A stretch of 63,365 nucleotides of DNA, counting the filler, from Conidiobolus incongruus B7586 (Eukaryota), in NCBI GenBank assembly GCA_000697335.1. It is 7 parts of 7 records of this genome, joined end to end, with 100 filler letters (N's around TTAATTAATTAA, not from the genome) between each part and the next. Parts side by side here need not be neighbours in the genome. Positions count along the whole stretch, not along the records: positions 10,039 to 20,821 come from JNEM01006322.1; 6 more parts are not named here. The stretch is one strand, 5' to 3'. This document shows, piece by piece, positions 1 through 63,365 of the stretch. Position 1 is the stretch's first letter, and each line of letters opens with the position of its first letter. The translations under genes were made by a program, and so were the position numbers. The notes below the pieces were generated by a model. The model was not told the DNA's origin and made no database searches. It saw only the letters and a program-made list of their open reading frames with translations.

Positions 1-311
1 TAGTGTAAGAAGTTAGTTGATTCTATACCCTACAAACTTAAAAAAGTTAAAAAAGCTAAAGGTAGATACACTAGGTTTTAATTTTTTTTTATCACCAAAA
101 ACCCACAAATTTATAACTCACCCTAGGTAAAATTAAAAAGTTTATATTTTAGTTAATTAATAGCTAAATATCATCATTTAATAATATATTTAATTAATAA
201 ATATAATAGATTTTAATTATTTAATTTAGATTTATTTTATTAAATATTAATCAAGTTATTAGTAAAAATATAAGTGTTTTTGATTTTATAACTCACTTTT
301 ACAAGTTAGTG
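1..311 (+). mobile_element. 3' end of Tc1-like DNA transposon (copy A), truncated by window edge
   Basis: Ends in TIR ...ttttgattttataactcacttttacaagttagtg followed by TA (312-313). It is the reverse complement of 1956-2265 and similar to ~4243-4552. Confidence 0.8.
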
Positions 312-313
312 TA

Positions 314-1072
314 TTAACACTAATTAGTTAAATTATAATATCTATATCTATTAACTTTAATATTTGTTTAATATTTTTATCAATAAATCAACAAGTTTTA
401 ACCTTTATTTTATTAATTATAATAAACATCCTAATTTAATAATTATTTTAAAACTTTAAATCAACTTACCTTTAATTATTATTGAATTTTAATTTAATAT
501 TAATTATATTAATTCCCTTGTTAAATTTAACTAGAAAGAAAATTAAAAGATTATAAAACAATAATATTCAAAGTTATTTAAGAATTTTTTTAAATATAAA
601 ACTAATATGTTTATATATTTAGAACAATCTAATTTTAAACTTATCTTATTTAAATCTAGCTTAAATCTAAAATACTTGCTATTATATTATAGTCTATATA
701 AAATTTAATCTATTGATTTAAATTTTGAAAATATTATCTTAGAATTACCTTTAACTTTAAAGATCAACTTTACCTTTCACATATCTAAAATCAAACCTTA
801 TTTTAAAAATTTTAACTTTTTTTTAATTGATTAAAAACTCTAAAACTAGATTTAATTATCAATTAAAATAAAGTAAAAAAAATACTATATTGATTATATA
901 ATTAAATCTAAATCTATTAGGAATAAGCTTTATTTTTATATAAAATAAATATGTTATCTTATTAAAAAAACTATATAAGAACCTTTAGAAAATATTAAAA
1001 ATATCTTAATCTATTATACCAATTTACAAAAATCTAAAGAATATATCTCTTTTAAGAAACTTATTAGGAAAA
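314..1072 (+). mobile_element. Degenerate Ty3/Gypsy (chromovirus) pol 3' end: integrase C-terminus plus chromodomain
   Basis: Decayed reading gives FHISKIKPY (~775-800) and a chromodomain-like ..KSIRNKLYFYIK*ICY..KKTI*EPLENI (~905-1000). An LTR follows immediately. Confidence 0.6.
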
Positions 1073-1404
1073 TATTAAAAGATTAATTTTTTAAATTCTT
1101 ATATATACTTTTATATAATTTAATTAACTATAAATTATATAATTAATTTTTACTTTTATAATTAAATTAATTATATAAATAATATTAAATTATTTAATAA
1201 GTTAGGTTTTTTTTTTCTTTTTAATTTTTACTATTTTTATCTTTTTCATTACTTTTAAAATTGAAACTACTTTTTATTAATATTATAATATATTAACACT
1301 ACCTAATATAAATTTTAATATATTAATAACTTATCCTAATTCAAAACTTAATTAAATTTTGTTTATATTTGTATATTACAGCTATATTATAATATTATAT
1401 TCTA

Positions 1405-4400
1405 TACTAACCTATAAAAATAACTCATAAAATAAAAATCACTTATATATTTACTTATAACTTAAACAATTCTTAACTAAATTAATTTAAATTAAAGTAT
1501 ATAATTAGAGTATATTACTTGATTATAATAGGTTATATTTAATTATATTTAATATATTATTAGTTAATATATTAAATCTTAGATTTTAAATAAAATAAGT
1601 TATAAATTTGTAGGTTTAAGTGTTAAAAAGGTATATAAAACAAAAATTACTTAAATTGTTTTGTTTTTTATTAAATTATATATATTTTTACTAATAATAT
1701 TATTGTAAATTATTATTTTAAATAATATTAGTATTAAAATACCTAAATCTCTTTCTAAAAAAAATCACTTGTATATTAATCAACTTTATAGTAAAAATAA
1801 ATCAACTTATAAGATTATTAGAATTACTAGTGTTAGCTAGTTTATTATAATTAAAGCTGTTAAAAATTATAGTAAAGATATATTTAAATATAAACTTAAG
1901 TATATTAAGATTATAGATAAATATAATAAAAAATATATTTATAAGTTAGTTAATACACTAACCTACAAAAATAAGTTATAAAATCAAAAACACCTATATT
2001 TTTACTAATAACTTAATTAATATTTAATAGAATAAACCTAAATTAAATAATTAAAATCTATTATATTTATTAGTTATATATATCATTAAATGATAATATT
2101 TAGCTATTAATTGGTTAAAATATAAACCTTTAAATTTTACCTAAGGTGAGTTATAAATTTGTAGGTTTTTGGTGATAAAAAAAATTAAAACCTAGTGTAT
2201 CTACCTTTAACTTTTCTAACTTCTTTAAGTTTGTGGGGTATAGAATCAACTAACTTCTTACACTAAAAAGGGTTAATCTTGTTCTATACTTCTTAAACAT
2301 ATTCTTAAAGTTAATCTAAATTTTTTACTGGGGGGAAAACTTTAATAGCTTTTTTTAACTAATCCTAAAGGTGTTTAATTAGATTAAAGTTAAGAGATTA
2401 AAAAAACCACTTCATAACTGTTATCTTGTTATTTTTAAGCTAATTGGTAATAGAAGTTGTAGTATAATAAAAGGTATTATCTTACTAGAAAATAACATTA
2501 GATTTGTTTAACCTATACTATTTAATGGTTTTTTTTAATTTATTGTTTTGAATACTTTAGTATATTTTAACATTAATTCCCTTATTAACTTTATAAAGAT
2601 ATCTTACACCTAAAGACAACATATATCCCTAAACAATAATTAACCCACTATTATACTTTTGGGTAAAATTAACATAATAGTCATAAAGTAGTTTTGTATC
2701 TTTTTTGAAGCATTTAACTTTTTTATCAAATCTACTAAAGTATATTTTTATTTTATTAAACTAAATAACCTTACTCTAATTAGTTTTAGTTTAACATTAG
2801 TAGTGACATTTAAACTCTTGCCTACTTTTATAATAGGATTTTTTTAGTTGGGGGTGTTTTTTCTTAAAGTGGTATCTATGCTAACATATAATATATATAA
2901 TAGTATCAGTGTTAACTAATATTCTTGTATAGTTTTATAGTTCTTGTTATATTTCTACAATAGTACTACACTTACCTGTATTAATTAACCTACAGATATA
3001 CTTCTTATCATATTCATTTATGATTTTAATATACTTAAGTTTAAGTTTAAATGTTTTTTTATTGCTATTCTTAACAACTTTAACTATAGTAAACTAGCTA
3101 ACACTAGTAATTCTAGCAATATCATAAGTTAATTTACCTTTTTTATAAAGTTGATTAATACACAAGTAGATTTTTTTAAAGAGGGATTTAAGTATAATAA
3201 TACTAATAAAAAAAATTTAGTATATCTATAAAATATTATATAAAATAATAGCAAAGAAAGAAAAAAAAATAAGGTTATAAATTGTTAAATATACCCCTTT
3301 ATCTCAAAAACCTGTAAATTTATAACTTACCTTAGTTAAATATTAAAGGTTAATATTTTTGCTAATAGTTTATTAAACATATTTAAATATATTTATTTAT
3401 TATTAGATAGTATACCTTAATTATATATTATAGTTTTAAGTAATCTAATATATACAATTGTTTTAGTTATTAATTAAAATATATATATTTTTGATTTTAT
3501 AACTTACTTTTTTAGGTTAGTATATAAGTAAATATAATATTACTATAAAAGTATAGAAAAAATTATAAGATTATATAAGAATATTAGTTAGTATTAATAC
3601 TATTATATATACTTTTTATTATAATAGATATTACTTATATTTTAAGAAAAAACACCCCCAATTAAAAAAGTCCCACTATAAAATTAGGTGGGAGTTTAAA
3701 TGTTATCACTAAAGTTAAACTAAAACTAATTAGAGTAAGCTTATTTAGTTTAATGAAATAAAAATATACTTTAGTAGATTTAATAAAAAAGCTAAATATT
3801 TTAAAAAAACAAAGAATTACTTTGTAACTATTATATAATTTTAACCTAAAAATATAATGGTGGGTTAATTATAATTCAGGGATATATGTTATCTTCTAGT
3901 ATAAGGTATTTTTATAAAGTTGATGAGGGAATTAATACTAAAATATACTAAAATATTCTAAACAATAAATTAAAAAAACTATTGAATAATATAAGTTAAA
4001 TAAATCAGATGTTATTTTCTAATAAGATAATACCTTTTGTTATATTATTATTTTTACTACCAAATAATTGAAAATAATAAAATAATAGTTATAAAGTAGC
4101 TTCTTTAATCTTTTAACTTTAATCTAATTAAATACCTTTAAGATTAGTTAAAAAAATAGTTAAAGTTTTCCTACCAGTAAAAATTTTAAATAAGCTTTAG
4201 GAATATATTTAAAAAGCTGAAAAAACAAAATTAATCTTTCTTAATATAAAAAGTTAATTGATTCTATACCCTAAAAACTTAAGGAAGTTAAGAAAGTAAA
4301 AGGTAGATATATTAAGTTTTAATTTTCTTTCTATAACCAAAACACACAAATTTATAACTTATCTTAAGTAAAATTTAAACTTTAATATATCAACTAAAAT

Positions 4401-4552
4401 TTAATATAATTAGATCAAATATACTTAATTATAAATAAATAATATAAGTTTATTATATGTTTTAATTTAAATTAATTTGATTAAGAATTAACAGAATTAT
4501 TGATAATAATATATATAATTATAATTTTATAACTCACTTTTACAGGCTAGTA
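1405..4552 (+). mobile_element. Tc1-like transposon copy C (1405-1955 plus 3525-4552, ~1.58 kb), interrupted by copy B
   Basis: TIRs tactaacctataaaaataactcataaaat... and ...attttataactcacttttacaggctagta, flanked by TA. Decayed transposase motifs: GGLIIIQGYM..KVDEGINT (cf. GGSVMVWGC), F**DNT (cf. FQQDNA), *SFNFNLIKYL* (cf. QSPDLNPIEHLW). Confidence 0.8.
1956..3522 (-). mobile_element. Full-length Tc1-like transposon copy B (~1.57 kb), pseudogenised transposase
   Basis: TIR cactaacctacaaaaataagttataaaatcaaaaa at 1956 and its inverse ending at 3522. TA duplication at 1954-55 and 3523-24. Host copy C resumes in register afterwards. Confidence 0.85.
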
Positions 4553-4979
4553 TATGTTACATTACTTTTATATTAAGTTTTCCTCTATACTATATCAATA
4601 TTTATTACTATACTTATAAAATCTTTACTTAATATTATTAAACTTTATTTATTATCTTTTTACTTATATAAAATATTACTTATAGAACATATCTATCTAG
4701 TATATAAATAAGCGCTACTTATATTAATAAAGTATTTAAAACATTTTTATCTATATTTATCTTTTAATCTTATTTATATCTAAACAAATAACTACTCTCT
4801 TATATATATCAAAAATCAAAAAAAATTAAGTAAATAACAAATTAATTAAATTAATTATATTTAAAAATTTAATCTTAAGATAGAATATATTAAAAAAACT
4901 TATAATAATATTATTAACTTACTATTTAAAAGAATTAATTATATACCTCTGTAGTTAAAATATCAAAATCCTATTCCTT

Positions 4980-6930
4980 AGTTAAATAATATTATTATCA
5001 ATTATAAATTTAACCTATTTTAAAATATAAAGTTTATTTTAAATTATGATGATTAATTTAGCACTATTAAATCTTTACTTAACAAAACAAATAAAGTTAA
5101 AGTTTTATAATGTATAAAACAATATAATTTCTTCAATAATCTTTTTTATTATTAATTTTATATTTAATTTTTAATTTTTTAAATATCAAAGTTAAAACCC
5201 TTATTATATATTATAATAATATAATTAGTGATTATTAAAGTTAATTAAAATTTTATAAAAAAATAACATTAAATTTTTATTAATTATATATTAAAACTGA
5301 AGTTAAAAAATATATGCTCTGATATAATAAATACTAATATAATAAATCTAATAACTAACTATCTTTTAAAACTTTAAACTTTTTATCTATTTTTAAAGAT
5401 TATTTGAAAGATATTATTATAAATTTTACTAATATACTAAAGTTTAATACAGATTAAAATAGTATTATAATTATTGCTAATTAACTCATAAAAATACTAT
5501 ATTTAATCTTAATAAAATATTAAAAAAATATTAAAACAATTGCTAGATTATTGGTTTAATATATATTTTGATATTATTAGTTTTTTTATACCATTATAAT
5601 AAATTATGATACCTATTTTACTTCAAAATTTTAGATTACTTTTATAAAACTACTTAATTATTAAAATATTCTTAACTTTTCTTAATATCAACAAACTAAT
5701 AAATAATTAAAAGAATATATTTATATAGTTAAAAAAGCTTTAAAACTATATCTTAAATATAATATATTTAATTAAAAACAAATATTATCTTTTTTAAAAT
5801 TTACCCTCAATGGTTTTATTAATTTATCTATTAAAATAATTTTATTTTACTTGATTTATACTTATTATCCTAAAGTTTAATAATTATAAGATTTAATAAC
5901 CTAATTATTTAAAACTCAATTAACTTTCTAAAACACTATAATATATTATTTGTAAGTATGGTGGTAAATACCAATATAATACAAAAGAAAATTTTAATAT
6001 AAAAATAATATAACATAGAGTATAGTTTTATAATGTAGCTATAGTGTGCAAATATAAATAAAGTTTAATTAAGCTTCAAACTAGGATAAGTCACTGATAT
6101 ATTAAAATTTATATTAGGTAGTACCAATATATTGTAATATTGACAAGATATAGTTTTAATCTTAGAAATAATGAGAAAGATAAGAAATAATAAGAATTGA
6201 GAGAAAAAAGGAGAAACCTTGTTTATTAGATACTTTAATATTATTTATATAAATAATTTAGGTATAAAAATATAAATTAATTATGTAATTTATAGTTAAT
6301 AAAATTATATAGAAATATATATAAAAATTTAAAGAACTAGTTTATTAATATTATTAATACTTGCATAAGAAAAAATCACCTATATATAAAATAAACAAGT
6401 TATATATTTTAACCAACACCACTATTATATTAAAAATTATTTATCTAGGATATTAATAATAGTTTAAGAAAATAAAATTAAATCTTCTTATAATAAGAAA
6501 TAACTTGACTTTAAATTAAAACCAAACTAACTCAAACCTTATTTTATTATAGATAAAAGAAATCATTTTAATATCTATACTTTAGATTTATCTCAAAAAA
6601 TAAAAATTCATTTTATGTTCTACACTAGTATATTAAAACCATACTATAATCTATTATTATAGTTTAATAACTAAAGATATGAATATTATAAATTACCTTC
6701 TTAAAGTAACCAACAAGATTACCTTTTTATTATTAATAAAATTCTTAACCAAAAACACCATTATACCTAAGATTTATATTTTGTCTAATAGAAAAGATAT
6801 CTTAGAAATAAAGCTACTTGGGAATACTATAATAATGCTAAAAAGACCAATGCTTATTATAATAATAGTAAGAAACACTTAAAAATTAGAATATTTCCTA
6901 ATAAAAATACCTTAATTTTAAGGGATTATT
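4980..6930 (+). mobile_element. Second degenerate Gypsy/chromovirus integrase-chromodomain region, interrupted by a solo LTR (boundaries approximate)
   Basis: Decayed motifs YDTYFTSKF* (cf. DRDPRFTSKFW), QQTNK* (cf. PQTDGQ), IHFMFYTSILKPY (cf. IHPVFHVSLLKPY) and YFV**K (cf. YLVKWKG). Confidence 0.55.
5951..6350 (-). mobile_element. Solo LTR (400 bp), same family as 1073-4618 and 39824-40209
   Basis: Starts TGTAAG and ends ATA (mutated ACA). 5-bp target duplication TTATT on both sides. Co-linear with 39824-40209. Confidence 0.8.
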
Positions 6931-7171
6931 AGAGATTAAATTATTTTATCATTTTTATAACATATTAATTATATTTGCTTATTTTATTTTATCTTTTTAT
7001 TTATTTAATCTTATTTTGCTTTATTTTCTTTTTGAACCCTTACCAATCCTTAAATATAAAAAAACAACTATCATCAAATAAACAAGGAATTTTTTTTATT
7101 TTATTCATATTAAAACAATTAATATATATACTAACCTATAAAAATAAATTATAAAATTAAAAATATATATA

Positions 7172-8491
7172 TTAGTATGGAAATTAAGAAATGGCAAATT
7201 TTTTAATTTCTGATCTTTCAAACATATTATACATTTTGAAAGATTATATATATATAAAATATATAGGAAAATAAATATTTTCAAACTATATATATATATT
7301 CAATTTTAATTATTTTTTTTATTAAAATATTTTGATTTTAAAATTTACACTTAAATTTAATCATGCTTAAACTAGATTGTGATTATCAAAAGGCTTTTAT
7401 TTTTGTATCTTTAAAACTTAACCATAAACCCTCTAAAATCATCTAAAACTTACAAACAGTTTATAGAGATGGTGCTTTATCTAAAACTACCATATATTGC
7501 TGGATTTGTGATTTTAAAGCTGGAAGGGACACTATTCAAAATTTACCAAAATCTAGAAGACCAATTTCTACTGTTACTCTTTCACTTACCAATAGAGTAA
7601 AAAAATATATTAAGAAATACCCTTTTATTTCTGTTAGAGAACTATCAAAGTAATTTAATATTAATCATATAAGCATGTTATATTTACTTAAGTTTAAACT
7701 TAGATTAATTAATAAAAATGTAAAATGGATACCTTATAATTTAACAGAAGCCTAAAAGAAAACTAGAGTAGCTATAGCTAAACTAAACTTATTAAGGTAT
7801 AACCAAAAACAAAGGTTTTTACAGTGAATACTTGCAATTGATGAATTTTGGATTCCTTTATATAATCCTTTACCTAAAAATAAAACAAGATGTTAGGTTA
7901 AGCCAAATCAATCCCCTCCACAAATTCCAATGAATAAGCACTTTGAATATAAGTGAATGTTAATTGTTGTAATAGATTATAATGGTATATGGTTTTTTTA
8001 TTTAATACCTCAAGGAAAATCAATTAATAGTAAGTTATATATTACTTTTTTAAATAAAACAATTTTTAAATGGTGTTCTCAATATAAATTAAAGACACCT
8101 ATTATTTTGCATGATAATTGCAAAATACATAAAGCTAAAGCTGTAAAAGATTTTTTATATAAAAAAAATTGGAGGGAGTTACCACATCCAGTATATTCAC
8201 CTGATTATAATCCATGTGATTATAATTGTTTTGGACAATTAAAAAAACAGCTTACAGGAAAAAAAATTCCTGCAAACAAATTAAATTGGTTTGTAAAACA
8301 TCAAATTTCAGTCTTTAATAAAAAGAACTGTTTTTTAGATATTAGAAGCTTACTAAAGGTATAGAAAAGAGTTATTAATAATAAAGGAGGCTATTAATTT
8401 TATATTATTCATTAAATTTTATATATTATTTATTAATTTATTTGTTTAATTTTAATTTTAAAATTGTACCATTATTTAATTTCTACACTAA
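7172..8491 (+). mobile_element. Full-length mariner (DD34D) element, 1320 bp, subfamily 1
   Basis: TIRs ttagtatggaaattaagaaatgg and ccattatttaatttctacactaa, with TA duplication at 7170-71 and 8492-93. Confidence 0.9.
7363..8397 (+). pseudogene. Mariner transposase pseudogene (345 codons, several in-frame stops)
   Basis: ATG 7363 to TAA 8397 in one frame. Motifs WIPYNL (cf. WVPHEL), AIDEFW, LHDNCKIH and YSPDYNPCDY, with 34 residues between the second and third catalytic Asp. Confidence 0.9.
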
Positions 8492-10788
8492 TATTTCTAT
8501 TAATATCTTAATCAATTTTAATTTAAATAAACTTATAATAAACTATGTAATTAATATATACTTTTTATTTATAATATAATATATAAAGTTAAATTTAATT
8601 AATAATTAATTGATATATTAAAACTAAAAGCATATTTAAAATGAGTTATAAATTTGTAGGTTTTAGTATTAATAGAAAAATTAATATCTAGTATATCTAT
8701 CTTTTGCTTTTTTAACTTCTTTAAGTTTATAGGATATAGAGTCAATTAGTTTCTTATATTAAGCAAGATTAATATTATTCTAAGCTTCTTAAATATACTC
8801 TTGAAGTTGATTTAAATTTTTTGCTAGTGGGAAAGCTTTAATTAATTTTTTTAGTTAATCCCAAAGATGTTTAATTAGGTTAAAATTAAGAGATCAAAGA
8901 GGTTATTTCATAATAGTTATTTTATTAATTTTAAGCTATTTAATAATAGAATTTGTAATATAACAAGGTGTATTATCTTGTTGAAAAATAATATTTGATT
9001 TTTTTTATTTATACCATTTAATAGTTTTTTTCAATTTATTGTTTAAAATACTTTAATATATCTCAGTATTAATTCCCTTATAAACCCTACAAAGATACCC
9101 TACACCTAAAGATAATATATATCCCTAAACTATAATTTACCTACTATTATATTTTTGGGTTATAATAATATAATAATTATAAAGTAGTTTTTGATTTTTT
9201 TTGAAATATCTAGCTTTTTTATTAGATTTATTAAAATATATCTTTGTTTTATTAAATTAAATAACTTTACTCTAGTTAATTTCAATTCAACTTTAGTGTT
9301 GACATTTAAATTCCCACTTAGTTTTATAATAGTACTTTTTTAATTAGGTGTGTTTTTTTTTAAATTGTAAGTAATATCTATTCTAATATAAAATATATAT
9401 AATAATATTAATATTAATTAATATTCTTATATAGTTTTATAATTCTTGTTATACTTCAATAGTAATATTACACTTACCTGTATTAACTAATCTATAAATA
9501 TATTTTTTATTATCTTTATCTATAATTTTAATATACTTAAGTTTTAATTTAGGTGTTTTTTTAACATTGTTCTTAATAACCTTAGTTATAATAGATTAGT
9601 TAATATTAATAATTCTAGCAATCTTATGAGTTGATTTATTTTTATTATAAAGTTGATTAATATATAAGTGAACTTTTTTAAAGAGAGATTTAAACATTAT
9701 AATATTAATTTTAAAATATTATCTTAATAGTTTTATAATATATATAATATAACAAAAGAAAAAAAAGATATAAGTTTTGTTTTTTATATTTTTTGAACTT
9801 ATAAACCCATAAATTTATAACTCACCTTGGTTAAGTTTTAAGTTTTGATATATTAACCAATAGTTAATAAAATATAATTAAATATAGTTAGTTATAATCA
9901 ATTAATATAGGTAAATTATATATTTTAATTTAAATTTANNNNNNNNNNNNNNNNNNNNNNNNNNNNNNNNNNNNNNNNNNNNTTAATTAATTAANNNNNN
10001 NNNNNNNNNNNNNNNNNNNNNNNNNNNNNNNNNNNNNNAGTTAACTTAAATGGTTGAAATTGATTTCAAATTAAAAAATAAAATATATATTGTTATTATC
10101 AATTTAAACTATATATTATTTTGGATATCTTAAATTTTTAATAGAATATCATATTCTTATATCAAAATATTTGAATATCATATAATAAAAATAAAGGGTT
10201 ATGAAGTAATATATAGGGTTTTATATTAATATTTAAAAATAATAAATATTAAACTTTTATTAAATTTATTAAATAGGTTGAATATGGATCATTATTCATT
10301 AATTATTTAATTTTGACTTGAGGAATTCAAGTTTGATTATATTTGAATTTTTATATAACGTGGTCTAAAATTATAATATGCTAATTATTTAATTATATGG
10401 TAGTATTATTAAATTATATATAGATATAAATATATATTGCTAATATATTATCTCAAATTCGAAAATTAATTATTCTGATTTTATTTGTTACTTATTATTA
10501 TTTCAAAAAAACATGTTGAAAATGTGATATTCATATATATATATTTTGAAATACTATTATTTTAAAAATAATGAAGTGAATAAAGATAAAGACAAGTTAA
10601 TTCTATGATGAAAGTTGGTGATAATCCTAATACAGAAAGGATTTAAAATGAGATATATCTGAAGAAATAATATATATGAATTGATAAATTATTTATAATC
10701 ATTTAAAGTTTATGTAATAATTATATATAAAAGAAAAATATGAATGTCGTTGGAAAATACTTTCAAAAATAATATCAATATTAAGATA

Positions 10789-10869
10789 CGACAAGAGCAG
10801 GATTTGAACCTACGCGGGAAATCCCATGTGCTTTCTAGGCACACGCCTTAACCACTCGGCCATCTTGTC
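10789..10869 (-). tRNA. tRNA-Ser (anticodon AGA)
   Basis: Minus strand GACAAGATGGCCGAGTGGTTAAGGCG-TGTGC-CTAGAAA-GCACA, long variable arm, GTTCAAATC T-loop, acceptor stem closing ..TCTTGTC-G. Confidence 0.93.
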
Positions 10870-11373
10870 ATAAAGCTCTTTCCAATTAAGAGATATTTCT
10901 CAACTTATATCAACATTTCGTAATTACTATATTTGAAATACTCATTTTTTTAAAAATCATAATTATAAATATTAATTTATTAAAACTATGTCAATCTCAC
11001 AATTTATATAATTTTAATTCCGAATTTTATTTATATAAATAATTAATATATTATTTATTCCATTTAAATTTATTATCATTTTTATTATTTTAAAAAAAAA
11101 TTTTATTTAAATTTGTATTATATTATTATATTTAAAATAAAAATAAAAATAATATATTAAATAAATTAATATTAAACCTTTTAGATTTAAAAAGATTAGA
11201 TAAAATTTGATTTGATTAGATTATAAATAATTTAAGAACAAATAAATATTAAAATAAATATATTAAAATAAAAAAAAAAACATTAAAAAACAGTCTAATT
11301 TATTTTATAATTAAAATAAAATTAATTAATTTATACTTTATTTAAGAATTCATATTATACAATAATAAAACAT

Positions 11374-11583
11374 TTATCGAGTGAAGTTAAGTTTTCTTGT
11401 ATTGCACCAGAAATCGACTGGTGGTAGATCTGAGTGTTTGGTCAATGTGGCATCCGTCAAAACCAATGAAGCCCTTCGAGATGGTGTAGGAGAAGTGACG
11501 CATGATGTAGATGGAGTGCAATTCGTGGAGTTAGTAGATGGCATAGTGTGTTTTGGCATTTCCGTAAGATATGTATATTCCAT
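11374..11583 (-). CDS. Ser/Thr-ladder microprotein family, copy 1 (69 aa, most divergent)
   Basis: GC-richer ORF in AT-rich context. MEYTYLTEM...NSTNCTPSTSCVTSPTPSRRAS aligns without gaps to five paralogs. TATAAATA (minus) at 11648-11655. Confidence 0.8.
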   Translation of the reverse strand: MEYTYLTEMPKHTMPSTNSTNCTPSTSCVTSPTPSRRASLVLTDATLTKHSDLPPVDFWCNTRKLNFTR

Positions 11584-14105
11584 TAAAAATATGAGTAGTA
11601 TGATTTAAAAGTTTAGCGAATAATACTGATTTTTAGTAATAGTACGTTATTTATAGTTTTTGATTTTTACTATTTTAATAATCGAAATTCAAATTAGTCC
11701 CAATAATTGACCAAATATTCCAATCAGCTTCAAAAGGCAGTAGTGATGCTGCATTCCTTCAGCCCCACATAATGGGAATTATTCATGAATCTTCTAGATT
11801 TTCTGGTCAATTTACTCATTTGTGATACGCAAAAAAATTGCCGCTATTGATCTATCTCCTATCATTTAACCACGTTATTTTCAATATATCACTCAAATTC
11901 AATATAAGAGCTGCAATAAACAGTGTTTTTGTATATAATTATATATACTTATCTAGTACATCTTTACTATTGTATCTTCTAATGAAAAGTTAATTTTCAA
12001 TTGAATAATAATAATAATGAAAAAGTTATTCTTTAATTCTCACTGATGTAACATTTTTAAATCATTAATCCAACAATTGAAAATATGAGAAAATTAATAT
12101 TATTTAAAATTCTAATAATATCAAAATAAAAAGGGTTCAAGATATTTTAAGTATTGTTAAATATTAGAAAAAAAATAAACAATAACAACAAATGATGGAA
12201 TTCTTTTTTTATTTGTGATAAATTTTATCACCTTTTAATATACAATTTAGTTTATTATTAGCCTATAGATTCCAAATTTGGCAATTTTTTTACAAATAAT
12301 AATTAGCAAGAATTAATCATTATTACCTAATTTTTTAATTTTTTTATAGTACCGAATATTTATAAACTTTATTACATATTTTTAATTAAAGAATTGATGA
12401 ATATTATAAATTGAGTTTTATAAAATGATTTATGTCTAATAGAGTCTAATTTATAATTAGTAATTTAATATAGATAAATCTTAAATTATTTAGATCTTTG
12501 GGATTTATAACAAGTAATAATAAACCGTATTTAAATAATTCAAGCATTTAGACTTCAACTTCGAAATTCAAGTTCCTGAATAAGTGTAATAGCCTATTTT
12601 AAATTGATAAATTTAAAATTTGAAAAACACGATTATAATGTTTTACAATGATTTCATCAATTTCAAATTTTAGTTCGGAATTTAATAAAAATAATATATG
12701 AGTTAAATTTGAATTATTGATATTTATATCTTATTTTAATAATAAAATACGTGGCAATTAGAATAAAAAAATCATTGAATATGTGTTTTAATTATTCAAA
12801 TTTATATATTAATATTAGAATCTTATTTGTCCCCTTATACTTTAGAATATAATATATTAGAATTATTCTTTTTTTAATAAACTAAAATTACTCAAACAAA
12901 TTTAATTAAAATTCAAATTTATAATTAAAGGTAATACAAGCTATAAAATTTACTTATAATAAATTAGTTTATAATCATAACGAATTTTATCTAAAAATAG
13001 TCAGTGTAAAATAATAGAAAAATTTTATATTTTCATCTATAGTCAAAGATTGGGTTTATTAACTTTCAATTTGATATAATTCTGAATAATATTGTCTAAT
13101 ATCATATATATATATATAGAAATTATTATTTTTAAAAAATCTAATGAATTTAAAATATGCAATATTAAATATTGTTGATATAATTATAATATTTAGTAGT
13201 GCCAGTATTATAATTAAAAGTATTAACGTAAATAAAAAAATTTCAAGATTTTAAAACTGCCAATTTCTTTTAATAATTCTTTTATTTACATAGGTTAATT
13301 TAAAATTGAATATTGTTTCAAGAAAAGGTATTGGAATAGCGTTAAAATGCTTATATTTTTATTAATCAAAAAATTTAAATATTTTCCCAGATGTTTATAT
13401 ATACATAATTATTTGAAATGTACTAGCAATGAATATAGTTTGAATTTAAGAAATACGTGAGATATTTTTGATTTAGTTATTAAATATTTTCAATTAATAA
13501 AGGTACATTGAAGTTGTATATTAATTTGGTTACTGATAAAAAGCAACAAAAAACTTTAAGTATATCAATGGATATTATAATATTTAATATATCTATAAAA
13601 TCATAAAATCGGAAAATGAGTATAATACAATTTAAAGCAAAATTAATTAGAAAACTAATTAAATCTAGTTTGCGTATTTTAGGGAATATTCAAATTTAAT
13701 ATTAGTAAATTAAAGTTATTTAGATTCTATTTTTTTAGAATTTAATAATAATAACAATAATGCATTATGCCAGGTACATTAAATTATGAAAACTAATTAT
13801 ATCAACATTTAAATAATTAAATTTGGTATAATTAAACAATTTTCTAGAAATTTATCAAGTATTCCAAAAATATTAAGATCCATTTTTTACTCATAATACT
13901 AATACAGTAATATTTAATTAGGCATTAATTTGTATTTTTTGAATGTTATGACAACAAATTTTATAATTATCTTCAAATTATAATTAAAATAACAAAAGTT
14001 GGGCTTATATGATTTCATTTCATTGTGTTTAGATGAATATATAAAGGATTGAAGAATTAGTATTGGTAGTATCGTTAATTATAGTAAACAAGTGTAGATA
14101 TCAAA

Positions 14106-14300
14106 ATGAAGCTACTTCACATTCCACTATTCGAAAAGCATCAATCTTCTAATCCTACTACAGCTCAAAATACTCCTTCCACATCTCGAGTTACATCGCC
14201 CGTAGGATCACCCAGACAATCTATGGATTTACACCATACGAATGCTAAGAATCATAAAGAAGAACATTTGCCATATCATTTGATGACCTTCATCAAATAA
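14106..14300 (+). CDS. Ser/Thr-ladder microprotein family, copy 2 (64 aa)
   Basis: ..SSNPTTAQNTPSTSRVTSPVGSPRQS..LPYHLMTFIK. TATATAAA at 14038-14045. Confidence 0.85.
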   Translation: MKLLHIPLFEKHQSSNPTTAQNTPSTSRVTSPVGSPRQSMDLHHTNAKNHKEEHLPYHLMTFIK

Positions 14301-14969
14301 GCTAACGTTTCATGATCTTAAATATCTAACGCAATTATTTAATGAATTTTTTTATTGTAATTAAAAATATAAAATATTAAATGTAAATAAAAATAATATA
14401 ACATTAAAATTATTTATTTGTTTAAACAATATATTTTAAATTTATTATTCATTTTAATTAATTTATTCTTTTTTTGCATTTATATTTGATTATTATAAAA
14501 AATGAAAAAAAATATATTGATAATAGATTATTTTTTTAATATATTGAAATTAGTTCAATAACTATATAGTTGAATAATATATAATGTGAATATTACAATT
14601 AAAATTTTGTGTTTTTATATTTATTCATAATGATTTAATTTTTAGAATATTTTTAATATGAAAATTTATATAATCTCAAAATTTAATTAAATTTAATAAA
14701 GATATATTTTTAATATAAATTTATTATGAACAAAATCTAAAATTAAAATTTTAATTGATTTAAAAATAGATTATTTTGGAAATATTCGGAATTAGTAAAC
14801 TTTGAATAAAATTATTTAAAAAATTTATTAAAAGTGGAGTAAAATCCAAATTTTGGAAAAATTTATGAAATAATTGAGAATAATTTTAATTGATATAAAT
14901 AGAGCATTAAGTTACTTACAATTATCATCAAACAATCAGAATTACAAACAGATAACATTGCAATTAACT

Positions 14970-15164
14970 ATGGATCAAATTCACTTGGCTGAATTAGAAA
15001 GACATCGCTCTTCTGCTCCTAACTCTGCTCCTAACTCTCCCTCAGTTTCCCGAGTTGCTTCACCCGTTGGATCACCAAAAGTTTCAATGGAATCAGAAAG
15101 ACCAAACAAACGCCAATCTGTACACCATGTTCTACCATTTCAATTGATGAGCTACATTAGATAA
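14970..15164 (+). CDS. Ser/Thr-ladder microprotein family, copy 3 (64 aa)
   Basis: First ATG is at 14970 (the ORF track starts at an upstream TTG). MDQIHLAELERHRSSAPNSAPNSPSVSRVASPVGSPKVS..LPFQLMSYIR. TATAAATA at 14894-14901. Confidence 0.88.
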   Translation: MDQIHLAELERHRSSAPNSAPNSPSVSRVASPVGSPKVSMESERPNKRQSVHHVLPFQLMSYIR

Positions 15165-15821
15165 CTCCACTTGTACAAATTCATCTCATGTTTTATAACT
15201 CTTGTTGATTTTCTTTGTATTATAATATTAAAATAGCATATGATTAATAAACTTAATTCAAATTTGATATAGTAATTTGTTTACATTTTTCTTTGATTCA
15301 TTATAATAAAATAATTTATGTGAAATAGAGTTGATCATTGATTCAATACCCAAAAATATCAATATGCTCTAAGTTAAGTTTTTATTATAATATATTAAGC
15401 ACTGAATTATTATGTAGTATTTAAAACTTAGAGTAATGAATAATCAAATTTTAATTTTTTTTAGAAATCAAGACATATATTATGATATTATTCTTTTAAT
15501 TATTCCAAGTATATTGTTATGAGTATAAAATTGAACAGAATTATAAATTTGGTTAGAATAATTTGAATATATTAATATTAATATGATTTGTAAAATATAT
15601 AGTTAATAATGAATTGAAATTTTTGGATTGAATTCATACAAGAATAAGGTATTTTTTTTAAATATTAGAGTAATTAATTGAATATAATTCATATATTATA
15701 TGGAGCATGTAAAATATTCTAAATTGAATATTTTTACATTATTGAAAAATTTTGAAATATTTAATTATCAAAGTAAAATTTAAGTACTACAATAATCTAA
15801 ATATTTTATTGATTTTATTTC

Positions 15822-16360
15822 TGTGGCAATTCCTACTTGATTGATATCTTTTCTCACTCAAATTCACTACCAAGTTTCTGATTAGCCAAATCAGGCCTTA
15901 TCAATATTCTACTAGTCTATGTCTGAGTGGCCTCATTGTTACTCAGCCGCTGCATACTTATGCCTATATATTTCACTTAGTTATAAGAAAGACTCTTCTT
16001 CTCCTCTCTTTTTTACACAAACAAACCTTTTACCTAATTTCAAAAACAATCCCTTTTAGTATACTCAACTAGTTACCTATAGTTCCACTTGAGTCATCTT
16101 TCATTACTCATTTTCAACTCCTTCCTATTAATATTTTGTGATTCCATCTTCTTAGAATATCGGATCCTAACGCCGCCACTGTTGCCGCTGGTCTAGCCGC
16201 TCTTTACAACGGCCAGTTTACGAGTAATTATGACCGGATAGCCAGAGAACTGAAATTCGGTAGTTTATCGCAGTTAGTAGGTGCGATGCTGCACAATCTG
16301 GCCTATAGAATAGAAGTGTCAGTGCCCTTAATGACACTCCAAGAACTAATAACCTCCACA
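15822..16360. mobile_element. Putative solo LTR (539 bp) immediately upstream of tRNA-Lys
   Basis: TGTGG...CCACA inverted termini. Near-perfect 5-bp target duplication ATTTC/ACTTC. GC-richer than flanks, with no long ORF. Confidence 0.6.
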
Positions 16361-16369
16361 ACTTCATAA

Positions 16370-16442
16370 GCCCGGCTAGCTCAATCGGTAGAGCGTGAGA
16401 CTCTTAATCTCAAGGTTGTGGGTTCGACCCCCACGTTGGGTG
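16370..16442 (+). tRNA. tRNA-Lys (anticodon CTT)
   Basis: GCCCGGCTAGCTCAATCGGTAGAGCG-TGAGA-CTCTTAA-TCTCA..GGTTCGAC.., followed by a T6 Pol III terminator. Confidence 0.95.
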
Positions 16443-16689
16443 CTTTTTTCCATTCCAATATTTTATTTATTTTATTATAGTTTTCCATTAATGTTTCTAA
16501 TAAATTATCTTAAATTTAATTATTATATTAGTTAATTTTTTGAGATATACAAATTATTATTTGGTTAATATTATCATTTTTATATATAAAATTTAACTGA
16601 GTTTATTATAAAAATAATTAAATTACATAATATAAATTTCAATATAATATACACTATTCTAGAATCGGTGTGATGTAACCACTATCGTA

Positions 16690-16884
16690 TTATCTAGTGT
16701 AAGATAGTATTTGATAAGACAGGGTATTATAATTAGTATTGGTGTTTATATGCCTTTGTACAGAGATTGAGTTTCTTGGAGATCCAATGGGAGATGTAAT
16801 ACGCGAGACAGAAGGTGTGTTATAAGCAGAATTGGGAGTGGAAGAGTGACTTCTTTGTAATTCAGCCAAGTAAGTATAATCCAT
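16690..16884 (-). CDS. Ser/Thr-ladder microprotein family, copy 4 (64 aa)
   Basis: MDYTYLAELQRSHSSTPNSAYNTPSVSRITSPIGSPRNS..LSYQILSYTR. TATAAATA (minus) at 16952-16959. Confidence 0.88.
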   Translation of the reverse strand: MDYTYLAELQRSHSSTPNSAYNTPSVSRITSPIGSPRNSISVQRHINTNTNYNTLSYQILSYTR

Positions 16885-18358
16885 TGTTAATTATTAAATA
16901 AAGTGTTTATATTAAATTGATTTTTTGAACAAATTGTAACAACTAGAATGGTATTTATAGTTTTTTGATTTTAAATCAAATTAACATCAAAATATTGATT
17001 AGTCTTGATAACTTAACCTAATGGACTTATCGCCCCAACTATTCATTCTAAATATTTCATTAATTCAACAATTATTTTAAAAATGTTAGTTAAGAATAAC
17101 AAAGAACATTTTGGAACTTGATTTCTAAAAATAATTACTACTTAATCTAGTCATCATCACTTAAAGATTTTTCACAAGAAATTTGAATATATTCAATTTT
17201 TTGAAATTTTCCAATATTAGTAAAATTCAAAAGTTATTTTAAAAATTGAAGATAAAATGTTGGGGTATTCCGTTTAATTATTTCCTATATTAGATTTGTG
17301 TATCCCGATTACTATATCAATCTCAACATCAGTAATATTTTATACTATAATAATGTTTTCAAGTGTACAATGTAATGACAATGATAATTTTCAATTGATA
17401 CAAAATTTAATTATTAAATTAATTAAAAATTGTACATTTGGAATTATTTGTGATTGAATTTTCTTAATTCTAATCATATAATTAGCAATTGTAAAGTCCA
17501 AATATAACTTTATATAAATATTTTTTTTATCTTTTTTGTTTAAAAAACACGTAATTCAAAACTAATATCCAAATAATCGCAGCGAATAAGATAGCTTCGA
17601 ATCTATATTATTCATATTTTTAACCAGTTAATTCTTGATTTTTTAATAGTTAAGATAGAACAAAAATTGTCTATTATGATATTATATGTTATTAAAATTC
17701 AAATTTGAGTAAGCTAATTGACAAATCATATTAAAATTGTTCATGAATTTAATGTATTTTTATTAATAAATTGACTCAAGTACAAATAATTTTTTCAATT
17801 TCCAAACTCATCAATTTTGTCATAATCAATATTAATTATAGCCTATGAAACAGTTTGTTTATCAATACCTTTGAAATACTAATGGATAAATGTTAATATC
17901 ATTAATAATATTTATCCATTGGTTACAACAATCTCAACCTTAATTTTGTCAAAATGCAATCATTTTCAAAAACAAATTTTATATTGACTTTAAAATTAGC
18001 CTTAACTCATACAATTGTATTCTATGTATTATGAAAATGAGTCAAGTTATTTTAAATTTTATATAATTCTATATAATTTTAGTTGAAATTTGTAATAAAA
18101 AATAATTAATCCAATTTATCACTAAATTCAATATAGTAAACTGACTATTATTACATCATTAAACCTATCCACCTATCAAGTATCTATCCAATTTCCTTTT
18201 TAAATTCACCTATAAACCAGTTGAATAATCACTGTAAACGAAAAGTTGAACTGTATTATTAATTCGAATCAATTGATGAGAGTATAAATACTACTCAGTC
18301 TATTATGACAAAAGCATCAATACATTCATTTGCATATACAAAACACTTATTGCTACTC

Positions 18359-18553
18359 ATGGATCAAATCTATTTGGTTGATTTAGAAAGAGCTCGTTCT
18401 TCTGCTCCCAACTCCGCTTTTAGTACTCCCTCATCTTCTCAAGTCACATCTCCAGTTGGATCTCGAAGGGTCTCTATTGAATCGAACACATCCCATAGGA
18501 ACGATTCCAAACATTACCGCATTCAATATAATTTGATGAGCTATATCCGATGA
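18359..18553 (+). CDS. Ser/Thr-ladder microprotein family, copy 5 (64 aa)
   Basis: Start chosen by homology (MDQIYLVDLE..); the in-frame ATG at 18305 is only ~15 nt past the TATAAATA at 18283-18290. ..SSAPNSAFSTPSSSQVTSPVGSRRVS..IQYNLMSYIR. Confidence 0.85.
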   Translation: MDQIYLVDLERARSSAPNSAFSTPSSSQVTSPVGSRRVSIESNTSHRNDSKHYRIQYNLMSYIR

Positions 18554-19566
18554 GGAAAATGTTGAAAATCTTCAAGTTGTATTATATCACTGTTATCTTC
18601 ATTTATATGTATCATATTTAAAATTTTTAACTAATAAAAATTATTCATAACACTAAAATTTTAATATTTTATTTTTAAATTTGTTTGATATTAAATATTT
18701 TTATTAAGGTTTACTATTATCTCAATTAAAAATTATATTAAATTTATTGAACGCAAAATCATTTTGATTAATCTTTCAGTTATTTTTATTTAAAATTAAA
18801 AAATTAAAATAACGAATATTATGTCAATTATGAAAAAATAGCTGAAATATTCAAAATTTTCATCAAATTATATTATTAGGTTACTTATTTTTATACCAAT
18901 TTACTATAATTTTATTACTGATCAAACATTATTATTAGTGTGAATATCTCTACATATATCAAGTTTGGCCATATTAATCCATAAAATTTGTATTATAGGC
19001 GGGTTTTTTATTATTCTACTTCATTCATCGAATTAATCAGGCATAGATCAAATTATTACTAAATATACATTTAATCAATTATTCCACTTATAAAATAAGT
19101 TATAAAAAATCTATTTTGTTACTTAATAAATCATGTATATATATGCTTATTAAAATTAGGAAATGTGATAATTGATATACATTTTATGAATTTGGAGAAT
19201 TATAAATATTATAACATTAAATACATCATTATTGAATGTTCAGAATAATTATAGAAATATAATTAATTTGAAGATAATTTTAATTGCAAAGTCAAACTTG
19301 GAATTTGGTAAATTGATTTTGTTAGTTCAACATTAAAATAATTTGGAATTTTGGAAATAATCGGATTCGGTGTATTTTATTCTAAAGATTTTTTCCTGAA
19401 ATTTTAGTCAAAGTTGGGTTATTTCCAGTTTTTGGGAAATAATGATTTAATCTCTCAGTTATATTAATAATTCAGTTTAATTCCAATTGGTATAAATACT
19501 CCATCATGTTACTTGCAAACATCATCAAACAATCAGAATTACAAACAGATAACATTGCAATTAACC

Positions 19567-19761
19567 ATGGACCAAATTCACTTGGCTGAATTAGAAAGAC
19601 ATCGCTCTTCTGCTCCTAACTCTGCTTATAACTCTCCCTCAGTTTCCCGAGTTGCTTCACCTGTTGGATCACCAAAAGTTTCAATGGAATCAGAAAGACC
19701 AAACAAACGCCAATCTGTACACCATGTTCTACCATTTCAATTGATGAGCTACATCAGATAA
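19567..19761 (+). CDS. Ser/Thr-ladder microprotein family, copy 6 (64 aa, near-identical to copy 3)
   Basis: Differs from copy 3 by one residue (P>Y). TATAAATA at 19491-19498. Confidence 0.88.
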   Translation: MDQIHLAELERHRSSAPNSAYNSPSVSRVASPVGSPKVSMESERPNKRQSVHHVLPFQLMSYIR

Positions 19762-20479
19762 CTCCACTTGTACAAATTAATCTCATGTTTTATAACTTAA
19801 TTGCTCCTGTATTATTACACCAAGATAGAATATTAATTAATAAATAAAATTTCAATATATTCAATATCATAAATAGTTAAGTTATTTAAATTTTGAAATA
19901 TATAAATTTTTAATGATTAAATCGAAATACATCATTCAATATTCGACCAGTTAATTTATATATATTATTTGATATTAAAATAATATATTTATTCTCATTA
20001 TTACCTATATTCTAAAATTTAAAATAATTATCACCATTATTTTTAAACTATTAAATTATTATTTTTGGCTATAGTAAAATAGATATTTTTTAAAAAAAAA
20101 TAATAATATATATTTCTGCATAATTATTAAAAAACTAATATGATATAGTTAATTGAATTATATTTCTATTTAATAAATTTTTAAAGTTTTATTTTTATTT
20201 TATATCATCTAATTAATTAATTATAATTAAAATTTACTTAAAATCTTTATAATTCATATTTGATTGTTTAAATTTAATTGATAAAATTTCAAGGATTTAT
20301 ATCACCATGAATTGAATATATAGTAGAATATAATAATTTTGAAATATTTGAAGGAATTTATTTATAATTGCTTTTTATAAATAATTTATTATATAATATG
20401 AATTTTCAATATAATTTAATATAACATAAGTGTTTTTGAATTAAACCATAATTTATCTTATAAATAATAATATTAATAT

Positions 20480-20821
20480 AGAAAATAAATAATAACCTAA
20501 TTTTAATTTTAAAATTAAAGTATTATTATTATATAAAATATCAAAATTAATATATAATATAAAACCAATATTCTTTTTTATTATCAATAATTTTTTGCTA
20601 TAGTTTTAGCATACTTTTAATATCTAAAAAATAATTATTTATTAAGGATTGAAATTTAATATTTTATAAAATTATTTAATTTACTAATAAAAGTTTTTTT
20701 AAGTATATTTTTTAAATTACTAAAATAATTATATGTAAATAGGCTATAATCTAATATATATATTAGATATAATAGCTTTTTTTCTAGTTTTTTTAAATAA
20801 ACAAACTATTATTAATTTAAT
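20480..20821 (-). mobile_element. Heavily decayed mariner 3' fragment at gap edge
   Basis: Resembles the reverse complement of ~8150-8460 and the fragment at 48370-48640. Confidence 0.5.
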
Positions 20822-22244
20822 NNNNNNNNNNNNNNNNNNNNNNNNNNNNNNNNNNNNNNNNNNNNTTAATTAATTAANNNNNNNNNNNNNNNNNNNNNNN
20901 NNNNNNNNNNNNNNNNNNNNNTACTTCAAAATAATATATAATATTAAATTAAATTAAAATAATATTATTTAAAAATTCCTATAAACTATTTTTTTAACTA
21001 TAAGAAAATATTAATTATTATAATGGATTATCAAAATATATAGTTTTATTATTTAATTTGTAAATATAAAATAATTAAAAAAAGTTTTATACTTTTTGTT
21101 AATTAAAATAATTTTAATTTATGATCTGATAATAAATTATAACACTTGTTCGTTTTTATAAAATAATATTCCGATTTAGTTACTTCTTATATTTTTCCTT
21201 TTTTATCTAAACCTTCCTGAAAATTATTTCTTACTTTATCATACTTTAATTATCTAAACCTTATCTTAATAAAGCCACTAACTTATATAGCCATAGAAAA
21301 ATAATTTTAAAAAATTAATCAATAATTAATTCTCTAGTTTTTTTGGATAACCTAAGTAACTTCAACTTTAAAAAAATTATTATAGCTATATTAGTTTCTA
21401 GCAATAGGATAATATATATAATAATTTAAAAATATCAAATTAAAAATTTTCTAAGTAAATAAACTAGAAAACATAATTATATCTAATATATTTTTTAAAT
21501 TAAAACCAATATAATTATAATAATTATAAATAAAAAAATTTTTCAAGAAAAGATTTTTATATATAAATTAAATTAATATATATAATATTAAATTTAACTT
21601 TTTGAAAAGAGAATTATTTTTTATTTATTATAAGATTGCTATATATATAGCAAAAAGTTATTAATAATAATGAAAAAATTGATTTTATCTTATATATTAT
21701 TTTTTTTAATAATATACAAATTATTTTATTTAATCCTGATAAATTTTATTATTATTTAGTTATTATATTAATTTTAAAAATTAATTAAAATTTAAAACTT
21801 ATTAAAATTGGAGCTTTATATCAAATATATATAGATTTATATTAAGATTAAATCTTAATATTTATTAATATTAATTATTTAATAAAAAGGAGAATGTTGT
21901 GTTTAATGGTATATTGCTGGAAACTATATACCAATATAGAATAATATTTGTTATTTATGGTAAATAACATAATTTATCTAGATAATGAATAAATATTAAT
22001 AATGATATTTGGAATAATTAGATTTGAAAATAAAAATAAAAAAAAACATATATTAGATTAGGTGCGAAAAAAATGAAGATGAATTATATATATAATTACA
22101 CATTTTGAAAAAATATTTAAAAAGCTTTAGAGAATATAGATTGAAATTAATATTTAATAAAATTAGTATCAATTAAATTAAATTTTATTAAGAGAGTAAG
22201 GAATATTTAAATTATTCAAATTATAAATTAGAAGGAAGAATTAA

Positions 22245-22318
22245 GCTTCCATGGCGCAATTGGCTAGCGCGTCCGACTGTTAATCGGGAGGTTGGTGGTT
22301 CAAGCCCACCTGGGAGCG
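22245..22318 (+). tRNA. tRNA-Asn (anticodon GTT)
   Basis: GCTTCCATGGCGCAATTGGCTAGCGCG-TCCGA-CTGTTAA-TCGG..GGTTCAAGCCCACCTGGGAGCG, with a downstream oligo-T. Confidence 0.93.
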
Positions 22319-23295
22319 TAATTCTATTTCGAGACATTTTTTTTATTTTAGTAATCAAACCTCATTCCTCTAATATTACTTATTATTTTAATAATTTTCT
22401 CAAATAATTATTTAAAAATTTAAATTTTTTGTTTTCAGTAAATCATTGTTATGATAGGAAATAACAATGTCAATCACTCAAGAAACTGCAATTACAACAC
22501 TGAATTAACAAGTCAAATTGGGGCACGCCCATTTTCTGAACTGGGGGTTACGTTTCTTATTCTCACTGAGTCATTTCTATCCATAAAAATCAACAATGAA
22601 AACTAATATAAGATTATCATGAGCAAAATAATAAATATAACTCTTTTATCATTTCAAAAATATCCAGTCTCTAAGTTTTTCTCGTAGTCCTATCAAAAGC
22701 ATTGAGTCGTAATAAGCGTAAGATATTTACTTTACTCGAAGAACCCGATTTACAGTAAGCTGTTTTCAACTCATTTGGAGAACCCATTAATTTCCCCCTA
22801 ACTCTGTGGTAATTTATCGTTTACACTGGTGATTCCCTATTTGAGCTCTAAAAGTCTATTTCCTCCCATAATTACGGTCGTCACTTACAACAAAAACAAA
22901 ATCATTAGTTAAATAACTCAATATTTTCAAAATTTTATCTAAACTATAAATTTCATATAATTTTATTTTAATTTTTGGTTTCTTTATATCACAAGGAATC
23001 TCGTTTATCAGTTTTTCCATAGTTGCGATATTTCCAAACCTTAAACTGCTGTTTTATTTTCAATTATTGTTTTCATTGAATTATTAGATATTATTATTGA
23101 TTTCTTCTAAACTAAAAAATTTAAAGAGATATTCCATAATTTGAAATTATTTAAATAAAATTCAACTTGATAATGTAATCCCATAATAATATCATTTCAT
23201 AATAAAAATCCAATTAAAGCCAATTTGAATTTAATTAAATTTTATTACAAATCAAAATTTAATAATAAATTAATCCATAATTCAAATTATTCAAA

Positions 23296-24651
23296 ATGGG
23301 AGGGCATGGTGAAATTCCATTAGACCAAATCCCTATGGAAGTAATTCAAGTAGATCCTAATGATTTAAAAACCAACATCAGTCTCATTAAACCAGGTTGT
23401 ACTTTATATGTTGAAAAGGAAGACGGTGGCGAGACTTTACATAGACCAGCTCAAGTTTTATATGTTCAAAATCCTACAGATCCTGTTAACATCCGACTTT
23501 ATGTTCACTATCATCGCTTCAATAAACGTCTTGATGAATGGGTCCAAATTGATAGAGTTGACTTTAGTAGAGGTATTGAATTTCCAAAGCCAGAAGCTGA
23601 AGGAACACCAAATAAAAGCAGAAGTAATAAAAAGAAAGCTAAATCTAACCAGAAAAAGGGAAGAAGTCAAGAGCTAATTCAACAAAGTTTGGAGGATGAA
23701 ACTGATAGTGAAGCTGTATCCGAAGTGACTAATGATGATGACGAAAACACAAAGAAGCGCAAGACTCCAGTTCGCTCTGGATCGATGAGAGCTCATACAG
23801 ATAATCTGGCCAAGGTGAAAAATTTAAATAAGATTCAAATAGGAGGATACGAAGTAGAAACTTGGTACTTTAGCCCATATCCTGAGGATTTTGCATTTTC
23901 TCCTCTGGTTTATATTTGTGAATTTTGTCTGTCTTATTATAACGATACGGTTGCTTATCAAAGACATCGCACCAAATGTACCCTCCTACATCCTCCAGGT
24001 AATGAAATCTATCGTCATGAAGGCCATTCATTCTTTGAGATTGATGGTAAAAAACAAAGAACTTATTGCGAAAATCTCTGTCTACTTTCCAAACTCTTTT
24101 TGGATCACAAAACCCTCTACTATGCTATCGACCCTTTTTTATTCTACATCCTCACTAAGCAGGATGAAAAAGGTCATCACCTCGTTGGATACTTCTCCAA
24201 AGAGAAAAACAGCCCCCAAAACTATAATGTTGCATGTATTTTAACTTTGCCTCAATACCAACGTATGGGTTATGGTAGATACTTGATCCAATTTTCTTAT
24301 GAGCTTAGTAAAATAGAAAAGAAAACAGGTAGTCCTGAAAAGCCTCTCTCTGATCTTGGTCTTATGGGATATCGTGCATATTGGTACGAAGTATTAATCA
24401 ATCTCTTGAGAAATATGCAAACCACCACTATTGATGCCCTTAGTAAAGAAACTAGTATTACGCCAGAAGACATTCGAACCACACTCCTTGAGAAGGAGGC
24501 ACTTAAAACCTTCAAGGGAAATTATGTCATCTATCTCAAAAAAGATGACTTGGACAAGTATGCCAAATTGAGTAAGAAAAAGCGTCTCAACGTTGATCCT
24601 TCTAAAATTATATGGACTCCTCCTTTGTTGTTAGATTACTTAAAGCATTAA
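23296..24651 (+). CDS. ESA1: MYST-family histone acetyltransferase (Esa1/Tip60/KAT5-like), intronless
   Basis: Tudor-knot chromodomain (YVHYHRFNKRLDEWV), WYFSPYP, C2HC finger (CEFC..H..C), LFLDHKTLYY, acetyl-CoA motif QRMGYG, and GSPEKPLSDLG. Confidence 0.93.
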   Translation: MGGHGEIPLDQIPMEVIQVDPNDLKTNISLIKPGCTLYVEKEDGGETLHRPAQVLYVQNPTDPVNIRLYVHYHRFNKRLDEWVQIDRVDFSRGIEFPKPEAEGTPNKSRSNKKKAKSNQKKGRSQELIQQSLEDETDSEAVSEVTNDDDENTKKRKTPVRSGSMRAHTDNLAKVKNLNKIQIGGYEVETWYFSPYPEDFAFSPLVYICEFCLSYYNDTVAYQRHRTKCTLLHPPGNEIYRHEGHSFFEIDGKKQRTYCENLCLLSKLFLDHKTLYYAIDPFLFYILTKQDEKGHHLVGYFSKEKNSPQNYNVACILTLPQYQRMGYGRYLIQFSYELSKIEKKTGSPEKPLSDLGLMGYRAYWYEVLINLLRNMQTTTIDALSKETSITPEDIRTTLLEKEALKTFKGNYVIYLKKDDLDKYAKLSKKKRLNVDPSKIIWTPPLLLDYLKH

Positions 24652-25098
24652 CACTTGTATTATATTTTACAACTCTATTCATTAAAGAATTATGTCTTTT
24701 AATTCTTTGTTCTCTCCATTCAATATTTTATCTAATAAAGCTTGTTAAATATCTCTGATTATATATAATTTACACTATGTAAATTTTATATAGATTTTAA
24801 TAGTTTTTAAATTTTAACCAACTGTAATAATAATTTATTCCAAGGATGATTTAATTGATTACGATACAGTCGCAATTTTAGCTGTTCTAACTATTTGTAT
24901 GACCAATTAATAAAATAAAATTAAATTTGTTAAATATATTCATCCATTAATTGAGTCTAGAATCTTAGAATTAGAATTGATTTGCACGACATGATGGAAG
25001 ATTTGAGTTCTGTTTCTTTGTGACTGCTATAGAATTACCATTCATCTCAAGAAAGACTCTAGGCGCTCGAAGAGAACTCGTATTTTATGAGTTTTAGT

Positions 25099-25930
25099 TT
25101 AATCGAAAGGATTAGGATATGCAGACCAATTGACTAAGTCTGATATCAATTTATATAAATTAATAGATTCCAGGAGATCACCTAGTTGTTTTCGATGTTT
25201 ACATCCTGTTCCAACCTTTAGTAGTCCATTACACGGTTCAGCAGTAATTGTGGGAACAGAAACTACAGCTGAGGTAGAATCTGGAATAAGAATTGTGCTT
25301 GGGATTTCAGTAGGTAAAGGAGGAGTGTTGGAATCGAATAGAGGCATATTCATAGATCATCGTGGATAATCATAGTAATATCTCACCACAATGGGATCAA
25401 AAACTGTGTTTGAAGGCATTTTGTAAACAGTCACGATAATATCTGTGTTAGGGAAATTTGCAGGACCGCCTGAATTGCAACTCTGCCGTTCTCTTCAAAT
25501 TAAATCAACAAACCCATGTTGTAGTCAAAAGATTGGGTCTATCGGTGTGTTCATGTAACACATTTCTCCACTGTTTCCCTCTATTCTAATATGAACTCGG
25601 CCATGAGATACAGATTTTATATCCTGTCTGAGGTTTTTATCAGTAAGATTACTGCCAATGAAATTGTTGTTTGACTGAGCAATGTGCCACGGAAAAAATT
25701 AGGTGAACTATGAGCACCACTCTCAACAATATAGTGAATCAAGATAAAATTACTGTAAATTCTGTGAACAGCATTATCATTATTATATAACTGATTCACA
25801 AATGCATGAAAAGCAGCTTGATCTGGACCAGACATAGTAAGATAGTTTGAAAAATGAGGATTCCATTAGGATATCCTTGATTTGTATCAGCTAGAATTGA
25901 TATAGCAACGAAAATCAAATGAGCGACCTA
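25099..25930 (-). pseudogene. Tyrosinase-like pseudogene (frameshifted, internally degraded; 5' limit approximate)
   Basis: CuA-type ..IH..GAHSSPNF[frameshift]PWH. YYDYPR motif and a P/T-rich linker plus Cys-containing tail paralogous to the locus at 45150-46200. Confidence 0.6.
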
Positions 25931-26176
25931 CATAACAATGTTGGATTAAATTTGAAATATACAATTGACTCTTGATAATAAAGAATTTTAAGCTTAATAT
26001 AAGAGATGGATAGGTTTACAATAACCTTTTGACCCATTAGGAGAACAAATATGATAAATCAAGGCCCAATTGATACATAATTGTGTATATTTTCTAAATA
26101 CCCAAAACGGATTAAAAGGAACCTGTATGGTAATATTAATAATTTTTGCATATTAGTATTTAGAAATTAATATTGG

Positions 26177-26474
26177 TGTCACGGATCGGCAGGTCCGCTC
26201 CCCTTTCAACTTTAATTGTCCGTCATGATTCCGGATGTAGACTACTTACAAATATCAAGAACAATCCTTGCATAATGGAAAATTCTAGACTAGAACAGAA
26301 ATTGGAGTTTTAACACATTGACAAAGGATTAATTACACTATAAAATAGTCCCTGGGCACATATCTGCCGAGCGATCACCTCAATCAGGGCCAGATCTTAC
26401 ATCTTGATATTTTAATAAAATCCTTCAAAGTATCTTGTTAGTTGTCTTTGACCCGTTTTATTGAATATACGTGA
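26177..26474. mobile_element. Possible solo-LTR remnant
   Basis: Starts TGTCACGG like the LTRs at 59390 and 59261 (minus strand), ends near CGTGA, and is GC-richer than flanks. No clean target duplication found. Confidence 0.3.
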
Positions 26475-28773
26475 TCTTTATTGCATTTCTACTTTCCAGA
26501 AGACCTGTATTAGTTAACTCAATGAAACTAGATTTAACCAGTCAAATTTGTCTTTTTTAAGTTCACATCATCATAATTTTCAAAAATATCTCATAAATGA
26601 ATAAATTTTCTGCCTTATTATACCAGGAGACTAAATATCATGGGAAAAAGCGGTAAAAATGCACTTTTAAATTGCACATGCAACTAATTAAACTCTTAAA
26701 ATATTATGGAAAAATATTATTTGTAAAAAGTTAGATTGATCATAATATATGCATCAAAGAAAATTGATTTCATATACATTATACACTAATTTTTTTTTCC
26801 AATGTAACTTTAAAAAATCACACTTAAATCTTCTAAACAAAATTTTCATAGAAATCATTAATATTTTTTTAATTATATAATTTTAAAATTATATAATTTT
26901 TCAACTAAAATATAATATGATAGCATTATGTTATTATTAATTAAAGTTCTCTCATGTAAATTTCAATTCAATTTTATCTGTCATAATTATTATATACATT
27001 TTGTTCAAAAATTTTTATAATTGGAATTAACAGACAATTTTGAATTTTCACATTGATCTTCTCACTAATTATATCTAAATGAATTTAAGCGAAATTTGAA
27101 AAAATCTTAAATTTCTTATTTTATCAGAATCAATAGCTGATATAATTAAGTAATAAAAATTTTAACAAACTTGACGAGGTTGGATAATATTCAACATATT
27201 GAGGTATTTTTAATCACATAATCTCAATTCCCTGTATGTTTTCATTTGATTTTAGTCTCAATTTAAATACAAATTCAAGCTCAATTTTGACCATGATGAT
27301 CAAAGATTGAACTAATGATGAATAAAAAATTAAGCTGAAATTTAAAACATGTCTGTCATATCAATCAGTTTAATATAAAATAGGCTAGTTGATAGATGAT
27401 ACTATGACTTATATCATAAAAAATTATTGTCACATTTATTAGATGTTATAGTTAGATGAATTTTTCAAGAATATGATTAGACATTCATTAAAATATTATT
27501 AAAATCTGTTCGGTCCTTTATATTGTGATATAGTTATTATCATTAGACACCTCTTCCAAAATAATAGTATATTTTAAAAAACCAAAGATTTTTATAGATT
27601 GTTGATATAATAAAGATAAGGTGGATTTGATTTAGATATAAGTCACGATCCATTCTGAGTGATGCAATTTGTGGATGATGGAATTTCAAGGTTGAGAGTT
27701 TAACCCGATGATGTTATCATTAATTATTTTTAAAATATAAAAATAATATTGAAACACTATATATCTATTAACTTTTTCATATTCAGAGGACGATATTTTA
27801 CATTGGAATATTTATTATAATCATAAATTTATATTCCTAAACTACTTTTTGAGATTCATCACATTCAAAAGAAAAATGACGAAATTAACCTACGTATCAT
27901 ATTATCAATTCATTATAATTTTAATCAATTTAAATTTACAAAAGCTTTGATTATCTCGAAACCCATAATAATTTTGATATTAATGGTCTGATTTAAAAAT
28001 ACATAATGTGATAAAGCAATAAAGATATAACAGACATAGTGATTAATATGATTAAAATATTAAATTGTTAATTTTGATTTTCTAATAAATCTGATATAAT
28101 CTCATTGATATTTGATATTAAATTTAAACCAGTTTAAATCAATTTCTATTTTTTTAATCGAATTCATCTATTATTGTTGTAATTTTTGCTTAAAATTCAG
28201 TTTTAAAAAATTATCAACAATTAAAATCAATCAATAAAACAAAGGAAAAGAATACTGAAATGATTTCTCATTATTTTATAAAATATACAGTTGTTTCAAA
28301 ACTTTTTGAAAACTTCTTATTTGATAAAAATTCATTTTACAATTTTTTTTGGTTTGCATTGGTTTAATTTAAGCGAATGTAACGGCATGTTGAACCTTTC
28401 AATTTTGATATTTTATTTACATTCATTATATGCTATTGTATTTTTAGTTTAATATAATATTATATAATATAATTATGATAGATATTTAAAAAATAAAATA
28501 TTAATTTAATTAAAATTTGAAAAATAAATATTGAAATTTTACCCTAAATTTCTCGGATAATTTGATAAAAATTGGAGTTCAAACCACGTTGCGAATAAAC
28601 AGGTGAATTGAATGAGTAAATTGATATAATTTATGCTAACATTTAAAGATCCATTATAAATAAATTAATATTTAGATCACATCCCACAAAGCTATTAATA
28701 ATATTTAACTGATATTAAGATAGTAATTAGTGCAGTAGTGTTATCAGCATTGTTTATTATTTATTATTAAAAC

Positions 28774-30304
28774 ATGGCAATTATTCCTGACGATTTAAAG
28801 CCCAACCTCCTAAAGTACAAATATAACGGCGTGGATAAGTCACTCCTCTCCAGATACGTCTTAGGACCTTATTGGAACTGGCTTGTGTCTCTCTTCCCTA
28901 CTACTATGGCGTAAGTTGATCGCTTATTTACATCGATTATCAATCTCTGACCAATTTTATCAATTCTAGCCCTAACTTGATCACTCTTATGGGTTTAATC
29001 TGTATATTTGCTAATTTTGCTTTGCAACTTTATTATGATCCCGAATGGGAAAGTGTTGCTCCCAATTGGGTCTACATCTCGTAAGTATTTATATTATAGT
29101 TTATCAAGCATAGATATTGATTTTAAATTATTTAGATATGGTATCGGTTTATGGATTTACGCCTCCTTTGATGCTATTGACGGTAAACAGGCTAGAAGAA
29201 CTGGAACTTCAGGTCCTCTTGGAGAGTTATTCGATCACAGTAAGTCTTATTTTTGGCAAATCTATATTGATTGATATATTAAAATTGAATTTATAATTTC
29301 TTAGGTTGTGATGCAATTAATACTATTGTAAGTATTATTTCAAAAATTATGTGTTTTTTGATCTAACAAGGTTATATTAGTTTGTTTCCCTTTTGATGGC
29401 TTCCGCTGCTAATATGGGAATGTCTTGGTTAACTGCTTCTTCTATTTTAGTCGGTAAGTTATAATCAAAAATTGCATCTAACCAGTTTACCTATCATATT
29501 TATTCGGTTTTAGCACTTACCAATTTCTTCTTATCTACTTGGGAACAATATCACACTGGTACCTTATATTTGAGTCATTTCAGTGGTCCTGTTGAAGGCA
29601 TTTGTATGATGGTTATTTTCTTGATCACTACTGGATTTACTGGTCCTCACTTCTGGTCCCAAGGATTCAAATCAACTTTGGGTCTTGTTGATTTACCTAT
29701 CTTGGAAAACGTACCTGATTATCCTATCAATTTGGTTGTCAGCTATATGTCCTTCATTATTATGACTTACAACGTATTGACTAGTATGTACAATGTACTT
29801 TCATACTGCACCAAGAATGATAAATCTGTAGTCGAAGCTTTATCTGGTCTCGTCCCCTTCACAACAGCTGCCCTCGCTACATATTTCTGGTTGAAAGCTT
29901 CTCCCTTTTTGATCACCAAGCATTTTATCATTTTCATGTTATTCATTGGAGCTAGTTTTGCTTACACACTCTTGTTCTTGATTTTGAACCACGTTATCAA
30001 AGCTCCCTTCAAGTACTTTAACAGAATGTTCCTTCCCATCTTTTTCGGATGTCTTCAAGCCAATTCTGAAAACTGGTTCAAGATGTAATTAATTTTAACA
30101 CTAATTATTAATTGAATTTACTAACCAATTACCAATAGTTCTAGAATCTTCACCGAAGAACAAGAATGTTTCTTTGTCTTACTCTGCTTTGCCGGATCCA
30201 TTGCCCAATATTTAATGACTACTTTCCAAGTCATCGATGAAATTTGTAGATATTTAGATATTTGGTGTCTCACTATCAAGCCCAAACATAAGAAAGCTGA
30301 ATAG
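28774..30304 (+). CDS. EPT1: Choline/ethanolamine phosphotransferase (CDP-alcohol phosphatidyltransferase, EPT1/CPT1 family), 7 exons
   Basis: [30 protein letters not shown] and the signature [28 protein letters not shown] introns at about 28911-28969, 29081-29135, 29240-29304, 29328-29380, 29454-29513 and 30085-30138. EPT1 versus CPT1 cannot be resolved. Confidence 0.9.
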
Positions 30305-31374
30305 ACCATCTCACTTGTAATTATTAATATGAGTAAGTTAAAGCTTTTTCTTACTTAAAATTTTTAATAGTTTCGTTATTGTTAATAAATTTATTATAAA
30401 ACATTATTAGATTTGCTATTGAATTAATATTTAAATTATATTAAATATTATAAATATTATCCTAGAGTTATATGACCTAAAAATAAAATTATTAAATAAT
30501 AATTGATTAACTCAATCACTTAAAAATTGATATACTATATAAAATTTTTCAACTATATATTCTGAATTATAATTATGGTAGATTTATAGAAGAAAATAAG
30601 AATAAACATCACGTGGAATATTGAAAGCAATTATTATTTGTAGAAAACTATTAGTTAAGTGATTTGGTAATCTATTAAATAAAAACTGAATCGTTTCAAA
30701 TTTTTTAAAATAATTATAATAATCAAAATTTTGAAATAAATTTCTTTATATTCTAATAATTTTTTGTATTAATATTATATATTATTTTTGATTAAAGTAT
30801 GATTTATTTGAAAAAAAATACCAATAAATCATATTAAAATGATATAAGCTCTAATTTCCTTATGTGATTAATATCCAATTTGAATTATTTTGATATTTTT
30901 CCTCGTATTTATGTAATATATCTAAAGTCAGTTAAATGAATTCTACACTGTGATTATTAATTAAAAGGATTCGTCTAAATTTTATCCAAGCTTGAATTTC
31001 AGAGAATATTATAGTATATTTTGGTTAGTTATATTATCCTTTCCTTTTAATCATATTTATCTGAATTAAGATCTTTATTGAACGAATATTCAGTTAATCA
31101 TCTTTAGGATTGAATATTTTGAGATTTTATCCATTAAAAGTTTAATTATATTTTTGCCATATTCCTAATATTTAATGTTTTGTAATTGGTTATTTAAAAA
31201 TTATCTTGATTCTATACAAAGCATATCTGAATATAATATTTAATAGTTTGTATGTAATTAGCCCTATTAATACAAGTTGTTGAGAATAAGATGATGAAAA
31301 AATTACTGATTGTTAAATTAATTCTAAGCCAATATAAATTAATAAATATCAATTCAAATTATTTCACATTAATA

Positions 31375-32470
31375 TTACATTAGATTTTAAGTAATGGGAT
31401 ATTTTTTAATTTCTGATTTCTTAAATATATTATTAAATTCAAATTATAAAATATATAAGATATATAGGAAAATATATAGCTTTTTTTGATTAAAAAATTA
31501 AATTTTCAAAATTTATTATTTAATTTAATGATGTTGAAATTAAATAATAATTATCAAAAATTTTTTATTAATAATATTAATAAAATTTAACCATAAACCC
31601 ACAAAAATTATTTAAAATTGATAAGTAGCTTTTGGTAATAGAATATTATTTAAATCAACTAAATATTTCTAGATAAATTACTTTAAAGTTTAAAGAGAAA
31701 TTATTTAAAACTTGTTAAATTATAAAAAATTAATAATTATTATCATTATTTTAATTAATAATAAAATTATAAAATATATTAAAAAATATTTTTTTCAATT
31801 AGTTAAATATTTATTAAAATAATTTAATATTAGTTATACACTAACTTACAAAGATAAGTCATAAAATCAAAAATATATATTTTTTAATTAATAACTAAAT
31901 TATTATATATATTAAATTATTTAAAATTATAATATATAATTAAAATATATTATTTGATAATAGATAAATATATTTAGATATATTTAATAAATTATTAGCA
32001 AATTATTAATCTTTAATATTTANNNNNNNNNNNNNNNNNNNNNNNNNNNNNNNNNNNNNNNNNNNNTTAATTAATTAANNNNNNNNNNNNNNNNNNNNNN
32101 NNNNNNNNNNNNNNNNNNNNNNATAATTTAAGAAAACTTATTATTTTATATAATAATTATAAAATATATTAAGTTAAAGTTATAAAGAATTCTCTAATTA
32201 AAAATAATTAGAAAAAATTATTATATTTAATATATTCTTTAAATTATAACCAATTTAATTATAATTGTTTTAGTTAATAAAATATCAAATTTTTGTTATT
32301 AATAAAAAATTATTTTTTGTGTTAGAAGTTTGTTAAAAATATAACAAAAAATTATTATTAATAAAAGAAAATATTGATTTTAAATTATATATTTATTTTT
32401 CTATATTTTATATTAAAATGTTTATTTTTTTCAATTGAAAAAAATTCCCATTATTTATATTACAGAGTGA
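31375..32470 (+). mobile_element. Decayed mariner subfamily 2 element spanning a gap, with a Tc1 end inserted at 31839
   Basis: TIR ttacattagattttaagtaatggga.. and ..ttcccattatttatattacagagtga-TA. Tc1 TIR cactaacttacaaagataagtcataaaatcaaaa at 31839. Confidence 0.65.
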
Positions 32471-32609
32471 TATAATAGATAAGATTCTTATTAATATATT
32501 GGAATAATGATTATCTTTTGTAATGTTATTTTACCTTATATAATCTCAATATATAAGAAATTCATATTATTTGAATTTATATTAATCAATTATATATCTA
32601 ACTAAACAT

Positions 32610-32838
32610 TGTAGTTCCTCTATGGGTATTATGAATGGTGTAATATGAGGGGCAATGGCTATTGTTGTCTCCTAATAGTAGGTAAGTGTATTTGATGGTT
32701 TATTGGCTAAAGTGGTGTTTGGAGTAATACTTGGCTAAGCATTCAAAAGCATTGGATAGTCATTAAGACTAATCTTTAGATAGGGAAGTTGTTAGTGATT
32801 AGTTGTTTCAATGTGTAAAGGTTACTTGCAATACTACA
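32610..32838. mobile_element. Putative short solo LTR (229 bp)
   Basis: TGTAGT...ACTACA inverted termini with a 4-bp ACAT duplication on both sides. Confidence 0.5.
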
Positions 32839-32951
32839 ACATGTGTCGCAAGTAATGATCAATTAAGTTAAAGGTTCCTTATAGAATAGAAATCCAAGGT
32901 TAGAAATGGTGTAAAGGGTAGCACTTTGGAATCTCACAATATGCTAAAATT

Positions 32952-32953
<2 letters not shown>

Positions 32954-32988
<35 letters not shown>
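32954..32988. repeat. (AT)n microsatellite
   Basis: About 17 AT units. Confidence 0.9.
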
Positions 32989-32989
<1 letters not shown>

Positions 32990-33699
32990 TTTATATCAAT
33001 ATTATATTTAAAAATTTTAAAATGTATATTAATACTATTAAAATATTTAATTTAAATTCATGATATTATTGATAAAAAAATTTAAAGATGACTGGTGAAA
33101 TTTCAAGTAAACTTAATAAATTTAATAATAATTTTTAAAACACTATTAAAGCCTAAAAAATTGGCTAAAATCATGTGAAATTCAATAATTTAAAATTTCG
33201 TCCCCTAAGTTCACCAATATAACCATTAAGTTATTAATTATAACTATTAAATTAATTCGATATATTAAATAATATAATTTAATTTTAAAATTATCAGATG
33301 AATGAAAGTATAAAAAGGATTAAATTTAATATTCCGTGCAATGTTAATTGTAATCATTCTAGTTGTATACTTAATTCTGTTCATTCAATTCAGAAAAACG
33401 TATTATTCTTTTATGTTAAGCTTAAAAGTTTCAACTTACTAATAGTTTGATTTTTAGATAAATTCTTTTTCTAACATTATATTTAAAAATATTCAACTGG
33501 AATTTTGCGAAGTATATAATAATTCCAAACTATCTAGTCAAGAAAGAAATCCTTATTTTAATAACCATCAAATATTGGCTAACGGTTCAATAATAGGTAA
33601 TTATTCAGTATTCAGTATTAGAATTTATCCTAAAAATTATTTTATTGAATATTTAATAACCAATATAAAAAAACTATTTTAGATGTTTGTAATTTTAGC

Positions 33700-34625
33700 A
33701 GTCACTCGAATTTTAAAGAACATAAACATAATACTATTGATAGAGTGGGTGATAATTATGATGTAGCTCATAGCCTTAATAATAGTTATAGCCATCTACC
33801 AATTCAAGAGTTGGATACTGCTCCGCAAGGTGTTGAACTGAATAGAATATCGACAGGTAATTTGAATATACCCAAATTAGATTTGTGACTAATCGTTAGG
33901 TATTAGGTACTATTACTTCTGAGAGTGTCTATCAGCTCGACGAATCGAGTATAGGAAATTTATCTTTGGAGTCCGCTAGAGCATATTTGACAAAAGCGAT
34001 CCAACTGCTGAAAAAGTCATCAGCGCCGAGTTCTGCCGATCGATCTACTTTGATTGGTCGATCTAACGCTTCCCTCATTCCCTTGGATTATCGATCTCCG
34101 GTACCTCCAGCCCAAGATGTTTTGAACTGGCTGTCCAAGCAGGATTCTGGTAAACAAATCCGTCCAAATTTCCAGCGCAGTGATACTAATTCTTCGCTGT
34201 CTTCGTATCATCTTGTCAACCAATCCCCTATTTCGCCGCCGGGCAATCGTGACACATTTAAGCGATCTGCTGCTGAAATCACACCGATCATGATGACGAT
34301 GCCGATGAAGTACCCTCGACATTCATCTCGCGATGTAACGTCAGATTCGAGCCAGGACCATCATATGACAGCACCCCCTCCGCAGCGACCGCCCGTGTCC
34401 CCGTCGCTATTACGACGCCACGCAACCGCCACCCACGAGCCCAAGTACGCACTGACTGAGTGGGACCAACACCTCCAAATCATCAAAGACCAAGAGGAAG
34501 CGTATGAAACGGTGACAGAATCGCCTGCGAGTTCGCCCAAACCCACAGCCGAAATCACCCAGAAGGACTACGATTCCGCATCCACTACGAGTTTGGAGAA
34601 TCCATTAGCAGAATTTGGGAAATGA
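33700..34625 (+). CDS. Hypothetical S/P-rich disordered protein; last exon ~33900-34625, upstream exons uncertain
   Basis: 219-codon GC-rich ORF without an ATG start, extended 5' through a GTAATT..TTAG intron (~33857-33899) to an open exon at ~33700-33856. No recognisable domain. Confidence 0.6.
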
Positions 34626-35477
34626 TCAACCATTATTAGATTATTCATGCTCATTTTAAAATTGAATACTTTTATAGACCGTTAAAAATCATTATTATAT
34701 TCATTCATATTAAATATTGAATTAGCAATAATTTTACTATTTTTTTTATTTTATACAAATCTTTAGGTATTGTTTTTAATTGTTGTGTTATATAATAAGT
34801 TTTGCAAATATTGATCATTGTCAGAAAAGTACTCGTAATATGATATAGTAAATTATTTATTAATCCTGCTCTTTAACATATTGAGACTGTATGTCTTAAA
34901 GCTTATTTACTCTTGAGACGTTGTAGCAGAATATCCAGAAAGTTTAAATAGTTGACTTGGTGAATGAATAGGATTTGGTTAAAATTTAACAAAGAGAACA
35001 AAGAGTATTTTTTTAACTATGGACCAACAAAGCCAGCCTGAATCAGAAATAGTATTGACTTAACTATCGAATTGAGATGGAGGAGTAATTTTGAATTGCA
35101 ACACTAATGATTGAATAATTGTTATCCTTTATTAAAATTTAACTGAGGTTATTATATTAGGAGAATTAAAAATTGCGATTATTGTTTTTATAGGGTTTGG
35201 TGGATTGAAAAGTATATTTAACAAAGGATTTGAAGATAATAAGAATGAATAATAAGTAATAGAATATTTTATATTGGCAGTCAATATAAAATAGATTTTA
35301 ATATTGAAAAATACTAAAAATATTTATTTAATTTTTCAAGTTGGTGATAAGTTTAAAAATGCGTTGGATGATATGATCAACATAGCTCCAGCAATAATAA
35401 AATACACCATTATGTCCTAAGCGCGACTTTGACATTGAATTGATAAGTTAGAAAAACTACTAATACACTATTGAGAG

Positions 35478-35693
35478 TTATTGAATTGACATTTTACTCA
35501 AACTGAGATGAGGATAGGGAGTTCTTGGAGGGTTAGAATTACCAGCATTCAAGTGGTTGGGAGCCGAGGAAGGTTCGACGAAGGTGAGACCAGCGGGAGC
35601 GTTGCCACGAGCCTTACCCTCGCTGAAGGAGGGGCCTCTGGTGCGGAAGATAGGAGTGGTAGGAGTAGTGGGGGTATTGCAGCTGGAGTTCAT
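35478..35693 (-). CDS. Hypothetical 71-aa TP-rich microprotein
   Basis: Isolated GC-rich island matching the ORF limits, ATG start, TATAAATA (minus) at ~35742-35749. Confidence 0.6.
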   Translation of the reverse strand: MNSSCNTPTTPTTPIFRTRGPSFSEGKARGNAPAGLTFVEPSSAPNHLNAGNSNPPRTPYPHLSLSKMSIQ

Positions 35694-38600
35694 AGTATTG
35701 AGAATTGACAGTGTTCTAACGTCTTCAACTTACCTCACTCCATATTTATACCCTCATTTCCATGACATTTGGTGTGACATTCATAAACTCCTTAGGGAAA
35801 AAAATCCCCTTGGATAACATTTAACAAAACAAAAATTAATTTTAAATTGCCAATTTGTTACTCGAAATAAATTATTCCACACATTGACACCTTCTATCAA
35901 GTTTATTGTAAAAATTGAATATTTGACATCAACTGCAACTTTCGACCTAAATTACGTAGTACAGATTACTATTCCAACCAATCACATCCTTAAATGAATA
36001 CCATTACCATCACATCTGTAACTTTTTCAACCGAAATTGAAAGATCGTGTGAAACAACATGTGCTGATTTCATTAATGTTACCAAAAAACCTTCAAATTT
36101 CTGTAGCCTAATCAAATTTCAGCCCTATTTTATTGCTTTGTTAACGCCCGATCTAACCTCGTTTAAAGGACGAGGGAATATCCTAAAGGGAGTGGAATTA
36201 TTTTATGCTTGAATCTCTGGATTTTTTTGGTGATTATATAAAATAACTAATACCGTTAAATTTCACTATGTTTGAAATTAAAGAAAAAATAATACTAAAA
36301 TTTACTAAATATTATTAATTTTTATAGTGGTAAAAAATTAGATGAATAAAAAATGTTACTCATTAAATAAAACATTACTAGAAGTATGATAATTCTAAAT
36401 GATATTTTTTCATAATATTCTTTATTCTTCAGAAAGTTTAAATATTTGTAACATTTAAAAGAATTAATCTGAGCTAGACAGTCTCCATTTAATTATTGAA
36501 TCTAATATTTAAGAATTAGAGTTTGTTACCAATAATAAAGATATTTCTTAGGATCTTATACTAATTTTAAAAATCTGGATTTTGGATAATATTCAAGGAG
36601 TTATTGTAATGAGTATTGTTTATTTTTGAAATTGATAATGTGGTCAAATTTTCAATACACTATTACTCTTAGTGCCTAAACAACTATCATCCAAAAATTT
36701 TGATTTTAATCAATTCTAAATCCCATAGTTTTTTCCAATTCATTTGATAACTATTTAAATTAACGTTCTGCATCGATCCAAATAATATTATATCAATAAC
36801 CAATGAATAAAATAAATATATATTAAATAGCGATTTCCGATATAAATAAATTATAAGAGGCTATAGATTTAACAGGAGAAAGTAATAATCAAAATTTTTT
36901 TAAAATATATCAATCTTAATAGAATATAATTGAATACTTTTTTCTACACAACATTATCAATTTAATTGCTGAAACCAGTTTATCAACTATTATTAATATT
37001 TCAGAAACTTTAAATAAAAATGAGTAATAATAATATTAATAGCTCTATATTTTCAAATGTAATTGTAATATTTTAGATATATAACTGATAACTCTAATCA
37101 TTCATATTGTAATTATATTCATTTTTTGAATGAAAAGTAATAATAACTTTGACCTAGTATTAAAATACACTTATGGTGAAGTTAGATTAACTCATACCAG
37201 ATTGCATGCCTCAAAAGCTGACGATTTCATAACTTTAGAAGAACTAATTGACGAAGTAATTTCCAATTATTCTTAATATCACTGAATAATAACGGTATGA
37301 ATTTAGAAAACTTTAAAAAACAACTACAACTACCACATTTATATTGGATTTGGTTTTGGTTTGGTTTTTAATATTTGTTCCCAACCATTGCAGTTTATGC
37401 TTAGCTGAGAGTGGGAGTTGCGACAATGTACTCCTAGATTAATCATATAGTTTATTTATTAATATATTGAAATAGTTTGGATTTTGTCAATAATCTAAAA
37501 ATGGAATATTAATAAGACCTAAATCGAGATCTTGGGAAATCGTACACTGTAAATTAATGTTGATAATTTATGATAGATTCGTTAGGGTTGTGATAGGGTC
37601 TCCCGATTTGGTAATGCTATATCGTTTAATATTCTGATAGTTTATTTTAATATATAGTGATATAGTTTTTGCAAGATTGGGGATTATTAGAAAATGTAAC
37701 CACTAATATTTATGCAATCAACTCAATTGACCATCCTTAATTTTTAATTAGATGATCTGCTTTCAAGACTTTCCAGTATTACTGTCGCCACCTATCCGTT
37801 ACCAAACAGAGATTCAACTAGAACTTAAAAAACCTTGGAAAGTTTATTAGTTCCTGAAACAGTTTTTAAATGTTTGTTTAATCATGATTTCAGTACCTTT
37901 AAAGTAATTTTTATATTAATTCTTTAATGATTATTGTTAATTGATATTAAGTTCAACTCATTTACAGTATTCCGAATTCTAATGGATTGTTCCCGTACAA
38001 TGGTATTAATTGCTTGGGCCATAAGTTGAAATTGTTGCTCAAAGACAAGAATTTGAAGGATCTTAAGAAGGTGTCAATACCTTATGCTGTAAATATACTC
38101 ATATCAAAGCTATTAAAATCTAAATTAATTATTGTAGATTTCAAGTTTGCGTAAAATGACACCTAATTATATTTATCAATTCATCCAAATGCTATTTTGT
38201 GTGGATAAAACAGGTATCAATTATAAAATTATTTTCCCATCTGTTCAATTTGTTTAAAAATTTTTATATGGCATAGATATGGTAAAACTATTCAATAACT
38301 GTGAATTGATTGGAGACTAACTTGTTTTATTAGGTTAATAACTATCCGTTTCTTAACAGATCATACTACAATGACAACAATAAGCACTATTTCTATCAAT
38401 ATAATAACATTAGCGATCGCAACTTATATCCCACGAAATTAATTATAATTGATCATACTGAAAAGTCAGTACTTGACTGTTTCTACGTTATTATTTACAA
38501 TCTCAGCGTTTCAGCATGGTAAATCCATCATATGTTCTACGCAATTTGCTACTAGCTCTATTCTAGGGGCTATGCTAATTCCCCATCCAAAACCATCAAA

Positions 38601-39823
38601 AATTAAAAATTGGGTGTTAAATTCAAATTTGAAAATTTCCCTACAGTAATCCCATTCGAATATCCCCCAAACAATACCATAATAATTAGCCTTGGACCTT
38701 TAACGAATTTAAAACTTGGGAAAAGTAGGAATCTTATTCCAATTCTTTTAATATAAATACAATAATTAAAAAGACTAAAATTTAGTATTATATTCAAAAA
38801 TAGAACTAATGAACTATAATATCAGTTAATATAACTGTTTATTAATTATTGCCTATTACTGAAATATTTAATCTTGAATTTTATTGATAAAAATGACTCA
38901 AAATATTATATATTATTGATAACAATATTTCAATAAAAATTACATTAATTTGAATATTGTTCCAAATTTGAAATGGATATTATTAGATATAATAATTTAT
39001 TATAATATCGATTAATAATTATATATTTGAAAATTTTATTTATTTTTGAAAAAATAATTTTATTATATAATGTTTATGAAAATTTATAATTTAGTATTTT
39101 ACTATTAAATGATCAAAATTATAATATTTGACCATATGTTTATTTAGTACCTATTTTTATTTTCAATTTGATAAATATTTTAAATTGATTCTATTTATAT
39201 TGAGTAATGTTTGACACTTAAATTGGGCTGGAATGAAAATAAATTGAATAATGTTATAAAATTTAAGTCAGGTAAAGGTAATTTTTTAACTTGATATGCT
39301 ATTCTAATCAATTTCAATCTGTGAATTTTCAATAATATGATTAAAAGCTTAAAATATTCTTTGAATCATGTTTTGAAATGTTACCATTTATTATAATATT
39401 TCCGAAATTTTTAATATTAAGACTTTTGATTATATTAATTTGAAATATTTATTAAACATTAAAACATATAATTTTAAATATTTAAAAGTAAAAATTACTT
39501 CTTATACCTTTTTTATTATATTATTATATATTTCACAATACGATAAATCTAATAATCATATTATCCAACTTCTTTGATTTATCATTTTGATCTTTTTATC
39601 CATAATATTTTAACTAAATAAAAATATAAATCAAAGTTATATATAAGAATATAATTGAAAAACAATGTTGTTAAATATATAAGATTAATAACTTTGAATA
39701 TTTAAATAATTATTTAAACATATTTTAGATATTTATTTTTTTCAATAATATATCTTTTTTTGACAAAATATCAAATATATAGGAAAAAATAATAATTTAG
39801 AATTCAAATATATAGTTTATATT

Positions 39824-40209
39824 TGTAAGCATAGTGATAAAGTACCAATATAGTACAGAGGAAGACTTAATATAAAAGTAGCGTGGCACGAAATGTGACA
39901 ATATAGGGTGGAAATGTAAACAAAGTTTAATTAAGCTTCGAACTACAATGAGTCACTGATATATTAAGATTTATATTAGGTGGTGCCAATATACTATAAT
40001 ATTGACAGAATATAGTCTTAATTTTAGAAGTAATAAAAAAGTAATAAATAGTAAGAATTGAGAGAAAAAGAGGAACCTAGTTTATTAGATAATTCAATAT
40101 TATTTATATAATTAATTCAACCATAAAAGTATAAATTAATCATATAATTTATAGTTAATTGAATTATATAGAAGTATATATAAGAATTTAGAGAACTAGT
40201 CTCTTAACA
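39824..40209 (-). mobile_element. Solo Gypsy LTR (386 bp), least-mutated copy of the family
   Basis: TGTAAG...TTAACA termini with a perfect 5-bp ATATT duplication. Homologous to 5951-6350 and 1073-4618. Confidence 0.85.
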
Positions 40210-41613
40210 ATATTATAAATAATAATATAAAAATATAATTTGAATTGTTATTGTTATATTTCATATTGCAATATAATATTATTAATATATAAAATAATTT
40301 TGAATTAATGATTGATTTTATATATTATAAGATATGATATATAATGCTATTATTGTATATTATTGGTTATATAACTATAAAAAAATGGCTAACAATGACT
40401 TAAATTATTAATAATAAATCAATGGATAGTACTATTTATATTTAAATATTTAATTATATTTAATAATTTAAACATTAAAAGCTTTTAAAATTAATGCAAA
40501 AACTAGAATATATATTGAAACTTAAATATTTATGTAAAAAAGCATTATATAATATTATATAATACATATTCTATCATTAATTAATTGAAATATTAAAGCT
40601 TAAATTTGAAACATTTTTTATCATAGTGTTTCTTTAATAATGAGTAATAATCTAAAATGTTCAAAATTTATAACTATTTGATTCAGAATTAATTTAGTCA
40701 CATTTGTTTAATCAATAGTTAAAAAACTTTATAAATCACAATCAATTTATTAATACAATGTAAAATATATGAATAATATATCTATTAATAAAAATTGAAT
40801 AGGGATCTAATCAATTATTACTACTCAATTTCCGCACTAATATCAACAAACTGTAATATTCTATGTTGGAGTATTCAAATATATTTTTTGATAAGGATTG
40901 GTTTTATTAAACACTTCAAAAGTATCAATTTAACAATGTACAGTATATGTAAAATGTAGGCACCAAATTTAGATCACTCTAAAATAAAAATAATAATAGT
41001 TTAACCCATTTTACTATAAATTATTGATGTGTACACTCAATTGTCCCAAATTTCATACATACATCTGATGATAAAACAAGTAAAATTTTTAGATTTTTTG
41101 AAGTTATAAATCAAAAAAATGTAATTCCCTATTTGGTTTTAAATATTGGTAAAAATAATAAGAAAATTATATATAATATAAAGTGGAGAATTATTAGATA
41201 TACTTTAATTTCTTGCTAAAGTTTATATATAGGTAGATTTGTACAATTGTAAGTCACGGTAATTTTTAATATTTCATATTAATAATAATAAAAATATCAT
41301 TTTTATATTTTATTTTAAACATATACTCTATTATAGATCTTTAAAATTCATTTAATAATATCACAATTTCTTTGAAGTGTTTTAGTAATCATGACAATTA
41401 ATTCAAACATTTCAAAATTATCCAAATAAACTTGATTAATCCAGGAACAAATAAAATTCCTTATAAATAGCTACTAGAAAATGGATGACATCACAAATCT
41501 CATAGAATACCCCTTATTCAAAATTGTTATAATAAGAACCTGAGGTATAAAAATAAATTGAACAGTGTTATTCTAATAATTTTTGAACAATACTGACACT
41601 AAAAATAGCAGAG

Positions 41614-42955
41614 ATGAAATTATTATATTATTTGGTTGTTAGTTATTTAAACGCTTTCTACTTCAGTAAGAAAAAGCTTATCACGTAAATCTTTTATTCA
41701 GATAAATATTTATCATTATATTTATTATACTGAGTATAGTATCGACTTGGAAGAGTTACCATATCCCGCCACTAACAACAAAGATGTGAAACCTAAGTCT
41801 GTGCTGGAAGAAATGAAGATGAAGTTTCAAATTCAAAAGAACTCAGTGGAGTTGGATGTTCTCAATATTAAAAAGCACCCTAAGCAGCCTTTGACCAATT
41901 CTCACAATATTCAAGTAACCTGATAATTTAATATAATTATAATAACATTATTATTAATGGTCGTTAGTATATTGCCAATATCGAAATTGGAACACCTCCT
42001 CAACAGTTCAAGGTGGCTTTGGATACTTTGTCCAATCCATTGTGGGTGACTTCGAGTGAGTGTTACGATTATGCTGAATGCTTCTTACACCCCAAATTCG
42101 ATCATACTAAGAGTAAAACTTACGAACCGATCGCTAAAGATAGCTACTCGAGGAGGAATTTGTACTATGCTTATGTAAATTTGGGACAGGTATTTTATAT
42201 TTTATCCATTATTATTGATTATTAATATGGTTTAGGACCGAGTCAAATTGGGTAAATTGGATTTTGAGGATATGGTATTTGGAGCTGCTTACTTCAGATA
42301 TATTACAAATCATTTGCCCACCCATGTGGATGGTGTCCTCGGATTGGGATTAGGAGAATCCGAGGAGGATGTGAATGATCGATCCACGTTGTTAGGACTC
42401 ATCAAGGATCAAGGAATGGATCCCATCTTCTCGCTCTATCTCACCAACAAGAGAGGATCTGATCGCGGCGGTGCACTAGTACTTGGAGGTTACAATCACA
42501 AACACTTTAAAAAACCATTACGCTGGTACCCATTAAGCAACCCTAAGGAGTGGGCAGTAAATATCAACAGCATCAAACTCCAAGACGAAGAGCTTGAACT
42601 GGAGGAAACTTCCGCAATCTTCGACATTGCCTTACCCTACATCGAAATCAATCCAATCGTTGCCGAGCTCCTCAACAAACAGATCGGTGGTCAACTCAAA
42701 GATCCTTACGGACCCTATTTCTTCAACTGCTCCACCATTGACAGCTTGCCCAGCGTCCAATTCAAATTGGGCGATGATTACTACGAAATGACACCCGATG
42801 ATTATATTTTGGAGTCTTACGATCAATGTATTTCCATCATTCAGCCAATTAGATCTCAGGGTAACAGTCAATGGGTATTGGGTAACCGATTTTTAAAGAA
42901 ATATTACAGTGTTTTTGATGCAAAGAATTTGAGAGTTGGATTGGCTAAAATTTAA
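41614..42955 (+). CDS. Pepsin-family (A1) aspartic protease homologue with degenerate catalytic motifs, 4 coding exons
   Basis: Hydrophobic N-terminus, YIANIEIGTPPQQFKVALDTLS, DGVLGLG, FSLYL, AIFDIALPYI and WVLGNRFLKKYYSVFD..RVGLA. Introns at about 41685-41739, 41916-41967 and 42190-42236. Confidence 0.88.
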
Positions 42956-43796
42956 GGTTATTATGATTATTGTTATTAATAAATTTAACCTATGGATATT
43001 TTATTAACTAATAATTCAATCAATTAACCAAAATAGTCCGAAATATTGTTGATTTATCAAATTTCACTATACATGTCGTCATTTTCATCAATTTCAAATC
43101 AATATCAAAACTAAGTATATTGGTAATTATGAACTGAGGATTAAAAGTTTAGACAGTTAATGAGATATAAATATCAGAATTCAAATGTTAAAAATATAAT
43201 CAATTCGGTACTAAAAAAATAATAATCTGTATAATAAAAACTAATTGTTACAATAGTAACCTAATTCTATTGAATTATATACCCTGTAATATTGTAATTT
43301 AATTCAAATGTGATAATATTTTTTTAATATATCATTGTACCATTTATATTGAAATCTCAATTTCATATATTGAGAGTATTGATAAAATAATAAAATTATT
43401 ATATAATTAATATGCAAAATTTGGGAGTATATATATTTGGACAATAATAAATATACTATATATCTTATTGATGTAAATATGAAAAATATATACTAAACAA
43501 AAATTTTATTCAATAGTATTAAAATCTTAATTAGAAATATCTTTGAGAATAAATACAATCCCATAATTTTCCAAGTGAAAAATTAATATCTATAAGTTTT
43601 TCTCCATTATAATTTATTATAAAATAAAAAAGAGAAGATCAAGTATTTATTAAATATTCAAAACAAACAAACATAAAATAATAATTATCAAATATTCAAT
43701 AATTTAATTCTTCTTTTTTTTTTCAATATTTTGTTATTTATTATTTGCTTTGAATTTTATAGATTTTGAAAAAAATCCATTTAGATCTTATCCACA

Positions 43797-44627
43797 ATGT
43801 TATCAAGAGCTGCTCATCTCACTGCCAAAGCCCTATGTCGCAGCGGCATCAACTTACAAGCAAGCACCTTGAACAAAAAAGGACTTCAGCTTATTTTAAC
43901 CCAGAATAAAACTACCAAAAAGACACCTGTTAGAACTACTAAACCTACTTTAACTCAAACTGTTGTCTCAGAAATGAGTTCAGAAGCTCCCGAAGGTGTC
44001 AGTGCCGAATTTTACGAAACTTACTATAATACCTTTAACAAAATTGCTAAACCTTATTATGAAAATGTAGTGATTAAGCATTCTGAACTCAACAGTCTTT
44101 TATTGAAGGTCACCACTAAGGAAGAATTGGCTTTAATGCCTTCCCTTATTGAACACTGGAGACGTCGTCAATTACCTTCTGCCGGGTTCGTTACCCGTTA
44201 TACATTTTGGAAACTTGAAGAACTCGAAAGTCCCGATGTCGGGTTCCAATTGTTGGCCGATCGCCACAGCTACGGCTTATTCCCCTTGACTAGAGAATTT
44301 AACAGAGTTTTGAATGCTTATTCCAAGCAATTGAAAACTCTCGAAGCTAACGAACAATTGGACGAAGCCGCTTGCAAAACCATTTTAGAAAAAATGATGA
44401 TGACCTACAGTCTCATATACCAATACGACCAACAGCCCAATCCTGAGACTTACCAAATTTTAATTGAAGCTATTGTCAACTCCCCCTTAAAGGAGAGCTG
44501 GTTTGGTCGTGTCCACCAATTGGTCACCGAAGCTAAATTCCACAAAACTCATTTGGATCCTGTACTCTTATCCAATCTCAAACCCTTATACGAAGAATTA
44601 CGCCCTCAAGCTAGTAATACCATCTAA
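43797..44627 (+). CDS. Mitochondrial helical-repeat (PPR-like) protein, mS27/PTCD2-like
   Basis: Basic, acid-free N-terminal presequence (MLSRAAHLTAKALCRS). YGLFP..FN and QPNPETYQILI resemble PPR motifs. The family call is from memory, not a search. Confidence 0.6.
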   Translation: MLSRAAHLTAKALCRSGINLQASTLNKKGLQLILTQNKTTKKTPVRTTKPTLTQTVVSEMSSEAPEGVSAEFYETYYNTFNKIAKPYYENVVIKHSELNSLLLKVTTKEELALMPSLIEHWRRRQLPSAGFVTRYTFWKLEELESPDVGFQLLADRHSYGLFPLTREFNRVLNAYSKQLKTLEANEQLDEAACKTILEKMMMTYSLIYQYDQQPNPETYQILIEAIVNSPLKESWFGRVHQLVTEAKFHKTHLDPVLLSNLKPLYEELRPQASNTI

Positions 44628-45149
44628 TTTTGAATAAATTATATATATAATATATGATAATCATCTGGATTATTATTAGCCTTTTTGAATTATATATATT
44701 CTATAATTGTTCAATAATTAAATTTATAACTAATAGATTTCAAATCATAAAATTTAATATTTAACAAATATTATTACAATTTAATAATATCTTGATTATT
44801 AATTGAATATTTATAACTATTTTTTAAATTTTTAAACTAATTCTAAATTATTTTTCTAATAATTTAAAACATTTTTTTCCCTTTTTAAATATATTAAAAT
44901 TAAAATAATTTAAATAATTATTTTTATAAATTATATTATAATTAAAATTTTAATTATAAAAATTTTAATAATTAAATAAATAAAAAAAGAGTTATTTATT
45001 AAATTTTAAAATAATATAATTGAATTTAAAATTTTATAATTTATATATATTTGTCAAAGATCTTTAATTGGTCATCAAATTAAGTGTATAGGTAATAATG
45101 TCAGATTCCAAGTATTTTTTTTTCATAAAGGTTATAATATCCATGAAAT

Positions 45150-46200
45150 TCATTCTCAAGAACAACAAGGCATTTGCACAAGCGTTCAAATCTTGCTGAA
45201 TGTAGTACAACTACCAGCACTGACAAATATTTGGAACCAATTTACTTACGAAAGAAGTCCCATGAAATCCATCGCGAGTGGCGTTAGTGTGCATCGGCCA
45301 TTTTGTACTTCGAAGCCATTCGGACATATAGATGGTCTTGCTGGGAGTGTAGCTGTGGTTGTGAATGAAGCTGGAATAGGTTTATTGGGAGATGGTAGAA
45401 GTGCTATTGGTATAGTAGTTGGGGATGTTTGAGTATTAATGGATGGCACACTATAACTTCATCTTGGATAAGTATATCAATAATTAGCACCTTTGATGTC
45501 GAAGGTAGGAAAAACTGAAACGCTATGGGTTGGTAATCTGTTCCCATCTATATTGTTTAGATAATTTCTATCCATACTGGGATGACGTTGTTGAAACTCC
45601 CACCTAACCAAATCGATAAACGCATGATGAATCCAAAAATATTGAGTCTTTTGTTTAGTATATTTGACTCTAGCGCTATTATCTCCACTAATGCCCATGT
45701 GCGCCAAAGCATGGCCAGTGCTTTCAATCTCCTTTCTGAATCTATTGTAAGTATCCTTATTCTTTAAAAAATTCTCCAAAGCTTGAACGATATCCATACA
45801 GGAATATATGAACTAACAGGAAATTATTGGCTCACGCACCCGGAACTGGAACCGGATACTTACCAACCTGTAAATGTACCCTTTTCAATACATCCACCAT
45901 CGTCATTACTACCACCATTGTGTCCCATAATGCTGAGGTAGAGCATTGCAATCTTTTCGAGAGCATGCGAACCTTGGATCCGATACCAATAAGGTAGCAT
46001 TATTGCAGGATCTACCCTCTGCAACACCTTCTCATACTCTCTGACGAATTTGCGATATCAAACGAAGGTCCTTAGAGACCTGTGCACTCAATTTCTGAAA
46101 TTTTAATAGGTGTTATTTCCTTGTTGACTATACGATGCTTTAATCGCATTGTGGAATAGATTCCTTTGCGCTTGCCTTATCACCAGGTAGTTGGACCTTA
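45150..46200 (-). pseudogene. Tyrosinase pseudogene (limits approximate)
   Basis: RKFVREYEKVLQRVDPAIMLPYW (post-CuA), HALAHMGISGD and YFWIHHAFID (CuB), YTY motif. In-frame stops and broken frames. Confidence 0.78.
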
Positions 46201-48293
46201 TTCAAATGTCATTGAGACATCTAGCTTAAGTCCATGTCACCGATATCAATATAGATGTAATATATGTGATAAAGAATTTTATATATGAATTCAATAAAAA
46301 TATCCAGTAATAAATAGATAACTTTGAGTATTCAATGTGGAAATCAACTAGAAATTAATCATTCATTTAAATGCCCCAAATTATATACTTAAAGAAATCC
46401 CAATTTTTTGGTTAGATATTGAATTTGCATATACCTTTTACTCGATTTGATTTAACGTAAATAAAACGCTAACCTTTTTCTAATTATATATTCATTGAGT
46501 TATTTTTGGCAGGATAAATTCTAGATTGTCATTGTTGATATTTTATTTGTCAGTCTCCTAACTGTATGGACTTGAATAGTGTTGGAATTGATATGTAAGA
46601 GTTTTGGCCATTGGATTAAACGTGGTATTTTAAACTAATTACCTATATTGGAAGTATATTTCATTTTTTAGTTAAAAATTTGAGGATTTTGATATATAAT
46701 TAAATATAATACATCAAAAAGCATTGAGTTTGATAGATTCTTATTTATAAGTCACTACTAATAATGCTACGATAATAATATTGTATTAATATAATAATCC
46801 ATTTTCGTGATTTAATTCAAATATTATCTTTATTATAATATGTTACCAAAATCAAGAAAATTCAAATTAAAAAGTTAAATCAATTGTCACATTTATAAAC
46901 TTACAATATGGGGATAAATAATTTTTATAATTATTTCATCTATTATAACCAAATAATTTGAATTTATATTTCCAAAAATTACCCTGTTAAGATATTAAGA
47001 ATGTAATTATCCACAAATCAAAGGTAATTGCTAATTTTAAAGTTCTATTTAATGTAAAAATATAAACTCAGATCTCACAATTTTTAATATTCAGATAACT
47101 GAATAAATTAATCTATTTTCATTACACAAATTAGAATCATTCAATCATTAAATTTTAAATTATAATAAATGGATTTGATGATTAAGGTCAATGAATTGAA
47201 TATTAATCATAGTAATAATTGAAATTACAGTAGATTTACAAAAGTTAAAGGGCATTAATAAATTTAATTAGACTAGAATTAAATGAATATGATCAGTAAT
47301 TTGGGATTTTCATTCATAATTCTTTTTTTTTTTTGAAAAATCGATATAATAATATTAATTGATCAAAATGTAAATTATTATTAATTTGTTTTGATTTTTA
47401 TTACATTTTTCTATTATAATAATCAATTAAATATTAGTATTTTTAATTAACAAAATTATCAAGCATGGTAGGTATTTTACCTAATGGCATATTGTGCTGA
47501 TCCTTGACCATCGAAATAAATTTTTTTCTAATCTAATTGAAGCTCTGAAAATGTGCCCTGTTCAAAAACTACATCCAATTGGGATTTTGGTAATCGCGTC
47601 CTACCGAGTGTGCCAGATAAACTTTGCTGAGCAATAATGTTGTCCATCACGTTTTGGACCGCGAGATTAAGTTGGACTAGGGAATTTGTGAAAGCGATAG
47701 GATTCTGTTTAAAAGATCGATATATGATCAACTATTAAATAATGGATGATAATGACTTACCGCCACAGTAGACTGATTTGGAGGAGGAGCAGTAACGTGA
47801 TTGAGAGCATTCCACATCTTTCGGATGGTACTTCTGGATCAACCGACATTACTGGGAATAGAGAACTATCCTAGCTGTTGGAGCCAATATGTCCTTCATA
47901 TCTCGTTATTAAATTTTCAATTCTATTAATAATATATTGTGAATATTGTATTATATCATCATTTTAATTGATGGATTACATTGTTTGGGTGTATGGATTT
48001 TGAGAAGTTTTGTTCTATTTTAAACAATCTTCAGGATTAACCAAAACTTGCACCTAAAAAAAATCAATATTACGAATTTTGAATTATATTTAATAGGGCT
48101 TATGACACAGTGAGTGGTTCCAATAGCTCTGGCTACACAGTACAATCAGTATCTAAACCACTTTATGTGTTTGCAACTGTCTACAATCACCAAAGTCTGC
48201 TTGTTTAGTAATCTCTCAATACTCACTAACAAATTTCCTTTAAATATCTTCTTTGAAGTTGGGATTAAATCTGAAATTAGTAGCTTTTTAATA

Positions 48294-49475
48294 TTACTTT
48301 GTAATTTAAATAATGGGAATTTTTTCAATTGAAAAAAAGTAAACATTTTAATATATAAAAAGTAAAAATAAATATATAATATAAAATTAATAATTTCTTT
48401 TATTTCTAATAACTTTTTGCTATACTTTTAACAAAGATCTAACACCTAAAAAACAATTCTTTTTATTAAAGACTAAAATTTGATGTTTCACAAACTAATT
48501 AAATTTTCCTGTAGAAATTTTCTTTCTTGTAACCTAGTTTTTTAATTGCTTAAAACAATTATAATTACATAGGTTATAATCTAAAGAATATACTAGATAT
48601 GGTAGTTTTTTCCAGTTATTTTTAATTAAAAAGTTTTTTATAATTTTAAATTTATATATTTTACAATTATTATGTAAAATAATAGGTTTTCTTAAATAAT
48701 ATTGAGAATACTAATTAAAAATAGTTTTATTTAAAAAAAATATAAAGTTTATTATTAATTGATTTTCCTTTAAGAATTAAATAAAAATAACATATGCTAC
48801 TATAATTTATTATAATAATTAATATTTACTTATTAATAAAATATTTATTTGAAGGAATTTATAGAGGAGGTTGATTTAACTTAATCTAACACTTTAATTT
48901 ATGTTTTAATAAAAGAGAATATAAAAGAATTTAAGATTTATCAATTATAATAATTTATTATAAAAGCTTTAGTTTCTAGTTATACCTTAGTAAGTTTTAT
49001 TTAATAATAACTACTCTAACTTTGTTTAAGTTTTAGTTAAATTATAAAGTACCTATTTTATATTTTTATTAATTAATTTTAATTTAAACTTTAATATATA
49101 TAAAATACTTATATAACTAATATTAAAGTGTCTTGATAATTTTTTAACTAAAATAAAAAGGTGTTTTTCAATATATTTTTTTTACTTTATTAACAATTAA
49201 AAGAATAATAGTTAAAATTAATCTTTTAGATTTTAATAAGTTTTAAGTAGTTTCTCACTTAATTTTAAAGTAATTTACCTAATAATAAATTGTTAATTTA
49301 GATAATACTTTATTACTAAAAGTTGCTTATAAATTTTAAATGATTTTAGAGGGTTTATGGTTAAGTTTTACTAATATTAAAATAAAAAACTTTTGATGGT
49401 TACTATTTAGTTTAAACATAATTAAATTACATAACTAATTTTAAAAAATTATTTTTTTAATCAAAAAAGTTATTA
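48294..49475 (-). mobile_element. Decayed mariner subfamily 2 element, rearranged centre, truncated by gap
   Basis: TIR ttactttgtaatttaaataatggga at 48294. Segment 49150-49475 is the reverse complement of 56860-57190. Confidence 0.7.
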
Positions 49476-49575
49476 NNNNNNNNNNNNNNNNNNNNNNNNN
49501 NNNNNNNNNNNNNNNNNNNTTAATTAATTAANNNNNNNNNNNNNNNNNNNNNNNNNNNNNNNNNNNNNNNNNNNN

Positions 49576-49859
49576 GCCCCTAAGGGAATGTATGAGCGAA
49601 TGATGGCGTTTCTCAAACTGTTGAAAGGTACATCTAAAGGGATAGCATCGGTTTGTTCCGATTTAATATCTGAGAACGAAAATTTAGAGACGTCAAAAAC
49701 AAGGGAGTATGCGGTAGTAGAGAAGGGTAACTTACCGTTTGCTGCTGCAAGAATTTTTGCGTACGACATCATTGCTTGATTGGGTTGTTTCTGGATATTC
49801 GGATCCGGGGGTGTCGGGGGGGCTATCTTCCTAGCCGGGTCCTCGTTGATAGAGGGCAT
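49576..49859 (-). mobile_element. 5' portion of a probable non-LTR (LINE/L1-like) ORF1, truncated by gap
   Basis: PPTPPDP and SYAKIL motifs typical of LINE ORF1 N-termini. GC-rich, abuts a gap, A-tracts in the leader. Confidence 0.45.
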
Positions 49860-51779
49860 CGTTTGTATAGTTGGATGTGTTTTGCTTCTCTCTTCTTTTT
49901 TTTTTCAAAGTGGTTTCACGCTCTTTGAAGGAATGAGCTCAAGATTAGGTGTGGTTTCCGCTTCTTGAGTAAGAAAAAAGCCTTTTTTTTTTTTGAAATT
50001 TTCGAATGATCAGTATATGAATTTATTTTTTCAAACTTGATTCAGTAGAATTATGGGATATTTTATTAGAATTTCATCTTAAAAATTTCAAATTGATATT
50101 AATAACACCAAATAATATATTATTATTATTACTAAAATTAAAATATATTATCAAACTGATGTGATTTATTATATCCTAAGCCTAATATTTAGTTGAAGTG
50201 ATCTTATTTTAAAATTGATATAAGTTTAAATTCTATATCTTTCAATTATCAGATTACTAACTTATTTTAGAAACCATAATATTATTAATTAACTAAATTT
50301 ATAAATTCAATATAATAACAAAAAAAAATCTGCTCATAATTCAATACTTTATTATAAATTGAATAATATAATTTTGCTCGAATTTTTATTATTCAATCTA
50401 AAAAAGTTCAAAATTATAACCAAATACACAATTTGGATTAATTTCGAATTTAGGTTGGGTCGCTCAAACTAAATATTTAACTAGAATAAGATCTAGAATC
50501 AATATATTAATCAAATTCTACACTTATAAGACCAATACACCAGTGACTATGGCAACTATTGTGACTTCTTTTACGAAAATCATAACCCTTAACAGTCTAA
50601 ATTGTGGTATGTAGTTAAAAGCAGTTATAGTATTATTTGAAATTACTCAGGTCTAAATTGTTTAATTCTCCTAATATTGGTAATGTGAATATGATTAGCA
50701 ATTATAAGAATTTCATAATTTTAATATTAAGCATTTTTCTGATAATTTCCTATTCTATTTATTTTACTTGGGATTTCATATAATTGGTAATTACTATCAT
50801 TCTGAAGATGTTTAGCTATCTAAAAACCAATTATTTTATACGGTATCTAATCAATTATTAAAACAAAAGAAATATGAAGTATACTGGGTTCAATCGAATG
50901 AAAATTTTTTAATACTATCACATTTTAATTAAATCAATTATCAAATTTTAAAATTAAATAAAATCATTATTATGATATTTTCATAATTACAAGAATTCAT
51001 AGGTCTTTATTATTTGTATATTTATTGATTTGCTATATTGAAAGAACTAAATAACACATTGCTGGCTTAAATTAATTATTTTACTTATATGTTTCTATAC
51101 TTATCAACAACTTTATTTGCAGTTTGAATGAATCAAGTTCTCGACATTTTTTGTAGAATATTTTGAAATTATTTTTGAATTATTAATAAGTGGTAACTCA
51201 TAAATTCAATTTAAAGTTATATTACGGATGAATTATGTTAAATGTATTGAGATTATAATATCATTGTTTTTATAGTTTCTAATTATTTTATAAAGTTCAA
51301 GTTGAGATTTTTAAATTAAATTATGAGAATAGCATTATGATAAATTAAAATGAATTCATATCTAATTTTGTATTTTATATTTTATAAAAAAATATTGAGT
51401 TTGATTAAATTTTATTAATATAATCCAGAAATTGATTTAATATTATTTTAATTGTGATTTTGAATATTTAAGATTCTATTCATAATACTTTGCAAATTCA
51501 TTATTGAAAGTAACTAATTTGAATTGGTATGATCCCATAATATTAAGTTTGATAACTTGTAATTAAATTAATCTCAACTCTGATTGAATACTGATAGATT
51601 TTATTATTCATTTTTATCAAATCAAATTTAATGATGTAATTTTTACCAATTTAGATCGACTCAACCCGTTCAAAGCACTTTATTAGACTATATTTATTGA
51701 TATTATATTGATAATTGTAATTAGAGCCATGTCAAACTTTTTAAATAGTTCAAAAGGTGGCTAAGATTCAATTCACTTA

Positions 51780-52620
51780 AAGTGTTTTGGCTTATGTTGC
51801 AAGAGGTAATATCGATCAGGAACTTCAAATTTGGGCCAAAATTAATTATATTGTATTATATATATAAAGTATTATTTACAGTTTTGTTTTATTTAGACAC
51901 ATAAGAATGGTCTCTTCCATCTAATTATATCAAAACATAAATCATATTCTTACTTAGAATCAAATATTCAGCGAATTTATAGTCCAAAGCAAACACTTTG
52001 ACAAGATCTACATCGAGCCGGAGAGAGACTACTGGGCCAAAAGCCTCAAAGAATCGCTATTAAGGTTTTCTATTACTCTAAAACTTAGCATGCATGAAGG
52101 CGGTCACTTTACTTTGGAGATGGAAATTGGCGCAAAATCAAATAAACTCTGTATGTTAATAAGTCAACTTATGACGTTCAGTAAGGTTCTCCAGCATATT
52201 CAATATGCCCATATTAGACAAGCTGAAATTTATGATTCTACAGTAAGTTTATAGTATTTATATATAGAATTTTGACTAATTTGAATGTTAGCTAAGAATT
52301 TGTTTGTCTACACTCCTATTCGTTCATCACACCACAAACCGTCTGGGAACTTTGGACGAACTGATCACGATCCAAGTCAACTGGAATGGCTTTTTCCAAA
52401 CTGTGGTGGAATTTGAAGATATTCAATTACTACAACTTATCCTAAGCAATATGTACCAGGTATCAATTTTCATATTCAAACTATGATTGACTTCTGATAA
52501 TATTTAAATGATAAACTTGGTTCCACATTCCACCACCTAACAGAAATTGGAAAATGCACGATTATCTCTACTACTGTAGATATTAGTCACTTCTTATACT
52601 TCTTGAAAAGTCGCTAGTTG
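51780..52620 (+). pseudogene. Possible class-3 lipase-like gene remnant
   Basis: Frameshifted GH.LG.G.A-like segment at ~52102-52135 and VARG at ~51796, with intron-like GTAAGT..TAG. Weak. Confidence 0.3.
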
Positions 52621-53496
52621 GATTCCTATACAGTTACATTAAGAAGATTATCTTATAATTTCTAAAATTATCATATATTAGTCCAAAAGATTCAGATCAT
52701 TTCCAAAATTCAAGTATATTAGCTAAAATTTTATAGAATAATAACAAATATGAATCTAATATAGTCAGTATCGATTTTTTATTACTATTTGAATGTAATT
52801 CAATAATAAACTAATAACTAATCGAATTTGAACTTTTCAATTATTTTGAATATTAAATTTCAGTAAGGATAGAATATTTTGGATAGTCAAATATTTTTTA
52901 GGAGTTGAATTGAATATTAACTAGAAAATAATCTTCAAATTTAAAAATTCAATTTCGAATTGATTAAAAAGATCCTATAAAAGTATATAATCACATCAAC
53001 TTTATTCAATAATTTTATAAGAAAATAAAACTTTATTTTCATTAAATTCAAATTAATATTAATTATGAATTAATTGAAAATCTAAATGGATGAAATAGCT
53101 TTTTTTCATTTCAATCTATATATATTAAAGTCTTTGTAATAAAACTAAAAAAACCTATTTTAATAAATATATTTTAATATTTGAAATATATCTAAAATAA
53201 GGTGTGTATATATAGTGTTTCGAATTATCAAATTCAATAAGTTATATATTAACTTATATGAAATTAATTTTGAATTTTAAAAGTGTTCTGAAATTTTAAA
53301 AATTGTGAATATTAAGTCAATTAATATAACCATATTGTGGTTATTAATATTATTTGTAATTTATAAAATTATCAAAAAATATTTATATAATATTAAAAAA
53401 AATAATTTTAGTAATTAAAAAGAATCAAGGTAAAATTTTTTGAGGATATTAATCAATTAATATCAATTATCAAGAGTAGATATAATTACACTGTGT

Positions 53497-54625
53497 TTAA
53501 GATAAGAACTTTTGTTGCAAAGCGGGTAATACTAAAAGATAAGATTAATATAATGATAATATCTGATTGATGTCAAAGACTTACCATTGTTGTATAAGTA
53601 ATAGATGAGGACGGAGAACCATAGTATAAGTAAAATTTGTTTAATATCGAAACCAGATTCTAAAATATCGGGGATTAATGTTACATATTAGAGGGCAAAT
53701 AATATCGGAATTACCTCTAGATTCGGTCTTAGCATGATGATGATGGAAAGCAGCTGAATCTTCCTTCTTAATGGGAGGAAGTAAGGCATCCATCTCGTCG
53801 AAAATAGTACCGTTTAATTTGAAGACACCAATAGTAGCTTGAATGATATCATCTACAGATAATAGGTAAGTATATTGCATTGTGAAATAAACTATGGACT
53901 CACTCTTGGTATCTAAGTCAATGTCCAGTTCGTCCAATTTTTGACGATACATCTCCTTGAAACTCTTAGCACTTTCAATATGTTCGAATTGGAAAAATTG
54001 TACACCTTCGTCAGAGTCCAAATTGTAGTTTTTCTTGACTTTCTTGCTCATCATTTGACCACCTGACAAATCTCCAAGGTATCTGGTGTAGGAGTGAGCG
54101 ATCAGGCGGTGGGGATGGCTTTCACTGTCGGCCTTAATACTATCAACATAGTGTTGGATGGCAGGAGTGATGGGATTGGATTCTTTCCAGTTTTGGCCCA
54201 AGTAAAAATCGATATCTTTTCGCAAGGTTTCGACGCGGTTTAATTCCTTGGGGAAGTAAATGGGTCCAAGGACGGGATGATCTTTGTGTCTGGCGAATTC
54301 TTCTTCCATGGCTCTAAAAACCCGAGTTAATAATGAAATTAATAACAAAGTTAAATTAGCATTACTCGTAAACATAGTAAAGACTGACTAAAAACTTGGC
54401 ATAAACTTCTCTAGGTAAAGTGCCTTTAAACAAGCTCAAAACAAAGGGAGATCTCTCCAAAGCTTGGTGAATATCCCAAGTACCTTGCTTCAAACCCTGA
54501 CTCAAAGGCAAGTTAGGATCTAAATTTTTGACGCTATCGTCCAATTGTTGCTTAGCGCTGTTAGCTTCTTCAGGAACGAGGTTATACTTGGGGATTAATA
54601 TATTTTGGAAAGTTTTAATACTCAT
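53497..54625 (-). CDS. HMX1: Heme oxygenase with C-terminal membrane anchor, 5 exons
   Basis: Proximal His in GTWDIHQALE, FPKELNR and HSYTRYLGDLSGGQ. Spliced C-terminus ..DIKQILLILWFSVLIYYLYNNVLPALQQKFLS*. Introns at about 54313-54365, 53853-53904, 53660-53715 and 53531-53584. Confidence 0.92.
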
Positions 54626-56722
54626 TATTTTAATTTTTCAAATAAAATATAATATAATATAATATAAAAATATTATAAATATAAATCAAATAATCCCAAC
54701 TAAGTTTCGAAAAAAATAAATTAACCTTTAGAAAAAATTAGTCTCTTTGAATAAGAGAAATAGAGTTTAAATACTTATTAAGAATCAGTCTTTTACCAAA
54801 TTAATTTGGAAATGAAATTACCCAAAGTGGATGAAAATTGAAGGTAATCCATTTTCAATTTAATTTTAAGAATTAAGGAGTTGGCTCTAAAATTTCATTA
54901 TATTAAGTAATCTTACTTTTTTATTGGTTATTTGGAGTTAAAAATGGTTGTGAAGGACTAATTGGGGTTATGTCATGCAAATTTAATAGTCAAATTGACT
55001 TGATATTACGATTTTAATGGTTTAAGGATTAATATACATATTAAATTGATTATTTGAGAATTACGAATATTGTTTGATGTGATTATCATATTTATTACCC
55101 AATATTATAACTCTCCTAACAAACTTGAAACGATTCCAAAATCTTTAACAAATAACAACTTGAATCACTCATATCTCTTCACCACTATTATATAAGAATC
55201 CACTCTTTACAACAGTATTAAACTTTCGAAATTTATAAAACCCCTTTATAAATTGTAACGCTTCAACTTTTTATCTATTGGTGGATAAAATCTTTTTTCA
55301 AAATTGTGTAGTTTTTAAAAAAAATTTCGTGATTTAAATGTTTTTTTTAATAGTTTTTATTTGAATAAATTTTGAAATTTTATCAGATTATCCACAATTG
55401 GTAATTTTATCTGATAAACTATAATTAACTATCATTGATTGAAATTTAATGCTTTTGTATATTTTTTGGATTTTATATTTTTATTAAAGTAATTATAAAG
55501 GTAGATTTTAATCATTATATATTAGTAGTTCAGGAATCATTTTATATAATTTAAATTCAAAAAAATATTAATGACTAGAATTCCAATATTTACTGAACCA
55601 ATAACAGTGAAATCAAATAGGAAATAAAAGCGTTCTATTTATTTTATTGGATTTTATAAATTGAGAATATGTTAAATAAAATATGGTAATTGGTTGAAAA
55701 TATGTTTTAATGGGTATTTCTTAGTTAGATTAAATCCTTTTGATTTGATAAAATTGTAGTGATGATCATTTTATTTTATATTTGAGTGTGATAGGGTTTA
55801 TTTGATTAATGTGAGTTTGCTATTTTTTATTTGTGTCCAATGATTAACCGATATTTCCACATATTGAAATACTGAGTATTCATTTTATTTAAATTAGTAC
55901 CTAACCAGACTTTGAGATTTTTTTTAGAATATCAAATATTCTCAGCGAATTTAGATCAATAAATATAATTTTGGAAATTCAGAAAAATGGTTTTTAATGA
56001 CAATATTTTATAGAGAGAATATTTTTAATATATTTAGCAGTTACTGTAATAAAGATTTAAATGTATTCAGCTTATATAATCAAGCTGCTTGATAATTTAA
56101 TAAAATTATATTATTCATTATCATAGCATATATTCATTTATGAAATTGTAATAAAGTTGACTGTAACTCAACAAATTGCTACATAATAATATTGTGATGA
56201 ACTTAAAATTGCTTTATATGGACCTTTGAAAATCACTTAAAATGTTCATGATCGTTGATATATTAATTATTCTATTTTATTATTGGGACTTGGAAAAATA
56301 CTCATGTATTTATATTGTTTGGTTTATTTATAATACCTGAAAATTTAGTCTGATCAAAGACTGTGAAAAGATGAAAAAATACCATACACAATATATGAGA
56401 CTAAGATTAATGATATATTAGATTAGATAATTTAAATACCATATATAAATCATATCTAAAACAAGGTTAATTGCACAAACTAGAGAAAAAAGTAATTTAA
56501 TATAAATCCATCAATAATGTACATCATTTACCAATATAACTTGAAATGTTTTTAAAAATTTTATTACAGATAAAAATTAAGTTGTAATATTAAAATTTAA
56601 AATATAGAATTATCTTATTCAAAATCAACTTTTGGATAAAAGATAAAAAGTAAACAAAGATCAATATCTTAGTAAAAATAGTATCTATCTGACTTGGTTG
56701 TATTAAATTAATATTTTTGATA

Positions 56723-56828
56723 TTACCTTGAATTTGAAATAATGGGAAATTTTTTAATTTCCGATTTTTCAAACATATTATTAGTTTGAAATGAATAAAT
56801 ATATACAAAGTTAATAGGAAATTATATA

Positions 56829-56865
<37 letters not shown>

Positions 56866-57349
56866 TTTTTTTGATTAAAAAATTAACTTTTTAAAATTGG
56901 TTGTTTAATTTAATCATACTTAAACCAAATAGTGATCATCAAAAGTCTTTTATTTTGGTATCAGTAAAACTTAACCATAAACCCTCTAAAATTATTTAAA
57001 ATTTACAAGCAGCTTTTGGTAATGAAGCATTATCTAAATCAACAATTTATTGCTGGGTAAATTACTTTAAGGCTAGGAGAGAAACTATTCAAAACCTGCC
57101 AAAATCTAGAAGACCAACTTCAACTGTTACTCTTTCAATTGTAAATAGAGTGAAAAAATATATTGAAAAGCACTTTTTTATTTCAGCTAGAGAATTATCT
57201 AAGTACTTTAATATTAGTCTTACAAGTATTTTATATATTTTAAAGTTTAAACTAAAATTAATAAATAAAAATGCAAAATAGGTACCTTATAATTTAACTA
57301 AAGCTTAAAAAAAAGCTAGAGTAGCTATTGCTAAACAAAACCTATTGAA
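56723..57349 (+). mobile_element. 5' half of a mariner subfamily 2 element, truncated by gap
   Basis: TA followed by TIR ttaccttgaatttgaaataatggga. Transposase N-terminus ..ALSKSTIYCW..LPKSRRP..*VPYNL. Confidence 0.8.
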
Positions 57350-57449
57350 NNNNNNNNNNNNNNNNNNNNNNNNNNNNNNNNNNNNNNNNNNNNTTAATTA
57401 ATTAANNNNNNNNNNNNNNNNNNNNNNNNNNNNNNNNNNNNNNNNNNNN

Positions 57450-57928
57450 CTTTGATAATTCTCTAGCAGAAATAAAAGGGTATTTCTTAATATATTTTTT
57501 TACTCTATTGGTAAGTGAAAGAGTGACAGTAGAAATTAGTCTTCTAGATTTTGGTAAATTTTGAATAGTGTCCCTTCCAGCTTTAAAATCACAAATCCAG
57601 CAATATATGGTAGTTTTAGATAAAGCACCATCTCCATAAGCTGTTTGCAAGTTTTAGATGATTTTAGAGGGTTTATGGTTAAGTTTTAAAGATACAAAAA
57701 TAAAAGCCTTTTGATAATTACAATCTGGTTTAAGCATGATTAAATTTAAGTGTAAATTTTAAAATCAAAATATTTTAATAAAAATAATAATTAAAATTGA
57801 ATATATATATATAGTTTGAAAATATTTATTTTCCTATATATTTTATATATATATAATCTTTCAAAATGTATAATATGTTTGAAAGATTGGAAATTAAAAA
57901 ATTTGCCATTTCTTAATTTCCATACTAA
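57450..57928 (-). mobile_element. 5' part of a mariner subfamily 1 element, truncated by gap
   Basis: Near-identical reverse complement of 7172-7650. TIR ends at 57928, followed by TA. Confidence 0.88.
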
Positions 57929-58928
57929 TATTATAAAAAAACCTCATACTTTAATTTTTGATTAAATATATTAAATTTAGCTTTAAAGATTATTTTTTCT
58001 TATATAATTATAAATTATATAAAAAGACATAATTTGAACTTTTATAAAATAATGTTTTAATATAACTAAAAATCAATGACTATAATGATTAAGTTTTCTT
58101 TATTATTAAAAAATTTTCAAAGGACTTTAGTATCAAATAACGTGATTATTAAAATAATTAAATTTATCAAATATATAATATTTTTTATAATTCTTAGTTT
58201 TGTATAATAATCAATAAGTGTTTTATATTTTTGATAATATAGGTTATATTGAATTAAATATAAATTTGATTAATTTTATTAATGTAGATAACTTCATGAT
58301 ATATTTGAATTCTGGTTTAAAATAATATTAAAGACGATTAAAATATAATATATTAATTATAATATAAGAAATTATATCAAGATTACAATTGATAGATAAT
58401 TCATATAAAAAAAATAAATTAAATATATTCTATTTAAGTTCCAGAAAATATAACATAGGAATAGAAATAAAATATTATAATTTAATCTCTATTTATAAAA
58501 TTTAATAATATTTTAAATAATCAAATAACAGGAAAATATATGTTTGAACTGATGAAGAGGTTATATTTATATAGTAATAATATCTATTTATACTTAATTT
58601 AAGCTCAAAAGTATTGAATTGATTTTTTTAGTTTTATAAATCTTTGAATTAGTGTAGTTACTAGATTATGGAATAATTTATATAGTTAGATCCTATTGTA
58701 TACATTAATCCAATTTATGATATCAGAATTTATTGAAACTATTGAACTAAATTACAATTTTACTTCACTTAAAATTTAATATTGGATGGAAAAATGACCT
58801 CAATGAAGAAATTATTGATAAAATAACCATTATATGAATATATTATAATTTTGGTGAATTAGAAAGGACAAAAATACATATAAATATTATTTGGAATCAT
58901 AAAAACTTCAAATAAGTGATTAATATAT

Positions 58929-59261
58929 TGACACTGGCTGGAAAGTCAAGTGTCCAATAACTTTTAAGTAAATATTCGTCTTCCAGGACGGCACCTGTTT
59001 GGTGATATAAAAGGGGTAATTTATTGTTTAACCTGGATTATTGGGCTGTATCCTAGGAAGAGGACCGAGGTGATAACTTGGTTGTAGTCGGCATATTTAT
59101 AGTTTGCTTGACGTGTCTTTCCAGCGTATGAACTGTAAGTCGGATGGAACGATTGATTGCATTGCTAGGTGTATTTTGTGGTCACATTGCAGATGGATCT
59201 ATGACGGGGTTCTCGAATGAAATAAATTGTTAAGAACGAACAGGTCCTCCAGCCCGTGACA
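58929..59261. mobile_element. Putative solo LTR (333 bp)
   Basis: TGACAC...GTGACA termini with an ATAT duplication on both sides. GC-rich island. Confidence 0.55.
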
Positions 59262-59389
59262 ATATATAAGTTTGATTTAAAAATATTAATTGGATATTTA
59301 TTAGATATTTTATTATAGTAGTAATATATGTATATAAATACTATAAAAGGAAATGATATTGAATTAATGATGCTATATTTGATATATAG

Positions 59390-59749
59390 TGTCACGAGTC
59401 AGGTGACTCTCCTCCCACGTAATATGCTTACTTCAACTGAATATAAGGGTCATTCCCCCCCTCATGTGACCAACCACTTCAACCCTATCCTTTAATCAGC
59501 TAATGATACAACCCTCCAGAAAACTCCAGAAACCTACTACTCTATGCACTATATATAGAACCCAGAAACAGAGCTATACTACAAGAGAAGGAGTTCGATC
59601 TGGGTCCTCCCAGCTATTTGGCTTAAACCAATAAACCCCCTATCTCCCTAACCTTTACCTGGAATTCCCTAGATCTCTCCCTTTTGCTTATACTATTCCG
59701 GACACGGCTTTCCCAAGACGTGTTAATTTGGTGGAGAATCTATACCCTT
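59390..59749 (+). mobile_element. 5' LTR (~59390-59725) plus primer-binding site of an LTR retrotransposon, truncated by gap
   Basis: TGTCACG...CGTGTTA termini, internal TATATATA and AATAAA, then TGGTGGAGAAT (59729-59739), complementary to a tRNA-Ala-type 3' end. Confidence 0.7.
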
Positions 59750-62700
59750 NNNNNNNNNNNNNNNNNNNNNNNNNNNNNNNNNNNNNNNNNNNNTTAATTA
59801 ATTAANNNNNNNNNNNNNNNNNNNNNNNNNNNNNNNNNNNNNNNNNNNNAATTCCAATAAAATGAGCTAAAGAACATCATTTGATTATGGACTAACAAAG
59901 CCACTATAAATGAGGGATGATATGGGCTTAAATATCAAATCGAGAGGGAAGGGTATTTTCCAGTTACAACAGAAAGAAAAATCTTGTTTACAAATCATGT
60001 ATGTTATTAGATTATAGCAATTTATATATAATTAAAACCATAAATATTTTGTGTATCTAAAAATAGTATAAAATTTGTTATTAATCATACTCACTAGGTA
60101 AAAATCCTTTTAAATTATGATTATTATAATAAATCAAAGAATATTATAAAAAATTTGATAAATTTTTAATATTTTAAAATTAAAGTTACAATTTTCAGGA
60201 TATATTATAAATATAGTACAGTTTAACAATTAATTTAGCACAGAAATTTTTATTCAATAGACAAAGTTATTAATTTTTAAGATTGTACTATTGCTTTTTG
60301 TAATATAAAAACTCAATATAAATGAATATATTTTTTGAAATAATATATAAATTAAATATGTATCAATTTTATATTATTAAACTATTAAATTTTTACTTTA
60401 ATTAAGAGTATTAATTTATATTTAACGTTTAAAATTTATTAATATTTTACAAATTAAATATAATAATATAAAAAAGAGCAATTAAAGTATTGATGAAAAT
60501 TAATTTTAGAATATGATTTATGAATTAAATATTGTTCTTGTCTGATAATATTATAAGAAACTTGATTAAATATAAGAGTGCAAGTAAATATTTTGAATTA
60601 AATAACATTTAACTTGTTTTTAGCTATTATTAGAGTATAAATTGACATATTGGACTTGAATTAACTGTATCAAATATAAATACATCTGAAGATAATCCGA
60701 CTTTCAAACGTGGAATTTGAAATATATTAAATAATAAATTTTCTAAGCAAATGAATATGGTTATAAAATGCTACAAGATGTGTGATAGTTCATGCGATAT
60801 AAACAAATAAAAGCGTTTTTAGTATTTATGATAATCGATTTAATTAAAAGAAATATAAATGGATTATAGAAATATTTGTAATTTTTTGTTGTAATATTAT
60901 ATATTTGAATAAGATCAAAGGCAGATTTTAAGAGTATATTTTAACAAATTATAGAAAAATAGCTTATAATTATTTACATTTAAACGTTACATTGCCCCAA
61001 ATTTTGTATACACACCTTTTAAAATTAAATAATCAATTTTAAACATTTAAATAATTTAAAACAATATATTAAATTGAATCTGAGCTGATTTTTGAAAATA
61101 TTATAAATAAAGTTTTCCAATGTAAGATGATTTGCATAAAATATCATAAAAGTAATGACTGTAACTTTCAAAGTTGATCCCAACTTTGAGATATTGGCTG
61201 ATAATATACCTATTTATTTATTTTATTGTTGTAATATACAAGCCATTATAATCATTTAATCAAATTAAAAATTTTCCGATTAAATCATTGATCAAATGTC
61301 GGTAATTGCCAAAATAAATTGCTTAGCAGGTTTAACGTTTGAAAAAGTGGATATGAATTTGAATTTGTAATGATTGTCAGCTAAATGCGGATTATTTCAA
61401 CCTTAATAGTAAGAAATGTTATGAAATTCTTTATAAAATCTAGAAATTTGCCATATAATAGAATAAAAATGTAGGATATTCTTTTGCTTTTATTTTCTTT
61501 TGTATTTAAAGGTAACTCTCTGAAACATACAAATTACTTATTTATTTGATGTTTAAGTATCAAATAACTGAGCAAGTTTACCAATGATTGTGGTTGTGTA
61601 TGTGAGCGTCGGGTGATAATTATTGTCTAGTAGTTGTTAATCCATTACAACGTTGATGTTGTGTAAAAATTGGACATATAAGTTGGGATATAAGTTTATT
61701 CTTTGCCCAAAAGTGGATTTCAACTTATATCAAATTGTCTGTTTTAAAATATATCATATTTTTTAAATAGTAATAATTTGAATTATTATAAATGCCTTGA
61801 TATATTAATACATTATATTGTAATTATACGAAAAACGTCAGGTTATTGCCTATCCAAATTTGACAAATCTTAAAATTATAATTAAATATAGATATATTTT
61901 AAAATTTTATGATGTAACAATCTCATACCAAGATTTATAAGTCTAACTAATATGTATAATAGTAACAAAAGTATTAATCCACTAGATTATTGTATTGGAT
62001 AATACCAAGATGATGTAAGCAATTTTATTGATTTTATCGAATAATATCTTTAATGTAATCATAACCTTGCTGGGTTGAAGAGGTTTATTAATTTTTTCGA
62101 TATAAAACCATCAATAATGTGTGAATAAATGAAAATTATTTGCTATTTAAACGTAGAGATAAATAATTTCATATTATAAGTCATCAATAATTATTTAAAA
62201 AAATATACTATTATATATCTAATATAGCTCTTATTTTTCTAAAATACTTTTCTAACACTAGAAATATAACAAATAGACAATATTCCGTACTTTTATCACA
62301 TGGCCATGATAAAACTGGGAGCGCTTTACTAAATCAAGTATGAATAAAAAGATTTTTAACAAAACTTTCGAAATGAAATCATTAATTTTCAAAGCTGTGA
62401 TTTAAATTGTGCAAAAATTTGTTATTCAATAATATATCATATCATTTAAATAACTACTTTATCCTAAATAATATGAATGTAATTGCAATTTCTGTACAGA
62501 TTTATATTACTCATTACTATCAAATTAAAACTAATTTGATATTTTAAAGATTCGATGAATGGATTATTATATAATACTTACATAAATAATTTATATATTG
62601 AAATTTGGTCAAGTTTATAATGCTCTGATAAATTTCTGTCCTAATTGTCAGTTTATATAAATAAAATTGTTTTAATATGAAATTTTTAATTCCAAACTAT

Positions 62701-63365
62701 CTATGTTTATAATTAATATCAAATCACTCAATTCATAACTTATTCAACCAATTAGAATTATATATAACTTATTAACTCTTAAGCAAATAAAAATATAAAA
62801 TAATAATATCATTTTCTGATTGTGATTCCATATTATTTGCTCAAATGTAATATTGAATAAGCCTAAAGGGTAGATATTATCTAATATAAGTCAATATTTT
62901 CATGAATTGATTTCACTTTTATTATCAATATTTCAAATTAAATAAAAATTATATTTTGAGAGGTAATCAATTCAGCTTGAAGAGATTAGAATGTAAAAAT
63001 TTAAGTGTTGTATTTCAAAATTAATCATCTCTTCTAGTTTAATAGCTAAACCAATATTATTTCTATTTTAAGCTGGCTTTGTCAGTCTATAATTAAAGGA
63101 TACTCTTTATTCTCTTTGTTTTTATTAGATTTTATCCAAATCCCATATCATTCATTGATTCAATTATTTAAACCCAACAGTGATAAAGATAGAGGGAAGA
63201 TTTTTCTTTTGGATATTCTGCTACAACACCTCAACAGTAAGTTTTCAAACCTACAGTCCCAATATATTAAAGAGCAGGATTAATAAATAATTTACTAAAT
63301 CATATTTTGAGTACTTTTCTAACTACAATCTTTATTTATAAAACTTAATATAAAAACACAACATA

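What the first reader, a model, noticed from the sequence alone, without database searches (positions are those of the whole stretch)
11374..19761. Cluster of six paralogous 64-69 aa microprotein genes of no recognisable family
Seen: six intronless ORFs in mixed orientation (11583-, 14106+, 14970+, 16884-, 18359+, 19567+). Five are exactly 64 aa and they align without gaps over the first ~40 residues. Each is a GC-richer island with a TATA box about 60-70 nt upstream of the ATG. Architecture: M(D/E)xx(Y/H)Lx(E/D)L head, S/T/P core, variable ~15-aa linker, conserved tail. There is no signal peptide. Inference: conserved length and protein pattern despite divergent DNA imply purifying selection on a real, expanded family that gene callers would easily miss. 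I do not recognise it as a described family.
Basis: partly seen in the sequence, partly recalled or inferred. Interest (0 to 1): 0.9.

Follow-up and report, generated by a model that had tools for sequence, protein, structure and literature searches.

The report
Fungal microproteins with seven-rung phospho-ladder
Six neighbouring fungal genes encode 64-69-residue proteins of an undescribed family whose one strictly conserved feature is a serine or threonine at every fourth position, likely a chain of kinase sites that would let each tiny protein work as an on/off signalling switch.

Summary
The six ORFs are present at the stated coordinates, each with a TATA box 68-76 nt upstream. The core (residues 12-39) is under purifying selection (dN/dS 0.20-0.31 at dS about 1 in nine pairs). 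Sixteen relatives were found; the six named ones are hypothetical proteins of Conidiobolus coronatus, which appears to carry a matching gene pair and a second cluster. No significant Pfam, PDB or Atlas match, and no describing paper in four searches.

The last four rungs are Ser in 22 of 22 sequences, and S39 lies in [RK]-x-S-hydrophobic (RRxS in 12 of 22). That is the layout of a primed GSK3 relay started by a basophilic kinase such as PKA, with a Cdc6-like TPxxS degron inside. Best reading (about 0.5): disordered microproteins whose N-terminal helix binds a partner and is switched by sequential phosphorylation.

Expression, phosphorylation and partner are all untested. Weak points: no RNA run was listed; one copy has no lysine, against a universal degron; two copies are 97% identical. 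An undescribed, apparently lineage-restricted family built on a known module.

The parts
11374..11583 (-). g1, 69-aa member, the most divergent; ladder S19-S39 (P at 15), RRxS at 39, different tail
11648..11655 (-). TATA box of g1 (starts -72)
14038..14045 (+). TATA box of g2 (starts -68)
14106..14300 (+). g2, 64 aa; groups with C. coronatus CONCODRAFT_76828 (66% identical, support 100/100); atypical head
14894..14901 (+). TATA box of g3 (starts -76)
14970..15164 (+). g3, 64 aa; closest named relative CONCODRAFT_2430 (66-67%); recent duplicate of g6
15012..15086 (+). codons 15-39 of g3: the seven-rung i+4 Ser/Thr ladder (same codons in the other copies)
16690..16884 (-). g4, 64 aa; full ladder; contains no lysine
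16952..16959 (-). TATA box of g4 (starts -75)
18283..18290 (+). TATA box of g5 (starts -76); the in-frame ATG at 18305 lies only 14 nt after it and is probably not in the transcript (inferred)
18359..18553 (+). g5, 64 aa; full ladder, RRxS at 39
19491..19498 (+). TATA box of g6 (starts -76)
19567..19761 (+). g6, 64 aa; differs from g3 at one residue; duplicated unit 14869-15251 / 19466-19844

Best explanation
These are six paralogous genes for small, basic, predicted mostly disordered proteins that carry a seven-site Ser/Thr ladder at i+4 spacing, likely phosphorylated in sequence by GSK3 after a PKA-type kinase primes the last rung, which would switch the binding of their short predicted N-terminal helix to a still unidentified partner. 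Steps: (1) TATA-driven short genes make 64-69-aa proteins without export signal: sequence shown, expression inferred (about 0.9). (2) A basophilic kinase phosphorylates S39 in [RK]-x-S-hydrophobic; PKA fits best where the site is RRxS: motif shown, kinase inferred (about 0.55). (3) GSK3 walks towards the N-terminus through S35, S31, S27, T23, S19, S15: spacing shown, kinase inferred (about 0.7). (4) Up to seven phosphates turn a protein of net charge about +2 to +3 strongly negative and arrive next to the helix (residues 3-14), releasing or engaging its partner; in lysine-bearing copies pT23-P-x-x-pS27 could also recruit SCF-Cdc4: inferred (about 0.5). Paralogues share the ladder and differ in linker, tail and promoter, which would give the same switch different outputs or timing (inferred).
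For: S27, S31, S35 and S39 are Ser in 22 of 22 aligned sequences; positions 23, 19 and 15 are Ser/Thr in 21, 21 and 20 of 22; 19 of 22 have all seven rungs. Ser/Thr frequency is 0.97 in that phase against 0.05, 0.13 and 0.35 in the other three, reached by 1 of 200,000 column shuffles; periods 2, 3, 5, 6, 7 give at most 0.61. Within single window proteins, 0-112 of 20,000 residue shuffles give as long a ladder. Ladder codons vary at the silent position (four different codons at S27), so the residue is what is kept. Position 37 is R/K in 22 of 22, position 40 hydrophobic in 21 of 22, RR/RK-x-S in 12 of 22. TPxxS at 23-27 in 18 of 22; full CDK and MAPK consensus each in only 1 of 22. GSK3 consensus, C-to-N sequential phosphorylation and PKA priming: PMC5954166 passages. 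GSK3-made Cdc4 degron TPTTS in yeast Cdc6: PMC4501359 passages. PKA and GSK3 on NFATc1 SPXX motifs: PMC6858710 passage. AlphaFold2: helices 3-14 and 57-63, coil between, pTM 0.18.
Against: Everything past the motif is inference: no phosphorylation, expression, localisation or partner data. Only 2 of the 6 window copies have the two basic residues PKA prefers; the other four have P at 36. R-x-x-S-P at 28-32 in 16 of 22 offers a DYRK-type priming point that would bypass S35/S39 (PMC10952393 passage). g4 has no lysine and g5 one, against ubiquitin-driven decay as the common output. The head is only moderately conserved, differs in the g2 subtype, and shows no clear dN/dS signal in its 11 codons. 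The structure model is low confidence (mean pLDDT 61.7). The 16 outside sequences were found with profiles that reward the ladder columns and are related, so their counts are not independent. No calcineurin, PP1, 14-3-3 or B56 docking motif is shared (each at most 2 of 22).
Confidence: 0.5

Rival explanations
1. Decoy or buffer: the proteins are only ladder carriers, made in quantity to occupy GSK3, a phosphatase or SCF-Cdc4 and so delay or sharpen signalling on real substrates; head and tail have no partner of their own.
For: The only invariant columns besides Met1 are ladder serines. Strong TATA boxes in 6 of 6 and repeated duplication, including a 97%-identical pair, would suit selection for dose. 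The linker is unconstrained between paralogues.
Against: Head positions 6, 9 and 10 keep L/I, a mostly hydrophobic residue and E across subfamilies, and orthologues keep subtype-specific heads and tails (g2 with CONCODRAFT_76828), more than a bare decoy needs.
Confidence: 0.18
2. The ladder is read by other enzymes or is structural: DYRK/Yak1 at R-x-x-S31-P, Aurora-type kinase at [RK]-x-S39-hydrophobic, proline-directed kinases at T23/S31/S35, or four-residue (S/T)PXX turns binding nucleic acid in a basic disordered protein.
For: RxxSP in 16 of 22 and [RK]xS-hydrophobic in 21 of 22; P follows 23 and 31 in 21 of 22 each; pI 8.6-10.2 in the window copies. The Aurora consensus and SPXX DNA binding are recalled, not from a call.
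Against: Rungs 15, 19, 27 and 39 mostly have no following Pro and no motif of their own yet are kept at exact i+4 spacing, which a primed relay explains; SPKK-type motif in 0 of 22, full CDK site in 1 of 22; net charge is only +1 to +6.
Confidence: 0.15
3. Precursors of small processed peptides (conserved leader, variable core at 40-54, follower), like MSDIN cyclic-peptide or pheromone precursors.
For: Conserved 1-39, variable 40-54, semi-conserved tail in five copies; linker pN/pS 0.53-1.46 between paralogues; multi-copy intronless small genes.
Against: No MSDIN start, CaaX end or signal peptide; the linker is partly kept between orthologues and the tail is not family-wide; no ORF of 80 aa or more other than the family members' own frames lies between 8.4 and 23.2 kb, so no tailoring enzyme is visible in the cluster; a phospho-ladder is not needed in a leader.
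Confidence: 0.06
4. Duplicated non-coding or decayed sequences whose open frames persist by chance.
For: No RNA evidence in hand; whole-length dN/dS reaches 0.54-0.70 in pairs with g2.
Against: Core dN/dS 0.20-0.31; differences fall at third codon positions (0.53 against 0.23 and 0.24 in the core); no stop in the coding frame in 6 of 6 while 29 of the 30 other frames have stops; TATA at a fixed distance; orthologues in another species.
Confidence: 0.04

Closest known systems
Conidiobolus coronatus hypothetical proteins CONCODRAFT_2430, _76828, _77098, _77099, _77100, _19175
   Same: Same family: same length class, head and ladder; 2430 and 76828 have consecutive accessions (KXN74620.1, KXN74619.1) and the same longest-contig length, as g2 and g3 are neighbours here.
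   Different: They are unnamed gene models without function; 'CONCODRAFT' occurs in 0 papers of the library. The 77098-77100 group has another tail.
Primed GSK3 relays: glycogen synthase, beta-catenin (S45, T41, S37, S33), Ci/Gli3 and CREB (PKA-primed)
   Same: Ser/Thr at i+4 with a C-terminal priming site; PKA as priming kinase for some substrates (PMC5954166 passages).
   Different: There the relay is a segment of a large enzyme or transcription factor (the beta-catenin passage lists four sites); here seven rungs are 25 of 64 residues of a stand-alone protein. No DSGxxS (0 of 22).
NFATc1 SPXX motifs
   Same: SPXX motifs phosphorylated by PKA and GSK3, reversed by calcineurin (PMC6858710 passage). 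A close likeness of SPxxSP[RK]xS to the NFAT repeats is recalled, not tested by alignment.
   Different: No DNA-binding domain; PxIxIT 0 of 22 and LxVP-type 1 of 22. Analogy only.
Yeast Cdc6 T368-S372 phosphodegron (Mck1/GSK3 plus SCF-Cdc4)
   Same: TPxxS with Thr as the GSK3 site (PMC4501359 passages); TPxxS in 18 of 22 members.
   Different: Cdc6 is primed by Cdk1; full CDK sites are nearly absent here, and g4 has no lysine.
Small phospho-switched regulators: 4E-BP, endosulfine/Igo1, PP1 inhibitor-1, calcipressin/Rcn1
   Same: Small, disordered, folded-domain-free proteins controlled by clustered phosphorylation (established knowledge, recalled).
   Different: Their defining motifs and Pfam models do not match.

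Membership tests
Primed GSK3 relay substrate (works like) | Ser/Thr repeated at i+4 | tested here: met
   7 rungs in 19 of 22; 1 of 200,000 column shuffles; per-protein shuffles
Primed GSK3 relay substrate (works like) | priming-kinase site at the C-terminal rung | tested here: met
   [RK]-x-S39 in 22 of 22, RR/RK-x-S in 12 of 22, only 2 of 6 window copies; motif only
Primed GSK3 relay substrate (works like) | actual priming-dependent phosphorylation by GSK3 | not testable with these tools
   needs kinase assay or phosphoproteomics
SCF-Cdc4 phosphodegron substrate | pT-P-x-x-pS motif | tested here: met
   18 of 22; 4 of 6 window copies
SCF-Cdc4 phosphodegron substrate | acceptor lysines | tested here: inconclusive
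   0 Lys in g4, 1 in g5, 2-5 in the other window copies, 2-9 in outside members
4E-BP | YxxxxL-hydrophobic motif; Pfam model | tested here: not met
   0 of 22 (motif recalled); no Pfam hit
Endosulfine/ARPP19/Igo1 | FDSxDY motif; Pfam model | tested here: not met
   0 of 22 (motif recalled); no Pfam hit
Calcipressin/Rcn1 | SPPxSP motif, calcineurin docking motifs; Pfam model | tested here: not met
   0 of 22; PxIxIT 0, LxVP-type 1 of 22; no Pfam hit
PP1 inhibitor-1 type | RVxF docking motif | tested here: not met
   1 of 22, none in the window
MSDIN-type RiPP precursor or lipopeptide pheromone | MSDIN leader; CaaX end; signal peptide | tested here: not met
   0 of 22 for both motifs; no hydrophobic segment
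Mitochondrial ribosomal protein mL59 (PF18126) | Pfam gathering score 31.5 bits | tested here: not met
   16.1 bits, E 0.015, 1 of 22 members
Non-coding RNA family | Rfam match over the ORFs | tested here: not met
   only three tRNAs in 10000-23000 at gathering threshold

The most novel reading that the evidence does not exclude
A new class of stand-alone phospho-timer microproteins: little more than a seven-step PKA-to-GSK3 relay with a docking helix, expanded in two gene clusters so that paralogues convert a cAMP signal into delayed all-or-none outputs for timed events such as spore formation or discharge. In the boldest form one of them fills the role of the progressively phosphorylated negative clock element in a fungal order where frq homologues were not found (PMC11105155 passage); I found no relative named from Entomophthora and no shared promoter motif, so that last step is speculation (about 0.03).
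Probability: 0.2. Interest if true: 0.85.

Novelty: new variant of a known kind. Interest (0 to 1): 0.55.

Why it matters
If the reading holds, this is a natural minimal multisite-phosphorylation device: seven GSK3-spaced sites in a 64-residue protein, present as a set of natural variants with different priming sites. That makes relay length, processivity and switch sharpness directly testable with synthetic full-length proteins. It would also give a first signalling role to a multi-copy family so far listed only as hypothetical proteins in an early-diverging, insect- and occasionally mammal-infecting fungal lineage, and shows that a family invisible to Pfam and fold searches can be read from motif spacing. 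The limits: the known range is narrow and nothing is shown experimentally.

Tried and rejected
Pfam: 6, 10 and 22 members, only mL59 at E 0.015 in one member, below its cut-off. PDB sequences: three chance-level hits, best E 0.067. ESM Atlas: best feature score 0.76 to an unnamed arthropod-rich cluster for one query, no usable named hit for the other; structure rows rest on models of pLDDT 0.30-0.34. No fold search was run on my own low-confidence model, and no complex prediction, as no candidate partner was in hand. Sequencing runs: no RNA holder listed, which is no evidence either way. No whole genome is held, so copy number outside the window is unknown. Metagenome contig scans: 278 and 219 pattern matches, none confirmed, so no flanking DNA of relatives was seen. 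Exact look-up: 0 of 9 window proteins in the collection. Shared upstream word TTCCAA in 6 of 6 promoters: rejected, 159 of 1000 random sets do as well; STRE, CDRE and CRE patterns absent in 6 of 6, HSE-like in 4 of 6, not tested for chance. Docking and sorting motifs tested and not shared: RVxF, PxIxIT, LxVP, B56, 14-3-3, D-box, KEN, PTS1, CaaX; a loose AIM pattern hits 12 of 22 but is too degenerate to use. The word-based protein searches covered only 34-165 residues; longer fused forms were covered only by the one whole-library search with the six-sequence profile, which listed none. Earlier scan findings: three look-ups, nothing. Paper search returned 0 papers and one search returned 2.
Full report
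Observation. The six ORFs are present exactly as listed; I call them g1 (11583-11374, minus, 69 aa), g2 (14106-14300), g3 (14970-15164), g4 (16884-16690, minus), g5 (18359-18553) and g6 (19567-19761), the last five 64 aa. They align without gaps over residues 1-41. Protein and DNA profiles built from them find these six and nothing else in the window; that search is circular for the six but rules out a seventh copy. ORF GC is 0.35-0.42 against 0.10-0.32 in the flanks, and 29 of the 30 alternative frames contain stops. A TATA box starts 68-76 nt before the ATG in 6 of 6, while 4.7% of 15-nt spans in the region hold such a start. The longer g5 frame from 18305 starts 14 nt after its TATA box, so the 64-aa start is the likelier one (inference). 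g3 and g6 are a recent duplicate: 97% identical in the ORF, with only 7 mismatches from -46 to +230.

Selection. Nei-Gojobori counts: for residues 12-39, dN/dS is 0.20-0.31 at dS 0.84-1.15 in the nine pairs of 64-aa copies other than g3/g6; pairs with g1 give 0.38-0.43 (three) or are saturated (two); g3/g6 gives 0.89 on three differences. Codon bootstrap P(pN>=pS) is at most 0.038 in 14 of 15 pairs. Over all 64 codons dN/dS is 0.21-0.70 with 5 of 10 pairs under 0.05. The linker (40-54) shows pN/pS 0.53-1.46, and the 11-codon head and 10-codon tail are too short to decide. Pairs are not independent and the method ignores AT bias.

Relatives. Three word-based searches (lengths 34-165 only) and one whole-library HMMER search (5 hits at E up to 0.001 among 1.84 billion) gave 16 outside proteins. 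Six are named, all hypothetical proteins of Conidiobolus coronatus NRRL 28638: CONCODRAFT_2430, 76828, 77098, 77099, 77100 and 19175; ten come from unnamed JGI or Logan records whose organisms I do not know. 2430 and 76828 have consecutive accessions and the same longest-contig length; 77098-77100 share another, so two clusters are likely there (inference; I could not fetch the DNA). In a 22-row tree g2 groups with 76828 (100/100), ten outside proteins form a second subfamily (97/94), and g1 is a long branch of unsure place. g3 is 66-67% identical to 2430. The window is therefore probably from a Conidiobolus-like fungus, though not that reference (0 of 9 window proteins in the collection); this rests on this family and on AT-rich eukaryotic gene content, not on marker genes. 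Pfam, PDB, Atlas and Rfam gave nothing significant.

The ladder. In the 22-sequence alignment the only invariant columns besides Met1 are S27, S31, S35 and S39. Positions 23, 19 and 15 are Ser/Thr in 21, 21 and 20 of 22, and 19 of 22 carry all seven rungs (g1 has six ending at 39, two outside proteins four and five). Over residues 13-41, Ser/Thr frequency is 0.97 in this phase of period four and 0.05, 0.13, 0.35 in the others; 1 of 200,000 column shuffles reaches it and other periods reach at most 0.61. Because outside members were retrieved by profiles that reward these columns, I also shuffled each protein on its own: 0, 0, 4, 23, 80 and 112 of 20,000 shuffles give as long a ladder in the six window proteins (core-only shuffles 3-44, and 887 for g1). 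Ladder codons differ at silent positions. S39 has R/K at -2 in 22 of 22 and a hydrophobic residue at +1 in 21 of 22; 12 of 22 (g1 and g5 in the window) have a second basic residue at -3, the other ten have Pro there. Position 23 is the one rung that is usually Thr (19 of 22) and is followed by Pro (21 of 22). AlphaFold2 gives a low-confidence model (pLDDT 61.7, pTM 0.18) with helices at 3-14 and 57-63 and coil between. There is no hydrophobic segment; net charge is +2 to +3 in the window copies.

Mechanism. GSK3 phosphorylates a Ser/Thr four residues before an already phosphorylated one, works sequentially towards the N-terminus on beta-catenin, and is primed by PKA on Ci, CREB and the PP1 G-subunit (PMC5954166, passages). 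PKA and GSK3 act on the SPXX motifs of NFATc1 (PMC6858710, passage). In yeast Cdc6, GSK3 (Mck1) phosphorylation of the Thr in TPTTS creates a Cdc4-binding degron (PMC4501359, passages). The family reads as such a relay freed from any folded domain: priming at S39, six further steps to S15, ending beside the head helix. I put the GSK3 relay at about 0.7, PKA as primer at about 0.55 and the whole model, with a partner-binding head switched by charge, at about 0.5. Against: four window copies have a weaker PKA context; RxxSP at 28-32 in 16 of 22 fits DYRK, itself a GSK3-priming kinase (PMC10952393, passage); g4 has no lysine, so degradation cannot be the common output in the ordinary way; no docking motif is shared; and no partner is identified. 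Rivals: decoy or buffer (0.18), other kinases or nucleic-acid binding (0.15), processed-peptide precursor (0.06), non-coding (0.04).

Comparison. It works like a primed GSK3 relay, but it fails membership of 4E-BP, endosulfine, calcipressin, inhibitor-1, MSDIN and CaaX-pheromone families by motif (motifs recalled) and by Pfam. I found no paper describing it: 'CONCODRAFT' 0 papers; Conidiobolus gene-family and transcriptome searches and a microprotein/GSK3 search listed nothing on it by title and abstract start (search listings only); passages of PMC9026835 and PMC11105155 do not mention it. The library lacks most subscription papers, and I did not open supplements, where expression tables for the C. 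coronatus gene models could exist. PMC11105155 reports no frq homologues in its entomophthoralean genomes, the only basis for the clock speculation.

Expression. No RNA holder was listed; this is no evidence. No genome and no flanks of relatives could be obtained. A shared upstream word was rejected by a random-set control.

Verdict. Observation confirmed; interpretation supported and extended. A real, undescribed, apparently lineage-restricted microprotein family whose conserved element is a seven-rung GSK3-type ladder. New variant of a known kind; interest 0.55.

Noticed in passing
window 16142-16442 (+): A GC-richer, 75-codon stop-free frame without a start ATG ends on the base just before a tRNA-Lys(CTT) gene, between g3 and g4; it has no repeat in the window. 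Could be a mobile-element remnant or an exon.
   Followed up: partly
window 10788-10870 (-), 16370-16443 (+), 22245-22318 (+): Three tRNA genes (Ser, Lys, Asn) flank and interrupt the cluster.
   Followed up: no
window 9939-10038 and 20822-20921: Assembly gaps (N runs around a 12-nt AT linker) bracket the cluster, so further copies could be hidden in them.
   Followed up: no
window 14924-15200 and 19521-19797: The near-identical tract of g3/g6 (7 mismatches, -46 to +230) begins about 30 nt after the start of the TATA box and ends about 35 nt after the stop, roughly the expected transcript; could reflect gene conversion, an RNA-templated copy or selection on the UTRs.
   Followed up: partly
window 1-9950, 31369-32282, 39767-40215, 48290-49475, 56701-57935: Several interspersed repeat families at 66-97% identity; 7957-8364 encodes a DDE_3 transposase fragment (E 1.6e-10).
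   Followed up: partly
window 23296-24651 (+): Intronless MYST acetyltransferase with Tudor-knot, zf-MYST and MOZ_SAS domains (Esa1-like by recall), the nearest conventional gene.
   Followed up: no
window 42236-42955 (+), 45477-45812 (-), 53641-54387 (-): Exons of an aspartyl protease, a tyrosinase-like protein (E 1.5e-4) and a heme oxygenase.
   Followed up: no
window 34781-35105 and 63004-63363: GC-richer inverted pair at 73% identity, possibly paralogous coding exons.
   Followed up: no
proteins P0004 and P0008 (CONCODRAFT_19175): Nearly identical up to about residue 62, then unrelated; one of the two gene models may be mis-spliced, hinting at an intron in that subtype.
   Followed up: no
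   Followed up: no

What the first reader, a model, noticed from the sequence alone, without database searches (positions are those of the whole stretch)
14970..15164. Invariant i+4 Ser/Thr ladder: candidate GSK3 relay-phosphorylation substrates or decoys
Seen: copy 3 reads S-APN-S-APN-S-PSV-S-RVA-S-PVG-S-PKV-S, seven hydroxyl residues spaced exactly 4 apart. The register holds in copies 2, 4, 5 and 6 (7 sites) and copy 1 (6 sites) while intervening residues vary. The last rung is RRAS (copy 1) or RRVS (copy 5), and SP(R/K)xS in the others. Established: GSK3 phosphorylates S/T-x-x-x-pS/T sequentially C-to-N after priming; RRxS is the PKA consensus; SP is the CDK/MAPK consensus; the mammalian glycogen synthase GSK3 region (SVPPSPSLSRHSSPHQS) resembles SAPNSPSVSRVASPVGS. 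Inference: these are stand-alone phospho-ladder peptides acting as kinase sinks, phosphodegron timers or switchable inhibitors, with paralogs wired to different priming kinases.
Basis: partly seen in the sequence, partly recalled or inferred. Interest (0 to 1): 0.85.

Follow-up and report, generated by a model that had tools for sequence, protein, structure and literature searches.

The report
Fungal microproteins built on serine ladder
Six clustered genes of a Conidiobolus-like fungus encode 64-69-residue proteins whose best-conserved feature is a serine/threonine at every fourth position; they are likely substrates for step-by-step phosphorylation by the kinase GSK3, which would act as a switch or destruction timer, but their targets are unknown.

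Summary
Six single-exon paralogues (11374-19761) carry Ser/Thr at residues 15, 19, 23, 27, 31, 35 and 39. They look like real genes: a TATA box 68-76 nt upstream and AATAAA 70-86 nt downstream in 6 of 6. Ten relatives were found, four named Conidiobolus coronatus hypothetical proteins and six unnamed; none matches a known family. Over 16 sequences 108 of 112 rungs are Ser/Thr, four rungs are invariant Ser, and there is no indel between 15 and 39. Rung codons are under strong purifying selection (omega 0.05; other ladder codons 0.23; linker 1.14). The model is predicted disordered, with short helices at both ends. Position 36 is only Pro (9) or Arg (7), which fits two priming modes. Best reading (inferred, no phosphorylation data): primed GSK3 relay substrates, in which the ladder switches or destroys a small binding protein whose conserved N-terminal helix meets an unknown partner. 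Pure kinase sink is less likely. The module is known; a stand-alone expanded microprotein family built on it was not found in print.

The parts
14970..15164 (+). Copy 3 ORF, 64 aa (the finding)
15012..15086 (+). Ladder codons of copy 3, Ser15 to Ser39, every fourth residue
14894..14900 (+). TATA box of copy 3 (76 nt before ATG)
15246..15251 (+). AATAAA, candidate poly(A) signal of copy 3 (+82)
11374..11583 (-). Copy 1 ORF, 69 aa, most divergent; RRAS at last rung; TATA at 11649-11655
14106..14300 (+). Copy 2 ORF, 64 aa; sister of C. coronatus CONCODRAFT_76828; TATA at 14038-14044
16690..16884 (-). Copy 4 ORF, 64 aa; has no lysine; TATA at 16953-16959
18359..18553 (+). Copy 5 ORF, 64 aa from the second ATG (an in-frame ATG at 18305 lies only 22 nt after the TATA start at 18283 and is probably not used; inferred); RRVS at last rung
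19567..19761 (+). Copy 6 ORF, 64 aa, 5 nt and 1 residue from copy 3; TATA at 19491-19497
14869..15200 (+). Recent 332-nt duplication shared with 19466-19797 (94% identical), covering TATA, leader and ORF

Best explanation
These six genes encode small, predicted-disordered proteins with a selected Ser/Thr at every fourth residue, and they are likely primed GSK3 relay substrates in which full phosphorylation would switch off or destroy a small binding protein. Inferred steps: (1) a priming kinase phosphorylates low on the ladder: a basic-directed kinase such as PKA at Ser39 in Arg36 forms, a proline-directed kinase at Ser35 in Pro36 forms, or a DYRK/Yak1 kinase at R-x-x-Ser31-Pro; (2) GSK3 walks upward four residues at a time; (3) the doubly phosphorylated Thr23-Pro-x-x-Ser27 forms a Cdc4/Fbw7-type degron, and the top rung next to the N-terminal helix may add a 14-3-3 site; (4) the conserved N-terminal helix (residues 4-13), and in one subfamily the C-terminal helix, binds a target that is not identified. 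Paralogues would give the same output from different upstream signals. Odds by step: GSK3-type relay substrate about 0.7; output through degradation or a binding switch about 0.65 of that.
For: Genes are real: TATA at -68 to -76 and AATAAA at +70 to +86 in 6 of 6, rough corrected p 1.5e-5 and 1.8e-5 counting 5 independent copies; coding GC 0.35-0.42 against 0.07-0.29 in flanks. Register is selected: omega 0.05 at rungs, 0.23 at other ladder codons (difference p 0.014), 1.14 in the linker (five copies, copy 1 left out). 4 changes at 7 rung columns on the tree, mean 0.57 against 3.4-4.7 in the other three phases. 67 of 70 rungs in 10 outside homologues; no indel from 15 to 39 in 16 of 16. Motif counts of 16: R28-x-x-S31-P 12; [S/T]23-P-x-x-S27 14; S31-P-x-x-S35 15; basic37-x-S39-hydrophobic 15; Pro36 9 and Arg36 7 with no third residue. 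Literature passages: GSK3 consensus and priming, PKA as a primer (PMC5954166); DYRK consensus Rx(x)S/TP and GSK3 priming (PMC7658070; PMC3466549); yeast Cdc6 TPTTS degron made by Cdk1 plus Mck1 and read by Cdc4 (PMC4501359); Mck1 and Yak1 act together in starvation (PMC12027387). Model: pTM 0.15, helices only at 4-13 and 57-63. Ends are constrained: omega 0.44 and 0.34.
Against: No expression, phosphorylation, half-life or partner data. Kinase motifs are short and common; an unrelated window protein has a run of 6. Homologues were found with profiles that reward the rung columns, which inflates their conservation; the rungs were also chosen after seeing the window copies. Copy 4 has no lysine and copy 5 has one, which is awkward for ubiquitin-driven turnover. 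Four rungs are strictly Ser (16 of 16), whereas a GSK3 relay would accept Thr. The 14-3-3 pattern (recalled consensus) is in only 8 of 16. Only two to a few closely related species are sampled. I did not confirm that this fungus has GSK3, Yak1 or Cdc4 genes; that rests on general knowledge of fungi.
Confidence: 0.47

Rival explanations
1. Decoys: the ladder itself is the product. The proteins soak up GSK3, a phosphatase, 14-3-3 or an F-box protein and so buffer a pathway. Lysine-free copy 4 would be a non-degradable competitor.
For: The ladder is 25 of 64 residues and the most constrained part. No folded domain. Copy 4 has 0 lysines. The family is expanded, and TATA-containing genes are often strongly inducible (recalled).
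Against: Both ends are under purifying selection (p 0.004 and 0.001), and [D/E]8-[L/I]9-E10 is kept in 12 of 16, which points to a further partner. Most members have 2-8 lysines. A sink needs high abundance, which is unmeasured.
Confidence: 0.18
2. Phospho-regulated disordered proteins read by other kinases (CDK, MAPK, DYRK, PKA, Aurora) without a GSK3 relay. The period of four is left over from old 12-nt duplications and is kept because each site is needed on its own.
For: Rungs 23, 31, 35 and 39 each have a kinase context of their own. A 12-nt tandem is visible in copies 3 and 6, and lag-12 DNA identity off the rungs is the highest of five lags in 4 of 6 copies, though only 0.37-0.44.
Against: Ser27 (16 of 16) and Ser19 (15 of 16) have no proline after them and no conserved upstream basic residue, so a primed i+4 kinase explains them best. 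There is no indel in the ladder, while the linker length varies.
Confidence: 0.2
3. APC/C-binding microproteins: the C-terminal Ile-Arg of copies 3, 5 and 6 mimics the IR tail of APC/C coactivators, and the ladder regulates it.
For: IR tails bind Apc3, and an MR tail in Nek2A mimics them (PMC5717348 passages). 4 of 16 members end in IR and 8 of 16 in Arg or Lys. The tail is predicted helical and constrained.
Against: 12 of 16 lack IR, and one whole subfamily has a different tail. I saw no C box in the alignment. The PDB match to Emi1 has E 2.1, which is not significant.
Confidence: 0.06
4. Precursors of modified peptides (leader, variable core, follower), like the amatoxin MSDIN family (recalled), with residues 41-55 as the core.
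For: Conserved 1-40, freely varying 41-55 of fixed length in five copies, conserved 56-64. Small, intronless, multi-copy genes.
Against: The variable part is neutral, not diversifying (omega 1.14, p 0.66) and is hydrophilic. The follower is absent in the five-member subfamily. No processing enzyme lies next to the cluster; the nearest annotated neighbours are a transposase fragment and a MYST acetyltransferase, and a tyrosinase fragment lies about 25 kb away.
Confidence: 0.04
5. Non-coding repeats or dead copies; the ladder is chance plus recent duplication.
For: No RNA or protein evidence for these copies. One outside homologue (P0005) looks decayed, with 5 of 7 rungs.
Against: Synonymous divergence is about 0.8-1.2 in the ladder, with open frames of the same length in five copies; omega is well under 1; promoter and poly(A) spacing are conserved; and relatives are annotated in C. 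coronatus.
Confidence: 0.02

Closest known systems
GSK3 relay substrates (glycogen synthase; NFAT SP repeats primed by DYRK; Ci/Gli primed by PKA)
   Same: Ser/Thr every fourth residue with a priming context at the C-terminal end; DYRK-type and PKA-type primer motifs (passages).
   Different: There the ladder regulates a large enzyme or transcription factor. Here it is about 40% of a 63-70-residue protein with no folded domain, and no sequence homology was detected.
Cdc4/Fbw7 phosphodegrons made by GSK3 (yeast Cdc6 T368-S372, Eco1; c-Myc T58-S62)
   Same: T-P-x-x-S at 23-27 has the pattern of the Cdc6 TPTTS site; further S-P-x-x-S units follow at 31-35 and 35-39.
   Different: Here the degron-like unit sits inside a seven-rung ladder; one member lacks lysine; binding is untested.
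Rcn1/RCAN calcineurin regulators and other small phospho-timed fungal regulators (Sic1, Sml1; recalled)
   Same: Small regulators switched and degraded through primed phosphorylation; Rcn1 S113/S117 is a Mck1 target.
   Different: No Pfam match to any such family; far shorter; expanded as a tandem cluster; target unknown.
C. coronatus hypothetical proteins CONCODRAFT_2430, 76828, 77099, 19175
   Same: Same family: 66, 44, 31-38 and 47% identity to copy 3 in the alignments. 76828 and 2430 have consecutive accessions (KXN74619.1, KXN74620.1), like adjacent copies 2 and 3.
   Different: Unannotated; a search for CONCODRAFT with the species name found 0 papers.

Membership tests
Primed GSK3 relay substrate | Tandem S/T-x-x-x-S/T sites in fixed register | tested here: met
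   108 of 112 rungs in 16 sequences, no indel
Primed GSK3 relay substrate | Register conserved more than neighbouring Ser/Thr | tested here: met
   67 of 70 against 18 of 30 in homologues; omega 0.05 against 0.23; ascertainment caveat applies
Primed GSK3 relay substrate | A priming-kinase motif at the C-terminal end | tested here: met
   Arg36-basic37-x-Ser39 in 7 of 16, Ser35-Pro36 in 9 of 16, R-x-x-S31-P in 12 of 16; motif match only
Primed GSK3 relay substrate | Priming-dependent C-to-N phosphorylation by GSK3 | not testable with these tools
   needs a kinase assay
Cdc4/Fbw7 phosphodegron | S/T-P with a second phosphosite 3-4 residues on | tested here: met
   14 of 16 at 23-27, Thr-Pro in 12 of 16; criterion from PMC4501359
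Cdc4/Fbw7 phosphodegron | Lysine available for ubiquitination | tested here: inconclusive
   copy 4 has 0, copy 5 has 1, the others 2-8
Cdc4/Fbw7 phosphodegron | Phospho-dependent F-box binding and turnover | not testable with these tools
   needs binding and half-life assays
APC/C IR-tail proteins | C-terminal Ile-Arg across the family | tested here: not met
   4 of 16
Glycogen synthase, RCAN or any Pfam family | Sequence or domain homology | tested here: not met
   Pfam: 0 families for 10 of 11 members and one sub-threshold mL59 match, E 0.015; PDB: no relevant hit
Secreted peptide or effector | Hydrophobic signal peptide | tested here: not met
   highest 11-residue hydropathy 0.0-1.2 in the six copies; no dedicated predictor was run
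Hydrophilins / LEA-like | Gly over 6% (recalled definition) | tested here: not met
   Gly 0-5% in 16 of 16

The most novel reading that the evidence does not exclude
A dedicated class of stand-alone phospho-ladder microproteins: a seven-step GSK3 counter with swappable priming inputs, expanded as a gene cluster so that different signals (PKA, CDK/MAPK, Yak1) each get their own timer or decoy for the same machinery, including a lysine-free, non-degradable competitor.
Probability: 0.2. Interest if true: 0.78.

Novelty: new variant of a known kind. Interest (0 to 1): 0.52.

Why it matters
GSK3 ladders are normally control regions of large proteins. A natural 64-residue protein that is largely a seven-rung ladder, with paralogues that differ at one priming-determining residue, is a ready-made minimal system for asking how relay phosphorylation counts, delays and gates degradation. 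It also marks an unannotated regulatory gene family in entomophthoralean fungi. The limit is range: the named members all come from one species, and no function is shown.

Tried and rejected
No whole genome is held for the window, so copies elsewhere in this genome, and its GSK3, Yak1 and Cdc4 genes, could not be checked. RNA: no RNA holder listed for 11000-20200; this is no evidence either way. Metagenome scan with P0001 gave 2 loci from 598 pattern matches and stopped after 14 of 64 parts; both are chance matches in unrelated bacterial- or phage-like DNA and were dropped. ESM Atlas: no usable hit for copy 3, and one 0.77 lead for P0003, below the useful level. PDB sequence hits (chlorophyll a-b binding protein E 0.013-0.066, Emi1 E 2.1, a designed repeat protein E 0.03) were rejected as composition matches. 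No fold search was run, because the model has pTM 0.15. No complex prediction was run, because no candidate partner sequence was at hand. No consensus splice donor in 6 of 6 coding regions, so spliced longer forms are unlikely. Rfam found only three tRNAs in 10000-23000. Promoter scan of 15 recalled motifs: only an AP-1-like site was in 6 of 6 promoters, nominal p about 0.001 before correction and with mixed variants and positions; not relied on. Likeness to the metazoan Cdh1 N-terminus, the eIF4E-binding motif, the ABBA, LxxIxE and PxIxIT motifs and the Axin helix was judged by eye against recalled consensuses and did not hold across the family. RVxF is in 1 of 16. Independent origins of Arg36 were not shown. 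Earlier scan findings: none.

Full report
Setting. The window is very AT-rich eukaryotic DNA. The named relatives of the finding are all Conidiobolus coronatus proteins, while none of the 8 window sequences looked up is in the collection letter for letter. I infer a Conidiobolus-like fungus that differs from the reference strain. No whole genome is held.

Observation. The ORF at 14970-15164 encodes 64 residues. Five paralogues lie at 11374-11583 (-), 14106-14300 (+), 16690-16884 (-), 18359-18553 (+) and 19567-19761 (+). A tblastn of all six against the window found no seventh copy. Ser/Thr stands at 15, 19, 23, 27, 31, 35 and 39 in 41 of 42 positions. Shuffles give p 3e-5 to 6e-4 for copy 3 and up to 0.029 for the most Ser/Thr-rich copies. 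Of 11 other long ORFs in the window none has a run of 7, one has 6 and one has 5.

Are they genes? Each has a TATA box starting 68-76 nt before the ATG (6 of 6) and an AATAAA 70-86 nt after the stop (6 of 6). Background rates for such spans are 0.054 and 0.066, which gives rough corrected p of 1.5e-5 and 1.8e-5 on five independent copies. Coding GC is 0.35-0.42 against 0.07-0.29 in the flanks. No consensus splice donor lies in any coding region. A codon model on the five 64-residue copies (copy 1 left out for its indel; copies 3 and 6 are nearly identical) gave omega 0.44 for residues 2-13, 0.05 for the seven rungs, 0.23 for the other ladder codons, 1.14 for 41-55 and 0.34 for 56-64. Omega = 1 was rejected everywhere except 41-55, and rungs differ from other ladder codons at p 0.014.

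Family. Searches found 1 hit of 1 candidate, 1 of 36, 5 at E up to 0.001 among 1.84 billion representatives of all lengths, all 63-70 residues long, and 8 of 32: ten distinct relatives. Four are C. coronatus hypothetical proteins; six are unnamed. Two are longer (93-94 aa) through unrelated tails that depart from close sisters. So at this sensitivity the ladder unit stands alone and is not a piece of a larger protein. Copy 2 pairs with CONCODRAFT_76828 (support 100/99), whose accession is next to that of CONCODRAFT_2430, which suggests that the cluster predates the split of the two lineages. A five-member subfamily has a different C-terminus and always Arg36. In 16 sequences Ser27, 31, 35 and 39 are invariant, rung 23 is Thr in 13, and there is no indel from 15 to 39. 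In the ten outside homologues rungs are kept in 67 of 70 cells, against 18 of 30 for the three off-register Ser/Thr columns defined on the window copies (Fisher p 2e-5, cells not independent). On a tree the rung columns change 4 times in all, against means of 3.4-4.7 per column in the other phases. Caveat: the homologues were found by profiles that reward these columns. No Pfam family, PDB chain or Atlas cluster explains the family. The model has pTM 0.15, with helices at 4-13 and 57-63 only.

Mechanism. GSK3 needs a phosphate four residues C-terminal to its site, and priming raises its activity on peptides more than 1000-fold; PKA is among the primers (PMC5954166, passages). The family offers three entry points. 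Ser39 has a basic residue at -2 and a hydrophobic one at +1 in 15 of 16, and a second basic residue at -3 in 7 of 16 (PKA-like; consensus recalled). Ser35 is followed by Pro in the other 9. Ser31 sits in R-x-x-S-P in 12 of 16, the DYRK consensus, and DYRKs are known GSK3 primers (PMC7658070 and PMC3466549, passages). In yeast the GSK3 Mck1 cooperates with the DYRK Yak1 in starvation (PMC12027387, passages). Position 36 is only Pro or Arg, one base apart in the window copies; whether Arg arose more than once is open (p 0.114). Ser27 and Ser19 have neither a following Pro nor a conserved upstream basic residue, which a primed relay explains better than independent kinases. For the output, [S/T]23-P-x-x-S27 (14 of 16) has the pattern of the Cdc6 TPTTS degron that Cdk1 and Mck1 make for Cdc4 (PMC4501359, passages). 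The preference for Thr at this one rung would fit a phospho-Thr-Pro reader (recalled). The constrained ends suggest a binding function that the ladder controls. All of this is inferred from motifs and selection; nothing was measured.

Against. There are no expression or phosphorylation data (one search listed no RNA run, which is no evidence either way). Copy 4 has no lysine. Strict Ser at four rungs is more than GSK3 needs. The 14-3-3-like pattern is in 8 of 16 and the IR tail in 4 of 16. Some 12-nt periodicity remains in the DNA, so the register may have begun by duplication, although selection now keeps it. The taxon sample is narrow, and the metagenome scan was cut short and gave only chance hits.

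What is known. The ladder and the degron are textbook modules; membership in any named protein family failed. Ten literature searches were run. Those aimed at prior description gave 0 papers (CONCODRAFT plus species name), 2 unrelated listings (microprotein, GSK3, decoy) and 1 unrelated listing (Conidiobolus plus glycogen synthase kinase); one search listed 20 of 1,160 papers, none on this family by title or abstract start. I read passages of six papers, no whole text and no supplements. Supplementary expression tables of Conidiobolus studies could bear on whether these genes are expressed; I did not look at them. The library lacks most subscription papers.

Verdict. A real, selected, unannotated family of fungal microproteins organised around an i+4 Ser/Thr ladder. 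It most likely works as a primed GSK3 relay that controls the life or binding of a small regulator (0.47); independent multi-kinase sites (0.2) and a decoy role (0.18) are the main rivals. New variant of a known kind; interest 0.52.

Noticed in passing
window 10788-10870 (-), 16370-16443 (+), 22245-22318 (+): Three tRNA genes (Ser-AGA, Lys-CTT, Asn-GTT) flank and interrupt the cluster.
   Followed up: no
window 7957-8364 and repeats across 1-10000, 31300-32500, 48300-49800, 56700-57900: Mariner-type DDE transposase and HTH fragments, with many direct and inverted repeats; these may have aided the local duplications.
   Followed up: partly
window 9939-10038, 20822-20921, 32023-32122, 49476-49575, 57350-57449, 59750-59849: Six pairs of 44-nt N runs 12 nt apart, probably assembly gap markers; they cause the largest repeat family.
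   Followed up: no
window 23296-24651 (+): Intronless MYST (Esa1-like) acetyltransferase, the nearest conserved gene to the cluster. Further off: CDP-alcohol phosphatidyltransferase, aspartyl protease, tyrosinase fragment, haem oxygenase.
   Followed up: partly
window 15800-16370: GC-richer island (31-46%) between copy 3 and tRNA-Lys, with only 46-49-residue ORFs and no assigned identity.
   Followed up: no
P0006 against P0003; P0009 against P0007: The longer C. coronatus model CONCODRAFT_19175 departs abruptly from its 88%-identical 70-residue sister near the end, which suggests a mis-spliced gene model; P0009 likewise runs on past its sister's stop.
   Followed up: no
650 nt upstream of all six copies: An AP-1/Yap1-like site occurs in 6 of 6 promoters (background 0.31 per span); one of 15 motifs tried, weak.
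   Followed up: partly
window 43785-44627 (+): An unrelated 280-residue ORF has its own i+4 Ser/Thr run of 6, and the ORF at 33900-34625 a run of 5.
   Followed up: no
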